Assembly (NCBI GenBank): GCA_048772705.1
Contig: JBLWGC010000115.1
Coordinates: 1-64,000, forward strand
DNA from: Leidyana gryllorum EB-2025a
Taxonomy: Eukaryota > Protista > Apicomplexa
Length of the DNA stretch: 64,000 nt
Direction of reading: 5' to 3'
The notes under the pieces are model-generated. The model was not told where the DNA came from. It ran no database searches and was given only the letters and a program-made list of their open reading frames with translations. Positions 1-64,000 of the stretch are shown piece by piece (within the stretch, counting starts at the first letter, position 1; the number at the start of each line of letters is the position of its first letter). A program made the translations under genes and the position numbers.

Positions 1-1
1 C

Positions 2-406
2 CCATATGCTTCTACCTACACTTCAGCCGTCGCCTACCGTGGAGGTTGCCCGACCAACATCACCCAAGCCATGCAAGTGTGCACTACCCGCAACCAGCAG
101 GTCGTTGAGAACGCGACACCGATGTTCCAAGTTGAGGCACGGGGCCTCCAAGCCACCGCTATGCAACAGGGCGCTTCTGTCCACGCCGCCTCCGTCCAGC
201 AGCATCAACCGGTTGTGACTGCTCAATACGGTACTGTTGGCAGCGTCGAGATTCCCAGATCAGCTGTTGAAGCCGCCCAGTCCCTCATCCACTCTGCGAC
301 TCAGTACAACACTGATGAGGTGAAGGTGGCAACTCGCGACATGGCCCCCGTTCAGACTGGCTCTGAGGTTCCGTACTTTCCCTGGTGCTGCTTCTCTTCC
401 TCGTGA
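2..406 (+). CDS. 3' end of a gene entering from the left; Q/A/V-rich protein ending YFPWCCFSSS (possible palmitoylated IMC/alveolin-type tail)
   Basis: Frame open from position 2 to TGA at 404-406; C-terminal di-Cys; lies just upstream of an alveolin gene. Confidence 0.55.
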   Translation, partial: PYASTYTSAVAYRGGCPTNITQAMQVCTTRNQQVVENATPMFQVEARGLQATAMQQGASVHAASVQQHQPVVTAQYGTVGSVEIPRSAVEAAQSLIHSATQYNTDEVKVATRDMAPVQTGSEVPYFPWCCFSSS

Positions 407-616
407 GGGTGGCTCAATCCGGAGCCAACTGCCCGCTCAGCAGCCGAGCCGTATCTGCTGCTAGAGACACGTGGTAATTCGTTTAGTTTGGCGCTTCTCA
501 TTTTTTGTCCTTGGAAGTGCTTCGTGAGAACAGAAGTTTGCGGCCTTGATGTGATAAACTATGGACTCAGAGTGATTAGATTGAGTTTCATGCATCTAGA
601 GTCGTCGCACTGTGCC

Positions 617-689
617 AGACAGGTGGCTGTCGAGCAACGCGACCCAACATAGCGTCCAGATCTTGTTGCTCGAACAGCCATTCCTGTCT
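617..689. repeat. Imperfect inverted repeat / hairpin (~22 bp stem, ~26 nt loop)
   Basis: agacaggtggctgtcgagcaac (617-638) pairs with gttgctcgaacagccattcctgtct (665-689) with two small bulges. Confidence 0.75.
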
Positions 690-1052
690 TTGGCAGCTTA
701 GTAATCACATCGCACCAGCAGCTCTATCTCCCCTGCGATCTGTAGTCCCCACCCATCTACTGCTCTACTTACATTAGTCCAGTACTACAGTGAGCGGTTT
801 GAAGGTCATGCGTGATCGGATGCCGGCTGGCTAGCGGTTTGGGTAGGGTTACTACAATGTAGGCAACAACTGCGTGTCCAAAAGCTACTAGTCGTGTGCG
901 ATATAGGTTTGGGACTGGTGTCTCCCTGGCAACGAGATTTTGGTATCACAAATCAACGCAGCTTGTGTTGAACTCCTACTTACCTCGCTTTCTACTACTG
1001 TTTCTTCGGACGCTCGGTTGTAATTAGGAAGTTTGCGCTGAATTTGTCCGTG

Positions 1053-2411
1053 ATGTCGACTTCCGCTGCCCCTGTTATCATGACCCGCGAAATAGGGCCT
1101 GAGACCGTCCATGAGACTTTCGTAAACACCACTACCACCACCACCGATCAGGGTCAGATCGATAACTTGTTTGGCCGTCCTGACGTACACACCGAGACTC
1201 GTAAGGTCAGTAGCGTGATCGTCGAACAGAAATACCTCGGAGATATTCCAACTCAAGATGAAATCCGATATGTGGAGGTGCCGACGATCCAAGAGGAAGT
1301 GAAGTATGTTACTAAGAAGGAGGTTCGCGAGAAGGTTGTGGAGAAGAAAGTTCCCCAGATTGAGTGGGTTGAGCGCGTTGTCGATGTGCCTCAAATCGTC
1401 TGGACCGATGTGCCGGTGGAGAAGGTTCAGTATCAGGAGGTTATTGTCCCTCAATACGTCCAACAAGTCGTCGACAGACCGGTCGAGCGTATTGTCGAAG
1501 TTCCTGTTGTGAAGGACAAGATTGTCGAGAGAGTTGTTGAGGTCCCTGGTGGGATCATCGAGGTCCCCAAACCGTACACTGTGCAAGTGCCCAAGGAGGT
1601 TTATCATGCTGTAGACACTGAAGTCCCCATCATCGTGGCACAGACTATCAAGCCAGTTATCGTGGAGACCAACAAGCAGATGGTTGTGGATGTGATGGAC
1701 TACGAACCCGAGGTCGTGCCGGTGGATGTGCATGTTGCCAAGCCTGTGGCTTCCGCCCTGGAGCTCGTCGGCCAGACTGAGAGTCGCCACAGACTCGTGA
1801 ACATCAGTTCTGCTCAATACAACTCGATCTTGCGCCAACTCAATGTCCATATGGATGAGAAGATCAAGCATACTCTTCCTTATGTCTCCGAGCGCGGTCA
1901 AGTTCAGTTCGTCGATGAGCGTAACCTGACTTACATCGTTGCACCTGAGCATATTGCTATCGAGGGTTACACTCGCCGTGCCCCCAACGTCCGCCCCATC
2001 AACATTGCGATGCAAACCAGCTCCACTGTGGTGTCGGGCACTCATCACAACAACCTCTCTGCCAATCTGTCCTATGCCCAGAACACTTCCGGTACAGTCC
2101 AGGTTTCTGGACAGGGTTCCCTCGGCCAGTATTTGACTACGAGCCCTAGCACCACGACAACTACTGTCAAACAGACAACCACTACTACCACACAACCGAC
2201 TACCACCACTGCCTCCACCGTCAAGCCGGTGACCTCATCTTACCAGACTGTTTCCAACTATCCTGCCACCTCTACCAACTATCAAGCGAGCTCCACAAAC
2301 TATCAAGCTACCTCCAACAACTTCCAGGCTTCTTACAGCGCGGCACCGTCTAATCAAGCGAACTTTCAGACCACCGTCGGCGCGTATAGAGTTGGTGTCA
2401 CCACCGCCTGA
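1053..2411 (+). CDS. Alveolin / inner membrane complex (IMCp-domain) protein with T/S/Q-rich tail
   Basis: V/P/E/K-rich repeats ERIVEVP, DKIVERVVEVP, EKKVPQIEWVERVVDVPQ typical of alveolins; first ATG at 1053. Confidence 0.88.
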   Translation: MSTSAAPVIMTREIGPETVHETFVNTTTTTTDQGQIDNLFGRPDVHTETRKVSSVIVEQKYLGDIPTQDEIRYVEVPTIQEEVKYVTKKEVREKVVEKKVPQIEWVERVVDVPQIVWTDVPVEKVQYQEVIVPQYVQQVVDRPVERIVEVPVVKDKIVERVVEVPGGIIEVPKPYTVQVPKEVYHAVDTEVPIIVAQTIKPVIVETNKQMVVDVMDYEPEVVPVDVHVAKPVASALELVGQTESRHRLVNISSAQYNSILRQLNVHMDEKIKHTLPYVSERGQVQFVDERNLTYIVAPEHIAIEGYTRRAPNVRPINIAMQTSSTVVSGTHHNNLSANLSYAQNTSGTVQVSGQGSLGQYLTTSPSTTTTTVKQTTTTTTQPTTTTASTVKPVTSSYQTVSNYPATSTNYQASSTNYQATSNNFQASYSAAPSNQANFQTTVGAYRVGVTTA

Positions 2412-2563
2412 TCATTTTTCTGCGCACCAAGTTTGTACAAGTGCGTCTTACTTGATCAGTGAGATGCTATTGTGAGTCCAGTGTGATGCATTTCTAGCCT
2501 ATACGAATTAACCAGCAAGTTGCTAACTAGCCTTTTAACCCTGACTAATTGATTGTTCAAACG

Positions 2564-3349
2564 TCAACTATTAACAGCAGAACGGTTCACAGGTGGCTGG
2601 AACAAAGAGCGTATAACACAAAACAGAACTCCACTGATGATTGTCGCCGCTGCCAGCGCAATCAGCACGATGGTAGCCATGTTCGATGATCCCACAAATC
2701 TACCCATGGACGATAAAGTTCCGTGCTTCTCGGTATCACTAGGTGCACTTCGCAAACTGTTGTCTAGGCTGCTGTTGTCTAGGCTCAACACAATTCCAAA
2801 ACCTTCCAATATTTCATCTTCATCTATAGGAGCTGTTCCAGTCCTTCGCAGTGTCTCCGAACCTACTAAAACCTCCTCGGGTGCGAGAGATTTGCTATCA
2901 TTAACAGACGGCTGGTCAGTTTTGGGAGGTCGAGCGCCTTCAACCTGGGCCGCAACAGGCGATGCTCCATCCTGGAGTCCGGATGGTGTGACAACCCCAC
3001 ATCCTTCAGTGACGACCATCGTGTCATCCCACAAGGAGGCGAAACACTTCTCCAAATCAGCTCCTTCGACGAGATCTAACAACCGTACTCGTGGCAACGG
3101 ATCGAGTTCAACGATTGGTTCGAGGGTTCTTTGAGATGCTGAGTGGTGACCTCGTAATGTTGCCCAGATAGAAAGGGGGGTCTCTACTCCCTCTGTACAA
3201 CGACCAGCTGTAGTTGCTTCATGTAACAGAGGGACACAATGTGTGCTGAACTTACTAATCTCCGCCGCACTTGCGACCACATAGGAATCTTCTATGGTGG
3301 CATGCCAGATAAAGGCGTTGAAGAGGGCAGCCAGTAGATTGCCGTTCAT
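2564..3349 (-). CDS. Hypothetical type I membrane protein
   Basis: 261 aa ORF; hydrophobic N-terminus (LLAALFNAFIW) and C-terminal TM segment (IVLIALAAATIISGVLFCVI). Confidence 0.65.
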   Translation of the reverse strand: MNGNLLAALFNAFIWHATIEDSYVVASAAEISKFSTHCVPLLHEATTAGRCTEGVETPLSIWATLRGHHSASQRTLEPIVELDPLPRVRLLDLVEGADLEKCFASLWDDTMVVTEGCGVVTPSGLQDGASPVAAQVEGARPPKTDQPSVNDSKSLAPEEVLVGSETLRRTGTAPIDEDEILEGFGIVLSLDNSSLDNSLRSAPSDTEKHGTLSSMGRFVGSSNMATIVLIALAAATIISGVLFCVIRSLFQPPVNRSAVNS

Positions 3350-3564
3350 TTCTTTCCCTCAGGCACGATTCGCGGTATGCCGCCACTGTTTGACGCCGAA
3401 GCTCTACACCACACGTGTGTGTTCACATGGGCTAGCTACGTATCACAGCTTGAAGCGATCGTGCATCCGACTTCTCGCGGCCATTGAATAGTAGCCCACG
3501 CGGCTGGCATAAAATTCGTCAACAAGTCCGCCAAATTCACACTTGAGATTTGTCAAAGAGGCAA

Positions 3565-5116
3565 ATGACCACGAGACCAGCCGGCGGCCTCCGGTCCCTA
3601 TACCTGAGGCCAGATATTTCATGTGCGAAAGGGCGGGCGATTAGAAATCTGTGGGCTCGAAGTTTGAGTGGTCAAACCACGATTCAAGACTTGACTAATG
3701 TGATTGGGGGAGGCTCGGCAAAAGCTACCCCATTCCTGAACGCATTTAAAGAAGAATACAAGGAAGAGTGGGAGAGATTCTCAGAAGAGCTGCCGACGGT
3801 ATGTGAAGCTGTGCTGTTGTTACCATGGCAACTGGATCAATCATTGGCAAGGGAAGCATATGATTTACAGCGACCGAATGGTTTGACAGTTGCATCGGCA
3901 GTGACGCTCGGCGGTATTGAAACGCCAGACCACTTACGACTGGAGATCCCCCAGAAAAGTACAGTCTTGCGAGTACCATTTACTGTTCCCAAAGTTGTCA
4001 GCATGGTCACCGAAGTGACACCTCTGGCCGACATTGAAAACATTATACTTCGTCCCCTCACAACTTTTTCTCTTGTGGGAGCTTTAGTCCTTGGCGTGTC
4101 AGCGGAGTTGTTACGAGGCCATCCTAATTACACGTTGGAATCATTCTGGCCGAGCGACGAAGCAGAGAGCACATACTATGCGAAGAAGGCGCACAAACGA
4201 TCGGGGTGTCAAATGGCCAAATGGAGGGCTTTCTGCCACTATCTGGCCAGCACCGCTCCCAACATAACCAGCTGTACTCGCGCACCGCTTCAAATCACTT
4301 TCAGAAGACTCTTACGTCCTTGGACGTTGGAGGGTCTAGCGCAGTCGAAACAACCTTTACTCCGTCCGAGGCTCATTGGTCTACAGAACGTCCCACAGGG
4401 CACCCCCACTCGGAATCAAGAGATGCCAAACAGTTACGTTGTCGACTTTGCCCACTATACGGGAGGTGGTCATTTTCTCAGATCCGGTGAGTGTTCAGCA
4501 AATATGTGAGCGTTCCAACGAGCATTGCCGCACAGGGGCAGCACAAGAGGAGTGTTTGTTCACGCAATTCCCAGAGTGCGTTGTATCAATGCTCGTGACG
4601 GCTGGAATGGAGGATTTGGATGCATATGTTATGGAGAATTTGTACGCAGCCGTCGAGTACGATGGGTATATGGAGAGCTTGCGAGTCAGGAAGCTATTGC
4701 CGGTTGATCAACAAGTGCCTGTGGACATGGTGGTGGTGGATGCCACAGCTTTCCGGAGCAATGAGGCCAAGATGGTGAAACAATATGAGCCGCCAGCCAT
4801 ACTGAGAGAGCTGAACAAAGTGACAGCTGCACTAGTCAACTGTAACAGGAGTAAAACTTATTCAACTGGCAACTGGGGATGTGGTGTCTTTCGAGGTGAT
4901 CCTGTCCTCAAGTTCCTGATTCAGTGGGTAGCGACTAGTGAGGCTGGAGTGACAATGACATACTTTCCGTTTGATGACAAGTTGCTGGCTGATCTGGAAC
5001 GCGTTATGAAACGCGTGGAAAATCTGAGTGTAGGGGATTTATGGGATCGGATGATCAAGATCGCGGCAACGCCACTGGGCCATAGGACGTATCTCGCCAG
5101 CTTTTTTTCGTTTTGA
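3565..5116 (+). CDS. PARG: Poly(ADP-ribose) glycohydrolase-like protein, copy 1 (intron 4487-4535)
   Basis: Spliced sequence gives VDFA..GGG..GAAQEECLF..FPE and STGNWGCGVFRGDP.LKFLIQW PARG motifs; 49-nt GT-AG intron joins the two ORFs in frame. Confidence 0.85.
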
Positions 5117-5118
5117 CA

Positions 5119-6778
5119 ATGATGGACACCCACTCTTATCGGAAGGTGCGAACTTTGAATCGTCCACCTCACTCATGTCCAAGCAGCGGTCCAAGCTTCC
5201 TACCCAAGTTACATGCTGCGGCGATCAAACGTGAAGTCACTCCCCAGATGCTCGACAAGGCTGTTTGCGGCGAGGGGATGGCCACTGTGATGTTCAAGCG
5301 AATGGGTGGTATACAGTTCGAGGCTCTGGTTGCGATACTGCCATTTGTGTTGGAATGTGTGTTCTCATTACCAGCTCAAGTGGCTGGTCGCGAGTTGGAT
5401 GAAGGTGTTCGATGGCAACATATCACTCAGCCCTGGGCATTTGAGAGAGGAGGCTTTCGAGAAGCCCACACCAACAATCGTGTTCTGTTGCCTCAAGAAG
5501 GGAAGCCCCAGGCCTGGATAGTATTGCCCTACTTTGCAGGCAATGGTCAGACAGCCGACGAAGCGGCGAGTGGGGGGCGTATACAGACGCCCGCGACTTT
5601 TATCTCTCAAGTGGCTGATGGAAGTTGTGAGATTGACGATCAGATTATTGTCTTGACACCCCTCACAGCCTTTTCGCTGGTTTCTTCACTGTTATTTGGG
5701 TACGAAGCCGTGGCTCAAGATGCTACGCAGTGCCCGTTCACCCTGAGGGGCTTCTTCCAATACCAAAAAGAGTGTCAGTATCACAAACTGATCTGTTTGA
5801 TTAATTATGTAATCACTAATGCCCATGCTTTGCTGCGTGATCTACCGCGAGCGCCTGTGATATTCGAATACCGCACTTTGAACAGAGGATGGGATACTCA
5901 GTCATTAGATACTGTGGAATGCGTACTTCAACAGGTCAAATTTATTGACCCGAAAGCCGCCTTTGTTCCGCCAAGCAAGGTGCAAGAAGTGCAAGGCGCC
6001 TGGGTGGTTGACTTTGCGGACCGTGTCCCTGGTGGCTTTGCACTCACGTGGGGTACCGCGCAAGAGGAGCTTTTGGTTTTACAGCATCCCGAAGCTCTTT
6101 TACTGCCCCTTTTCTGTCCTGTGATGGGGGATCTCAATGCTATTCGTGTCCGTAATGTGCTTCCCACGGTGGAGTATGATGGATATGAGGAAAGCTTCCG
6201 AGTCAAACACCTTTGGGAGGTGAAGCCGAAACTCAGCATTGACATCCTGGTGATCGATGCTATTGACCACACCGAGAAACGAAGTCGACTGCACTCTCCG
6301 ATGCAATTAACCCTACGCGAGATCAACAAACTCACTGCAGGCCTGGGGGAGACGCCAGGTCGGCTTGTATCAACTGGTAAGTGCGGCGTTGAATGATCAA
6401 ATTAAAAATCGTTGGGCTTCAGGGAATTGGGGTTGTGGACACTTTGGCGGTGACATTGTACAAAAGTTCCTCCTGCAATGGCTGGTCGCCAGCATTTATG
6501 ACTGTCCCATCATATACTTCTCCTTTGATTTGAGTGTTCAGGACACACTGATGAAAGTGCGACGGTTGGTGGACGAATATCAATTGAGTGCTCGTGAGCT
6601 GTGGCGATACATGAGAGCAGCCATAGAGTTACGGCCGAAGCAGCCGTTTGGTACAGCCTTTGAGGAGATAATGATATCAACGGAGGAAACTGGTCGACGG
6701 CTGGCCTGCACCTCAGGGCTCAAGGAAGCATTTGAGCAGGTAGTGGGAGAAAAACAGCTTAGCAGCGCAAAAAATTAA
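5119..6778 (+). CDS. PARG: Poly(ADP-ribose) glycohydrolase-like protein, copy 2 (intron 6377-6422)
   Basis: VDFADRVPGG..GTAQEELL..HPE and spliced STGNWGCGHFGGD..KFLLQW; shares LxPLTxFSLV and VEYDGYxES with copy 1. Confidence 0.83.
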
Positions 6779-6789
6779 GCTCGGTCAAG

Positions 6790-9700
6790 ATGGAGGTCGA
6801 TGAGGCCTTCAGTCACTTCGGCGGAAGTTTCACGGAGGATAACCGCCCCACTAAGGCCAGGCGTCAGGATCTGTCCGGGAGGCGGATCGATGTGAACCCC
6901 AACCCACATTCCGGGGACAAGGCCCCCAGTTACCACCGAAAGGGAGGCGCCAAGTCGAGTATCAAGACTGAGACCCCCCCTACTGAAACCCCCGTACCTG
7001 CCGCGACGCCGCAAGGCGATGAAATGTGTCGAGACATTGTCATCGAACGTTATGATGGTGGCGATGGCTCTACACTGTTGGAGACGTCGAAAAACTGCGT
7101 ACATGAGTGTGTTCGGCCAGTTGGGTATGTACGGAAACCCAAACCAGAACGTCCCCCCGCCAAGCAGTTTAGTTACACATTGGATCCATTTCAGGTGAGC
7201 GCGAAGAGAGTATCCTGTCGGTTCATTGATCCCCTTGCCTTTCCAACAGAAAGCCGCTGTCGAATGTCTCGAGAGCGGTGAGAGTGTCCTCGTAGCTGCC
7301 CATACCAGTGCCGGAAAGACAACCGTTGCTGAATATGCGATTGCCATGGCTCTGAGAGATGGCAGTCGAGTTGTTTACACCAGTCCCATCAAGGCTCTGT
7401 CGAATCAAAAGTATCGTGATCTGGCCGAGCAGTTTGGTGATGTTGGTCTAATGACCGGTGATGTGACGTTGAATCCTAATTCCAGTATAATCATCATGAC
7501 GACTGAGATTTTGCGATCAATCCTTTATCGAGGGTCCGAGTTGGTTCGAGAAGTTCGATGGGTTGTGTTCGATGAGATTCACTATATGAGAGATCGCGAA
7601 CGCGGAGTGGTGTGGGAGGAGAGCATCATTCTGCTGCCCGACAGTGTCCGTCAAGTATTTCTTTCGGCCACGATACCGAATGCGTTGGAGTTTGCCGAAT
7701 GGATCTGTCGGGTTAAACATCAACCCTGTCATGTCATTAGCACAAACTATCGACCGACGCCTCTGCAGCACTTTATCTACCCGAGTGGCAGTGATGGAGT
7801 GCTCATGGTGATGGACGAGAAGCGTAATTTCAAGGAAGACAATTTCCGACTTGCATTGAACAAACTGAAGATGACTAATGAAGAGGATCTGCTTCCCAAA
7901 GGGATGCAGCCCATGAAGAAACGCAAACAGGCCTCTGGGAGTGCCGGAAGTGACCTGGCGAAGATCATTGGGATGTGTCATCAGCGCGAATACATTCCGG
8001 TTATTGTCTTTGCATTCAGCAAATTGGAGGTCGAGGAGAACGCTGCAATTTTGGAGAAGGCCGACTTGACTGATCAAGACGAGAAGTCGAGCATTGAGCA
8101 AATCTTTAGCAACGCTGTCGCGACCCTGGCAGAAGAAGATCAAAATTTGCCTCAGATCGGGGCTGTGCTCCCAATGTTGATGCGCGGCATCGGCATCCAT
8201 CATGGTGGTCTGTTGCCCATTGTCAAAGAGATCACGGAATTGCTGTTTCAGGTGAGGCGAGGGAGTGCTCCCACCAATCCTTCATTCCCCTTTGTCTGTC
8301 GCAGGAAATGCTCATTAAGGTTCTTTTCTCCACCGAAACCTTCTCGATGGGAATCAACATGCCCGCCAAGACTGTAATTTTCTCGGCTTTGGAGAAGTGG
8401 GATGGACAACGCCGACGAATGATCAGTCCTGGCGAGTATATTCAGATGTCTGGACGGGCAGGCCGTCGAGGACTCGATGCTCGTGGACTGTCAATTGTGA
8501 TGGTGCCCCCCAATGCAGATCCAGATGAGCTCAAAGCGCTGTTCACGGGCGAGCCTTTGAGATTGGATAGTCACTTCTACCTGAAATATAATACACTCTT
8601 AAACTTACTTCGAGTCGACGGAGCGGATCCCCAGTATATGCTGCAAAGAAGTTTCCATCAGTTTCAGAGGGAGAAACAGACAATCTCGCTCGAGGAGAAC
8701 AAACGAAAGATGGAGATCGAGTTGGCAAATCACGAAACAGTCCAAGTCATGATCGAAGACGTGGCTAAGGCAGTGGAGGGAGGCGACCCACAAGAGGTGC
8801 TGCCCCCTCAGCTCCGCGGCAAGAATCAAGAGACGATAGAGGAGGCTCTGGGAGAGTTTGTCGCTTGCGTGCAGCAAGTCAAAGAACTGAAACGAGAGAT
8901 CGCTTCTAAAGCTTACGCTGATACTCGTATCACTCGCTTCCTCCAACGCGGTCGCTTAATCCATGTTGTTGACGGTGATATTGATTGGGGTTACGGCATC
9001 GTGCTGAGCACCAGACATGCCCGAATGCCCAATGGCCAACCCGAATTGGTATTAGATGTCTTGTTGGAGTGCGAGAACGGCCGCCCGCAACCCAATGTCC
9101 CATTCAAGCTCGAGCAGGCGACTCCGACGGCTGGAGGAATTATGGACAATTTACTCCTCGGCGCAGAATTGCCCCCAATCAATGAGAAGACCAAATTCGA
9201 GATCTTCCCAGTCACTCGCAGTGCATTATTAGCTGTCACAGGGGTACGTCCACCAGTCTTTCACATCACCCACTCATTTCTTTTCCTCAGATCCTCACCA
9301 AGCTGGGCGACCAAAACCGGGTCAAGGCCGATGAGTATCGAACCAGTGTAGGCAACATCCTGCAAGAAGTACGTCGGAGACGCAAAGATATCCCTCTCAT
9401 TCACCCAATCCAAGACTTGGAGGGCAATCACGACGTCCTCGGGCCACTTATCCAGTGAGTTTTGCACACTCAGATCGCCTCTGGAACATTCTAAATTTCA
9501 GCGATTATGAAGTCACCTTGAACTGCTTGAAGGAGAACTGTTTCTACGGATGGAAATACGCAAAAGACTTCCACCGGCGGTTCGACCAGCGGGTGCAACT
9601 CGAGACATCCATCAGACAGATCGAGTCGCAGCTCCAAATGGCAAAATCACCCAAAGCCATTTCTGAGCTCAAGGGGATGGAAGAGGTGTTGAGAAGGCTC

Positions 9701-10302
9701 AAGTATGTGGACGAGAACAACGTAGTGACGTTCAAAGGTCGGATTGCTTGTGATGTGAGCACAGTCGACGAATTAATTATTGGAGAGATGCTTTTCGACA
9801 ACGTCTTGTCGGAGTTAGATGTCGAGTACCTCTGCGCCATGCTCAGTTGTCTGGTGCATGAAGACAAACCAAGCGACAAGCCGCCCGAAGATAGCCGACT
9901 CGCTCAGCTGCACGAACAGGTCAAGCGAGTGGCACGAAAAATCGCCGAGACGTCGATTGCCAGCCGCTTGGAAGTCAATGCCGAAGATTATGTTAAGAAG
10001 TTCGACTCTTCGGTGAGCTCTACGTGGTGGTCAACAGCCTGTTTAACACACACGAACGCACACATCAGCTTATGAAAGCCACACTAATGTGGATGCGGAG
10101 CGACAGTTTTTCGCAGATTGTCAAGGAAACGACTGCCTACGAGGGATCCATTGTACGCTCTTTCAGGCGGTTAGAAGAAATGTTGAGGGATCTGGCAAGT
10201 GCTGCTAAGACCATGGGGTCGGCGAATCTGGAAGCCAAATTTTTGGATGCCATCAAAGTGCTGAAGCGTGGCATTATCTTTGCCGCCTCGCTGTACCTCT
10301 GA
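6790..10302 (+). CDS. MTR4: Ski2-like DExH RNA helicase MTR4 (introns 7195-7249, 8252-8304, 9244-9290, 9455-9501, 10013-10068)
   Basis: [43 protein letters not shown]-terminal IIFAASLYL; all five introns restore frame. Confidence 0.93.
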
Positions 10303-10370
10303 GTTGGAGGTAAGTGTGCGAGGCCACAATAAACGTTCGGCAAGGTGTGGTTACCAAAAAAACACATTTA

Positions 10371-11372
10371 CTACGCATTGAAGCCTGGCATCCTCTCTGC
10401 AAACGCTTTCTGGATCTTCTCCCTCACATGGTAGGGATCTTTGGGTGCGACGGTTGTGGTACTGACCGCTCCCGTAACCTCTGCGATCTTATCCTGCGTC
10501 AACAATACCATACCCCCAGCGCCAGCGACCGGATCACCGTGTCCCTGTTCGAGTAATGACTTGACCACGCCTATCTGCCCATCCTCGGGCAGCTTGTCAT
10601 ACGGCACAGCACCCCACACGGGCAGTTTGTGCACTTGCGATACGACTCCAGCTATCTTCCGGGGCGCTCCGTCCGGAGTCTTGTCCACGTCACCGTGGAG
10701 CGTATGACCAGCTGAAGCCAGTGCGCTGTCTTCTGTACTCAGCTTGGCGAGAACATTATCCTTTTCGCCTGGTACAAACGAGCCCCGCAAGGTTTCACCT
10801 AAATCCTGGGGACCGCCTTTCTTCTCCTCCGGCTTCTTGGGGGACTCGTTGTTCTTATTGTTGTTGTCCTTGGCCGGATCGCTGCTGGCATTCTTCGCTG
10901 CCGCCTCCTCTGCCTGCTTCCTGGCTTCGTCTCTCATGGCACCGAAATCCATGGCTTGAGCGGACCGGCTGGGCTCGTCGTCAGGCTCCAGCGACATGGG
11001 TCCTCGACGCAGATAGCTGCGGGCGTTGGTGGTTGTTGGGAGACTGGCGCCCCTACGTCTCGGGAGAACGTAAGAGCCCACGTTGGCGAAGCTCATTACC
11101 TCCCTTGAGGGAGTTGCGTAGTTCGGCCCGAATGCCCAGTTAGACATCCAGGGGAATCCTCGGAGGGCTGGAGGGAGCGCAGGCCACCACCAACCAGCAG
11201 AGGGATCCAACCCCTGAGTTCGAGCTAGCCAGTTCTGCTTCGCTGGAGACATGAGAGCACAAGGACCAGTTGAGAAGGCGGCAGGCGTCGGGTGGGTGGT
11301 CCACGGATACGAAGGTAGCAACGACCACGCATTCGCAACTAGAGGAAGAAGCGCCAAACGAACGAGCGACAT
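10371..11372 (-). CDS. Secreted orphan protein, cluster gene 1 (W/P-rich N-half, SRSAQ motif)
   Basis: 333 aa ORF; signal peptide MSLVRLALLPLVANA; EPSRSAQ at ~10956-10970. Confidence 0.75.
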   Translation of the reverse strand: MSLVRLALLPLVANAWSLLPSYPWTTHPTPAAFSTGPCALMSPAKQNWLARTQGLDPSAGWWWPALPPALRGFPWMSNWAFGPNYATPSREVMSFANVGSYVLPRRRGASLPTTTNARSYLRRGPMSLEPDDEPSRSAQAMDFGAMRDEARKQAEEAAAKNASSDPAKDNNNKNNESPKKPEEKKGGPQDLGETLRGSFVPGEKDNVLAKLSTEDSALASAGHTLHGDVDKTPDGAPRKIAGVVSQVHKLPVWGAVPYDKLPEDGQIGVVKSLLEQGHGDPVAGAGGMVLLTQDKIAEVTGAVSTTTVAPKDPYHVREKIQKAFAERMPGFNA

Positions 11373-11714
11373 GGTATCTCGATGGCAAGCGTCGATGGGA
11401 AAGAGAAAAGCTCGGTCCGAGTATGAAAACCTCGCCGCAGCTTCGTGTCATTCGACACGCATCGATGGGTATACCACGTGGTGGTGGGAGTAGTACTCTT
11501 TTACACTCAGATTGTATTGGAGAGAACAATAATGCACTGATCGCGGGCCCTCCGCACATCATAATCGTAGCCGTCCGTACGGACGCTCCCAACTTGTAGC
11601 CTCCGCCCACCGTAATTACTATTCTTCATGTTGACACCAACTCACACTCTCCAGACAAGCAGTGTAGAGAGTTATGAATGTGTGTGTTCGCGAGACGCTT
11701 GGCGACGCAATCAA

Positions 11715-12662
11715 TCACACATGCAGACCCGGCAGCAAACCTTCCTGTTTACCTGTACCCGATGGGGCATAATTGCCGTCCTGGGCTTTCTGCAAGCGCT
11801 CTGCAAAGTGTCGACGTCGTTCCTCCGAGAGTCCCGTTCCTCCACCTCCCAGGGATTCGCGAGCAATGGCAATGCCTGGATCAACAGTGGTGGTGGTGGT
11901 GGTCGTCGTCGTCAGAGGTCCATCGAAGGATTGACTTTCCCTATTGATGGCCCCGTCAGTTGCATCGCGTCTGGCCTCCGCCTCCGCTCCTGCCTCTTTG
12001 GTGAATTTGGCCTTGTCGGCCTCACTGGCCCCCAGGGGTCCCAGCAGACTGGCGTCGAACTGCTTCTGCATCTCCAAGAGCCATTGATCCTTGACGTAAT
12101 TCACTCCATAGTTCCACGAGGGCAGTATGCCTTCGGCCACTCCGGCGGTCATGTCGTTTTCTCTGAGCTGATTCCAGATCTCCGTGTCGGGCCGAATATA
12201 CCCATTCTCATCAAAGAACCCGAAACCAGTCTTAAGATTCGTCAAAAGGGCATTCCCTTTGCTCAGACGGTCGGGTATGATGCCTTTATTGACCACAGCC
12301 GCAGGATTCACGGGTAATCTGGCATCGCCTCCAATTTTTGAGAGTTGTTCCAACATTTTGGGATCGAGGCCAAAGTCGCTGGGTAACGCTGAACGCACAT
12401 TCTTGAGCGGACCCGACAGCGGGTCGGCTTCCTGCACAGAGCGCGACACCCCGCCCGACGACTCAGCAGATTGAGAAGATCGGGTGGAGGATGCGGCAGG
12501 GAGCTCATAAGGCACGAGACGCGGCACAGGGATCGGGACATAAACCGGCGTCACCTCGAATACGGGCAGATGAATGATTTGTGGTGCAGCTATGAGGTTA
12601 CTCCGAGCCCAGCCTGTCATTATTCGGTCGATGAGGGACAGGAAAAGCCCACAGCCGACCAA
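11715..12662 (-). CDS. Orphan cluster gene 2 (PIPVP motif, RSSQ and RSVQ); true 5' end unresolved
   Basis: APQIIHLPVFEVTPVYVPIPVPRL and GVSRSVQ; ORF begins at TTG, possibly with an upstream exon. Confidence 0.7.
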   Translation of the reverse strand: MVGCGLFLSLIDRIMTGWARSNLIAAPQIIHLPVFEVTPVYVPIPVPRLVPYELPAASSTRSSQSAESSGGVSRSVQEADPLSGPLKNVRSALPSDFGLDPKMLEQLSKIGGDARLPVNPAAVVNKGIIPDRLSKGNALLTNLKTGFGFFDENGYIRPDTEIWNQLRENDMTAGVAEGILPSWNYGVNYVKDQWLLEMQKQFDASLLGPLGASEADKAKFTKEAGAEAEARRDATDGAINRESQSFDGPLTTTTTTTTTVDPGIAIARESLGGGGTGLSEERRRHFAERLQKAQDGNYAPSGTGKQEGLLPGLHV

Positions 12663-13338
12663 AAAGTCTCACTGTCTGCACTGTATCTCCTTATTCGCCC
12701 GGGACAAGCCGTCTCGATCCGACTGAGGCAGACAGAAAAGTGTCATAAGGTTGGTAGTTCGACCTTAAGCTGGCGAGAAGGTGGAGGCATTTCTCCAATG
12801 TCTGTTGGGCCCAACGAATCTCTTCCTCGTTTTCCACTTTTTGAAGCATCACACATTGCGACACGGCCCCGTCTCGTCTGAGACCTCTTACTCTGTTGAC
12901 CAATTACGCGTCTCCTATCTGTGGTGGGAGTATTTATGGCCACAAGGCGACATGAGACACTGGTGAGCGACGCTTATGTGTCGCCAGACGACATTGGCAC
13001 TGTAAGAAGATCGCTGAAGCCGTATCGAATAGCGGGGGTGACAAGTTTGGGAGTTTGAGAATCTGAACGTTTGGAGGGTACTCCCCTCGGAAACGTTCTG
13101 TAGGAGACGCCGCGCTGCGCTGCGCCGCGCCGTAGAGGCACAGCAAACGCAACTCGTGTCTCCAAGTGGAACGGTGTGGTGAGAGTCGTCAATGGGTGTC
13201 TCCCGCGACGACAGTGGGAGAGTGGTGCCAGGGTTGTGGAGAGACATTTGGTCACTATTTCTTCCGAGAAGGAGGAATCTTGAATGTGTGGGCGTACTGA
13301 TGATTGTTGAAACGAGGGACAGAAAAGCAAACTAACTC

Positions 13339-14096
13339 ATGAGAGCGAGCTTGCTTCTCACTGCGGTAGCGTGGGCTAATGGATGGACGTCTCCATGCGC
13401 CCCTCCCCAGGTGATCAGGACACCTATTTATCGTGTCAACGAGGTGCCATGTGAGTCGTGTCATGATGGACACCAGCACATATGTTGTCTCAGTCCCGAT
13501 CCCTGTGCCACAATTCTTTCCGATGGGTGGAGCGCGGCCGGTGAGTCAAGTTGATATCTGTTTGTATGGGGTCTCAGACGGTATTGGCGAACCAGAACGG
13601 GTGGGGCGGAGGTGCTGCCCATACATTTCAGGCTTTGATGTCTGATCACGCTGGGAGGGGGGCCTCCCGAGGTTCTGATGAGGGCCGAAAGGGGAGAGGT
13701 GGAGGGGAGAGATCGACTTCCCAGATTTCCGGATCCTCGTCGGATGAACCGAAGCGTACCACCCAGTCTCACGTGGAAGATGAGGACAACACGCACGAAT
13801 TGATTGTGAAGGGAGGGGACGGCGCGAGTGGACAAGGTATCATAATGAACAACCACGGTATTCTGAGTGGAACCAATACTGGTGTGTCTCTGCATGTGCT
13901 ATCTTCCGTGGGAAGTGGAGCCAAGTATCGCACAGTCGAAAACGAAGAGAACAAGGTGAACATTGTCAGAACCAGTCGACGGAGTGTTGGAGACCAGCAA
14001 GAATTAGAGAAGGAGGGAACTGCTCTGGACATTGGTCGCGTAGCGAAAGGCGACCAGCAATTACAAGTAGCCCCTTTGGTGTCCCCAAATGAATGA
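13339..14096 (+). CDS. Secreted orphan, cluster gene 3 (introns 13451-13493, 13541-13577)
   Basis: Spliced MRASLLLTAVAWANG-WTSPCAPPQVIRTPIYRVNEVPFPIPVPQF...; both introns GT-AG and frame-restoring; C-terminal NNHGILSG module. Confidence 0.75.
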
Positions 14097-14124
14097 AGTC
14101 GCCGGTAGGCGAAAAACTGTTGCT

Positions 14125-14595
14125 ATGCGTTGGATCACAATTGTAAAGTGCGTGCTTGCCCACCAAGCAATCTACCTCCCTCAGTTTACCTTCCGTACCG
14201 TTCCTGTGCCGATTCCGGTGCCACGATATGTACCAACGCTAATGCAGCCGCCCCCCAGCAGCACAGTCGCTGATCGGAATCAGGCATTACGGGGCAGAAG
14301 ATCAGCGCAGGCGACCGGAAGCAAGAGTGTGCAAGGGATCGATAGCTACAGCGATAGCTACAGCGACAGCGAGAGCTACAGCGACAGCGAGGAACCTGTT
14401 GATATCAACTACTACAATGGAGGATCTGCGAATGAACAGACATCGATGCAATCTCAGAACTCAGGAATTGGATCGGCGCTTCAGGTGCTGCTGGATCTTA
14501 ATGTCATCGCTGGTCTTCTGAGCAAGCAGCAAACAGTCGATAATCATGCGTCACGGCTTAATGTCAAGGGTCAGTCGGGACAGAGGCCGGCATAA
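14125..14595 (+). CDS. Secreted orphan, cluster gene 4 (PIPVP, RRSAQ, DSYS repeats)
   Basis: MRWITIVKCVLA-HQAIYLPQFTFRTVPVPIPVPRY; RGRRSAQ; NSGIGS..IAGLL..NV module. Confidence 0.75.
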   Translation: MRWITIVKCVLAHQAIYLPQFTFRTVPVPIPVPRYVPTLMQPPPSSTVADRNQALRGRRSAQATGSKSVQGIDSYSDSYSDSESYSDSEEPVDINYYNGGSANEQTSMQSQNSGIGSALQVLLDLNVIAGLLSKQQTVDNHASRLNVKGQSGQRPA

Positions 14596-14660
14596 CCGGT
14601 TCCTCCCCATTGACTGAAAAAGAATCTGAACGTACACAATACGTGACAAGCATCATCGCA

Positions 14661-15498
14661 ATGCGCGCGACTTTGCTATGCCCAGTGCTCTTGACTGTCC
14701 TGGCGACAGCTCATAACTGTATTAAAACCCCAACAACTAATGCTGCCCTACTTCGCAGTCGTGCCTTTGGCGCACCGGCACTACAAGGGATCGGTATCGG
14801 AGCAGGCGCCGGAGTCGGAGCCAAAGCGGGTGTTAGCACCCAGGGTTTCGGGGACTACTACAACCGCCCCTACTGGAATAATTACTGGCGTCCGTTTCTG
14901 ACCAGTTCGGCCTACTCCCGTCAACCCTCCTTTGACAGCTATCAGGCTGGACCCAACCGTGAGTTCTATCTGGCAACATCGAGTTTGATCAATGATACCA
15001 ACAGAGGGAGGTTCAACGCTTATCGGCGGTGGAAGCGGCCGTCAGGCTACCGTGCAGAGCTTGGATGAGAGGGTTGAGTCGCACGACGGTGGTATGTCCA
15101 ACATGGGTTGGTCAATGTCTGAGAATGCCGCGGGTGCACTCAATGACTTTAGCTTCGCCGCCAAGATCTGGGCACTCCTGTCACACATCGCCAAGGACGA
15201 CCAAGACACATCCCGCAGTGAAAGCTTCACCGACGTCGGCCCTGACCACCCCCAGCGTGAGGTTATGGCGGTGGCCCCCAGTGGCCCTAACGACGTCCAC
15301 CGCGAGCTACCTTACCCCACCAAGACCATAAATACCAATGCTGGTGAGGGTAATGTGGGCTTCCACCATGGTGTGGACAATCACGGTCTCGGAAACGGCC
15401 TCTCCGGATACCTCCAAATCATGGCCTTCCTCGCCGACGTTTTCAACTCGGAGCGGAAGGCGAGCCGGACCCGCAGTGAAACTAATGTCAACTCCTGA
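14661..15498 (+). CDS. Secreted Gly/Tyr/Trp-rich orphan, cluster gene 5 (intron 14959-15004)
   Basis: Signal peptide MRATLLCPVLLTVLATA; GIGIGAGAGVGAKAGVSTQGFG; 46-nt intron joins the ORFs in frame. Confidence 0.75.
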
Positions 15499-15792
15499 TC
15501 GCCTTTTACCTCCCACCCCTCTTGGAGAATGTAATCTGTAAATAACCTTCTATCGAACATTTATACTCTACACGCTGTAATGGCTCGAACTGACAACTCC
15601 TGACGACTTGGCGTGCCTATCGAAACAACACCGCCCCGGGCAAGCAGGCATTTGCGGGTGCGCGTTGCTTTTCCGCACCCCAATGGGAAAGGCAGTCAGC
15701 CATCTCGTTAACGTCCCGCGGTCCCGCGGCCGGTGAAAAGATCTCCATTTTCCAGTCGGCACTGCCTCAGCATCTGACCATAGTTGACCAAC

Positions 15793-16256
15793 ATGTACAG
15801 GTGGATTGTATCTACTGCTCTTGTAGCGCTTACGCGCGCGCACTATTATGATGCGTACGCATCACAGAGCTGCCCGCCACCTCAGATATACTATTGTGAG
15901 TCGCGAGAGGCCTCGAGACACGTTATATTCATTCTTCTCCTCGCTATTCAGATCCTGTGTACCGAACTGTCAATGTTGATTGGCAAATTCCGTATCCCAC
16001 CTTCAGTGCTCCCAGCACACAGGCGGTGAACGCACCCGTCGTGGCAGAACAAGGCCTCGCACGATCAGCGCAAGCGTTCCACGGAATCAATAACGTTTCG
16101 GGCGGACAGTCGAACAGTGGGGGCGGCTCCACCGTCGGTTCCAGTGGCGCCCTGAACGGTGTCAATTTGGCCGCGAAGGGTGCCGTTCTCTTATCCAACC
16201 TCCTCGCCAAAGAACAAACTTCTCGCTGGGACAGCAGTTCGATCTCGGCGCACTAA
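15793..16256 (+). CDS. Secreted orphan, cluster gene 6 (intron 15896-15951)
   Basis: MYRWIVSTALVALTRA-HYYDAY..CPPPQIYYYPVYRTVNVDWQIPYP..GLARSAQ..SSGALNG module. Confidence 0.78.
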
Positions 16257-16323
16257 TCGCAGGCCCAGGGACACTTTGCGTCATATGTGAAAACATACAT
16301 TGTTTAGTAATCGCAATGCTCCT

Positions 16324-17079
16324 ATGCATCATATGTTAATCAACCCACTTCTTATTCTATATCACTATTTGGAGTGCGTTCCTGCTCTCTCACGTATCAA
16401 TGGATCAGGTGGGGTGGCCCTCCAGCTTCCGAACTATACACAAGTGGACTTTGTTCAACCCCCCCATTTCGGCACCACCGTAGCTCAGGTCGAACATGAT
16501 TCTGACAGCTACTTATCGCAATCGCCAGCACAAGTTGGGCAAACCGGAAGCTTGCGCGCTCAGGCCGAACAACCTCTTCCAATCAGCACTAACCACCGAG
16601 CACCACACCAACTTGTCGTCGAGGCTGGCGCGATTCACTCCAATGCGCTCAGAGGGACTTCCACAGACCGTAAAAAAGACATCCCCCACAACAGTGGGAT
16701 CGACCCAGTAGCTGACGACCACTTGGAAGCTGCCCCCCCAACGACCAGCAGTACCACTTCAAACCGGCTGCAGCCCGTTAGGCAAAACTCAAATGCACCA
16801 AGCCAAAGAAAGACACAGCCGGACGAGGCGAAAGCAGTGATTACCAGCCCAACGACGACGACTACTACACCCTCACTGACGAAAACGCACATTTCCACAA
16901 CCACACCTGACGCTCTCACAAGTTCGGAAGAAGACTCAAGTGTGCTAAGACACAATGACGCATCGAGAGACTCACAATCCATATTGAATAGCTTTGTCAA
17001 TAAAGTCAATGAGTATCGTTTACGGCGAAAGAAGCTTTTCAGACCGGGCCAACTGATTCCGGTGACGACGGAAATGTGA
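16324..17079 (+). CDS. Probably secreted Thr/Ser-rich (mucin-like) orphan, cluster gene 7
   Basis: Hydrophobic N-terminus (MLINPLLILYHYLECVPA); poly-Thr; C-terminal PGQLIPV resembles PGQVVPI in gene 8. Confidence 0.65.
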   Translation: MHHMLINPLLILYHYLECVPALSRINGSGGVALQLPNYTQVDFVQPPHFGTTVAQVEHDSDSYLSQSPAQVGQTGSLRAQAEQPLPISTNHRAPHQLVVEAGAIHSNALRGTSTDRKKDIPHNSGIDPVADDHLEAAPPTTSSTTSNRLQPVRQNSNAPSQRKTQPDEAKAVITSPTTTTTTPSLTKTHISTTTPDALTSSEEDSSVLRHNDASRDSQSILNSFVNKVNEYRLRRKKLFRPGQLIPVTTEM

Positions 17080-17137
17080 TTTAGGTTTTCAGCACCTCCA
17101 GCAGGCTTGATAGGAAAAGTGTGCATATCGCATCCAA

Positions 17138-17906
17138 ATGATGCGGAAGCTCGTGTTCTCAGCCGTTCTGGCAATTGGAAGTTCTGCAAGCGATTGGGGT
17201 TTCCTCGGATGGGATACCGGTCTTGCTCGTTCCGCTGGCCGTCACCAAGCCGTCGATGAAGAATTGCAGTTGGCACTCGCCTTGCTGAGCATTCCCCCTC
17301 CGCCTATATCGAACTTGCCTCCGTTGGTGATCCCAGTCCCGTTTCCGGTGCAAGTGCCGGTGTACGTGTCAGCTCCGACTACCGCCGGTGTTTCGCGGAC
17401 TGCGCAATCTTTGCGGGGTGGCGGTTCAGCCCCTCCCGCCGGAGCGGCAGGTGGCTCTTTGGTGAAGCAGGTGCAGGGGACGGCGAGGAAGTCTCTCGAA
17501 GATCTGGTAGACGGTGGCAAGCATGAGCAGGACGTCAACCGTCCTCTTACACCTTATCATCCTGGTCAGGTGGTGCCCATCGAGGAGGTTTCCAACGGTA
17601 AGGCGTGAGATATCTGAGGGTTATCGAGCATCAGCTCCTCAATCGGTTGACAGAGACGGAGTAGCGAGGAGCGTTCAGGCCGCTGAGGATGGTGGCGAGC
17701 CCCAAAATCACCACCACCACCACCATGGTGGTGTAGGAGATGTTCGTCAAATCTTTGGAGGAGATTCGTCGCAACAGACAGTTCTGCAGGATGGTAACAA
17801 AGGTATTGGGGTGGCTAACAATTTCTACACCTCCCTCGGATTGCTCGACAACTGGGGATCGCAGAAGCAGACAACGCAGAAGAGTTCCAATCAACTGACG
17901 TCATGA
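17138..17906 (+). CDS. Secreted orphan, cluster gene 8 (intron 17598-17634)
   Basis: Signal peptide; ARSAG, VSRTAQ, VARSVQ; IPVPFPVQVP; His6 tract; NKGIG module. Confidence 0.78.
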
Positions 17907-17923
17907 GCTCAGCCGGATTGTTA

Positions 17924-18655
17924 TCAACGTTGGTGAATCGTAGTATTCTTCTTTTTTACGTCTTTGCCGCGATACTCGCCGCCTGCGATACCCGCAAGTA
18001 TTGGCAACTCACCGCTGAAAAACATGTTTGTCAGTATCCCTTCTCCCCCCTTTTGATAATAAGCATTGTCTTCTAGATCATCTCCCGTGAAGGTCATCTG
18101 CACAGATCGCTCGGGAGTTTTGCCGTCCTCGCCGTCAGACTGTGGGGAGGCTTTGGGCGACGCCTCACCGGCCTCCACGTCTTGACTTGTTACGGACCAC
18201 TTGGAGGAACTGGTGAATGCGGTTGCGGGAGAACCAGACACAAAGGTTGTTGGAGGACCGGGCTGAGCGTACACCACTGTGGTGCTGGGCTGGGTGTAGA
18301 CGACGCTAGCAGGCGGGGGACTGTAAAATACAGTCGATCCTCCTCCAAGAGCCGTAAAAGATGGAGTGCTTCCTGGTATCACCACGATCTGTGTCGTGCC
18401 TCCCGCCACACCCGGACTGTATGACACGGTGGAGGACGACGAAAAGTCGACTTGGTACTTCGGAATGTTCCGAGCTGTCATAACAGCTTGAAGGTATGCG
18501 CGCCGATCGTTTTGAGCCGGAAATAGGCCTTCATTGCCGTACCCAGGCAGCCGGCTCGCCATGGGCCGACCATATTGCAAGTGGACATGAGGGAGCCATC
18601 CACAAGAGGCTTCCGCCAGGCCATGAGCGATAACGAGACCAATCACGTGTCTCAT
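17924..18655 (-). CDS. Secreted orphan, cluster gene 9
   Basis: MRHVIGLVIAHGLAEA; repeated TV(S/F/V)Y(S/T/A)xP units; ERSVQ; GEGIL..LAGIA module. Confidence 0.75.
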   Translation of the reverse strand: MRHVIGLVIAHGLAEASCGWLPHVHLQYGRPMASRLPGYGNEGLFPAQNDRRAYLQAVMTARNIPKYQVDFSSSSTVSYSPGVAGGTTQIVVIPGSTPSFTALGGGSTVFYSPPPASVVYTQPSTTVVYAQPGPPTTFVSGSPATAFTSSSKWSVTSQDVEAGEASPKASPQSDGEDGKTPERSVQMTFTGDDLEDNAYYQKGGEGILTNMFFSGELPILAGIAGGEYRGKDVKKKNTTIHQR

Positions 18656-18830
18656 GAGAGATGCCCCGAAGCTTTTTCTCGGGAGGGCTCTACATAAGTC
18701 CCATCAATAAGCCCAAGACCGTCACTGCTTTTACTCCTCCGGTGCTTACAACTGGGTGGGCTGCAGTCATATTACGTCTCATATTTGGTCAGTTAATGGC
18801 ATATAGCAGTAGCGTTAAGAATGTGCGATT

Positions 18831-19390
18831 CTAATAACGGCGGTGACTGTACATATTGGTCAGGTCGATGTTGCTCGAGGATGATTGCTGGTTGTTCGCG
18901 TCTCCGAGAACTCCGTTCGCAACGTTAGCACGGAGGCTTCCACTAGCGCCGTTGAGGGCACCGTTTTCCATGTTACGGTGGTTAGTCACGCGAGCTGCGT
19001 CGTCATTCTGAGATCCGCTGGGCAACGCTTGGGCGGTACGCGACAAGCCACCACGAACACCGTAACCACGATTCCACCAGCCGCCTGCCGTTCGAAGCAT
19101 AAATGTAGCGTCCTTCACCTCACTCACGGTTGTATCTACCCCAAGGATAGTAATTACGGCGGCCCCAGCCACCCCAGGGTCCGTCCCACTCTCCGAAACC
19201 TGTTAGGGGGAGATTTGTTGTTGCCAGTGCATGTTCACTAACCTTGGGTGGAGACACCAGCACCAGCACCAACGCCGACCCCGAGCCCCGCAGGGCTGGG
19301 TGCAGTGCCTGCGGTATAAGCGGTATAAGCGGTATCACAGTGGGCTGTGGCCGCAGCGATCAGAGCAGATCCAATAATAGCAAATTTCAT
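18831..19390 (-). CDS. Secreted Gly/Trp/Tyr-rich orphan, cluster gene 10 (introns 19200-19242, 19085-19127); paralogue of gene 5
   Basis: Manual splice: MKFAIIGSALIAAATAHCDTAYTAYTAG..GLGVGVGAGAGVSTQGFGEWDGPWGGWGRRNYYPWGRYNRGWWNRGYGVRGGLSRTAQ..; two 43-nt introns; missed by the ORF track. Confidence 0.8.
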
Positions 19391-19556
19391 GTTGCCTTAA
19401 GTTTGTCCAGTTGTGAGGGACCAGCGGTCAACCATGAAAGGAGCATTTTTCATACAATCCCAATGACCCATCATGCCTCCCTCATCTTTCGTGGGAAAAT
19501 CGGGAGGAAGTGGGTCGCAGAATCCACACCGTAGAATATACACTGTTCACTCAGAG

Positions 19557-19573
19557 CACACACACACACACAC
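19557..19573. repeat. (CA)n microsatellite
   Basis: cacacacacacacacac in the intergenic region upstream of cluster gene 10. Confidence 0.7.
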
Positions 19574-19702
19574 CGTGCGTACGGCACTCAGCCCCGCTCA
19601 ATCAAAAAGCAGCAGTAAAGCCCCAGATGAACATACTAGACATCAGTATTACACATTTATGCAGAATCTATGCGATAATGCACCGGTCGCGGAAAGCTTT
19701 TT

Positions 19703-20156
19703 TTACGGTGAACCTGTCGGCAGCCCTATGGGCCGATTAGCGATATATCCCTGGGCTGTTCTTGACAACGGGCGCTCGGTGCGATGCAGCGACGCGATAA
19801 TAGTGTCGTCGATCCGGCCGGTTCCGGAGCCCCTGTGCCGCAGCAATAGAAAGGGTTGCCCAAATGTTGAGAGCGCAGACACAGGGCCTCTAAAGATTCG
19901 CAGGTGATCTCACCTTGTCGAGCAGTACAGCCTCCTCGGGACTGGAGTGCGTGAGTTCTCTCAGTCGCCTGCGGTGCTGCTGATGACATCCGTTCCGCTG
20001 TGTGGCTCGCCCATAGTACCCGAAATACGAGGGCTTTCTGACGAACCCTCTAATCGGTCGTCTGGACCGGAAAGGTCGCAGATACCATGAGTGACCCATC
20101 ACTAGATTGCACCAGATGGGGATCAAAAGGATCAGAATCAGAGTAGGAACTCGCAT
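19703..20156 (-). CDS. Secreted Arg-rich orphan, cluster gene 11; 3' exon structure unresolved
   Basis: Signal peptide MRVPTLILILLIPIWCNLVMG; a downstream frame encodes ..RPLSRTAQGY..* (SRTAQ at 19751-19765, stop at 19703). Confidence 0.5.
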
Positions 20157-20484
20157 ATTGTCCCGATAAGGGTCACTTTTTCATTAGCCAGCGGTGGTAA
20201 AGTGACGTCGGTGTGCTTGACGAGCTGCCCACTGTTCATCCCTGGTTACACAATTTACATAGGAAGGCTCCCGAGCAAGAAAAGACGAGAAAGTACCAAT
20301 GTGGGGTGTATCTGGTGTATAGGAAGATTATTACTTTACTACTTGTCAGAGTGTAGAAACAAAGTGTCTTCCGGTTCCCAAAGGTTATATAATAGGCGAG
20401 AAAGCAATAAAGGAATACATCATACTCGTTCTGATGTCGTCATCGAGGCGGTCAAAGTGGCAGGTATGCTGCTTCGAGAGCGAA

Positions 20485-20793
20485 CTAAGGGATTGGCAGA
20501 CTCGGAGTTGACGGGAGAGCTCCAGTGGCTCCACCAGTCACTGCCCCAGCACCTGCGAGAGGGTTGGGGAAGCCGATCGACCCCGAGAAGGTGGCCGAAG
20601 GGAAGAAGGGCAAGAACGCAGGAGGAGTGAGACCGAAGCTGTAGGTAAAGTCGGCCGGGCCCCGGAGTATCGGCCTCGCGAAAGGACCCAGTGCAACAGG
20701 CGGAGTGTAGCAGGGATGCATCGAAGTCTTATAATAGTCGTACATTCCCATCGCGGGGGTCAACAACAGAACGAGTGACGTATATTTGAGCAT
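20485..20793 (-). CDS. Small secreted Pro-rich orphan, cluster gene 12
   Basis: MLKYTSLVLLLTPAMG signal peptide; YTPP..PFAR motif also in gene 14. Confidence 0.7.
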   Translation of the reverse strand: MLKYTSLVLLLTPAMGMYDYYKTSMHPCYTPPVALGPFARPILRGPADFTYSFGLTPPAFLPFFPSATFSGSIGFPNPLAGAGAVTGGATGALPSTPSLPIP

Positions 20794-20883
20794 TTTTGTT
20801 CCCAGCGTGGTATTACTATAATACTTAGGTATCGTTGATTTCTTGAAAAAGCGTGAATACCGTCCCAGTGGGAAGCGGTTTGG

Positions 20884-20915
20884 GTGTTCCCTGAGCTATT
20901 AGTGTTCCCTGAGCT
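20884..20915. repeat. Perfect 14-nt direct repeat (gtgttccctgagct x2, 4-nt spacer)
   Basis: Seen directly; ~90 nt upstream of the ATG of gene 12. Confidence 0.7.
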
Positions 20916-20973
20916 TCATCTCATACTATGAGATTCACAGACAAATATCCGATCATTCGTACGATCTTAACAC

Positions 20974-21681
20974 TCATTGTAAAATAACATTTCCTCCTGC
21001 CCCGCGAGGCCACCATGGCGGCGGCGGGACCTCAGGATCCCCTCCCGGTGGCTGAGTGGCTCCCGGAGGTAGCGTTGGGGCGACTGTCGGGATTGGAGTA
21101 GGTAGCGGAGGTCCTGGAGTTGTAATTGGCGGTGGTAAGGTCGGCACTGCCGTTGGTCCAGTAGGCGGGAGTGTCGGCACTGCCGTTGGTAAAGTCGGAA
21201 TCGGCGGCGGTAGAGTTGGAATTGGTGGCGGTAAAGTCGGGATCGGTGGCGATAAAGTCGGGATCGGTGGCGGTAGAGTCGGGATCGGTGGCGGTAGAGT
21301 CGGAAACGGCGGCGGTATCACAATTGGAGGCGGCCAACTATGCGAATGGTGGTGATGGTGGTACCCATTTGGTGGCCAAGTTCCCGGAGGGTAGGTTCCA
21401 GGGGGATAAGTTCCAGGGGGATAAGTCCCGGGAGGATAGGTGCCAGGAGGATAGTGGGATGCCTTATGGCTTTTGTGCGACCCCCAATACGCAGGGGGGA
21501 CGACGAAAGGGGGTCCTACAGGAGGTCCAATAGGGGGTCCTGTGGGAGGGCCAATAGGGGGCCAATTCCATAGTCCGCTTTTCTGCTTCCAATGACTATT
21601 GGTTCAGGTGGCAGGGACGCCTCCATACCCCTTATACCAGGCTTTGTAGGCTTGGTGAGTTAGGTATGGATTGGCGTACAT
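20974..21681 (-). CDS. Extensin-like Pro/Tyr/His-rich protein, cluster gene 13 (intron 21596-21628)
   Basis: Spliced MYANPYLTHQAYKAWYKGHWKQ..(GPP)n..(YPPGT)x5..HHHHHSH..(PTLPPPI)n; 33-nt intron restores frame; no obvious signal peptide from this ATG. Confidence 0.7.
21125..21454 (-). repeat. Coding tandem repeats: 15-nt YPPGT x5 (~21380-21454) and 21-nt PTLPPPI units (~21125-21310)
   Basis: Tandem units visible in DNA (ccagggggataagtt; gtcgggatcggtggcggtaga). Confidence 0.85.
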
Positions 21682-21870
21682 TGAATTGCGATATATATAT
21701 TTCTTTGCCTCATGGTTTGAATGACCTAGTGCTTCTAGAGCCAGGACAAAGACCGCAAGTTTTTGGCGCATCCTTTCAAGGAGCTCGGGTTGGGGTTTTT
21801 ACAATGACCGAGCGGAAAGAGGGTGAGATTTCTTGGAAAAGCCGCCTCAAATGTCCTGGTCACTGGGTCA

Positions 21871-22569
21871 TCAGATGTTAACATTGTCCTCCTTGTAATT
21901 CTTATTCTTGAATTTCCCCACCAGACCAGACAGAGCGCTAGCACTAAGCCCAATGCCGCCGTTGTTCAGTCCAGAAGTAAGCTCCTTGCCCTCACCGAGC
22001 TTAGTCTTCACTTGGGGGACAGCTTTGGAGAGGTCGGTCGCATCCCCCAAGTCCATCTTTGGCGATTTCTGCGATCCTTCTCCCGCCTGATCTCCGAATG
22101 CTTGCGCGGATCGAGCGGGCTCCCGGCTCTTCTCGTCAGTTGACTGGGCTGCTGACGCCTGCCCTCTTTTCCCTGTTGTCGCCAGAAAGCTGACAGGCCT
22201 CCTATTGCCAGTAGCCGTGGGTGTGTGGTCCACTTCTTGAATCCGCGCGGAAGGCCCTCCGTAGTAAAAGGGCGATAATCCGGGTGAAAGCCCCCATCGA
22301 GGGAACGAAATTCGCTCATCCTCCAAGAAAGGAAATAAAGGATCGATAAACGGGGACAGCCTCTTGGCAAGCGAGAAATCCGGGAATGTGTTGATCCGTG
22401 TGTACCTGCTTTGACGGGCAAATGGCGGAGTGTAGACCGCTGGCAAACGAGACAGGATGGGAGTTCTAGTCATTCCATCCAACATGCGATAGGCGTATTC
22501 CAGGCACGGTACATTCCCACTGACTCCACACGACACTAGTCCAAGCAAGTAGATCGTACCGACTCGCAT
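21871..22569 (-). CDS. Secreted orphan, cluster gene 14
   Basis: MRVGTIYLLGLVSCGVSG signal peptide; EPARSAQ; terminal GLNNGGIG..LSGLV..NVNI module. Confidence 0.75.
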   Translation of the reverse strand: MRVGTIYLLGLVSCGVSGNVPCLEYAYRMLDGMTRTPILSRLPAVYTPPFARQSRYTRINTFPDFSLAKRLSPFIDPLFPFLEDERISFPRWGLSPGLSPFYYGGPSARIQEVDHTPTATGNRRPVSFLATTGKRGQASAAQSTDEKSREPARSAQAFGDQAGEGSQKSPKMDLGDATDLSKAVPQVKTKLGEGKELTSGLNNGGIGLSASALSGLVGKFKNKNYKEDNVNI

Positions 22570-22631
22570 AGTGCAAGACAGCAAACTGTTTTTCCGAACC
22601 GCACTCAGTCGTCACCGACCGGCCCAAAGAC

Positions 22632-23102
22632 ATGCTTTCCGCCAGACTTTTGATATGCTGCAACGTTGCCAACGTCCTGCTGGTCTATCACCAAGCAGAG
22701 GCTTTCCGGCACGGAGACGCCATATCGGTGTCTCCCAAGAGCACACATCTGACGAGTTCGCGTCGACGAGCAATCTTGCCTCCCATGCGAGGAACCGCAA
22801 GAGAAGCCACCGATGATGAGGGTTAGTAGTACTCGACAGATTGATAGTAATTTATATGCCGTGCAGCGGACTCGGATATGAGGAGCGGGGCCGATGTGGA
22901 AGAGGAAGGTGAAAAGGACGTCGTAAGTGATCTGAAGATCTGCCAAGATCGCCTGGAGTTCTTGGAAGAAATTGTCAATCTATTGGAGGCAGACGCAGCG
23001 AGGTGTCAAAGCCGTCTTCGTGAGCCTCTTTGGGAACATCATGACACAACCGAAGCCATCGACGAGATCTTGGGTGATGTCCCAACTGAAGATGAGGAAT
23101 GA
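22632..23102 (+). CDS. Probably secreted acidic coiled-coil orphan, cluster gene 15 (intron 22822-22866)
   Basis: 45-nt GT-AG intron joins the 22632 and 22878 ORFs in frame; hydrophobic N-terminus ending AEA. Confidence 0.6.
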
Positions 23103-23137
23103 CGGGGAAAAGGAAATCACGTCACGTCAAAGTTGTC

Positions 23138-24637
23138 ATGAGTTCTTCTCTACATCTCTGTGTGCTTGGGCTCGTGCTCGCAAGCCGGGCCAACGGCTAC
23201 TCAGCCCTCGATCATATCGTCAATGTCGGCTATCACTTGCGACATCGGCTAATCAGAGACCTCTACCGCACCGCTGATTACATCCACGACCACACCGTCA
23301 GGGCAGTGGGCGCACCAGCAGGATTGTATGACCACTTGCCGGGATCTCCATACTATGAGATGTTGACACCCGACTCCGGGCCTGTGTATGACGGAATCTT
23401 CAGTAAAGACTATCAGGGGTCCTCCGGGGAATACGACAGCGCGCAGGCATATGCTGACCGCGAGCCACCCGCCGTCGCCGCCGCTAATGTACTGCCAGCC
23501 GTTCCAGGTCAGCCACTGCCCGATTTCATGCGCGGCGATGCGATGGAGGCTGGTCCTGCCATGTGGCTCGGAGAAGGCGACATGTCAACATATGCACTGG
23601 GCGACGGGAGTTTCGGCTTGGAGGACGATACCCCCCCAGCCTGGTACTTCAGAGCAGAGGGTGACCAAATCAGAGAGCCACAAGATGGTCTATCGGCATT
23701 TGCAGAGATGACGAGTGGCTTCAGCGACTCTCTCCAAGGAGCTGGGGACTCTTACAGCCAGTCCGAGACACAAAGTGCTGAGACTGAGGAGTCAGTCAGC
23801 GAGAGCTACGAGCAGAGCTCAAGCTATGTCTCTTCGGACGCCGACCCCTTCTTTTTCGGCAGATCAAATCAGGACACCACCGTCACAGCGTCCGCGCTAC
23901 AGAGTCGCGGTGTGCAGCCACTGAGCAGTGGAGAGAAGCATCTCCAGACATTCCGGGGTGGATCTGCCTCCTCGGCCGTCCCTACCAGAAGAGCTGCGAC
24001 TGTCGGAGGGTCTCAGTCAACATATGACGCTTTTGAGACAGAAAGGTCGTCCACGTCAGTGAGCCGACTCGAGTCTCGATTGGCAAATCTTGAAGCCGAG
24101 TTGGCTTCTCGTGAAGGCGGCTGTCCATACAGCTTCAACTTGGGGGGCTCTCTGACCCCTTCGAGTCTTTTGGCCTTTGTCGACGACGACAACATGGAAG
24201 AGCAGCTCTTGGAGGACCGCACTCAGAGCGAAAGATTGGCCCTTTGGAAAGGGGCTGCCAAGATGCTCGCAACAATGTTCCGCGCTCAATTGGTCGACAG
24301 GGCAGCTCTCCGGCCTCAGGCGTTGAGCGCTACGCGGGCTCAGATGGGTGCTATTTCCACTTCCAGTGCTGAGGCGAGTGCAGCGGCTCAAACACAAGCA
24401 ACGGCCAGCGCAACTGCGGAATCTGGGGCGTCTTCCCAAACTATCAACCAGAACTTTTACCAGAATCCGACAGCTGCCTGGAATACCCCGGGCAGTGTTG
24501 CTGTCATACCAGTCCAACCCCCTCCACCGAAACACACAGGACTGATCAAGGCAGTGGCCGATGCAGCTGACCAGGCACTCACCGGTGTCGGCGAAGGCGT
24601 TAACACTTTGACAGACGGTTTGACACAAGCGCTGTGA
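23138..24637 (+). CDS. Secreted Ser/Ala/Tyr-rich orphan, cluster gene 16
   Basis: MSSSLHLCVLGLVLASRANG signal peptide; His/Tyr-rich N-terminus; short coiled coil. Confidence 0.75.
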   Translation: MSSSLHLCVLGLVLASRANGYSALDHIVNVGYHLRHRLIRDLYRTADYIHDHTVRAVGAPAGLYDHLPGSPYYEMLTPDSGPVYDGIFSKDYQGSSGEYDSAQAYADREPPAVAAANVLPAVPGQPLPDFMRGDAMEAGPAMWLGEGDMSTYALGDGSFGLEDDTPPAWYFRAEGDQIREPQDGLSAFAEMTSGFSDSLQGAGDSYSQSETQSAETEESVSESYEQSSSYVSSDADPFFFGRSNQDTTVTASALQSRGVQPLSSGEKHLQTFRGGSASSAVPTRRAATVGGSQSTYDAFETERSSTSVSRLESRLANLEAELASREGGCPYSFNLGGSLTPSSLLAFVDDDNMEEQLLEDRTQSERLALWKGAAKMLATMFRAQLVDRAALRPQALSATRAQMGAISTSSAEASAAAQTQATASATAESGASSQTINQNFYQNPTAAWNTPGSVAVIPVQPPPPKHTGLIKAVADAADQALTGVGEGVNTLTDGLTQAL

Positions 24638-24674
24638 GATTTTTCGTGTCCATACACCCGTTTTTTCCGGAACC

Positions 24675-25094
24675 ATGCGGCTATTGATTGGTTTACTTGC
24701 GATCACGTCGACATGTTTGGCAGCAACGCCACGGTTTCTTCAACCGCTACCGGCATTATCAGATCCCGGAAGCTTCATGCGTGAAGAAGTCACTCAGTTC
24801 AGCGAGCGCGTGGCTGCAGCCTCAGCTCGAGGAGCCGCCGAAGGTTTCACAGACCGAATGATGAAACAGCCCTCACCAATAGACGGAGTAGGGGGTGTGT
24901 TGCTCGGTCCATTGCATAACTTGGATAGAGGAACGCAAAGCTATACTGCTGACTCGGGGGGTGAATCTACTTTGGCTTGGGACATCAAAGCTTATCGTGA
25001 ATTAGCGAGACATTTTGCATCGACGCTAGCGAAGATCAAGCTCCATAACGACAGTCGGCTGGCTGCGGCGATGTCACATCTCGTAGGAAAGTAA
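24675..25094 (+). CDS. Small secreted orphan, cluster gene 17 (possible short paralogue of gene 16)
   Basis: MRLLIGLLAITSTCLA signal peptide; shares QPLP..FMR, GF(S/T)D and LAxxxxAxxxLAxxFxxxL with gene 16. Confidence 0.72.
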   Translation: MRLLIGLLAITSTCLAATPRFLQPLPALSDPGSFMREEVTQFSERVAAASARGAAEGFTDRMMKQPSPIDGVGGVLLGPLHNLDRGTQSYTADSGGESTLAWDIKAYRELARHFASTLAKIKLHNDSRLAAAMSHLVGK

Positions 25095-25133
25095 TCGACA
25101 CTGGTTTTTCTAGCGGCCGGAACATCAACTGCA

Positions 25134-25784
25134 ATGCGCGTACCGATTCTTGTCAGCTTATTTTATGTGTCAACAGCGACTGGTGATTGGTTCAAGAAGA
25201 AGAAGAACTACGGCTTCAGACCGCTATCGCTCTACGATGACTACGACTATGATGACGACTTCCGATCTCTTCGGCGGTCTCAACGGCCAATCATCATCGA
25301 AAGCCCATCGCAGCAGTATCCGCCCATCATAGTGCAACAACCAAACCCTAATGTCATGCCGTGTGGACAATGTCAGACGCCATGTGCAACCTGCAATCAA
25401 CAGCCCAGTACAACACCACCATGGATGTTCTATCCGCCGCCACACTACTATCCGCCTCAATACCCACCGTACTATCCTCCTCAGTATCCTCCTCAGTATC
25501 CTCCGCAGTACCCTCCACAATACCCTCCGCAATATCCGTCATACTCTTACGGGGGCCGCGGTACCGGCCACGGCGACGGCGGACTGCTGCCAAACTTGCT
25601 GGATACTTTGCTGGGCGACGGCAAGCACACTGATGGGAATCTCAGGCGGCTACCTGCTGTGGCAGGACCACCCGGTGCTCCAGGAGTGCCGCAAGGGACA
25701 GGTCATGGTGATGATGGCCTGGTGCCCAACCTCTTAGACGCTTTACTGGGCGACGGGAAACATACAGACGGCCGAATGAATTGA
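25134..25784 (+). CDS. Secreted Tyr/Pro-rich wall-like protein with (YPPQ)n and two GHGD-PNLLD repeats, cluster gene 18
   Basis: Signal peptide; CGQCQTPCATC; YPPQ tandem repeat; two 26-aa repeats. Confidence 0.8.
   Translation: MRVPILVSLFYVSTATGDWFKKKKNYGFRPLSLYDDYDYDDDFRSLRRSQRPIIIESPSQQYPPIIVQQPNPNVMPCGQCQTPCATCNQQPSTTPPWMFYPPPHYYPPQYPPYYPPQYPPQYPPQYPPQYPPQYPSYSYGGRGTGHGDGGLLPNLLDTLLGDGKHTDGNLRRLPAVAGPPGAPGVPQGTGHGDDGLVPNLLDALLGDGKHTDGRMN
25429..25517 (+). repeat. Coding 12-nt tandem repeat (YPPQ/YPPY)
   Basis: tatcctcctcag-type units repeated about 7 times. Confidence 0.85.
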
Positions 25785-25876
25785 GCGAACGTGTGTGAGA
25801 CACCGCGTATCCTCTTGCCTCTCTGTGCCCTTCAAAAATCGTGAACCTCAATTGTACTACTTAGATCTCGGTGTCA

Positions 25877-26359
25877 ATGATCCGCGCTCTGTTGTCTCTC
25901 GTGTACATGCTAACGAACATTCATGCTCATCATCCAGTCTATGGTGGATACTACCCCCATAAGCATCACTTGCGGCGAGCCTCGCTGCCGATGTACCCGT
26001 ATTCCATGGGTTATGGCATCCTTCCCCCGTCACCAATTCTTTCCTATGAACTGTCTGAGCTCACGTCTCCTTATTGGCCAATTCAGTCGGCTGGATACTA
26101 CCAAAGCGGTCTGCCTCTGTACGGTGCACCAAGTGCGTACCTGGCGCCATCTGCAGCGTCTCCAATACAGATTTTCCCCGGCGGAGTGCAGGTACTTGAC
26201 AGCCGACGATACCGAGGTTCGTCTGGAGGTCACCTGCGTCTCGCAGGTATCCGAACGGGTCACGGAGACGACGGAATAATCCCCAATCTCCTGGATGCCT
26301 TGTATGGGGACGGTCGATTTACGGACGGGAAGCTTATCCGCCTTACGTATGAAGATTGA
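25877..26359 (+). CDS. Secreted Tyr/His-rich protein with one GHGD-PNLLD repeat, cluster gene 19
   Basis: MIRALLSLVYMLTNIHA signal peptide; TGHGDDGIIPNLLDALYGDGRFTDG. Confidence 0.78.
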   Translation: MIRALLSLVYMLTNIHAHHPVYGGYYPHKHHLRRASLPMYPYSMGYGILPPSPILSYELSELTSPYWPIQSAGYYQSGLPLYGAPSAYLAPSAASPIQIFPGGVQVLDSRRYRGSSGGHLRLAGIRTGHGDDGIIPNLLDALYGDGRFTDGKLIRLTYED

Positions 26360-26492
26360 CAGAGGATTAAATAGTAGAAGACTCGATTGAAGATAGTTAG
26401 AGAACCGTAAAACGCCTGAAATGTGCATGTTGAGAAGTCAATCGGAAAACCAGTGTCAATTCACATACAATATTGAGTACATTGCAGAAAGC

Positions 26493-27947
26493 ATGCGTCC
26501 GCTTATATTAGCACTCGTCAGTGTTTTAGTCAGCGGAGATGTGTCCACTGACCCTCCTGCCGAGCGAATTGAAGTGGTTGATGAGGCCCCACTGTTTGGA
26601 GAGCCATCAACCCCCCGAAATGAAAGGGCACTAACGGAATTGGACATTGAAGAAGCTGTTGCCCGCCTTGAACAAATCATACCTTCAATGTCTCCTGAAC
26701 TTCTGAGAACAGTTATCAGACAAGAAGATGGGAGCCTCTCTCTTTCGCTGGTCCCACCGGCTCAACAAGTTGCGATAATCTCTGCTGCATTGGCATACGC
26801 GGTGGGAGATCAAGTTCCTGAAGTGGCACGTTCGACTCCGACGGCTGCCGCTCGTAGTGCCACAGAGATCACTATCCCTTTTTTACCTCTGGTTCCCCCA
26901 CGCATCCAGTTGCCGCAGGCTCTCGTCCAGCCGCGGGTTCCCAACTCACCTCCCGTGAGTAATGGTTGGGGTTTCCTTTCGGACGACTGGATGCAACAAT
27001 ATGTGGTACAGCCGCTGCAAGCAGCAGCTGCAGCGAATCCGCTGCTCAACTTCAATCCTGCGGCTCATCGCGGTCTCAAGCAGACATCAGAGCCCCCCCC
27101 CTCAGTGGGTGAGGCTCCGAAGGCTGAGGGCGGGAATATGTTGAGCGACGAGGTGCTGGCTGGTATGGAAATGAGTTCTGATTACTCAGATGAATTCAAG
27201 TGGTTTGTTAAAGAGGTAGCAAAAGCGCAAGGTGATATGGACAAATTGGTCGACGTCGTTCGGAAGTACTTTACTGAGGTGAAGCCTCCGCGACCTCGAC
27301 GACTCACGGCACAGTCGGACGGAACTTTTCAAGAGAACGTGAAGCTGAGCGCCAAATACTTGAAAGAGCAGCTTGGAAAGGACGCATTCCTGGCTCAGCC
27401 CATCCCTGAGGTCTATCTCAAAGCTTCGCGCACATTCCTTCGGGCGCTGCCTCAAGAGGTGCAGGATACTCTGATGGATAATCTCAAACGCCTCAGTCCT
27501 GCTCAGGACGATACAGCATTTATCAGGTACTTGTCGGAGTTCCCAATTGCTGAGACTGACCGATCTGCCACGCTCTTTTTGATAAGATTCCGCGAAGCAG
27601 TTCGGGCCAAGCCGTCTCCTCGTGCAGCGGCTCCGTCTTCTGTCAAGGAGCCGGCGTCTGAGACAGCTTCCGCGCCTCAGCAACGGGCTGAGGTCAGTAG
27701 TGACGGCTCAGCCGCAAAACGCACCGATACGACAGACAGCGCTTCCAGGTTCCTCCGAGGTTTCCTCTTGCCGAAAGATGCTCTGCCGTTGGCTGCTGAC
27801 TTGCCGCCGCCGCCGCCGCGTTCTCAGCTCCCAGCTTACGAAGATTTGGCGGGAACGGATCCGGTAGTCAAACAAATCGAAGACAACCTGAAGCACACTC
27901 TCAAACTCCCTCTTCAGTTTTTCGCTGATCTTCGCAATATTTGGTGA
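26493..27947 (+). CDS. Secreted largely helical orphan, cluster gene 20
   Basis: MRPLILALVSVLVSG signal peptide; ARST, ARSAT and RRLTAQ motifs. Confidence 0.75.
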   Translation: MRPLILALVSVLVSGDVSTDPPAERIEVVDEAPLFGEPSTPRNERALTELDIEEAVARLEQIIPSMSPELLRTVIRQEDGSLSLSLVPPAQQVAIISAALAYAVGDQVPEVARSTPTAAARSATEITIPFLPLVPPRIQLPQALVQPRVPNSPPVSNGWGFLSDDWMQQYVVQPLQAAAAANPLLNFNPAAHRGLKQTSEPPPSVGEAPKAEGGNMLSDEVLAGMEMSSDYSDEFKWFVKEVAKAQGDMDKLVDVVRKYFTEVKPPRPRRLTAQSDGTFQENVKLSAKYLKEQLGKDAFLAQPIPEVYLKASRTFLRALPQEVQDTLMDNLKRLSPAQDDTAFIRYLSEFPIAETDRSATLFLIRFREAVRAKPSPRAAAPSSVKEPASETASAPQQRAEVSSDGSAAKRTDTTDSASRFLRGFLLPKDALPLAADLPPPPPRSQLPAYEDLAGTDPVVKQIEDNLKHTLKLPLQFFADLRNIW

Positions 27948-32062
<4,115 letters not shown>

Positions 32063-32482
32063 AGCGAAAAAAAGTGGGCCCCGCACACTGCCGCCCGTAT
32101 GGAGAGGAGCTGTGTCGGCATCAAGGTGCTCGCCGATCTGGCACCCTCCGTACCTCACAAAGCCCACGAATCAATTACCCATTGAGAGGGGGGTTAGGAG
32201 GGTGTGAAAGCTGTTCGCAGGTTTGACCCGCATCGCAGGTGGGAGACGGCAAGTGTGGCTGATTACAACGAGGGTTGCCAAATGCGCTTTACCGCGTGTC
32301 AACTTTCATTCAGTGCACTAGCTGTATTTGTGTGGTCCCGTGATTCGCGCACGCGCCGCTGTCGATCAAGTGCACCAGTAGATTCGATGCACTGCTGCGC
32401 CGTAGCTGTAAGATCAAACATAGACCAGATTCACGCAACCGGGTTAGCTGTCATCTGGGACAACTGGGACGTGTTTTTGCCG

Positions 32483-32965
32483 ATGCTGGGTGCATTCCGT
32501 GTACTGTGGTGCTTGGCGACTGCCCTATGGTGGTGTGCTTGGAGCCGGTCATTACCCAATCCCGAAGTGGTTGAACCGCCCTTTGACCTGAAACTATTTC
32601 TGCTTCTGCAAGGAGGAACACCTTATGCAACGAAAGCTACTGTTGAGCACTTGAGCGCAATTGGGGTGGTGGACTTGGAGGATAGTATTGAAATAGGAAG
32701 AATACTGCGACGCAATAGTCGGCTTTTTGAACACTTCTTCGCTGTTAGCGAGGGACTCCGGTCGTTAGGCCCTCTGATCGTGCAGTCACGGGACATACAA
32801 CTACCTCTTTTGCACACACTCCGATACCTACATGCCATCATTGACCGGAATTTGCGTCACCATTTCATAGATTTTGCTTTGCCTTCATGGATTTCACGGG
32901 CGATGCATGAAGGAATCTTGAGCTCTTTGAATGCTACCATGACTGAAGTGACAACCCTCCAGTAA
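32483..32965 (+). CDS. Hypothetical protein, possible signal peptide
   Basis: ORF with hydrophobic start MLGAFRVLWCLATALWWCAWS. Confidence 0.45.
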   Translation: MLGAFRVLWCLATALWWCAWSRSLPNPEVVEPPFDLKLFLLLQGGTPYATKATVEHLSAIGVVDLEDSIEIGRILRRNSRLFEHFFAVSEGLRSLGPLIVQSRDIQLPLLHTLRYLHAIIDRNLRHHFIDFALPSWISRAMHEGILSSLNATMTEVTTLQ

Positions 32966-32977
32966 AAATGCATACAT

Positions 32978-35922
32978 ATGCAACCCAATTTTGATCAACC
33001 GGACGACAACGAGTGTCAACCTGAACCATTTTTTGGAGCTGCTGCAGTCTCTCAACTCTCACCTGACTCACCTGCTTTCTGGGATGACCTCTATTCCCTA
33101 GCGCGAAAAGCACAAGACCCCGACATTGCATTAGCCGCTCTAAGATTCAGCTGTACTGTCAAAAGCAAAGTACATCGGACTGAGCAATGCCCACCCCCAG
33201 CCAAGCGCCGGCGTGTCGTGTCACAAGTCGCCAAGGTCACCACACATATTGACATACATCCTACAGAACCGCCCACTACTTTACGCAAGACCGCTCTTAC
33301 GCTTGTGGCTACAATCAACCCGGTTTCAGTACCGGACTCCTCCCATCCGTGGACGGGGCAGACTTATTTATTACAGCTCGCTAAGGTCTTGGCATGGAGT
33401 GAAAGGAATGGGAGTGTCCCTCTGGACGCAACTTCGTTGCGCTACCGTCGCTTGTTTTTCGACGTTCTGACTGGTGCTGTCTTCGGCGGAGGGGTCACGC
33501 GAGGGGTCATTGACAACTCCACTGACTTTGTTGCTTTGCTACAAGCTGTCGCTGAAGCCTGTCTCACTTGGCATCAATCTAATCCTAGGACGGACTGGAT
33601 TGATGAGGCGGGAACACTTTCAAACGCTTCACGAGCCACCAAGAAAATGGTCCTGGAGCTGGTTCGCGGCTCTCGAGAAGACGTACGAGATGTGTGGACA
33701 GATCTGATCCGTGCCTATCGATCTTTGCTCTCTGAACGGAGGGACCTCATCACCCAAGTTTGCACACAGCTCCAAACTACCCGTGACGATGACGACGCCA
33801 AAGCAATGACCAGTCTGGTTCAAGCCGCTACCGACCTGCTCAGAGGTAATCTCCCAGTAGCCTGCGGCTGATGGATGAATGCTCTGTGAAACTTCAGAAT
33901 CCCCCAACAAGGAGTCTCTTCCCAAAGCTTTGCACGCTTTAGCGGAAGTCGACTGCCTCATCAAGGACTCAGAGGCAAACAGCTTACGCGATTATGATTT
34001 GGAGGTGTGTACCACCTTGGTGCGGACACCCGCAGTCGTAAGCTGGTCGTCCTGGTATCCCTACCTCGACGAAGGTAGTATCGCTGTTGACGAGTGCCAC
34101 ACTCCATCTGTTGCTCCAAATGACGTCGAAGTCGAGGAGATGAAGGGATCGTCGCCGCTGCCACCTGCCCATTCGGACACTCAAAGTGACGAGGGTCGGT
34201 CGGAATGCGTTGCGGAGCCGGAAGATGCCGCCAAGGAGTCGCCACCTCTTAAGCTCCCTTCACCCGCCGAGGGAACCGCCAAGTCAGCAGGCGCAGCTCA
34301 CACGTCCATTCCCGTCCCCAAAAGAGCAAAGGTGCCCAACCCAAGAGCTCAAAACAGGGCCCCGGAGATTGTCGACTTTATAACAAAAGCTGTGTCTAAG
34401 CCCGAGGCGGCAACAAATCCATTCGTCATTCTCGGAGTGGATCCACAAACTACGTCAGAGGTTCAATTGAAGAGACTGAAACAACGAATTTCGATCCAAA
34501 TTCATCCCGATAAGGTCTCACAGGAATTGAGCGATGCCAGTAATGTCGCTTTTGCAACGGTAAGACATTCTTGTGACACTTATTGTATCATTCACTTTGA
34601 TGATCCGATACAGTTCTCCACGGCACTGGAGACGGCCATTGAGATGTATAGAGACGGTCGGTATCGGGCTTTGTCTTGTCCGTCCGAGCTGGCGTGCTAC
34701 GCCCAGGATCTCGGTGGCCCCTGCATCGAGGGTGAGCAGTCAGACGATGACGCCCCTCTGGTAGAGAACCGCGGTGGCGATGTCAAAATGAAAGTTTCTA
34801 CTCCGTCGAGTGCGAGATCCGCCGCTGCCTCACCGTCATCGAGCTCGAGAGTGTCACAGAATGCTCCGCCTCGGAATAACAATGCCAAATCCAGGTCGGG
34901 TGAAAGGTTCGGAATGACTGCTGGGGGAAGGGCGGGAAAAGAAAAGCCGACTGGTCTGTCTCGGTTTGTTGCTCAACCGTCGCAACGAAATGTTGGTGGG
35001 GCCAGTCACGATCGCGATAAAGACCGCGGGCCTTCAGCGGCATCTACAACTTCCACCACCACGAGCCCTTCACCGACGGCACAAAATTCATCCCCCGCTA
35101 AGCCATTCACCAATGGGACAAAGAGCAAAACGTTGATCTTGGAGCAGAAGACATCATTCGCCTATGATCGGCTTCGAGCAAACGAGAGTCCTGCATGTGA
35201 CACACATCGTCCATCGTCTCCCTGTCCACTGAGCTTCCGCTGCGAGGCGTTGATTGCAGATGGACTGAGCATTGTGGTTGGGTACCGACAAAGTATAAAG
35301 GAGCGGAGACCGATGCATCTGATAAACATTTACGTCTGCCATCCCTTTAGCGGTGATCTGGAGGCCACTCCCAATCAATCCGCCCTGTGTCTGCCCGAGT
35401 CTGCTAGACTTGCAGCTCGTCTGGCCATTGTCAATGTCTACGAGCCCCTTCCGCCCAACTGCGAGAGAGCCCGGCTCTTCTTTGACCCCGTTCCGCTGGT
35501 GGGAGGCCCCCCCGGGCCCGCTGCTACGGGTAACTGGTGCTCATGGTGGATTGGAATACAATGCTCGTTGAGTGTGAGTGATCAACCTGATGATACAGGC
35601 GCTGTGGAAACAACAAGGGTGAGCAATAAGGCTTTCGCGAAGACAGAAATCTGCCATTTTACAGATATATTGGAGACTAGTGTCCGCGAGTACTGACAAT
35701 TGGTTACGGAATGCCAAAGTTGAGCCTCTGCGCAACTTCCTTCGCTTCTTCAAGTTCAGCTCACATACCATATACGGGATGAAAATGCAGCCCGGAATGT
35801 TTTCGACTCGAGCTCTCCGGGTGCGGAAACTTGATGAGTTACAGAAACTCGCACAGGAGGTGATCAATGACACCAATAGGTGCCCTGACCACCAGTTAAT
35901 GCCTGGCGCTGAGTCTGAATGA
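32978..35922 (+). CDS. Large J-domain (DnaJ) containing protein (introns 33846-33897, 34560-34613, 35619-35664)
   Basis: NPFVILGV...IHPDKV J-domain with HPD; introns join the 32978, 33879 and 35680 ORFs in frame; PPPAKRRR NLS-like. Confidence 0.7.
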
Positions 35923-36071
35923 GGACATACCACATTTTGGATACGTATCAAACGACTCGAGACGGACAACAACAGTTACAGGCGGCTGCTCTGATCTGAT
36001 TAATTTCTTCCAAGATGGAAGTTATGGGCGCAGTTTCATTACCCAAAGCATGTAGCATTGATTGAATTTGA

Positions 36072-37343
36072 TCACACACTCTGATCGCTGGGTGCCGTCG
36101 TTTCTTGATCTCGCAATAAATCGGCTGACCTCTGACTGGGAGCTAGAGCAGCCAGTGCGTGATAAAGCGTTGTCACACTCAAAGAGCTGATGTCAGCTTC
36201 ATGAAAGCAGTCGGGAGCATGAAGGGGTATCGCAGTCATGGGGCCGTGCGCAACCAGGTCTTGTAGGTGCCTGCCAAACGTGACAGCCACAGGCGCCCGT
36301 TTCACCACAGACGGAGGCAAGAGACTCCGTTTTAGAAGCCAGATCTTTGCCAACACGTGCACGAAAGCGTTCAACATTGGAATAGTCCACCAGTGACTGT
36401 TCCACTCTTCTTTCACCTTCTCCATTTCATCCTTCACATGTCTCTGGAGAGCCGGATACATCATCCAATGAATTGACCGTATCAGATTGGAAATATCCTC
36501 GAAGCTCCCGGGGTGCAGGAAGGAGTATACCGGCAAGGTACGGCTTCGTTTCAGCTGGTCGTTCCGAAGCTTGCTGTAGTGCTTCAAGGCGTCGGCCTCC
36601 TGTGCCGGTACGCAATAGCCTTCATCTTTGAGCACAACTTTGAACCGCAAACAGTCTTGATCGAACACATCTATGATGTCATATTTTTCTTGAAAACCTT
36701 TCGCGCGACACCCAAATAGCCGAGGTATGAACCTGAGGGTGTCGGAAGGGCGAATCTGTAAGCTTTGATTCGATGTTTCATCGTAGTGATACCAACTCAG
36801 CCTCGGGGCGTCAATGTCCAACGCAGGAGAAAGTCTGAGATGTTGAACCTGGAGAAAGGTCAAATTGGGGAGTTTGACCTGCGTCTCAGATCTCTGCAGT
36901 AACGTCCATTTTTCCGAAACTGATATATTGACACATTCGAGCCCTTCGAAAACCCCACAGAATATGTCAGTTAGAATCGATACCAGCCATGCTGGCAATG
37001 CGTGTTTGTGAACCAGAGTGAACGTGCGCGCGTAGGGCAATGATCGTCGTATCCACACTTTGGCCCATGCGTTCAGCACAAAGTTTGGATCGGTCCACAG
37101 CACGTCGTCCAATACAATGTCCTTCACAATGTATTTGTCCCTCAGAAAATCCCTCCACTCGAGCTCACGGGCTGCCACAGCTAGCCGCTCTCGCCATCCC
37201 TGCTGTTCCACAGCTAATAACAACGCGTGGTCGTGCGCTGTCAATCCTCGCAAGAAAAGCTCAAAGTCAGTATCTAACTGTGGGTTAGTGTGTTCTGGCT
37301 CGAACTCTAGTGGAGGAAACCGCATGTCAGGAATCGCTATCAT
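36072..37343 (-). CDS. Hypothetical protein (weak LRR-like segment LPNLTFLQV)
   Basis: 423 aa ORF with no recognised family. Confidence 0.6.
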   Translation of the reverse strand: MIAIPDMRFPPLEFEPEHTNPQLDTDFELFLRGLTAHDHALLLAVEQQGWRERLAVAARELEWRDFLRDKYIVKDIVLDDVLWTDPNFVLNAWAKVWIRRSLPYARTFTLVHKHALPAWLVSILTDIFCGVFEGLECVNISVSEKWTLLQRSETQVKLPNLTFLQVQHLRLSPALDIDAPRLSWYHYDETSNQSLQIRPSDTLRFIPRLFGCRAKGFQEKYDIIDVFDQDCLRFKVVLKDEGYCVPAQEADALKHYSKLRNDQLKRSRTLPVYSFLHPGSFEDISNLIRSIHWMMYPALQRHVKDEMEKVKEEWNSHWWTIPMLNAFVHVLAKIWLLKRSLLPPSVVKRAPVAVTFGRHLQDLVAHGPMTAIPLHAPDCFHEADISSLSVTTLYHALAALAPSQRSADLLRDQETTAPSDQSV

Positions 37344-37702
37344 CTTCGATATCGATCAATTGGTAGATATAATAATATGTAAGCGTACACACACTGAAGC
37401 TTTATGCACAAGTGGCGCTTTTCCGCGCCCTGGAAAGTGAGACTTATAGAGCACCGCGATATCCCGCGAGCATATACAACGCCTTTGCTTTACCCAGAAC
37501 ACCAGCTTCCAGTAGAGTAATAGAGAGAGATGAGATAAGCACAAACGCTCATACGACGCAATCGTCTCTTCAGAAAAGGGTCTAGAAGATCTCATTTACC
37601 GGTTAGAAAAGATGTCGCTCGTCCGCGAACGCGAGTGTCGGACTGTCATGGGGTAGCAATAGTGGTGGTAGCAACCGCGACGCTGTGCTTTTTTTTTGCA
37701 CA

Positions 37703-38486
37703 ATGGGGGAGCGTGAATTGATATATCAAGGAGCAGAGGCAGTAAGTATCGGTGGTAGTAAAGGTTGTGCCATCTGTAGCGCTTCAGCGGCTGTATAAGT
37801 CTAAGTACTTGAATAAGGATGTTGCCATTAAGGAGCGTTTTGCCAAAAAGTACCGTCATCCAACTCTGGACCAACAGTTGTTGAAATCGCGCACGCGCTC
37901 GGAGGTGCGCAATCTCGCAAAAGCGCGGGCGGCTGGTTTGGACTGTCCAGTTGTATACGGCGTTCGTATAAGCGAAGACAAAGCTCAAATAATCCAAGAA
38001 TGGCTTCCGGGAAGGACTCTTGCCGCCGCACTGGCGGGTGTCTCCCACTTTACCGAGGACTGGCGGTGTGTTGCACAGCAACTGGGGCAAACGATAGCCA
38101 AAATGCATGAAGTTGCAGGGGTCATCCACGGGGACTTGACCACCTCCAATCTCATGTTGCTGCAAACGGATGACAGAGCGAATGACCTCCGCACAGAATC
38201 AATTGCTTTGATAGACTTTGGGTTGGCGCAAACCAGTGTGGCCGCGGAGGACAAAGCTGTCGATCTATATGTGCTTGAGCGCGCCATTCAGTCGCTGCAT
38301 CCCGGCATAGCACAGGAGCTGGTAAGCGCAAGCTATTTCATCCACGTCTGGTCGTCGACGTTGATCCTGCAGATTCAAGTGTTGTTGTCATCTTACGAGG
38401 GAGCCTTTCCACCCAAGACTAGGGAAACTATAAAGCGATTGGAGGCTGTGAGAGCCAGGGGTCGTAAGCGTGTTGCATTTGGGTGA
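37703..38486 (+). CDS. BUD32: KEOPS complex kinase BUD32/TP53RK (introns 37742-37787, 38322-38372)
   Basis: Exon 1 MGERELIYQGAEA; KERF.KKYRHP.LD, HGDLTTSN, IDFGL, EDKAVDLYVLERA, RGRKR. Confidence 0.93.
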
Positions 38487-38616
38487 AGAGGGGAGTGACT
38501 GGTTAGATTACAACTAGATCATTGCTTGTTCCTCTGTTGTTCATCGGTACAAAAGATAAATATTCATTTGATCTGGTGCTGCTAGAAAAATACCAAACTT
38601 ATCGTCATATGGTTGT

Positions 38617-41600
38617 TCACCAAGCTTCGACGTTGTACTTGCCCTTGAGCTGCCACTGGACAATGGTGTTCTCAGCCTCCTCCTCGGTCATGCCTCCCTC
38701 AGCACACAAGACTGCTCGCACAGCGGCGCGGACATCTGCTGGGACTTGTTTGGCGGAGCCACAAAGATAGAAGTATCCATCCTCCACGACCATACGCTGG
38801 TAGAAGTTGGCTCCGTTGCGGACAATGTGATGTTGGATGTAATCCTTCTCCTTCTGGTCACGCGAGAAGGCGACTTCGAGCTCAGTGATGACTCCGTCAG
38901 CCAGTGCCTTCTCCATCTCAGCTTGGTAGAGGTAATCCTTGGCCTTGTAGCGGCATCCGAAGTAGACCGAGAAAGGTCCGACCTCTTTGCCCTGCTCGTG
39001 CAGCCAGACTCTGTGCTGGTAGAAGGCCCTGAAGGGAGCCAGACCAGTACCCATGCCGGCGATGATGATGGGGTGCTTGTCAGTGGGGGGCAGGTTGAAG
39101 CAGGTTGGCTTGATAGTAGCGTTCACACTGACTGGCCCAGTGGCCTCAGAGAGATATCCAGTTTCAAGACCCTTCTTATTCTTGCCGTCCGGTCCGTACA
39201 TCTCAACAACACCAACGCAGAGCTGGATTTTGTTGAGACCAACGGCCTTCTGAGAAGAGGCGATCGAGTAGTAGCGAGCCTTCAGCATCGGGAGCAGGTC
39301 GATCATCTGGGCGAGAGTGGGTTTCACCGATGGGAATAGTTTCATGACATCGAAACTAGTCATACACTGCTTGGCCCACTCCTTTATCTTGTGCTTGTTG
39401 TCTTTGTCCATCAAAGTCTTGAGGGTGTTCTTCTCTTGGGGGTCGGTTGCGTAGCGGTACAAGTTCTCGTAGAAGTTACGAGGCGGCTTAGAGAAGGCGT
39501 CCAAAACCTCAGTGAAGAGCTGACGGACGGTCATCGGATGAGCGAAGGCCGCCTGGTACTTCTTGGGATGAACTTTGGTGGTTGGGCGCATCTCAATCCA
39601 CTGATCAGCATCGTATCCAAAGTAGTTGCAGATGGCATCCACTCTCTCGGGCAAGTTTCTGGGCATGAGAGCGAGAGAGTCACCCAAAGCGTACTTGATG
39701 CCGGTTGTGCCGAGATCAAACTCGAGATGACGGACATCGACCTCGTAGTCAGCTGGAGTGATGCGAGTGTTGCTGATGAGTTTGATGGTATGGAATCCAT
39801 CGTGCACGACCTCCTTGTACTCGCCAGACGGCTTGACTTCGATGTCGTAGGCTGACGGCAGAGGAGCATCGGAGCTGTCAACAGGCTCAGGAGCCTTAAT
39901 CTCCAGCAGGAACTCCGGCATCCATTCGGTGAAGGCAGTGTCGAAACCTTCCTCCGCTTGGTCATCTCCGAGACCGACCTCAATGATGCGGCGAGCGCCA
40001 CACTTGCTCATATACTCATCCAAGCGCTTGGCTGCTTGGTTGAAGAAGACATAGGCAGTGTCACCCAGACCCATGACGGCATAACGAGTGTGCTCGAGCA
40101 GATTGTTCTGGTTGTTGGCACTGGCCTTCTCCAATTCGGCGGCAAAAGCCTTAGCATTGGGCGGGAACTCGCCTTGGCCAGAAGTTGAGCACACAATGAT
40201 CACCTGACCCATACCCTGGACATCTTCGAGGGTCACCTCGTCGAGTCCAGCGATCTTGGGAACCAATCCGCGGCCACTGAGAGCTGCTCCGATGCGGTTG
40301 GCAACGGCTTCAGCGTTTCCGGTATCAGTACCGAAAAGCACGTGGTACAGCTTGGCGGGATCGACGTCTGCCTCGGCAGAAGGCATCTCCAAGCCATGTG
40401 TGCGGTGCACGAGGCGCTTGAATCTGCCCTCCACCCAGCTCTTCAAACGGGCTTCGAGATCAGCCGCCACAGCCGGGCTGGAGCGCTTGAGAATCGCGAA
40501 ACGGTTCTCTCTGCGGACCAAATCGATCACATCGGCCTTGATCTTCTTGGAGTCAAGTTGGAAGGCGGGTTCGCCGGCGTCCAATTTGCGGGGATCGTAA
40601 CGGTAGAGGGGCCAGAAACCAGCGTTGACGGCCAACTTGCAGTGTTCTTGCTGCAGGTTGAAGGGTTTGAGGTACTGATGCTCAATGCAGGGCGAGTAGG
40701 CGATGATGAGGGACGGGCCGGTGTAGGACTCGGCCTCCACGAAGGCGCGGACGGTTTGAGTCATGTTGGCACTGGAGGAGATGGAGGCAACATAGACATT
40801 GCCGTACTCCATGCAGATGCTTCCGAGATCCTTCTTGTTGGCTTGCTTTCCAGCGGTGGCGAACTTGTGGACGGCACCGATAGGAGTGGACTTGGACATT
40901 TGTCCACCGGTGTTACTGTACACTTCTGTGTCCATGACGAGAATGTTGACATCCACACCACTGGCGACAACGTGGTCCAATCCACCGTAACCGATATCGT
41001 AAGCCCATCCGTCACCACCAATGATCCATTGGGAGATGCGAGGCAAGAGGTCCTTGTTCTTGGCTACCGCCTGGACAAGGGGATGCTTGGGGCACTCGTC
41101 ATCCAGGATGTCATTGAGGGCCATGAAGGTGCGTTGGCAGACGCCAGCGTCGGTCCAGTGGAGCAGCCAGCGGGCGAGCTCGTCACGAACGACCTCTGAG
41201 ATGGCTGCGGCAGCTTCCTCGTTGGTCAGAAGAGCCTCTACAGCGTCACGTAGGGCCTCACGTCGGTGGGCAGTGGCCATGGCCATTCCGTATCCGAATT
41301 CGGCATTGTCTTCAAAGAGGGAGTTGGCCCAAGCGGGACCCAAGCCCTTTTGGTTGATGGTGTAAGCGTTGGCGGGGTATGAAGCTCCCCAGATGGACGA
41401 GCATCCAGTAGCGTTAGCAATGACGAGGCGCTCGCCAAAGAGTTGTGTAAGAAGCTTGACATACGGAGTCTCACCACAACCCTCGCAAGCACCGGAGAAC
41501 TCCATCAGGGGGGGGTAGAACTGAGATCCTTTAAGAGTGAGACGGTTCTCGGGTTCGACCTCGTCACATTTATCGGCCAAAGTCTGAGCGAAAGTCCAGT

Positions 41601-44019
41601 TGGGCTCCTCGACGGCGCGGACACTCTCCATGGGGACCATGGTGAGGGCGTCATCAGGACAGGCGATGAAACAGAGCTCACAGCCTGTGCAGTCAAGTGG
41701 GGAAACTTGAATGCGAAATTTATAAGCGGCCAGACTGGCGGGGTTCTTGCACTTGCGAGAGATAAAGTCAGCAGGGGATTTCTCCGCTTCTTCATCGTCC
41801 ATGAGGAAGGGACGGATGGCGGCGTGAGGGCAGACGAAAGAACATTGGTTACATTGAGTACACTTGTCCATGTCGACGACGGGGACATTGAGAGCGATAC
41901 CACGTTTTTCGAATTCGGTGGCTCCAGGAGGAATGACACCACCCTTGAAAGGGTAGAAGGAGGAGACGGGAAGATCTTCGCCCTTGGCCAACTTGACCAT
42001 GACGTCAGTAACGAAAGAAGGCGGCTCAGGGAACTTGCAGCTGGGAGGTACAGTTGTACCAGCAGGTCCGGGGACGTCGACTGCTTGTTTCCATTCGTCC
42101 GCGGGGTAGTGGATCTGGCGGGTGCTATCGACGGCAGCGTCGACACACTTCCAGTTAGCTTCGACAATGTGCATACCCTTCTTGCCGTAGGTCTTCTTGA
42201 TGGCTTCCTTGAACAAACTGATAGCCTGCTCGAAGGGAAGGACACCCGAGACCTTGAAGAAGGACGTCATGAGCACGTTGTTGATACGTCTACCCATGCC
42301 GTTTTCGGCAGCCACTTTGTTGGCATCGATGGCGTAGAGCTTGACTTGACGATCGGCGATCTGCTTCTTCACACGGGCAGGCAGTTTCTCGAGCACTTCC
42401 TCATCAGTCCATTCGACGTTGATGACGGCAGTGGCCCCGGGCTTGATGTTGGCGAAGCAGTCGTAGCGTTCCAAATAGATCGCGCGATGAACAGCAATAT
42501 AGTCACACGCTTGCAACAGATAAGAGGAGGTAATCTTCTTCGGGCCAAATCGCAAGTGAGATACCGTGAGACCTCCGGCTTTGTGCGCAGAGTAGGCGAA
42601 GTATCCTTGGACTTGCAGAGGGGTATTCATACCCAAGATTTTGATAACATTCTTGTTGGCTCCAACCGTCCCGTCGCTTCCCATACCCCAGAACATGCAC
42701 TGGGAGGTACCCGCGGGGACGCAGTCGGTGCTCAACCATTTAGAGTAATCGAGAGATGTGAAGGTGACATCGTCGTGAATGCCGACCGTGAAACCTCGGC
42801 GAGGCTGACTCTCGGGATTTTGGAGGTGATCGTAGACAGACAACGCCATGGCTGGAGTGAAGTCGCGACTTCCCAAACCATAGCGGCCCCCAATCACATC
42901 GATGTTCCTGCCAATGGTCTGCAGAGACGCAGCCACGTCCAAGTACATCGGCTCGCCAAGAGCTCCCGCTTCCTTGACACGGTCGAGCACAGCAATACGC
43001 TGGCAAGTTGACGGAATTTCCTCAATGAAGCGCTCCAATTTCCAGGGTCTGAACAATCGCACAGTCAATACACCGCATTTTCTTTCAGGTGCATTGGCCA
43101 TCAACCAGTCGACTGCTTCCTGGACAATCGGAGCTGCTGAACCCATCACGACAATCACATCAGTCGCATCGGAAGGTCCATAGTACTCAAAAAGCTTGTA
43201 CTCGCGGCCAACACGTTCGGCGAACCGTTTCATGCACCGCTCAACGACATCAGCGCAACCCGCGTAATACTGGTTCGAAGTTTCAACGTTTTGGAAGTAC
43301 ACTTCGGGTCCCTGAGCAGTGCCGCGCGTCTTGGGATGGGTGGGATTCAAAGCTCTCTGACGGAAACGTTCGACTGCATCACCGTCCAGCAGTTCGCGGA
43401 CGACCAAGTAGTCCAAGACTTGGATCTTCTGAAGTTCATGAGAAGTTCTGAACCCATCGAAAAAGTGTACAAACGGCACTTCGGCCTCCAGAGTGGCCAT
43501 GTGCGCTATACACGCCAAATCTTGCGCTTCCTGTACGCTTGTACCTCCCAACAGAGCCCATCCAGTGCTGCGCACCGCCATAACGTCGGTGTGGTCGCCA
43601 AAGATCGACAGCGCTTGGCCGGCAACCGCTCGGGCAGCGACGTGGATAACGCAGGGCAAAAGCTCTCCAGCAATACGGAACATAGGGGGAATCATCAGTA
43701 AGAGGCCCTGGCTAGCAGTAAATGTGGTAGCCATGGCGCCAGCTGACACTGCACCGTGAACAGCCGAAGCAGCACCTGCCTCGGACTGAAGCTGCTTCAC
43801 GATGTTGACAGCTCCAAGACAGTTGACACGTTGTGCGGCAGACCAGGCTTCATATATTTCAGCGGCTGGAGATGATGGAGTGATAGGAAAGAGGAAGGCG
43901 CCATCAGTTGCGGCGTAGGCAACGTGAGCTGCGGCCACGCACCCGTCGAAGACATCTTCCTTGGGGTAGTTCTTCAGTTTAGCTTCAATTTCGGCAGTGA
44001 GACAGGGGAGAGCAGACAT
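38617..44019 (-). CDS. PNO: Pyruvate:NADP+ oxidoreductase (pyruvate:ferredoxin oxidoreductase fused to a cytochrome P450 reductase-like domain)
   Basis: FPITPSS, SEAGA, two CxxCxxCxxxCP [4Fe-4S] motifs, GDGWAYD TPP motif, flavodoxin FGTDTGNAE, RYYSIAS, GTGLAPF, YFGCR, terminal EAW; intronless. Confidence 0.95.
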   Translation of the reverse strand: MSALPCLTAEIEAKLKNYPKEDVFDGCVAAAHVAYAATDGAFLFPITPSSPAAEIYEAWSAAQRVNCLGAVNIVKQLQSEAGAASAVHGAVSAGAMATTFTASQGLLLMIPPMFRIAGELLPCVIHVAARAVAGQALSIFGDHTDVMAVRSTGWALLGGTSVQEAQDLACIAHMATLEAEVPFVHFFDGFRTSHELQKIQVLDYLVVRELLDGDAVERFRQRALNPTHPKTRGTAQGPEVYFQNVETSNQYYAGCADVVERCMKRFAERVGREYKLFEYYGPSDATDVIVVMGSAAPIVQEAVDWLMANAPERKCGVLTVRLFRPWKLERFIEEIPSTCQRIAVLDRVKEAGALGEPMYLDVAASLQTIGRNIDVIGGRYGLGSRDFTPAMALSVYDHLQNPESQPRRGFTVGIHDDVTFTSLDYSKWLSTDCVPAGTSQCMFWGMGSDGTVGANKNVIKILGMNTPLQVQGYFAYSAHKAGGLTVSHLRFGPKKITSSYLLQACDYIAVHRAIYLERYDCFANIKPGATAVINVEWTDEEVLEKLPARVKKQIADRQVKLYAIDANKVAAENGMGRRINNVLMTSFFKVSGVLPFEQAISLFKEAIKKTYGKKGMHIVEANWKCVDAAVDSTRQIHYPADEWKQAVDVPGPAGTTVPPSCKFPEPPSFVTDVMVKLAKGEDLPVSSFYPFKGGVIPPGATEFEKRGIALNVPVVDMDKCTQCNQCSFVCPHAAIRPFLMDDEEAEKSPADFISRKCKNPASLAAYKFRIQVSPLDCTGCELCFIACPDDALTMVPMESVRAVEEPNWTFAQTLADKCDEVEPENRLTLKGSQFYPPLMEFSGACEGCGETPYVKLLTQLFGERLVIANATGCSSIWGASYPANAYTINQKGLGPAWANSLFEDNAEFGYGMAMATAHRREALRDAVEALLTNEEAAAAISEVVRDELARWLLHWTDAGVCQRTFMALNDILDDECPKHPLVQAVAKNKDLLPRISQWIIGGDGWAYDIGYGGLDHVVASGVDVNILVMDTEVYSNTGGQMSKSTPIGAVHKFATAGKQANKKDLGSICMEYGNVYVASISSSANMTQTVRAFVEAESYTGPSLIIAYSPCIEHQYLKPFNLQQEHCKLAVNAGFWPLYRYDPRKLDAGEPAFQLDSKKIKADVIDLVRRENRFAILKRSSPAVAADLEARLKSWVEGRFKRLVHRTHGLEMPSAEADVDPAKLYHVLFGTDTGNAEAVANRIGAALSGRGLVPKIAGLDEVTLEDVQGMGQVIIVCSTSGQGEFPPNAKAFAAELEKASANNQNNLLEHTRYAVMGLGDTAYVFFNQAAKRLDEYMSKCGARRIIEVGLGDDQAEEGFDTAFTEWMPEFLLEIKAPEPVDSSDAPLPSAYDIEVKPSGEYKEVVHDGFHTIKLISNTRITPADYEVDVRHLEFDLGTTGIKYALGDSLALMPRNLPERVDAICNYFGYDADQWIEMRPTTKVHPKKYQAAFAHPMTVRQLFTEVLDAFSKPPRNFYENLYRYATDPQEKNTLKTLMDKDNKHKIKEWAKQCMTSFDVMKLFPSVKPTLAQMIDLLPMLKARYYSIASSQKAVGLNKIQLCVGVVEMYGPDGKNKKGLETGYLSEATGPVSVNATIKPTCFNLPPTDKHPIIIAGMGTGLAPFRAFYQHRVWLHEQGKEVGPFSVYFGCRYKAKDYLYQAEMEKALADGVITELEVAFSRDQKEKDYIQHHIVRNGANFYQRMVVEDGYFYLCGSAKQVPADVRAAVRAVLCAEGGMTEEEAENTIVQWQLKGKYNVEAW

Positions 44020-44181
44020 CGTGGTTCTAGTAACAAAGAAAAGTCTAATCGAAAGCCGCAAAAACTAAAAGGGGAATAGCTCGCACACCTTCTAGATTTT
44101 AACTGAACGAGACACTTGTCTCCCTCACACAGACCACTCGAGATGTTAGACACCAATACAGAGACCACTAGTCTATCACTA

Positions 44182-47100
44182 TCAAAAACCATTAGCCTGC
44201 TTCTCCAACTCGAGCAACCTAACCTTGGTTTTCCTGCGTGAAGGCGTTGGCGGACTGACTAATCTGGGCTGATTAGAATCGTCGTTTATCCAGTCCATCT
44301 CTGGCCACGACGGGGCTTGAAACAGACTTTGCATATAACTGAGCTTCGTATCGAAACTTCTATGAGTCCACGACATCGGCGACTTGACAATGCGGGGCGA
44401 AGTCGGTTCCGACTCCCCTCTTGCCACCAGAGGAAGAGTTAATTTACAGTCTGCCCGTGTCGCTTTCCCGGACCGAAGGGCTCGAGGTGTCCCGTCCGAC
44501 AGCACTGGACGATGAGTTCGGAGAGTTTCAGGAGGCCGCGGATCCTGAATGTCAACGATTGGGGCTGCCTCGTGATCCGCATTTGACTTCGCTTTACTCT
44601 TCTCCTTCTTCTCCTTGTCCTTCTTCCTCTTCTTCTGCTTTTTCTTGTCCTTCTTAACCTCTTTCTCCCTCTCCCTCTCCCTCTCCTCCTTCTTCACCTT
44701 TCTCTCCGTGTCCTCGACTTTCTTTACATTCTCACAGGCGTCGTTGCTCTCATCAGTGGGGGGCCGATTACTTTCGTCTGGAGGAGTGGTCTCAGCAACT
44801 CGCGACTCTTCCCGCGAAATCGGAATCGTCAACGCCTCGCCGCCGCCCTCCTCCATCGATGGTTCCGGCAGGGGTCCCATTCTTGACGTTTCACCATCCA
44901 CAACACTGTCTCCTCCGACTTCCACAACAACTTCTTCCTCCCGACACAGCAATTGCGAAGCAAACGTTCCCACTCTTCTCCGTTTCGGAGGACTCTTGAT
45001 CACAACCTCAGGGGGTTCCTCGGGAGCCTCCGCTTCTTCGCTCGCCGCCGGGATATACACTGGGGAGACTGTCCTTTTGCTCCTCCTGCGGGGCTGTTCG
45101 CGGCCACTGACATTGGGGGCGGCGGCAACATCGGCCGGCGACGCTATTTGGTTCGTCTGAACCGAATTTACGAGCTTAGCTAGAAAACTTGCGATCAGTT
45201 CATTGGTCTGGATCAACCGCTCCAGTAACTCGTCATTGGACTTGACTATAATCGTCCTTTCAGACTTTGGCGGATGGGCCTGTGCGTCTTCTGCCGCGGG
45301 AGGCGGTCCTGAACGACGGGCTCGCAATACCCCCTGGCTTCGCCGAGAGACATGAGCTTCCTGGGCGGAGACGTCCTCTGCTCCGTCCTCACTGCGGCCG
45401 CTTTTTATACGTGGTGTGGCGATCGGACTCGTGTCCATTCGGTCGGTCTCATCGTGTCCCTCAACGTTCTCTTGTTCCACTCCCTGCCGCTCAGCCTCTC
45501 CGCCTCCAACCATCAATGTTGGGACATCACCCACTTGCATATCCTCATCCTCGGCTGGGAAGGTGGTGGTTTCATCCACATGAGGACTTAGGGTAAGCGG
45601 CTGAAACAGTGTCTCGCAAGGCAAAATGGAGGTTTTTGGTGAGTCAGGCGCTTCTCTGGGGTACCGCGGGGAGCCTTCCTCTTCTTCCTCCCCGCCAGCC
45701 TCGATCTCTCTTTCTACTTGACTCAAGGTGTCCCCCGGCACCAGACACACTTCCACAACAGCAGGCGAAGGGCTCAAAACTTGAGTCCCCGGAAGGTCGA
45801 TGTCCTCCTCCATCCTCGCATCATCGACACTGTCTTCCTTCCCGTCATCAGCCGACGAGGTCGACCGACTGAGACTGGAAACCGCATCCGGGTCCGGTGA
45901 AGCCGCCGGCTGATGGTCCGGGATCGTCTCAAGGGTCACGAGAGTGTCCTGAGTTTCGCGGACGTTGTCCTCTGGGGGTGATTCGGCCGACTCGGCAGGG
46001 TTCTCGACTGCAGCGGGAGCCGGCTCGACCGCCGGCTCGTACCCCACATCAGCACCTGCTCGATTGGACACCCGCTCGATTGCTGACGCTTGATCGTCAC
46101 TCTGTCGCCTCACTGCAGGGATGGGAAGAGTCAACTTTGTTACGGGTGCAGCTTCAGGAAGGGGTAATTGTTGCGTGGCAGAGTCGGGTGTCGAATCGAC
46201 GTCCAATAGTTGAGTCTCTTCTTCTTCCAAACCCGGATCTTGGGTGGCTGGGGCAGGATCGGGGCGCTGAGGGAGGGGCTGTGTCTCCACTTCCTCCAAA
46301 GACGAGTTGATTTTATTCATTATACGGTTGATGATGTCAGCAGACGCCATAACCCGCAGTGAATCGGCAGCATTGTCCACTTCTTGGAGCAGCTCGGCGA
46401 CATTCCAATCGATCCAGTCTTCCGGTTTGTGCACATAGCCTTGGAGACGGTGCAATTCAGACTTGTCGAAGGGACGGGCTGGCCAAGTTCTGGTGCTCTT
46501 CTTGGTGCCTCGTAGCTTCAAGGCTTGGACAAAGTTTTTGAGAACGCCAGAAGCCCCAAAGTTGAAATCACCAAACCTGTGTGCGGCAAGCCGGCATATG
46601 ACGGGAGCGGATCCCATGACCAAATGGTGATTATACATCTTGTCGGCCATAGCCAGCTCACAGATGATTCGTAACAAACTTTCGAGATCTGCTTCGTCTT
46701 GGAGGACCGACCAGCGCACAATCATTATTTCGAGGCAGCCTTGGAAGATGGCGACGCTTTGCGGCAAACTTTGTTCGAGAGGGTAAGTCATACCCGGTTG
46801 ACTCCGCGGAGTCGCCAGTCGAAGTTTCTCAATGGCTTTTGTGGCTTGTCGCACTGGATCGAGCAGACGCATCAGCGCCTCCTCGATGGCCGTTGACCCC
46901 AGCCGTCCCGCACGGCAGCAGAAGGATATGATATAGGAGTAGACGCGCAACTTCTTGTCCTGATTGGTCTCGTACTCGGCACTCTCAAAGAGACATTTGA
47001 TCATCTTGAGATGGAACCTCACGAAATCCGTATTGACCAAACCGAACATCAGTAGGGGGAGGATTCTTGACTCTTGGGTCATCAGACAGCAGCGCTGAAA

Positions 47101-48621
47101 CAGAGCCAAGTAGCGTTCGAAGAAGACATCAGACATTTCCACGACTTTACTTTCCTCGGAATCTCCTTTGGCACCTTTGAAAGGTCTTCGACCCCGGGTG
47201 CGGCCTGACCGAGCGGAGGAACCCATCGAGCCCACTGACCCGGAGGCCATGGAAGAAGCTTCGCTCATCAGACCCAAGTTGCCCTGGCTCCAGATTCCAG
47301 AGGGAGGACGGGTGCCAGAGCGGTCAGAGCCGCGATCAGAAGATAGACCACTTGATGCATCATCAAGGGCTCCTCGCCGTCTCTTGCCGCTGCTGGCTAT
47401 GCTAAAGTCTGAAGAAGACAGGCCGTCCTTCTCCACAGTGTTCTCTCCGAGAGCAGTGACCGCCAACTGGGAGCACTCCTTTTGGAGAGTGCTGAGTCGC
47501 AGACGCATATCTTTGAGAGACTCCATCTCCTCCAACATGTACATCATGGTGGTGGTGAAGGCTTCGTCGAGTTTGAGTAATATGGGACTGACCTCCAATT
47601 CGGTTCTCAGTTGCAGAAAGAGTTCTCGCAGTCTATTCCCACTGGTCATCTCTCGCGCGGCCTCTTTTTCCGCTCGCGAGTATTTGCCGCTCTGATCGAT
47701 GAGTACCGTGGCGAGCTTCTTGACCTCGTCTCGTTTCCAGATGTGCCATTCCTCTTCGTTGACTTCGGGTCCCGTACTCTCTTCTCTCTCCTGTTCCAAC
47801 TTGTTGAGTTTGGTCCAAATGATCTCCTTGATGCTCCAGTGTAGCGTGGAGTGGCCGAGCGAGTTGCGATCGATTGCCGTTCGTCGTCCATTGGCACTTT
47901 GGTCGACGAATTTGGGAAGAGTGCGTCTGAGAAGTTCCAAGAGGCCCTTAAGATAACTCTGGATACTCTCGTTATCGCGGATGGCGTCTTTGAAGACCCC
48001 GTTCTGCTTGTTGAATTCCGTCGGAGGGAACTTGGCGTCTGCAACTTTGCGGTATATATCCTCCAGGACGGCTTTATAGTGCGAGTAGAGATGGAATAAT
48101 TGGTCCACAATCGCATGTCTGATGGGATCCTGGGTGGGATCGGGTATGCGGGGCAGACATTTCCCAAAGGAGGTCATGTCTTTGGTACCATCCGCTTTGA
48201 TTACGACAAGAGCCATGGCTTGGCTTCGTGGATTTTGCTCGACAGTGAAGCCCTCCAAATCGGCGAGTTTAGTTTCTGCGCTGGGATGGAATTCCAATAC
48301 AGCTCTGATGAGCTTATAGGCGTCAGTGTCTGCAGAGATGCGATCCCCGATCTTTGTACCTCGAACGATTTGGATGAGGCGGCTCTTGAGAGCCTGTTTA
48401 TTGCGGAAGGTCTGTCCGCCGATCTCAACCTTTCGAGACCTGGACTCCCCGCAGTCTGGATACTCACTTTCATCGTGGAAGTAGCGTAATTGATGAAATA
48501 ATGCATTGGTTATTTCATGTCCAAACTGACGTCGGGCCGATGAGAAAAGTCGGTCCACTTCGTTTCTCCACGCTTTGAGTTCCCCAGTAGTTGCCAAACG
48601 ATAGTTGAAGTCCGTCACCAA
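44182..48621 (-). CDS. RRN3-like Pol I initiation factor with a DUF3223/DCL-like insert and a long acidic disordered tail; 5' exons probably upstream
   Basis: FHP.AE.K..D.TKD.SF.KC (DUF3223-like); KLD..M and R..SYI.SF..RA resemble RRN3; recognised by eye only. Confidence 0.55.
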   Translation of the reverse strand: MVTDFNYRLATTGELKAWRNEVDRLFSSARRQFGHEITNALFHQLRYFHDESEYPDCGESRSRKVEIGGQTFRNKQALKSRLIQIVRGTKIGDRISADTDAYKLIRAVLEFHPSAETKLADLEGFTVEQNPRSQAMALVVIKADGTKDMTSFGKCLPRIPDPTQDPIRHAIVDQLFHLYSHYKAVLEDIYRKVADAKFPPTEFNKQNGVFKDAIRDNESIQSYLKGLLELLRRTLPKFVDQSANGRRTAIDRNSLGHSTLHWSIKEIIWTKLNKLEQEREESTGPEVNEEEWHIWKRDEVKKLATVLIDQSGKYSRAEKEAAREMTSGNRLRELFLQLRTELEVSPILLKLDEAFTTTMMYMLEEMESLKDMRLRLSTLQKECSQLAVTALGENTVEKDGLSSSDFSIASSGKRRRGALDDASSGLSSDRGSDRSGTRPPSGIWSQGNLGLMSEASSMASGSVGSMGSSARSGRTRGRRPFKGAKGDSEESKVVEMSDVFFERYLALFQRCCLMTQESRILPLLMFGLVNTDFVRFHLKMIKCLFESAEYETNQDKKLRVYSYIISFCCRAGRLGSTAIEEALMRLLDPVRQATKAIEKLRLATPRSQPGMTYPLEQSLPQSVAIFQGCLEIMIVRWSVLQDEADLESLLRIICELAMADKMYNHHLVMGSAPVICRLAAHRFGDFNFGASGVLKNFVQALKLRGTKKSTRTWPARPFDKSELHRLQGYVHKPEDWIDWNVAELLQEVDNAADSLRVMASADIINRIMNKINSSLEEVETQPLPQRPDPAPATQDPGLEEEETQLLDVDSTPDSATQQLPLPEAAPVTKLTLPIPAVRRQSDDQASAIERVSNRAGADVGYEPAVEPAPAAVENPAESAESPPEDNVRETQDTLVTLETIPDHQPAASPDPDAVSSLSRSTSSADDGKEDSVDDARMEEDIDLPGTQVLSPSPAVVEVCLVPGDTLSQVEREIEAGGEEEEEGSPRYPREAPDSPKTSILPCETLFQPLTLSPHVDETTTFPAEDEDMQVGDVPTLMVGGGEAERQGVEQENVEGHDETDRMDTSPIATPRIKSGRSEDGAEDVSAQEAHVSRRSQGVLRARRSGPPPAAEDAQAHPPKSERTIIVKSNDELLERLIQTNELIASFLAKLVNSVQTNQIASPADVAAAPNVSGREQPRRRSKRTVSPVYIPAASEEAEAPEEPPEVVIKSPPKRRRVGTFASQLLCREEEVVVEVGGDSVVDGETSRMGPLPEPSMEEGGGEALTIPISREESRVAETTPPDESNRPPTDESNDACENVKKVEDTERKVKKEEREREREKEVKKDKKKQKKRKKDKEKKEKSKAKSNADHEAAPIVDIQDPRPPETLRTHRPVLSDGTPRALRSGKATRADCKLTLPLVARGESEPTSPRIVKSPMSWTHRSFDTKLSYMQSLFQAPSWPEMDWINDDSNQPRLVSPPTPSRRKTKVRLLELEKQANGF

Positions 48622-49005
48622 CGTCTCGACACGTTGCCCTTCAGTGGTTTGATCCAGTGTACCCTCAGTTATCTCATCTCGAAGTTGTCTGACGAAAATT
48701 GTTCATTACGAGAATGGCCACGATTGGCATGAACATCGGACGGACATATCCACATGTAGGTGGGCGCCAGGCACCTTCTATGCGCTCGGACCCGCTCCCA
48801 AAATGAATTGAAACGGACACAATGACGACGGCTTAGAGTCTCCGAGATACATAGCTTCATAAGGAATTTGAACTTACTGTGCGGCAAGGAGACATGCTCG
48901 ATTGTTCTCACGGTTTGAGGTGTCCGTGATAGTAGTGGCAGCCGTAAGGGGGTCAGGGGGGTGCCTTCCCCGGTTCGCAGCCATTTTTTTTTGCCGTGCA
49001 TTCAG

Positions 49006-51297
49006 CTAAGAGTCGGCGGCAACGGTCGGGGCGGTGCTAATAGTGGCTGTATCAGCTTGTTTGCTGCTGCCAACTGTTGTAATCGGCTGGTCAGCTGCAA
49101 GCCCGAGCAGCCGCAAAGTTGGTTCTTGCAGACCCGTGTATCGCAATTGCTGAAGTCTGGCTAGATGTCGAGCTCGGTCCCTCTCCTCTGAATCATCAGT
49201 CCACTGAGCGATTGTCAGATAGATCTCCACCACCCGGCTCGCGTAGGGGCCAAGAGGCGTCAAACCTTCCGAGTCTAGTCCGATGATTTTCAGAAGCTGT
49301 CGTGAGGTGGAGCAGATTGTCGCTCCGTCTGAAGTGAATTGCGCGAGGGCTCGCCTCAACAAAAGAGGTTGGAGAAGTCCCAAATGCGACGTCACTGGCC
49401 GCTGGCAGCGCTCATAACTGAGGCGAAGCACCTCGATCAGTTGATCCAGTTCCACGACAGCTTTCCTCAGCATAGCCATAGCAGTCGCCTCGTCGCCAGA
49501 GGAGGCCGCTGCCAACTCGGCCTCGATCTCCTGTGCTCGCGTTAACTGTTCGGCCTGGAGGAGGAGCTCCGCGCGTGGTGCACATCGCTCCAGTTGACAT
49601 AAAGAGCAGGGGCAAGCTGCGGCTAGAAGTCGAGCTTGGAGGGACTCACGTTGCTCGTAACTGTACCAAGGGGGTACATAGGATTCTGTGATCTCAGTAC
49701 CTGCTGGTAAGTCGCACACGGCCCGCACGACCACCAGGTCACCAAAATATATTCTGAAAGTATTAGCTACACAGCAAGGATTGATGAGCGCAGCCCGATG
49801 GAAGAGGCAATAGGGTGTCCCTGGCCACCAGCTGTTCACCCTTTCTAGTAGTGGCGGTGGGGCAGGAGGAAGTCGCCGAAGTCGAGATGCGGGGCGAGTG
49901 TTGGCATCGAGAGCGGAGCGTATGTGACACGAGTCTACAGCCACGTACGGGCGTAACTTGGATCTGGTCTTCGTCAAAACACGCAGCTGACTAACCGCAA
50001 CTCCCACTGTCACAGGGTTGTGGTGCACCAGACCTATTAGTTCCTTCGTCAGCGAGTTAAAGGCCATTTCCTTGCAAGATCGCAGTGCATTTTCTCCCTC
50101 AGAAGTATATGGAGGCACGTCGGCGATGAGTTTGCTGACCAAAGCTTTCTCAATGAGTAAGATCTGGCCGGCCGACACGTCTTCAGTCAGGAAGACTCCC
50201 ACGCGCCCGAACCGAGGGGAAAATTTGATCTCCAGCGGTCCGACCATGTCGGCGAAGTCGATGGGTTGGAAGACTCCGTCAGGGCGCCAGCTGAGTGCCA
50301 AGTCGTCGATGGTGACTTGGCCCCTCGCCTCGCGCTTTCGAGCTTCCACGTGAGATAAGAAGTCCAATGCAGACGGAGATCCCGGCTTTCTGAGCAATAA
50401 AGCTCTCAAATTCACTTCAGCTTCTTCCCACATCCGCAAGGCGTAGAACGAACGTGCTCTTGCAAAAAGAGCGCCTTCATTGCCCGGATCATCTTCCAAG
50501 CAGAGTTCGGTATCCAACAGAGCAATTTCCCAGCGATGCATCCGAAACGCTGCTGCCGCGCGATTGAGACGACTGCGTAACATATTCTCGCGGTCCTTCT
50601 CAGCAGTTGCTGTTATAAGTCCACCAGTGTACAATATATATGCTTGATAGTGGCCTCCATTGTCGAAAAATGCGTTTCCCCCCTCCCGCCATTGCGTCGG
50701 AGTCAGCAGGGAATAGTCTGGAATCGGCCATTGATTCAGCCACTTCACTCCAGTGACCCGCGGGTCGTAGCAGTCGAAGAAAAGAAGGTCCGTCGGATGC
50801 TCAACTCGTATCGATTCGAAACCAAAGTCTCCCGAGTGTGGTTCTTTGATAACGAGCGGCGCCCCGACAGCCACAACCACAGATGGCGGTGCAGGTCCAC
50901 CGTAGTTATAAATACTTATAATTTCCACATTGCCGTCAGGGTCCTCCACGACAGTAGTGATACCCAGCTGATCTGGGGTCAGTGAGGCTTGTGCAATTGT
51001 ACGTGCGAGTAGGTATACACCTCGATGAACTCCTCCACGGCGAAGGCCCTTCAATGTCTTCCTCTCCAGAGCTCCCAGCGGTAATTCGCATGGTGTATTG
51101 TATTGGTCATTCTGGTATGGATGGATAAGACGAACCAATGGTCGACTGAGAAAGCCTTGTAGATGGCTGGCGTAGAAATCCAAAACCTCCTTTCTTGTCC
51201 GACTCTGGCCGGGGGGCACTAGGATGCGCCCAGGTCGAAGGGGTGTAATGGCGCACCGCTCCGGTTCTACTACATCCAATGAAACCTCGGCCCCCAT
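49006..51297 (-). CDS. TPR + SET domain protein
   Basis: GNAFF..NRAAAA..ALFARARSFYAL TPR motifs; GVFLTEDVSAGQILLIEKA and INPCCVAN..VRAVCDLPAGTEITESY SET motifs; CPCSLC post-SET. Confidence 0.8.
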   Translation of the reverse strand: MGAEVSLDVVEPERCAITPLRPGRILVPPGQSRTRKEVLDFYASHLQGFLSRPLVRLIHPYQNDQYNTPCELPLGALERKTLKGLRRGGVHRGVYLLARTIAQASLTPDQLGITTVVEDPDGNVEIISIYNYGGPAPPSVVVAVGAPLVIKEPHSGDFGFESIRVEHPTDLLFFDCYDPRVTGVKWLNQWPIPDYSLLTPTQWREGGNAFFDNGGHYQAYILYTGGLITATAEKDRENMLRSRLNRAAAAFRMHRWEIALLDTELCLEDDPGNEGALFARARSFYALRMWEEAEVNLRALLLRKPGSPSALDFLSHVEARKREARGQVTIDDLALSWRPDGVFQPIDFADMVGPLEIKFSPRFGRVGVFLTEDVSAGQILLIEKALVSKLIADVPPYTSEGENALRSCKEMAFNSLTKELIGLVHHNPVTVGVAVSQLRVLTKTRSKLRPYVAVDSCHIRSALDANTRPASRLRRLPPAPPPLLERVNSWWPGTPYCLFHRAALINPCCVANTFRIYFGDLVVVRAVCDLPAGTEITESYVPPWYSYEQRESLQARLLAAACPCSLCQLERCAPRAELLLQAEQLTRAQEIEAELAAASSGDEATAMAMLRKAVVELDQLIEVLRLSYERCQRPVTSHLGLLQPLLLRRALAQFTSDGATICSTSRQLLKIIGLDSEGLTPLGPYASRVVEIYLTIAQWTDDSEERDRARHLARLQQLRYTGLQEPTLRLLGLAADQPITTVGSSKQADTATISTAPTVAADS

Positions 51298-51308
51298 TCC
51301 TCCTTTTT

Positions 51309-53371
51309 TTACCCCACCAAATCGCTACCCAACATGAATACTGCATCACCACTCTGAGCAGAACACTCCACCCCGTCTGTACCAACGAACATGCGCTCTG
51401 CAAACTCTTCCCCAAAGCTCTTTGCACCTAAGCGCTGGCGGCGCTCCCATTCTATTGCCCCCATGTCCTCCGCTGTCAGCAGCTGACGCACATTGCACCT
51501 GCAACAACAGTCAAAATACTAACCAGTCAAAAATACACCTCTGACGGTTCAGCCCGCCGCCGTGGCCTCTTCTCTCTTATCAGTCACACACTTACATTCC
51601 AATGCAGCTTATGCTCGTCAGCAGCAAACAGCGTTCGATCAGCAGCCGAACGCGCAGGGATATCTCGGGGGGAATCACACTGTTCGCCAGTCCCTCGTGT
51701 GGGGAGGACGCAAACAGACACCGTAACTCCTTGAGACCCGGGCAGGCTCGGGGAATGCACTCCGGCGACGCCATTCTCAGACAGGGAATTTGTAGCAGCT
51801 CGAGGTTGGGGAACACCCAGAAACGTCCGTCGCCTCGCGCCCGCCTCGCTTCCGGCGACTCAGCAGAAAAAGACGCCGTACTGGACGCTGCGGGCAGAGA
51901 CTCAAACAGTCGCAGCAAAAGTAGCGATGCAGCTGCTTGTGCGTCCCCGTCTCTCAGGGGAACCGAGATGCTCAGAGCCGTCAAGCTCGGACATAGAGAT
52001 ACGGTCCGTTCCGGACCCTCCTGTGTTTCAAATAGCCACCTGCACCCAGAGAGAGATGGTAGCGGGGGCGGACCTGTCGGTCGAACTCACCTGATGTCAA
52101 GGGCAAAGGAGTCCACTTCGTCGAATCCTAACGACAACTTTTGGAGATTCGGGAAAGGAGTGGTAGGCTCGCCTACACTGCAACACAATGATTGCTGCCT
52201 CGCGGGGGAGAGAGTCTTGGACGCCCTACCGACAATTGAGAGTATTGATCCCATGGAGGGTCAACTTGGTGAGGGGGAAGTGGGACATATATATTGGGGA
52301 ATCCACGTTCTTCAGTTTGTGGAGATCCACGGGGGGTTGAAAAGCCAGTACTCGCGAGCTGACGTTGGGAGAGGATAGAGAAAGGGATAACGTGGTAAGT
52401 AAGGGAAACCAGGAGAAAAGGAGGGACCAGTCCAGCCTGTGAAGCCACGGACCGTTCCGTTCAGCGTGTTTCTGACAACCTGTACATTTTCCACAAGCCA
52501 TTGACGAAATCCAGAATCCTTGTCGCCTCAAGGTGATACTGGAACTCCGACTCGTGAGTTGAGCTGTGTCGCTTTCCAGCGCAGAATCGTTGCCTGCCCC
52601 CAAATCAGAGGTGTCCAAAACTATTGGACCATTGTTGTGAGCGGTGGCAGGAGCCTCGTCCGGAAGCTCCGCCTGATGGGTGAGTTCCGGCATTGAGCGG
52701 GGACACCGACGCCTTTTGGAGGTCAGTGTGCGGGGTCCGTTGACGCAAGCGGACTCGCCGCCCAATTCTAGTGATGTACTGATACAGTTGTTTAGATACG
52801 CAGCGTCGTATTGGCACTCCGTGACCAAGTCGAATGGGTTTGTGTTGTGCCCTCCATTGAGCACCGACCGTTCTAACAGTTCGGTGGCTTCGATACTGGT
52901 GATAGGAGGGGTGTCGAATATGATTTCAGTGATACCAGATTTGAAGTGAGGAAGTGCTTCACCTTTGGCACCAGTGTCGTTGCATCTACAGTCTCTCAGG
53001 GCCGATAAAATGGCCAAGAGATGTTGGCGATGATACTCGAAGGGTAATAAACCAATACGTAATTTCCTAACACTGTGACGTACACAGTGCCCATCTGTCT
53101 CGTAATCCACGTCCCGCGGGAGATCCCGTCCTTCTCCAAACAGATTGTGAATCCAATCGTGGGCTTGTTTTGGGGTCCTTGTAGCACATAGTCGCAATAA
53201 TGAAGTTGCACCAATTTCCAGTTCCTGGAGGTGTGATGCCAGGTATCGTTGAACACGAGTCCTCAGAGTCTTATTGACCAAAGAAACTCGACCAACTAGT
53301 GTGTGGAACTCAAAGAATTGGAATATTGAGTCCACCACGAGCGGATGAGCCCATCCACTTCCCCCCTCCAT
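51309..53371 (-). CDS. F-box-like / LRR-like protein (multi-exon; 3' structure approximate)
   Basis: N-terminal PLVVDSIFQFF...VSLVNKTLR F-box-like; repeated FPxLxxL units across spliced frames. Confidence 0.55.
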
Positions 53372-53388
53372 ATTTCAGGAAAAGAATT

Positions 53389-54180
53389 ATGGCCCAGCTA
53401 GGTACCGAGACTCAACTTGTAGAAGGTTTCCCCCCACCACCAGCTTGGTTTGGTGAGACAAGCAAAGTATTGCCTAGTGACTATGCGGACAACCCTCCCA
53501 CGGACCAAGTTTATGCCGAACTTTCACTAGAAGACATACACAAAGCATGCCCGCCGCCTCCCCGTCCCACCGGAGACGTCTGGGTATTCGGTGCACCATT
53601 ATCACTGGTGAGGATCAATGACCTTTCCCCAACAATTGACGCTGCTCCACAGGCGGAAGTGGCGGAAACACAAATACTGGATTCGGACACCAAACTATAC
53701 CGAGACACGCCTGGTCCGGATGGGAAGGTTCCAGGTACTCAGAAACACATTACAATTGTGTGACATCACTCCCTGCAGAGTTGCGCGATGAGTTCGGAAG
53801 ACTGCTGGAAGATCTGCTCGATACGACAGGCGAACTGATGGGGCAGTGTTCGCAGTTCGGATACCCTGGTATTGGCAATATCGGGGGAAAGGCCAAGCAA
53901 GTCATGAAGGTAAAAGTTGCTCCAATATCCTCCTTAACATGAATCAACGGCAATGTTGCAGATATACCGCAATCTTCATCACATTCTGGGTATACTGAGA
54001 GACTACCAATTCTACCAAGTGCTAGCAGATCGGTTGGAAACACAGTTTCTGCACCGACTCGATCTTATAAATGACGTTCGTCAGATTGTCTTCAACCTGC
54101 CTCCTCTGACTTTGGAAGACGTTCTGAAAGACGCACAGGCTTCTGCTCCAAACCCTCAAGATGACTCGGCAATGACTTAG
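53389..54180 (+). CDS. MED7: Mediator subunit MED7 (multi-exon)
   Basis: FPPPPAWF, PPPP..VFG and NLHHILGILRDYQ MED7 motifs; GT-AG introns link three ORFs. Confidence 0.8.
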
Positions 54181-54241
54181 AGGAGGATGGGCAGGTGTCT
54201 GTCTGAGTTAACACGTGTCTCTACATGGCTACGACCCTTCA

Positions 54242-54493
54242 TCACTTGTGCGCTTTCTTCTCACCGTTACCGGGCCTGGAAGGGGCTTCGTAGCGGGCCA
54301 GCGCCTCTTCGCGAGTGGACAAGAAGAAAATTTCCCCATGTTTGAGGTACACGTCCCGAGGGCGTGGGCGGGCGGCGTTGAGAGGACGTATGTTATCAGC
54401 GTGTTGGAGCTCATAGATGGCTACTTCCCTAACTTTGCGAACCTCTCCAACCTTCAGCTGGCCGGAGGAGGATATCTCTGTGACCTTCTGCAT
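54242..54493 (-). CDS. Possible small hypothetical protein
   Basis: 83 aa ATG-initiated ORF filling the MED7-ERH gap; no homology recognised. Confidence 0.25.
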   Translation of the reverse strand: MQKVTEISSSGQLKVGEVRKVREVAIYELQHADNIRPLNAARPRPRDVYLKHGEIFFLSTREEALARYEAPSRPGNGEKKAHK

Positions 54494-54519
54494 GGGTGTA
54501 ATTTTTTAGGCTTAAACAC

Positions 54520-54932
54520 ATGAAGCACACCGTGGTGCTAATCCAATTTACTCCCGAGATAAACTCGCGAACGTGGCTAGAGTACGATGATGTGCCGCTG
54601 GCGCTGGACGGTGAGGTTTTTGAAGGGCCTGAGGAACGGTTTTGTTGTCGTTGTGCAGGTATTTGTCATCTGTACGAGCAGTCACTCAAAACGAATCATC
54701 CTGAGCTGAACGATGTAACCTACACTGTACAGCATCTCTTCGACTACATGGATGGATTCCACGACCTCTGTGCTTTCGTGTAGGTTGATCTCAACAGACC
54801 GTTTGCGGATTTGGTGTCATTGTCAGGAGAGAAAGTCCCGCACCCACTGGGAAAGGTCAATATACCCCATACGACCGGAACTGGATACAACGGGGACTGT
54901 TTGATCACTTGAGGAGGCAGGCACAGGTCTAA
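54520..54932 (+). CDS. ERH: Enhancer of rudimentary homolog (two introns; the first is 54611-54658)
   Basis: MKHTVVLIQ..SRTW.EY....ALDGICHLYE..LK..P...TY....LFDYMD...DL; last exon YTPYDRNWI. Confidence 0.9.
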
Positions 54933-54998
54933 GCACCATACAAATGGCGTCGCACACTCAGCTTGAGCAGATATGCAAACTTGTCGACCTCTGGTGCG

Positions 54999-55963
54999 CT
55001 ACACTTTTCTACAACCGAAGTTCCGGCCTCCGAGAGCCGCCCCAAATCTAAGCAGCAGGAGTATCAGGACAATTGACACGAGCAGCTTACCTATACTCTG
55101 GCCCACTCCCCCTTGATCATGTTTTCTTCTAGTGCTATCACCAGGATAGGATACCTGGACCATCTCTTTCGTGGCTCGGGCACGTGCGGCTGCTGCTTGT
55201 GCCTGCGGGTGGGTGCATTTATCTGCAACAAGTGTTTGTGACTCACACTCCAAGGTGTCTCCTTGCGTCTGGCCAATATTTTCTTCCTAGACTCGTCAAA
55301 GGAGCGACGGTAGCGATCCACAAGGGCCCGTTGACCACCCGGTTTATCAGCGTTGACCTGTTTGAGCAGGACGCTGGAGAGCGGCAGATTTGCCTGGCGT
55401 CTGCTGAGTGCGAAGTCCTGGCGTTGTTCTTCATTCCGTCTTCTTTCGTCTTCCAACTCCTTTGCTTGGCGTTCTGCCAGTTCCTCGAGTGCCTTGTTAC
55501 TGCAAGCAAGAGTGCGTGCGTGTGTGTGATCGTTGTATTATGGCCGGCCTTACTCTTGTTCTCTGAATTGTTCTCGTTGTTCACGTTCGGCCCTCAATTT
55601 GAGTTCCTGAACTTGCAGATCAAACTCGGCCTGTCGTTGATCGACTTCGGGCTCCTTGGGCAGCAACCCCTGTATCGCAGCCAACAATTCCGCCTGTCCG
55701 CCTGCCGCATACTCCTCCTCCCTCTTCCGTTGAGCCTTTTCCTTCTCGGCTTTGGCCAGAGCCTTATTCAATGAGTCGCTGTCAGACTGTTGTTCGTGAA
55801 TTTGCGCCTGATCATCATAGTACATCCCGTTAAACTCGTTGTGGTAATGCGGCTGGGGCATATAGAACCCATGTTGGGGAGCGGCGAGTGGTGGTTGTTC
55901 TGCTGGAGTGTCGACGGGGAGGGGGAGAATTTGTACAGCTCCTCGTGATTGGAGAAAAATCAC
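54999..55963 (-). CDS. Hypothetical coiled-coil protein with a C-terminal hydrophobic segment (multi-exon; boundaries approximate)
   Basis: Three consecutive E/Q/R-rich ORFs ending in LLVSIVLILLLLRF. Confidence 0.45.
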
Positions 55964-56044
55964 TGGACTCTCGACTGCCTACAAAGTGTCAGAACCTTCG
56001 TCGACTGGAAGTTATATTATTGCACCAAAGCAAGAAAACAAACA

Positions 56045-57230
56045 CTATGCAACTGTATTCACCTGCTCAATCGCAAGTCGTCGTGCTTCTGCGTTCGAGC
56101 TCGACCCTTCTTCTTCAGTCGTGGGCTCAGCGGCAGCAGGGGTCGCTTGCACTTCACCAGTCGCCTCGGCGACAGTCAGCTGGGGCTCGCCACTGGGCTG
56201 AGGTGCAGAGGTGGTCGGCTGAGGCTCGGCAATCGCATCCACACAATCCATTGCCAGGACGTCGACGGAGAAGTCCTTCCCATTCACTGTCACATGTTCT
56301 CTGCTCTCCGGAATCACTTGACAGGCGCAGTTCAGTTTCTTTCGAGCGCTCCACGAACCAACGGTCTGATTTGACTCGTCTTTGTCCTGACCTTTCAGCA
56401 CAATCTTGGCTGGCTCATGTTCGATCAGCACCACCTCCACCACCGCTTGCGGTGGCACAGCGTCCATGTCAAAGAAAGCACCGTCTATAGCCTCAATGGG
56501 CCCTTCCTGCAAGCGTCGTCGAGTAGCGGGAGGCAGAGTCTCTTCGGCAACCTCCAAAGTGGTGGACGACGACTCGGCCGCAGAAGTGTCCTCCTCACCC
56601 TCGACTTCGCCTTCTGTGCCGTCAGAATCGATTTGAGCGGGTAGCGTCTCGGGCGCGATAGTGCTTTGAGAAGCATCAGACGGAGGAGTACTACTTATCG
56701 CCCCGGGAGGAGAAGAAGTCGTCGTCGTTGACTTTGATCCCGGTGTGGGTGCCAACGCCGCTATCCCAATGCACTTGTCCAGCCCTCCGACGATCTTGAT
56801 GAAGTTCTCGGCATCAGTCACATCCACCCGCGGAGCCATCAATAATCTGGTCAACTTGAGCGACGTTCCCACCTTCTCTGTCATCGATTTGAGCGTGTCA
56901 GAGAGAGCAGCTCTGTCTCCCCCAAAGTCAAAAGCTCTTCGAACAAATCCCAAATCCGTATCACCCAGAGCAAACTGCCCGACCTCTCCCATGAAATTCT
57001 GTTGTGCAATCACATCGCTGTCATCGTCCACAGACTTGTCATCGACCTGAGCCTCGCCCGTTGAGAAAAGCGTCTCACTCCAATATCGTTTCGGGAGCCG
57101 AAGGAATGTAGAATCCAATGTTTCCTGATTAGCAAACATGACTAGTGTGCGCCTTCCAGGAACGCCAGAAACCTACCCGGTCAGGCGCCGCCAGTACGGC
57201 CGAGGTACTAACCAGCAGAGCAAGCCACAT
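56045..57230 (-). CDS. Secreted T/E/S-rich (mucin-like) protein
   Basis: Upstream exon MWLALLVSTSAVLAAPDR can splice to the 364 aa ORF; RRL motifs. Confidence 0.6.
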
Positions 57231-57338
57231 GGTCAATAAACTTTGGTCAAGTGTGTGTGATCAGGGTGCACGCCGGTAGATCATCTGACAAGTTGTAAAA
57301 AAAAACTTCAATGTCTTGAAGTTCGATAATTGAAGGCA

Positions 57339-59267
57339 ATGCTCATTAGGCAGAAACCTTCCAGGTCCAGTGCGGCCACGAGTAAATGGGCCGCTATACT
57401 GAGCTCTGCGTTGCCCCCGTGGAACCCTCAACAGATGATGGAGTATGGGGAGCCCGTCAACGCCAAACAGGCCGAGTTGGCACGCCAAATAAACTTACAG
57501 GACCAACGAGACGCGAGACTGTACCAACAAACTCAGGCAGTTCAAGCTGCTCTCCAAGCCTTCAAGCCAAAGATCAGCAAAAGGGGGAAGAAGCGGAGAA
57601 GCTTCTTCGATACCGATCACCAACAGATGTTGCGCTGGGAGGAGAAAAACCTCGAATTGGCACGGAAGGTCGCTAAGATTGGAAAGTATCCCATTTTCCG
57701 GAGCGACAAACAGTCCATCGCGATATTGTTGCGAGACGAGCCTTCAGACATGGCGAAGCCCAGGGCCCGTGACGGCACTGGCGCTGAGGGCTCCAAACTC
57801 ACCATCACATATAACAAGGAGAGTGACGATTGGAGAAAAATGAGCGAGGGTTACAAGTGTTTGATGTGGTTCTTGGAGAACCCGGCGAGGCGGATCCAGC
57901 TCCAAAAGTACACAGATGCTGCAGTTCGCTTCTTGGGTGTGCTTTCCCATGTCATCAAGAATGCGCATCCATATTTCTTCATTTTGGCCGATGAGGACCA
58001 AGCCCTTGACCTCTGGGATCACTGGTACCAACAAGCCGCCAAACCGGATGCCTCCGTAATTCGATATCTGGGCTCTACCAACTCGAGTGGTCTGAGCCGG
58101 CTGGCACACATGTCTCAATTGAACTCCATCAGCGGGATGTTCTTTACTGTGCTCAAATCCAGTCAGGCCGACATGCGTCGGCGGCCAGATCCATATGACG
58201 AGAGCGACATATTGAATTGCATCAAGCTCGCATCCGCCATTCCGGTCTCAAAGGATAAGCAGGTGGCGGTGAAGGAGAGCGTACTAACGCGATTGCAGAG
58301 CATTTTCACTCGATTGCAGAAAATGATCAAGATGGGCAGCAAATCGAAGATCAGCTGGAGCAGTTTTGAAGCCGCCTGCGATGCTCTGACCAATGTACCA
58401 AATCATCGTAACCTGGTAACCATTCTGAAGACAAGTGCTTCGCAACTAGTTCCCGAGCTGCGTTTGTTCGGGGCCGTCTCGCGCGTAATCGCTCATTTGA
58501 ACTGGGCTTACCGGGAGTCAATGTCTGTTACAAATGTTGCAGCACTCTCCAGGGATACAAACGAACCAGTTTCCCGCGGCAAGAAGCGCGACTTTTGTCA
58601 TGCGTTTCACAGATGGTACATGGCCGTCATCCTCCACAATATGCATCTGATGACTAACTCAGAAGACTTGACGATCTTGCAGGAGCTATGCCGTATTCCT
58701 GGAATGTCACAAACCACAGCTTTCCTGGATGCTGTGGCCAAACCCTTGGAAACCAAGGATTACGAATGGCTCCGTCTGCAGCCCACCGGCGCAGCACTCG
58801 AGTATTTTGAAAACAATAACGATCATCATGACATCCGATCTGAAAGATCCTTCCGCCCTCCGCTGGATCGTCCGTTTGATATGGGTAGCAAAGCCCCGGG
58901 CAGGGAACCATCGATAGTGCTCCATGAGCTCTTGGAATTGAAACCCATTGTTGCAGTTCCAACCAATAAGCACGGGATGCACGTGATGCAATATCTGAGC
59001 AATTTACCTTCTGCTTACCGAGGAGACAAATTGGAGAAAGTGACAATCAAATACGACTTGGACGAAGGCTGCTTTGAACAGACCTCCATGCGGACGAGCA
59101 AACCAGTCAAGTTGACGGCTAGGGTTGCAAAAACATCATCAGGAATGAGCACGGGAGGGCCCAAAAGTGCTGAGGAAACAGCCGCGAGCGCATCAGGGTC
59201 GGTAGAATCAACTGAATCGGTCGACGCAGCAACTCTGCTCAGAGAGGCCAGCTCACAGTCCAATTAA
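57339..59267 (+). CDS. Hypothetical basic helical protein
   Basis: ~640 aa uninterrupted ORF; KRGKKRR NLS-like. Confidence 0.65.
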   Translation: MLIRQKPSRSSAATSKWAAILSSALPPWNPQQMMEYGEPVNAKQAELARQINLQDQRDARLYQQTQAVQAALQAFKPKISKRGKKRRSFFDTDHQQMLRWEEKNLELARKVAKIGKYPIFRSDKQSIAILLRDEPSDMAKPRARDGTGAEGSKLTITYNKESDDWRKMSEGYKCLMWFLENPARRIQLQKYTDAAVRFLGVLSHVIKNAHPYFFILADEDQALDLWDHWYQQAAKPDASVIRYLGSTNSSGLSRLAHMSQLNSISGMFFTVLKSSQADMRRRPDPYDESDILNCIKLASAIPVSKDKQVAVKESVLTRLQSIFTRLQKMIKMGSKSKISWSSFEAACDALTNVPNHRNLVTILKTSASQLVPELRLFGAVSRVIAHLNWAYRESMSVTNVAALSRDTNEPVSRGKKRDFCHAFHRWYMAVILHNMHLMTNSEDLTILQELCRIPGMSQTTAFLDAVAKPLETKDYEWLRLQPTGAALEYFENNNDHHDIRSERSFRPPLDRPFDMGSKAPGREPSIVLHELLELKPIVAVPTNKHGMHVMQYLSNLPSAYRGDKLEKVTIKYDLDEGCFEQTSMRTSKPVKLTARVAKTSSGMSTGGPKSAEETAASASGSVESTESVDAATLLREASSQSN

Positions 59268-59372
59268 ATAAATTAGATCATATGTCAATGATACACCCTG
59301 TAGTATTATACACACACAGACACTATATTATTGTTATGCGATAACCACACATCTCAGATGTTCGTGTGTCTC

Positions 59373-62150
59373 TCAAACTCCGCCAGAGTCTTGACGAGCA
59401 TTCCTCCGCGCCCAGCGTTTCACACGCGGCTGCGGATCATCTTCACCACCGCTCGTTCCCGGTTTTCCGTCGTGAACTATAGTTGGGGGGAGAGTTGGGG
59501 CAGGGAGCGGCTGTGTTTCAATGGGAGCGATCGATGCCGCTCTCTCGCGTTCATAATCCAGAGCTTTCTGCCAAGAGTCCCAGAATAAACTCTTGCGTTG
59601 CATCGCTTGATGAGTGGCAGAATCTCGAGTAAATGCTTTCAAACTAGCAGCGTCGGTGGGGGGCACCTTGAGCAAATAAATGGTGGGATGAATTGGCAGC
59701 CCCTGCGAACGTTTATCAAGAAAGCAACAATGAGAAGCTGTCCCTACGGTTGTGGTGGCGACAATTCGAGCCTCCGGTGTTTGTCGGAAGTGGATGCGTC
59801 CGCTTTCATCGAGTGGGCACTGAAAGCGGGCGGTTGAATGCGTTTCCACAGTTACTGAGGTATTGCCATGGGGGGCAACAGCTACGGAGGCGTCAAAGAA
59901 AAGTTCCGATCTGTCCTGGGCCACATGCTGTCCGCTCAGTTCGATCATTCCTCCCACTTCGGAACGTTGTTGGCATCGTCCACCCCAATGTACCACACTT
60001 CCGCCCTGAGCTAACACATGGTCGAACCGTGGGCCCGCCTTGTAAGATCCCTCAATGTCCACCACGCTATGATCGGACACATCCATTCCCTTCGCGAGGC
60101 GGAAGTCTGTGTTAGCCATCACCTCCAGGGTTGAACGGCCCGAAACCAGGACCCAGTCAGCTTCGAAGAGCCCTGTACCCAGGAGCACACGGGAAGTCTG
60201 GCTGAGCTCCAGCAATCCAATCCGCACTGTGTCCACTCCCACACCTCGCAAGAGACTTCCACTCTCCAGAGTGACCATTTTGCCCGGGGAGAAAGATGAT
60301 TGAGTGGATCCAGGTGAGCGAAGTAGATCGAATTTGGTTTGGCCCTTGAGAACCAGAGCGTGTTTGGAGTCGTGTGTCTTCCAACTACCCGCAGCAGCCG
60401 TACTCTGCGACAATATTGTCACCATGGGCTTCTTGGAGTCAGTAATGGCATTGGCGAATATCCGCCTGCCTCCCAAGACGATGCCTTCCGTCACTTTCAT
60501 TGAGCTTTTCTGTATCATGAGGACCGGTTGCTCTTGGATACATGCCATTGGGGTTGACTTTACCGCATCCGGCAAGATAACAGGGTGCCGTGGAGTTGAG
60601 AAGTCGTGACTGCGGATACGCATCTCTCCACTGACTTCAATTGAAGACTGCTGGTCGAGAATGACACTGCATCCAACGTTGACGGCCGGAACGTTCAGAC
60701 TCGCACCGTTCTTGGCTTTGATATCCTCGCCAACAGTCAGAGTGGAGCGATAGCCATTCATCAGAATACTCGAATAATTGGACAGGAGGAGCGCTCCTGT
60801 GTTGACATTACCTTCGAAACATGTGACTTCGGCGCCGTCGTCAGCGACCAAATACTCCAGAATTGTCAGTGCTTTGTTTACATAGACCTTCGCATTGTCA
60901 TAAGCCTCGATCGACAGCACCTCGAGAGCGTGACCAAACAGCAAGTCACCGCCAGACACCATCGCGAGGTCCTTAATTAGGGACGATCGGATCACACTCA
61001 GAGTGCCAGCGTCAGCCACCGCAACGTCAAACGCTTGGAGAGACCCCCCGACCGTCAGGGCGGCTCCAGTGGTCACCTTGACCAGTTCCTTGGCATCCAA
61101 CGTACCCTGCAGGCCTACAGTACTGCCTTCCATTACCGCAAGGTTCGCTACCGAGAGCACACTGTCTTCCCCTGATACGAAAGCTGAGCTGCTGGCAAGA
61201 AGAGCCATGTCTCCGTTGTTACCATCCTCGTCAGCTACCATGACAGAGGAACAGCGACTAAGCCACATCGAGCCCTTATCGAGTCCAACAGTGCGAATTA
61301 CAGTTCGGCCGAATGTGAAAAGAGCAGCATTATTACGCATGAAGAGCATTCCGCGAGGCATAAATAGAGCTTCAGGCAACTTGGGGGATCGATGCTCACA
61401 GAGAAAGTCGTCTCGTGCCGGGTAGGCAGGTAGAATGCTCATGGGAGGAACGGGCAAAGACGACCGGCCATCGAGGTGCTGCTGGCCTGATTTACGTAGT
61501 CTCACTTTACTCAGTCGCGCATATGTATCAGAGGCAGGCGGCTCGGGCGTGGGCGGGAGACCACTGAGGCCGAGGAAGCTGGCCACGCCCGAGGCCAGGG
61601 AGCTCGCACTATCCATTGTGATTGATGTGGCAAATATCGATCCGAGCACTGTGACATGCCCGGAGACCAGGAGAGAAGCCGCAGGTAGAAATATGGAGCC
61701 TCCATCTCCAAAGCACACAGGCTTGTCACTTGTGCGGCTGCGAGTACATCTCTCGCGGGCAAAGATGCTCAATCGGCTGGTTGTAACTTCGTGGGCAGCA
61801 GCTTCGGAAAAATCTTCAAAGACGGATGTATTGGCGGCTGTCACGATGGTCAGCCGCCCGCGCACCACGAGATTGCCGCAAATGGTTAGATCCTCATTGA
61901 CGAGAAAGGCAGGACAGGCCGGATCGTTCCAGATCTCGGCCGCATCCTTTGAATTACCGTACGCTTCTTTCAGGTCTGTGTAGGGCTGTCTCAGTAAGTG
62001 CGATAAGACGGGGAATCGGTCCTCGAAGTCACTCTCTAAGAAGGGTGCTTCGAGATGGTCGTGCTGGTGGGGTGATCCCAAGAGCTCATCGACATTGGTT
62101 GATCCGAGCACCACCACAGTTGATATAAACAGACATTTTAATTGACGCAT
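59373..62150 (-). CDS. Secreted beta-solenoid/adhesin-like protein
   Basis: Signal peptide; ~600 aa of G/S/A-rich alternating hydrophobic strands (GAALTVGGSLQA, GASLNV, STLEV). Confidence 0.65.
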   Translation of the reverse strand: MRQLKCLFISTVVVLGSTNVDELLGSPHQHDHLEAPFLESDFEDRFPVLSHLLRQPYTDLKEAYGNSKDAAEIWNDPACPAFLVNEDLTICGNLVVRGRLTIVTAANTSVFEDFSEAAAHEVTTSRLSIFARERCTRSRTSDKPVCFGDGGSIFLPAASLLVSGHVTVLGSIFATSITMDSASSLASGVASFLGLSGLPPTPEPPASDTYARLSKVRLRKSGQQHLDGRSSLPVPPMSILPAYPARDDFLCEHRSPKLPEALFMPRGMLFMRNNAALFTFGRTVIRTVGLDKGSMWLSRCSSVMVADEDGNNGDMALLASSSAFVSGEDSVLSVANLAVMEGSTVGLQGTLDAKELVKVTTGAALTVGGSLQAFDVAVADAGTLSVIRSSLIKDLAMVSGGDLLFGHALEVLSIEAYDNAKVYVNKALTILEYLVADDGAEVTCFEGNVNTGALLLSNYSSILMNGYRSTLTVGEDIKAKNGASLNVPAVNVGCSVILDQQSSIEVSGEMRIRSHDFSTPRHPVILPDAVKSTPMACIQEQPVLMIQKSSMKVTEGIVLGGRRIFANAITDSKKPMVTILSQSTAAAGSWKTHDSKHALVLKGQTKFDLLRSPGSTQSSFSPGKMVTLESGSLLRGVGVDTVRIGLLELSQTSRVLLGTGLFEADWVLVSGRSTLEVMANTDFRLAKGMDVSDHSVVDIEGSYKAGPRFDHVLAQGGSVVHWGGRCQQRSEVGGMIELSGQHVAQDRSELFFDASVAVAPHGNTSVTVETHSTARFQCPLDESGRIHFRQTPEARIVATTTVGTASHCCFLDKRSQGLPIHPTIYLLKVPPTDAASLKAFTRDSATHQAMQRKSLFWDSWQKALDYERERAASIAPIETQPLPAPTLPPTIVHDGKPGTSGGEDDPQPRVKRWARRNARQDSGGV

Positions 62151-62201
62151 CGCGCTACCTATCTAAGTCAGGGGATTTGACCAAAAAGACTGGTGAAAAG
62201 A

Positions 62202-63998
62202 CTACGCGAATCCGGATGCCACCCAGCCTCGAATTATACCAGCCAGAGACGCTGGTAGGTCAGCCATGTCTTTCAGAACGGTATAGTACCGGAAGGGGAA
62301 GTCAGTATTGAGGAAACGCCTATTTAAGGTTGTGATGTCCAGTTTCCCATCGCGATAGAGGGGTTCCTTGATATCATACACACTTCTGTTACATTGCGGT
62401 TTGTCCAGGATGACCAAAACCGGATCCACTCCGATCGACTGGAGCCGCTGGAGTTTGAGGAGGATACCCTGTTTGCTGAAACGCCCATCAGACAGAATCA
62501 GAAGGAGTCGCTTGCCCTGGCCTCCTGAGGCTTGTTCCTCGAACAACTGGAAGGCTCCATCGAAGAGGGTCAGGAGAGCCGAGTTGAAACCGCCCGCGCT
62601 ACTCTCATCGAAAGTGAGCTTATTGATCAAAGCTCTCCCACTGCTTTCGTCCAACGCTTGTCCAAAGTCCAACAGTCTGGAAACCTCCTTCCCGCCGTAA
62701 CCCAACACAGCCAAGTCTCCGGCCTCCAGGCGTCTGAGGGCGAGCGCAATTGCGACCATTGTGGGAACTGCAGCTTCATGCAGGCCCAACTCCCCCATAG
62801 ACGCACTATTATCGACTGCGATACTTATCTGATACTTTCGCTTCGATAGCCGCGTCCTTCTCAACCAGATGGCATCACGACGGAAGTCAGATGCGATGAA
62901 AGCCATCACCTGCTTCATACTCAGCTTTTTACCACTCTTGAAGAACCCTTGATATCGACCCTTGTTGGTGGGCTCCAGCACCATCCGTAACGACTCACAC
63001 AGCTCGGCCGATAGTTGAGACACCTCCTCCTCCAACTCAGACCACGTCCGCCATCTTAGCTCGACTCGAGATCCCGCAGAAACGACCTGATCGTCCGACT
63101 CCTCCTCCTTCTTCGCCACCCCAGCCTTGTTGGCAGTCACACGCGACGAGGGCTTGGCACCAGACTGGTCAGCTGCGTCCTCCGCCTCTTCCATTTCTTC
63201 TTTGACCATTTCTGACTTAACTTCCTCCTCTTCTGGTCCACTGCTGGTGGGAGGCTGCCAGGAGCTGTCGAATTCAGCATTGACGTTCCTTTGCTCTTCT
63301 GTCGTCTCGCTTTGTTGAGGGACGTGATCAGATTGTCTTGCTTGATCTGAACTCCCGTCTACCAACGCTTGACCTATTTGGCCGCTGTTCTCATCTACCA
63401 TCGCTGTGTCTATATCCTGGTCGTTTTGATTGCCGTCTGGGGACGCTCCTGCCTCCTCCATCGCTGCACTGTCAGCTTGGAGCAGCTCGTTGACTTGTCT
63501 TTTGGCTACGTCCGGTGGCTGGTCCAAAGCACCGGGTTGGGCTTTGGTCCGTTGCTGAGCGCCGGACGACCCCTCGCTTGACTGCGAGTGGAGCCCCACT
63601 CGAGCGGACTGTCCACCACCGCTCTGGTCACCACCACCCTCGTTCATCTCAGTTCGGTTCCCGTCTCCGGTCATGGACTGACTCGATGGAGGTGGCAACC
63701 CATCATCTGCGCCTTCTTCAAGACCAGCGTCTGCTCTTCCGTCGGCTCGCTCGTCTTCATTTGTTTGCCCATTCTGGTTCTCTTCACCTTGCAGTGGCTC
63801 GTCTCCCTCCATTGCCTCCTCCTTATGGCCCTCTTCCGTTTCGGTCGGCTCGTTGGGGTTTTGGCCCTCGCCTTCTGGCTCGTCGCCATCCACAGCGTTG
63901 TCCTTTTCATCCATATTGTTGTCGTCGCTGTCGTCAACATCGTCTCCCATAGTATCGGGAATGGCATCATCTTCCATATCGGATTCAGCAGCAATCTC
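62202..63998 (-). CDS. MDN1: Midasin/Rea1 C-terminus (acidic D/E region + MIDAS/VWA domain), partial
   Basis: L.ESLR.VLEPT...YQG.FKSGKKLSMK.V..FIAS.FRRD.IWLRRT..SKR.YQI.IAVDNSASM; FPF.YY. Confidence 0.92.
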   Translation of the reverse strand, partial: EIAAESDMEDDAIPDTMGDDVDDSDDNNMDEKDNAVDGDEPEGEGQNPNEPTETEEGHKEEAMEGDEPLQGEENQNGQTNEDERADGRADAGLEEGADDGLPPPSSQSMTGDGNRTEMNEGGGDQSGGGQSARVGLHSQSSEGSSGAQQRTKAQPGALDQPPDVAKRQVNELLQADSAAMEEAGASPDGNQNDQDIDTAMVDENSGQIGQALVDGSSDQARQSDHVPQQSETTEEQRNVNAEFDSSWQPPTSSGPEEEEVKSEMVKEEMEEAEDAADQSGAKPSSRVTANKAGVAKKEEESDDQVVSAGSRVELRWRTWSELEEEVSQLSAELCESLRMVLEPTNKGRYQGFFKSGKKLSMKQVMAFIASDFRRDAIWLRRTRLSKRKYQISIAVDNSASMGELGLHEAAVPTMVAIALALRRLEAGDLAVLGYGGKEVSRLLDFGQALDESSGRALINKLTFDESSAGGFNSALLTLFDGAFQLFEEQASGGQGKRLLLILSDGRFSKQGILLKLQRLQSIGVDPVLVILDKPQCNRSVYDIKEPLYRDGKLDITTLNRRFLNTDFPFRYYTVLKDMADLPASLAGIIRGWVASGFA

Positions 63999-64000
63999 GT

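Follow-up and report, generated by a model that had tools for sequence, protein, structure and literature searches.

A twenty-gene island encoding mostly signal-bearing orphan proteins in the gregarine Leidyana gryllorum, a candidate locus for an extracellular structure

The stretch of DNA analysed here, hereafter the window, comprises positions 1-64,000 of the forward strand of contig JBLWGC010000115.1 from Leidyana gryllorum EB-2025a (GCA_048772705.1). Between two genes for RNA helicases of the MTR4 and PRP43 types it contains an island of 20 gene models (Table 1), counted in 17.6 kb (10371-27947) that are 80% coding and include no housekeeping genes. The strand runs of two minus, six plus, six minus and six plus genes agree with the original prediction of about 20 genes in four co-oriented runs. 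Introns were deduced from GT..AG boundaries and frame continuity alone, without RNA support.

Table 1. Features of the island and its flanks (coordinates in the window)
Feature	Position	Strand	Description
Left flank	6790..10302	+	MTR4/Ski2-type helicase; DEAD and DSHCT domains
g01	10371..11372	-	333 aa, single exon; signal-like; Trp/Pro-rich N-part, RSAQ at aa 136, charged C-part; weak kin of g14
g02	11715..12620	-	PIPVP module, RSVQ; 5' end provisional (ATG 12620 gives no signal; speculative spliced start 12849)
g03	13339..14096	+	225 aa; introns 13451-13493, 13541-13577; PIPVP, Gly/Asn module
g04	14125..14595	+	156 aa, single exon; PIPVP, RSAQ, acidic Ser-Tyr spacer, Gly/Asn module; g03 ends 28 nt before
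g05	14661..15498	+	263 aa, one intron; GVSTQG, Tyr/Trp/Asn patch, C-terminal module x2; g10 paralogue
g06	15793..16256	+	135 aa, one intron; Tyr-rich N-part, RSAQ, C-terminal module
R[ST][AV]Q example site in g06	16062..16073	+	others near 17396 (+), 19029 (-), 22102 (-)
g07	16324..17079	+	~251 aa; mucin-like singleton, Thr/Ser-rich
g08	17138..17906	+	243 aa, one intron; Pro/Val module, RTAQ and RSVQ, His tract, C-terminal module
g09	17924..18655	-	243 aa; Ser/Thr/Pro/Tyr-rich, RSVQ; convergent with g08, 17-nt gap
g10	18831..19390	-	157 aa, two introns; GVSTQG, Trp/Tyr/Gly/Arg patch, RTAQ
g11	19890..20156	-	88 aa, longer if spliced; signal-like singleton, Arg/Tyr-rich
g12	20485..20793	-	102 aa; signal-like singleton, Tyr/Pro/Gly-rich
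g13	20974..21771	-	254 aa, one intron; extensin-like composition (33% Pro), Tyr-Pro-Pro repeats, His tract, 21-nt tandem repeats
g14	21871..22569	-	232 aa; Pro/Phe/Arg N-part, RSAQ, weak C-terminal module
g14/g15 divergent spacer	22570..22631		62 nt; one GAAAA/TTTTC element (22590) common to both starts
g15	22632..23102	+	141 aa, one intron; acidic singleton
g16	23138..24637	+	499 aa, single exon; His/Tyr N-part, Ser/Glu and Ala-rich segments
g17	24675..25094	+	139 aa; singleton
g18	25134..25784	+	216 aa; four-Cys cluster, Tyr-Pro-Pro-Gln repeat (10 Tyr in 30 aa), GHGD-PNLLD module x2
g19	25877..26359	+	160 aa; 11% Tyr; GHGD-PNLLD module x1, 65-74% identical to g18 copies
g20	26493..27947	+	484 aa; Pro/Ala linkers flank probably helical core (aa ~215-375, low-confidence model)
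Right flank	27960..30570	-	PRP43-like DEAH helicase; N-terminus resembles PRP43; 3' end approximate

The spacers between co-oriented reading frames are very short (28-67 nt in seven cases), recalling the tiny spacers between co-oriented frames that go with polycistronic transcripts in Cryptosporidium, another compact apicomplexan genome (PMC11761812). In the island, however, each such spacer carries a promoter-type GAAAA/TTTTC element, which favours separate putative promoters over a polycistron. The element lies upstream of 18 of the 20 island starts against 13 of 94 control starts, a control set that includes false starts. Since it is also found upstream of MTR4, PNO, PRP8 and other housekeeping genes, it offers no proof of co-regulation, and its interpretation as an island-specific regulator was rejected.

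Sequence comparisons within the island reveal a composite rather than the single unrecognised family that had been proposed: a loose family of about ten genes, the g18/g19 pair sharing the GHGD module, and eight singletons (g07, g11, g12, g13, g15, g16, g17 and g20). The R[ST][AV]Q, PIPVP-type, GVSTQG and GHGD motifs noted earlier are real (four [PV]IP[VY]P and four GHGD occurrences in the island against none of either in the background); they are not island-wide, as g15-g20 share nothing significant with g01-g14. The paralogues g05 and g10 have in common GVSTQG and an intron position. The predicted Gly/Asn C-terminal module is solid in g03, g04 and g08 (leave-one-out rank 1 of 1932) and weak in g06, g14, g10 and g05 (ranks 2-5), while it is unsupported in g09 (rank 78). 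A frame overlapping PRP8 was considered as an additional family member and rejected.

A signal-like start was detected in 18 of the 20 island genes as against 11 of 104 background reading frames, using a hydrophobicity heuristic rather than SignalP, in line with the count originally claimed. The two exceptions are g04, which is borderline and probably has a short signal, and g02 in its ATG 12620 model; all eight singletons are signal-bearing by this heuristic. None of the 20 proteins has a predicted membrane anchor, there being no 19-residue stretch above a KD value of 1.65. This combination suggests soluble products that are routed through the secretory pathway. Compositionally, the suspected richness in Pro (9.8% against 6.2% in the background) and Gly (9.3% against 6.2%) holds island-wide, but that in His (2.3% against 2.5%) does not, and that in Tyr (3.5% against 2.5%) reduces to patches of 6-10 Tyr per 30 residues in g05, g06, g13, g18 and g19 only. 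The majority of the proteins are rich in Ser, Thr, Gly and Pro instead of Tyr. g13, g18 and g19 carry Tyr-Pro repeats and His tracts of a kind usual in structural coats. Cys is depleted (0.4% against 1.6%), with 0-4 residues per mature protein.

The R[ST][AV]Q motif has nine sites in eight genes among 4,665 island residues, as opposed to a single site in 55,173 background residues; a shuffle control gave a mean of 0.29 and a maximum of 3 of 2000. The sites draw on every one of the six Arg codons and differ in their third positions, indicating constraint on the protein and not on the DNA. Across the motif the Pro content drops in all eight genes, from 6-22% to 0-7%, and in six of them acidic residues approximately double or more beyond it. 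The motif separates a Pro/aromatic N-terminal part from a Pro-poor, usually more acidic C-terminal part, as expected of a processing site. To our knowledge, no such cleavage signal has been described in apicomplexans. It does not occur in the fourth run (g15-g20). An extended DNA pattern for the motif has four matches in the 17.6 kb of the island and 39 in the remaining 15.5 Mb of the genome, i.e. it is about 90-fold denser at this locus; a second dense RS[AV]QG cluster was considered and rejected. Peptidase_S8 has 36 exon matches genome-wide, one of them on the same contig at 125 kb.

Searches for relatives were run with single exons, the spliced models being used in local computations only. 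Pfam returned no match for any of the 20 genes (at least the main exon of each), and no homologue of the genes tried was recovered from collections of 5.8 billion and 1.84 billion proteins, upholding the view that these proteins are unrecognised. Among proteins of 0.55-1.75 times the query length, g18 recovered just two bacterial low-complexity matches and g16 none; the A2 profile had no matches in the 1.84 billion representative proteins, the ESM Atlas held nothing for g20 and g02, and an exact look-up found no match in the collection searched. Within its own genome the search returned the island locus only, weak outside matches (C230 and C177) being chance frames. Metagenomic PRP43 loci (at most 62% identical) have no island homologue beside them, a synteny query with PARG gave no result, and Rfam has no match. 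Single-sequence structure models were poor (pLDDT 58 for the g20 core and 42 for that of g02), and fold searches with the g20 model were uninformative. Horizontal transfer was rejected, as GC and GC3 are in line with those of the host.

Clusters of genes for secreted proteins are known in Eimeria and Cryptosporidium (PMC5718062, PMC8687662, PMC13241007). In Eimeria, wall precursors are clustered and rich in Tyr or His/Pro, and they are cleaved at motifs that begin with Arg, a step probably due to subtilisins (PMC5718062, PMC4345034, PMC3770453). The island is comparable to the gam56/gam82 cluster, GAM22 and GAM59 in its clustering and (heuristically identified) signal peptides; in both, low-complexity Tyr/Ser/Pro/Gly or His/Pro segments are bounded by Arg-initiated motifs, with subtilisin-type processing proposed. 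However, the gam cluster has three genes and the island twenty, the GAM motifs are RNMG/RxL/RRL/RRxG in place of R[ST][AV]Q, and GAM proteins have long Tyr-rich domains whereas the island has short patches in five proteins. The frame that defines GAM56/GAM82, namely a Tyr-rich domain between RNMG/RxL and RRL followed by CxxC (PMC5718062), is not present as such: RRL occurs in g11, g18 and g20 only, and g18 has its Cys cluster ahead of the Tyr repeat, with no Cys after RRL. The proposed GAM56/GAM82 analogy suits a minority of the proteins, the five or so with Tyr-rich patches. No Eimeria proteins were among the matches of g18, g16 and the A2 profile, the word-based searches being length-limited. 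The COWP/OWP proteins are secreted oocyst wall proteins with regularly spaced Cys-rich repeats; the island proteins are likewise of a secreted type with a proposed wall role but are Cys-poor and devoid of Cys repeats. Given the slight excess of Tyr and the depletion of Cys, they are not COWP members and probably not GAM56/82 members. A plant-type extensin, recognised by an Extensin match in Pfam or by Ser-Pro4 repeats, is also not indicated, with g13 having no Pfam match and g09 reaching 13.4 bits with Extensin_2, below the cut-off of 20.8.

We tentatively favour, at a little short of even chances, the reading that this is a lineage-specific locus whose products are precursors of a single extracellular structure. 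The wall or matrix of the gametocyst, or else a non-COWP oocyst layer, is the likeliest candidate. Each gene appears to have its own start, a promoter-type element and a signal-like peptide, with no predicted membrane anchor. About ten of the genes would have arisen by local duplication, inversion and module shuffling, with unrelated secreted genes joining the locus. From the motif statistics, a subtilisin-type protease may cut at R[ST][AV]Q, after either R or Q, and thereby free a Pro/Tyr/Trp-rich, often basic N-terminal peptide from the Pro-poor C-terminal part, whose moderately hydrophobic terminal module might be a sorting or solubility tail. By analogy only, the released peptides could form, together with the repeat proteins g13, g18 and g19, a matrix hardened by Tyr cross-links. 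That Tyr is barely and His not enriched, and that the fourth run lacks the motif, speaks against a wall or matrix. We consider it rather doubtful that these genes amount to a full, co-expressed set of parts for the gametocyst wall or matrix, comprising a new R[ST][AV]Q-matured family independent of the coccidian GAM and COWP proteins. We know of no protein components of this wall or matrix in gregarines, and literature searches on gregarine gametocysts and genomes yielded no such protein set. If the locus does specify a wall, clustered, protease-matured wall precursors would have evolved more than once in Apicomplexa.

The main alternative, somewhat unlikely in our estimate, is that the genes encode disordered proteins carried in secretory granules of a stage that feeds or attaches. 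These would be discharged at the interface with the host (epimerite, mucous gliding trail or surface coat), and R[ST][AV]Q would be their maturation signal; the island would then be a gregarine counterpart to the secreted clusters of Cryptosporidium. There, lineage-specific, signal-bearing, disordered paralogues with shared motifs form homologous and heterologous clusters, and are processed at a short motif beyond the signal peptide (PMC8687662, PMC13241007). The MEDLE and dense-granule (e.g. DG8) clusters match the island in all these respects of clustering, signals, lineage-specificity and short motifs, and signal, disorder and clustering fit such dense-granule or exported proteins as well as they fit a wall (PMC8687662, PMC13241007). 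The predominance of Ser/Thr/Gly/Pro-rich proteins and the mucin-like g07 are also consistent with host-interface cargo. Nevertheless, many Cryptosporidium clusters are subtelomeric (PMC8687662, PMC13241007) while the island lies between two RNA helicases, and the two share no sequence match. The Cryptosporidium export motif requires a Leu (PMC8687662), as do the PEXEL/TEXEL and MEDLE signals, which R[ST][AV]Q does not have; RxLx[EDQ] is found in g11 and g20 only, and RxL-type sites are not enriched. Further, the Tyr-Pro repeats of g13, g18 and g19 better suit a structural polymer than an effector.

Less probable still is a duplication nursery without common function, in which a tandem family retains the motif by descent and the singletons have unrelated secreted roles in different stages. 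The eight singletons and the absence of the motif from g15-g20 would fit such a picture, but eight signal-bearing singletons in a row are very unlikely by chance at a background rate of about 0.1, and housekeeping genes nowhere interrupt the island. We regard as quite improbable the proposal that these are precursors of membrane-active or antimicrobial peptides, whose Gly/Leu/Asn C-terminal module becomes active upon release and guards the cyst or parasite against gut or faecal microbes. This module, which we take to resemble melittin-like peptides, is the most hydrophobic 18-mer of g04, g06, g09 and g14, at a distance of 14-24 residues from the C-terminus. Its hydrophobic moments are low (0.11-0.32) and its net charge is -1 to +1; moreover, it has no Pfam match, and the proposal would cover at most eight genes.

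The locus supplies twenty named candidates, together with an exact prediction of where their products would be cut. This type of arrangement is already known, while the size of the island, its family and its motif appear to be new. A further parallel is the LEA8x0 cluster of Toxoplasma (PMC10128015), which also groups disordered, lineage-restricted genes and serves an environmental stage; it differs in comprising four genes of LEA character, whereas the island has no LEA match in Pfam.

The window covers 64 kb from the start of contig C115, in an assembly of 15.5 Mb and 237 contigs. Read on both strands, it yields 20 gene models (g01-g20) in successive runs of two (minus), six (plus), six (minus) and six (plus). 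The island is flanked by a DEAD+DSHCT helicase on one side and a DEAH helicase on the other, and its DNA is 80% coding; introns in the window are short (33-59 nt). By a hydrophobicity heuristic, 18 of the 20 genes have signal-like starts as against 11 of 104 background ORFs drawn from about 246 kb; g02 is a weak model whose simplest start (12620) lacks a signal. None of the mature proteins shows an obvious transmembrane or GPI-type tail. GC and GC3 are similar to the remainder of the window, giving no hint of foreign DNA. In searches whose reach is reduced by limits on protein length, by low complexity and by the scarcity of gregarine data, with spliced models entered exon by exon, no homologue was recovered by any route (Pfam for all; also beyond Pfam for g02, g16, g18, g19, g20 and members of A2, a profile built from island proteins). 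No paralogues outside the locus were found in the organism's own genome for the genes and profiles tested, ten proteins looked up in a 15-billion collection were absent, and predicted structure models were too poor for use. The originally predicted island of about 20 secreted-type orphans is real and well beyond chance: judged from sequence, its genes form an uninterrupted cluster in which about half are related, and the products are secreted-type, mostly of low complexity and without an anchor.

The proposal that these genes constitute a single unrecognised family was not borne out, since an all-versus-all comparison shows a composite of three groups. Ten or so genes form the first, a loosely related family (g01-g06, g08-g10, g14) wherein a Pro/Val N-terminal module is common to g02, g03, g04, g06 and g08 (best pairs at E about 1e-5 to 1e-6), GVSTQG and one intron position to g05 and g10, and a C-terminal Gly/Asn/Leu module to several members. 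Leave-one-out profiles of the latter recovered g03, g04 and g08 at rank 1 of 1932 and g06, g14, g10 and g05 at ranks 2-5; the module was not recovered in g09. The second comprises g18 and g19, which together hold three GHGD-PNLLD modules of 65-74% mutual identity, and the third eight singletons.

The motif R[ST][AV]Q occurs at nine sites in eight genes (shuffle mean 0.29), none of them among g15-g20; the background has one match in 55,173 aa, in a probably non-coding frame. All six Arg codons are used at these sites, so selection is at the protein level. The domain boundary that the motif marks is compositional: Pro falls across the site in all eight genes, Tyr+Trp usually falls and acidic residues usually increase. 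An extended DNA pattern of the motif has 43 matches genome-wide (control 20), four of them inside the island at a density about 90-fold that elsewhere. PEXEL, TEXEL and MEDLE signals contain Leu, whereas R[ST][AV]Q does not. Subtilase patterns include R|S-A/V (convertase-like) and R-x-hydrophobic-x| (S1P-like), and the likeness of the motif to these provides a lead. S8 subtilisins are numerous in the genome (36 exon matches), with one on the island's contig.

Seven co-oriented spacers measure 28-67 nt and the divergent g14/g15 spacer 62 nt. Of the 20 island starts, 18 are preceded at 10-80 nt by GAAAA or TTTTC (shuffle mean 2.6), the background counts being 13 of 94 automatic starts and 6 of 20 with the strictest start filter. 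The element likewise lies ahead of the starts of MTR4, PNO, PRP8 and further housekeeping genes, at many of them by 15-50 nt and in either orientation; we read it as a candidate general core-promoter-type element of this genome rather than as proof of co-regulation. It supports the called start codons and separate promoters. Elsewhere in the window, three co-oriented ORFs have stop-to-ATG gaps of only 12 and 7 nt; they may belong, as exons, to a smaller number of genes, or the gaps may be more ultra-short spacers.

Island proteins are enriched in Pro and Gly and depleted in Cys, a composition that excludes COWP membership and leaves the analogy to the Eimeria GAM proteins partial. What survives of the predicted GAM-like Tyr-richness are patches of 6-10 Tyr per 30 aa in g05, g06, g13, g18 and g19; against it, overall Tyr is 3.5% vs 2.5% in the background, His is not enriched and the GAM frame of RNMG/RxL, Tyr domain, RRL and CxxC (PMC5718062) has no counterpart as such. 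We tentatively favor, at somewhat below an even chance, precursors of a wall or matrix: a subtilisin would cleave them at R[ST][AV]Q, and, purely by analogy with Eimeria GAM56/82 and GAM22 (PMC4345034, PMC3770453), the products would assemble and Tyr-cross-link. Host-interface granule cargo, with a precedent in Cryptosporidium, is a less probable though serious contender; a cluster lacking any common function appears improbable, and active-peptide precursors very unlikely. Eimeria (three gam genes), Toxoplasma (four LEA genes; PMC10128015) and Cryptosporidium are already known to have clustered genes for secreted, disordered, lineage-specific products; the protein family, the R[ST][AV]Q signal and the size of the cluster appear to be new here.

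Coordinates of the island and other features (G000, this organism's assembly; L, read loci)
Feature	Location	Strand
Alveolin, IMCp domain, Thr/Asn/Tyr/Gln-rich tail	window 1053-2411	+
Tandem PARG-like ORFs	window 3565-6396	+
ORF resembling PARG N-terminal part	window 3565-4509	
PARG macro domain ORFs	window 4376-5116, 5119-6396	
Island, g01-g20	window 10371-27947	
Orphan ORF adjoining PRP43	window 30965-32062	-
Three co-oriented ORFs	window 32282-35696	+
Orphan ORFs, 280-420 aa	window 36072-37343, 52229-53374; L021	
Pyruvate:NADP+ oxidoreductase (PNO; PFO-CPR fusion), intronless, 1800 aa	window 38617-44019	-
DUF3223/RRN3 frame, 1506 aa	window 44185-48702	-
GAAAA/TTTTC upstream of housekeeping starts	window 6790, 44019, 5119; L030 7352; L023 6960; L025 5397	
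Subtilisin (S8) tandem arrays	G000 C35:276050-291495 (about seven loci on C35), C43:235812-358927	
Broken Ty3/gypsy-like retroelement (L045)	G000 C121:182112-185128	

Among the other genes, PNO couples PFO to flavodoxin/FAD/NAD domains, a fusion also known from Cryptosporidium and Euglena. Together with the alveolin and the short introns, it is consistent with a gregarine-like apicomplexan. The PARG-like ORFs are probably two diverged PARG genes. The frame matching both DUF3223 and RRN3 is either a fusion or two genes sharing one open frame. The orphan next to PRP43 begins with a weakly signal-like segment and matches no Pfam family; it may be another secreted orphan immediately outside the island. 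By eye, the 280-420 aa orphan ORFs, the first of which lacks a Pfam match, look like a dispersed F-box/LRR-like family. In the retroelement, parts of a gag zinc knuckle, protease, RT and integrase are spread over different frames.

Follow-up and report, generated by a model that had tools for sequence, protein, structure and literature searches.

A short motif, R[ST][AV]Q, recurs in an island of clustered genes in the gregarine Leidyana gryllorum, and this recurrence is real: nine sites lie in the reading frame of 8 of the 14 clustered genes with signal-peptide-like starts, where 0.17 would be expected. The motif appears to be a trait of one paralogous family, and we lean toward reading it as a maturation site for a secretory-pathway endoprotease, most likely an expanded subtilisin, in a family of probable wall or coat precursors.

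The sites listed in an initial annotation of the window (the whole 64,000-nucleotide stretch analyzed) were all found in the DNA, and so were the variants RTTQ, RSSQ, and RSAG; the enrichment over a composition-matched background was likewise present. In a look-elsewhere test, the best pattern of the form X[ab][cd]Y in the cluster was R[ST][AV]Q itself (8 of 15 sequences, versus 0.17 expected). None of 1,823 shuffles matched the cluster score for this pattern, in tests that ignore the shared ancestry of the carriers. Six-frame counting gave 11 matches in 12.2 kb, compared with 1.6 to 1.8 in Markov simulations. Background long open reading frames (ORFs) contained a single match in 35,677 amino acids (aa), compared with 2.2 expected, with none elsewhere in the 64-kb window, and 0 of 6 signal-peptide-like background ORFs carried the motif. 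An RTAQ downstream of g11 (19751-19762, minus strand), which is not joinable to the g11 ORF via the canonical donor at 19913, was excluded from the motif counts. A further match, at 15168 on the minus strand, is antisense to g5.

The C-terminal module of these proteins is ~50 aa long and rich in Gly, Asn, and Leu, and its homology was detected in eight genes (leave-one-out HMM, P = 0.002 to 0.008). All island introns are predictions from sequence. On the minus strand, g1 (10371-11372; 333 aa) has a signal-peptide-like start, a Trp/Pro-rich N-terminal half, and RSAQ at residue 136 (10956-10967), and no C-terminal module was detected in it. The neighboring g2 (11715-12662; ~315 aa, start codon provisional) carries RSSQ (12471-12482) and RSVQ (12432-12443), together with an N-terminal motif, PQ..P[IV][YF]..PIPVP. 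Also on the minus strand are g9 (17924-18655; 243 aa; RSVQ at 18098-18109, module at 17927-18097), the three-exon g10 (18831-19390; two 43-nt introns, Gly/Trp/Tyr-rich N-terminal half, RTAQ at 19029-19040, module at 18858-19022), and g14 (21871-22569; 232 aa; RSAQ at 22102-22113, module at 21874-22008). On the plus strand, g3 (13339-14096) has three exons, with introns of 43 and 37 nt (GTGAGT..CTCAG), the variant RTTQ (13755-13766), and the module (13806-13970), and g4 (14125-14595; 156 aa) has RSAQ at 14299-14310 and the module at 14407-14568. The two-exon g5 (14661-15498), a paralogue of g10, holds two copies of the module (15079-15240 and about 15367-15471) but no motif, with RQATVQ standing at the matching place. 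In g6 (15793-16256; two exons, 56-nt intron), RSAQ (16062-16073) is followed by the module (16089-16253). We modeled g8 (17138-17906) as two exons separated by a 49-nt intron (17605-17653), with RSAG (17228-17239), RTAQ (17396-17407), RSVQ (17667-17678), and the module (17745-17903); alternatively, its second part is an overlapping gene starting from the ATG at 17523.

These proteins had been described as poorly alignable, but most are detectably paralogous. The N-terminal motif is common to g2, g3, g4, g6, and g8, and g5 and g10 form a related pair. Judged from such similarities, most carriers are old, fast-evolving paralogues that have expanded locally, and the sites are therefore not independent. 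A second cluster of the module, with three module matches at 176822-178496 on the minus strand, lies on another contig and includes one candidate RSAQ pattern match (P of about 0.035). Database searches of spliced genes were made exon by exon, and joined models were used in the local analysis of the window DNA. For the single-exon genes g1, g2, and g19, database searches returned no homologues. Exact look-ups were also blank, and Pfam, PDB, and the ESM Atlas yielded no credible match. The AlphaFold model of the module was uninformative (pLDDT of 52). A synteny search through the flanking Mtr4 exon gave matches in distant eukaryotes only, and the neighbors on three gregarine-like PNO contigs were unrelated.

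The flanks of the tetrapeptide widen the motif to exactly eight residues, [GE][PVL][SA]R[ST][AV]Q[AS]. Positions -3 to +4 around the Arg are nonrandom (P values of 0.001, 0.011, 0.011, and 0.0005 for the four flanking positions, none of which was used in defining the motif), and positions further out show no such bias; this span is as wide as the subsite footprint of a protease. The sites use all six Arg codons, Ser codons of both TCN and AGC types, and CAA and CAG for Gln at 5:5, and blastn found no DNA similarity between motif genes. A DNA-level motif or a recent duplication was rejected on this codon spread and the blastn result, and the use of all six Arg codons indicates that the motif is kept at the protein level. 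All 10 sites have Ala, Val, or Thr as the third residue of the tetrapeptide. Across the site, Pro and aromatic content drops in nearly all carriers, which bears out the earlier placement of the motif at the boundary between an N-terminal Pro/aromatic part and a C-terminal polar part. Protein-level selection on a motif at the junction between domains of these secreted proteins is supported.

On this reading, the island would encode precursors for secretion, from a gregarine family that is old and has expanded locally, each ordered as a signal peptide, a variable Pro/Tyr/Trp-rich half, the eight-residue site, a variable polar linker, and the ~50-aa module. A secretory-pathway endoprotease, most likely a subtilisin, would recognize the eight-residue site and split the precursor, and the two products, one with the aromatic/Pro half and the other with the module, would be deployed separately, probably in building the gametocyst or oocyst wall or coat. 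We infer the cleavage, the enzyme, and the wall role, the last being probable from composition and analogy. A cut after Arg is our tentative first choice, a cut after Gln (as R-x-aliphatic-Q) is a similarly tentative second, and a cut between Ala/Val and Gln by an aspartyl protease is improbable. Downstream on the plus strand, g17 to g19 (25134-27947) belong to the same island and lack the motif but carry RRL/RxL instead (g17, residue 171; g19, residue 269, as RRLTAQ), which we count for a protease site; a tail repeat in g17 and g18 has a weak likeness to the module (g17, P = 0.02). Counted against a protease site are g5, which retains the module yet has no Arg, and g3, with its RTTQ.

The genome contains 36 S8 exon matches representing about 18 subtilisin loci, one of them on this contig at 125 kb. 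The motif matches no characterized apicomplexan protease consensus. The sites as a set do not follow the furin/kexin pattern, which has R-x-(K/R)-R or a basic pair ahead of the cut: 9 of 10 are monobasic, only g4 also fits RxxR, and g3 has KR. No genomic match was obtained to the kexin P domain (PF01483; a weak blank, as the control matched in 1 of 14 genomes), to the fourth domain of S1P (PF23090; also a weak blank, with none in the control genomes either), or to a trypsin domain (again a weak blank). It is conceivable, if doubtful, that the enzyme is a subtilisin of a specificity undescribed in apicomplexans (monobasic Arg with a Ser/Thr-Ala/Val-Gln prime side, or P4 Arg with P1 Gln), freeing a self-assembling or targeting module with interchangeable Pro/aromatic cargo halves, in a modular cyst-wall system of at least two gene clusters that would be distinct from coccidian and Cryptosporidium walls. 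Coccidian walls are built with dityrosine, and those of Cryptosporidium are cysteine rich.

The site might instead be a conserved short linear motif that serves for binding or modification and stays uncut, such as a tag for a wall-granule sorting receptor, a target for phosphorylation or glycosylation at Ser/Thr, or a cross-linked Gln. The enrichment and the evidence for selection fit this possibility equally well, the lack of a known protease consensus suits it, and the invariant Ser/Thr and Gln imply more two-sided specificity than many proteases need. We nevertheless regard it as rather unlikely, since an invariant Arg amid small residues, in a disordered context and at a compositional joint, resembles processing sites, and neighboring proteins have RRL at comparable joints. 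Less likely again is that the site is no more than the best-kept stretch of a shared ancestral fold or assembly unit (e.g., the first strand of the Gly/Asn module or its cap) and has no signal function of its own. The homology of the module, the shared N-terminal motif, the g5/g10 pairing, and the confinement of the motif to the island genome-wide are what such a remnant would leave, but the distance from site to module differs by tens of residues between genes, the site occurs without the module in g1 and g2 and two to three times in g8, and g5 has the module without the site.

Whole-genome codon-pattern scans in six frames returned counts close to those of reversed-pattern controls (111 motif matches versus 111 for the control; 19 versus 30 in a second scan), and no similar concentration of the motif turned up elsewhere in the genome. 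Pattern matches read outside the island were rejected as sites because they lie in noncoding frames, and 250 degenerate-pattern matches proved to be tRNA-Leu genes. It is therefore very improbable that the motif is a PEXEL-like signal used across the genome for export or sorting and cut by a plasmepsin V (PMV)/ASP5-type enzyme. The genome has about six aspartyl-protease loci (PF00026), and the motif starts with Arg and ends with Gln like some PEXELs, but none of the 10 sites follows the PEXEL/TEXEL rule (P3 Arg with P1 Leu; RRL for ASP5), ASP5 and PMV do not cleave if Ala replaces the P1 Leu and disfavor Val (PMC4764566), and the sites stand 59 to 183 residues into the protein rather than directly behind the signal peptide. 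Of the cleavage or trafficking role first proposed, a protease site remains the best reading, whereas a general PEXEL-like signal is not supported by scans near control levels and carriers that are largely one family. As an apparent trait of one family rather than a new trafficking code used across the genome, the motif matters less than was first thought.

To our knowledge, almost nothing is known about the building of gregarine gametocyst and oocyst walls. Together, a defined site of eight residues, a defined orphan family, and the expanded subtilisins offer a concrete substrate-enzyme test, and the gregarine site adds a third comparison point for the evolution of Arg-initiated processing motifs in Apicomplexa (PEXEL, RRL, and RSRR).

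The PEXEL of KAHRP is RTLAQ, and the gregarine motif reads alike minus the Leu. PEXEL (RxLxE/Q/D, plasmepsin V) and TEXEL (RRL, ASP5) are likewise short, Arg-first motifs of apicomplexan signal-peptide proteins; the gregarine site differs in having eight residues, no P1 Leu, a position far from the N terminus, and a single family of carriers. Plasmodium SUB1 sites follow I/L/V/T-x-G/A-polar, with aliphatic P4, Gly/Ala P2, and polar P1, and Lys at P4 ablates cleavage (PMC3378952). If Gln is taken as P1, the gregarine site ends in x-A-Q and there resembles the SERA4 site ITAQ, but Arg at P4 breaks the SUB1 rule; if Arg is taken as P1 instead, Gly/Glu occupies P4. The SKI-1/S1P rule, R-x-aliphatic-Z, is formally fitted by the whole tetrapeptide in RSVQ, with small residues after it, and less well by Ala-containing sites; S1P itself prefers Leu at P1 (PMC8310232). 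Cryptosporidium GP60, a secreted precursor, is split in two at RSRR, on the Arg side, by the parasite subtilisin CpSUB1 (PMC11411101), and the putative gregarine cut would be of a similar kind; g4 shares the RxxR, whereas the other gregarine sites are monobasic, and no GPI anchor was seen. Database and Pfam searches with g1, g2, g19, and others found no sequence homology to GAM56 or GAM82, the wall-forming-body precursors of Eimeria. The likeness to these proteins is one of organization: their genes are clustered, their Tyr-rich domains are flanked by Arg-initiated motifs (PMC5718062), and their processing implicates subtilisins (PMC3770453). Both systems combine clustered genes for secreted proteins, poorly conserved Tyr/Pro/Gly-rich domains, and short, conserved Arg-initiated boundary motifs that are putative processing sites. 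The GAM motifs, however, are RxL, RRL, RNMG, and RRxG, unlike the gregarine site, and the gregarine carriers are smaller and less Tyr-rich (1 to 13% Tyr in the N-terminal half) and have a Gly/Asn module in common at the C-terminal end.

The tetrapeptide R[ST][AV]Q recurs at positions 10956 to 22120 in an island of about 19 small genes (g1 to g19) flanked by genes for an Mtr4-like helicase and a Prp43-like helicase, and all of the sites listed in the initial annotation were found in the sequence. Nine sites lie in frame in eight genes of the island models, which are predictions built with canonical short introns and are uncertain at the g2 start, g11, g13, and the g8 junction; g3 carries RTTQ at the equivalent position, and the g11 site was not placed in its gene model. 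Because the motif had been picked after looking, every X[ab][cd]Y pattern was searched. R-S/T-A/V-Q and its sub-pattern ranked at the top (8 of 15 sequences versus 0.17 expected); across 1,823 shuffles, local or global, no pattern of this form came out as strong. Long background ORFs from the rest of the window and the fetched loci held one match in 35,677 residues (2.2 expected). Genome-wide, the eight complementary codon patterns had 507 matches, giving 0.4 expected per 12.2 kb versus nine in the island (Poisson probability, about 5e-10). The motif is real and selected, and it appears to be family-restricted.

When ten sites were aligned on the Arg, residues were nonrandom from -3 to +4 and random outside, with the consensus Gly/Glu, Pro/Val/Leu, Ser/Ala, Arg, Ser/Thr, Ala/Val, Gln, Ala/Ser. 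The sites draw on all six Arg codons, show no consistent third-position bases, and lie in genes between which blastn detected no real DNA similarity, which together place selection on the peptide. The proposed position at a Pro/aromatic boundary was borne out, with Pro- and aromatic-rich sequence upstream and, downstream, a loss of Pro and a gain of acidic residues, Gly, and Asn. By a crude heuristic, every island gene has a hydrophobic start except the second part of g13. In g13 (20974 to 21771, minus strand), the ORF with the signal peptide ends at 21604 and a Pro-rich, extensin-like stretch follows in that frame, which may reflect an intron or a separate exon. A similar PGQ-containing stretch ends g7 (17050 to 17079, plus) and the first part of g8 (17560 to 17608, plus), a resemblance relevant to deciding between one g8 gene and two.

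The carriers had been described as otherwise poorly alignable proteins, but most of them are detectable paralogues. Masking the site leaves an N-terminal proline motif common to g2, g3, g4, g6, and g8; it also leaves g5 matched with both g10 and g6, and g17 with g18. A C-terminal Gly/Asn/Leu module of ~50 amino acids is present in g3, g4, g5, g6, g8, g9, g10, and g14; leave-one-out HMM tests (P = 0.002 to 0.008, weaker once close kin were dropped) confirm rather than discover it, as the segments were chosen by eye beforehand. The carriers are thus largely kin, and their sites are not independent draws. Site and module are nonetheless loosely associated, with the site alone in g1 and g2, the module alone in g5, the site repeated in g8, and a widely variable linker, which suits an autonomous short motif.

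Extended patterns were counted genome-wide against reversed-pattern controls (19 versus 12, 21 versus 14, 111 versus 111, and 19 versus 30), such six-frame counts being a weak proxy for a proteome count, and the matches read outside the island were all off-frame. The Arg(CGN) pattern with Ser after Gln, CGNWCNGYNCARTC, had 96 matches versus 34 in reversed controls, an excess that is partly tandem repeat; its matches are scattered rather than clustered. Inspection of the genome-wide pattern lists revealed no further dense motif cluster. On contig C230, three held-out module-profile matches in tandem (176822 to 178496, minus strand; E = 0.011 to 2.5) very likely represent a second cluster of the module family, as judged from the profile. 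Amid them lies one R-S-A-Q-S match on the same strand (177424 to 177437; chance, about 0.035), out of frame with both neighboring module matches unless an intron intervenes. Further motif matches occur on this strand at 158220 and 166366.

The assembly (237 contigs, 15.5 Mb; the window is on contig C115) resembles published figures for Gregarina niphandrodes (PMC9250747) in GC content (near 53%), introns of 37 to 56 nt, and very numerous tRNA genes but differs in size. A pyruvate:NADP oxidoreductase fusion encoded by a single ORF (38617 to 44061, minus) is nearest to that of Blabericola migrator (54 to 55% in the reductase part), followed by Gregarina sp. Poly1, Lankesteria, and Porospora, and the source organism is therefore a gregarine. 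Mixed tRNA genes form dense fields on both strands (9 to 15 per 3 kb; C3, C5, C13, C34, C43, and many other contigs), with about 240 tRNA-Leu(CAG)-like copies genome-wide, and ARAGORN also reported genes with CTA and TCA anticodons. Two or three poly(ADP-ribose) glycohydrolase-like genes, from ORFs judged by eye, stand in tandem at 3550 to 6396 (plus), and C2:48616-51636 encodes a type I polyketide/fatty-acid synthase with adenylation, carrier, and ketosynthase parts.

On balance, the motif is probably a maturation site, since a protease target is the simplest reading of a selected, Arg-containing stretch of eight residues placed where two domains of secreted low-complexity proteins meet. The Arg-Ser/Thr bond lies at the center of the eight positions, which favors a cut after Arg. 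Alternatively, the core four residues would fill the P4 to P1 positions of a subtilisin substrate, followed by a small P1' residue; in this Gln-P1 register, the motif would fit the S1P rule R-x-aliphatic-Z (PMC8310232) and echo a SUB1 substrate ending in ITAQ (PMC3378952). Either register implicates a subtilisin, a family that has expanded in the genome (36 exon matches across roughly 18 loci), with S8 tandem arrays at C35:276050-291495 (about seven genes) and C43:348430-358927. Domain searches of the genome had no match for the kexin P domain, the S1P fourth domain, or the trypsin domain, blanks that carry little weight. The genome has about six aspartyl proteases, and g11, g17, and g19 carry true RRL sites; cleavage of the motif by ASP5/PMV is unlikely because these enzymes need Leu at P1 (PMC4764566).

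The suggested analogy to PEXEL is not supported. By its defining residues the motif falls outside the PEXEL and TEXEL classes, and it likewise lacks those of a furin or SUB1 site. No homologues of the island proteins were detected in sequence databases (searched with genes including g1, g2, and g19), Pfam, PDB, or the ESM Atlas, and a literature search on RSAQ cleavage in parasites found no paper. The closer functional likeness would be to the clustered Eimeria wall precursors GAM56/82, whose Tyr-rich domains are bounded by Arg-initiated motifs (PMC5718062); their processing shows a subtilisin-like inhibition pattern (PMC3770453). The island site may also work like the CpSUB1 site of GP60 (PMC11411101).
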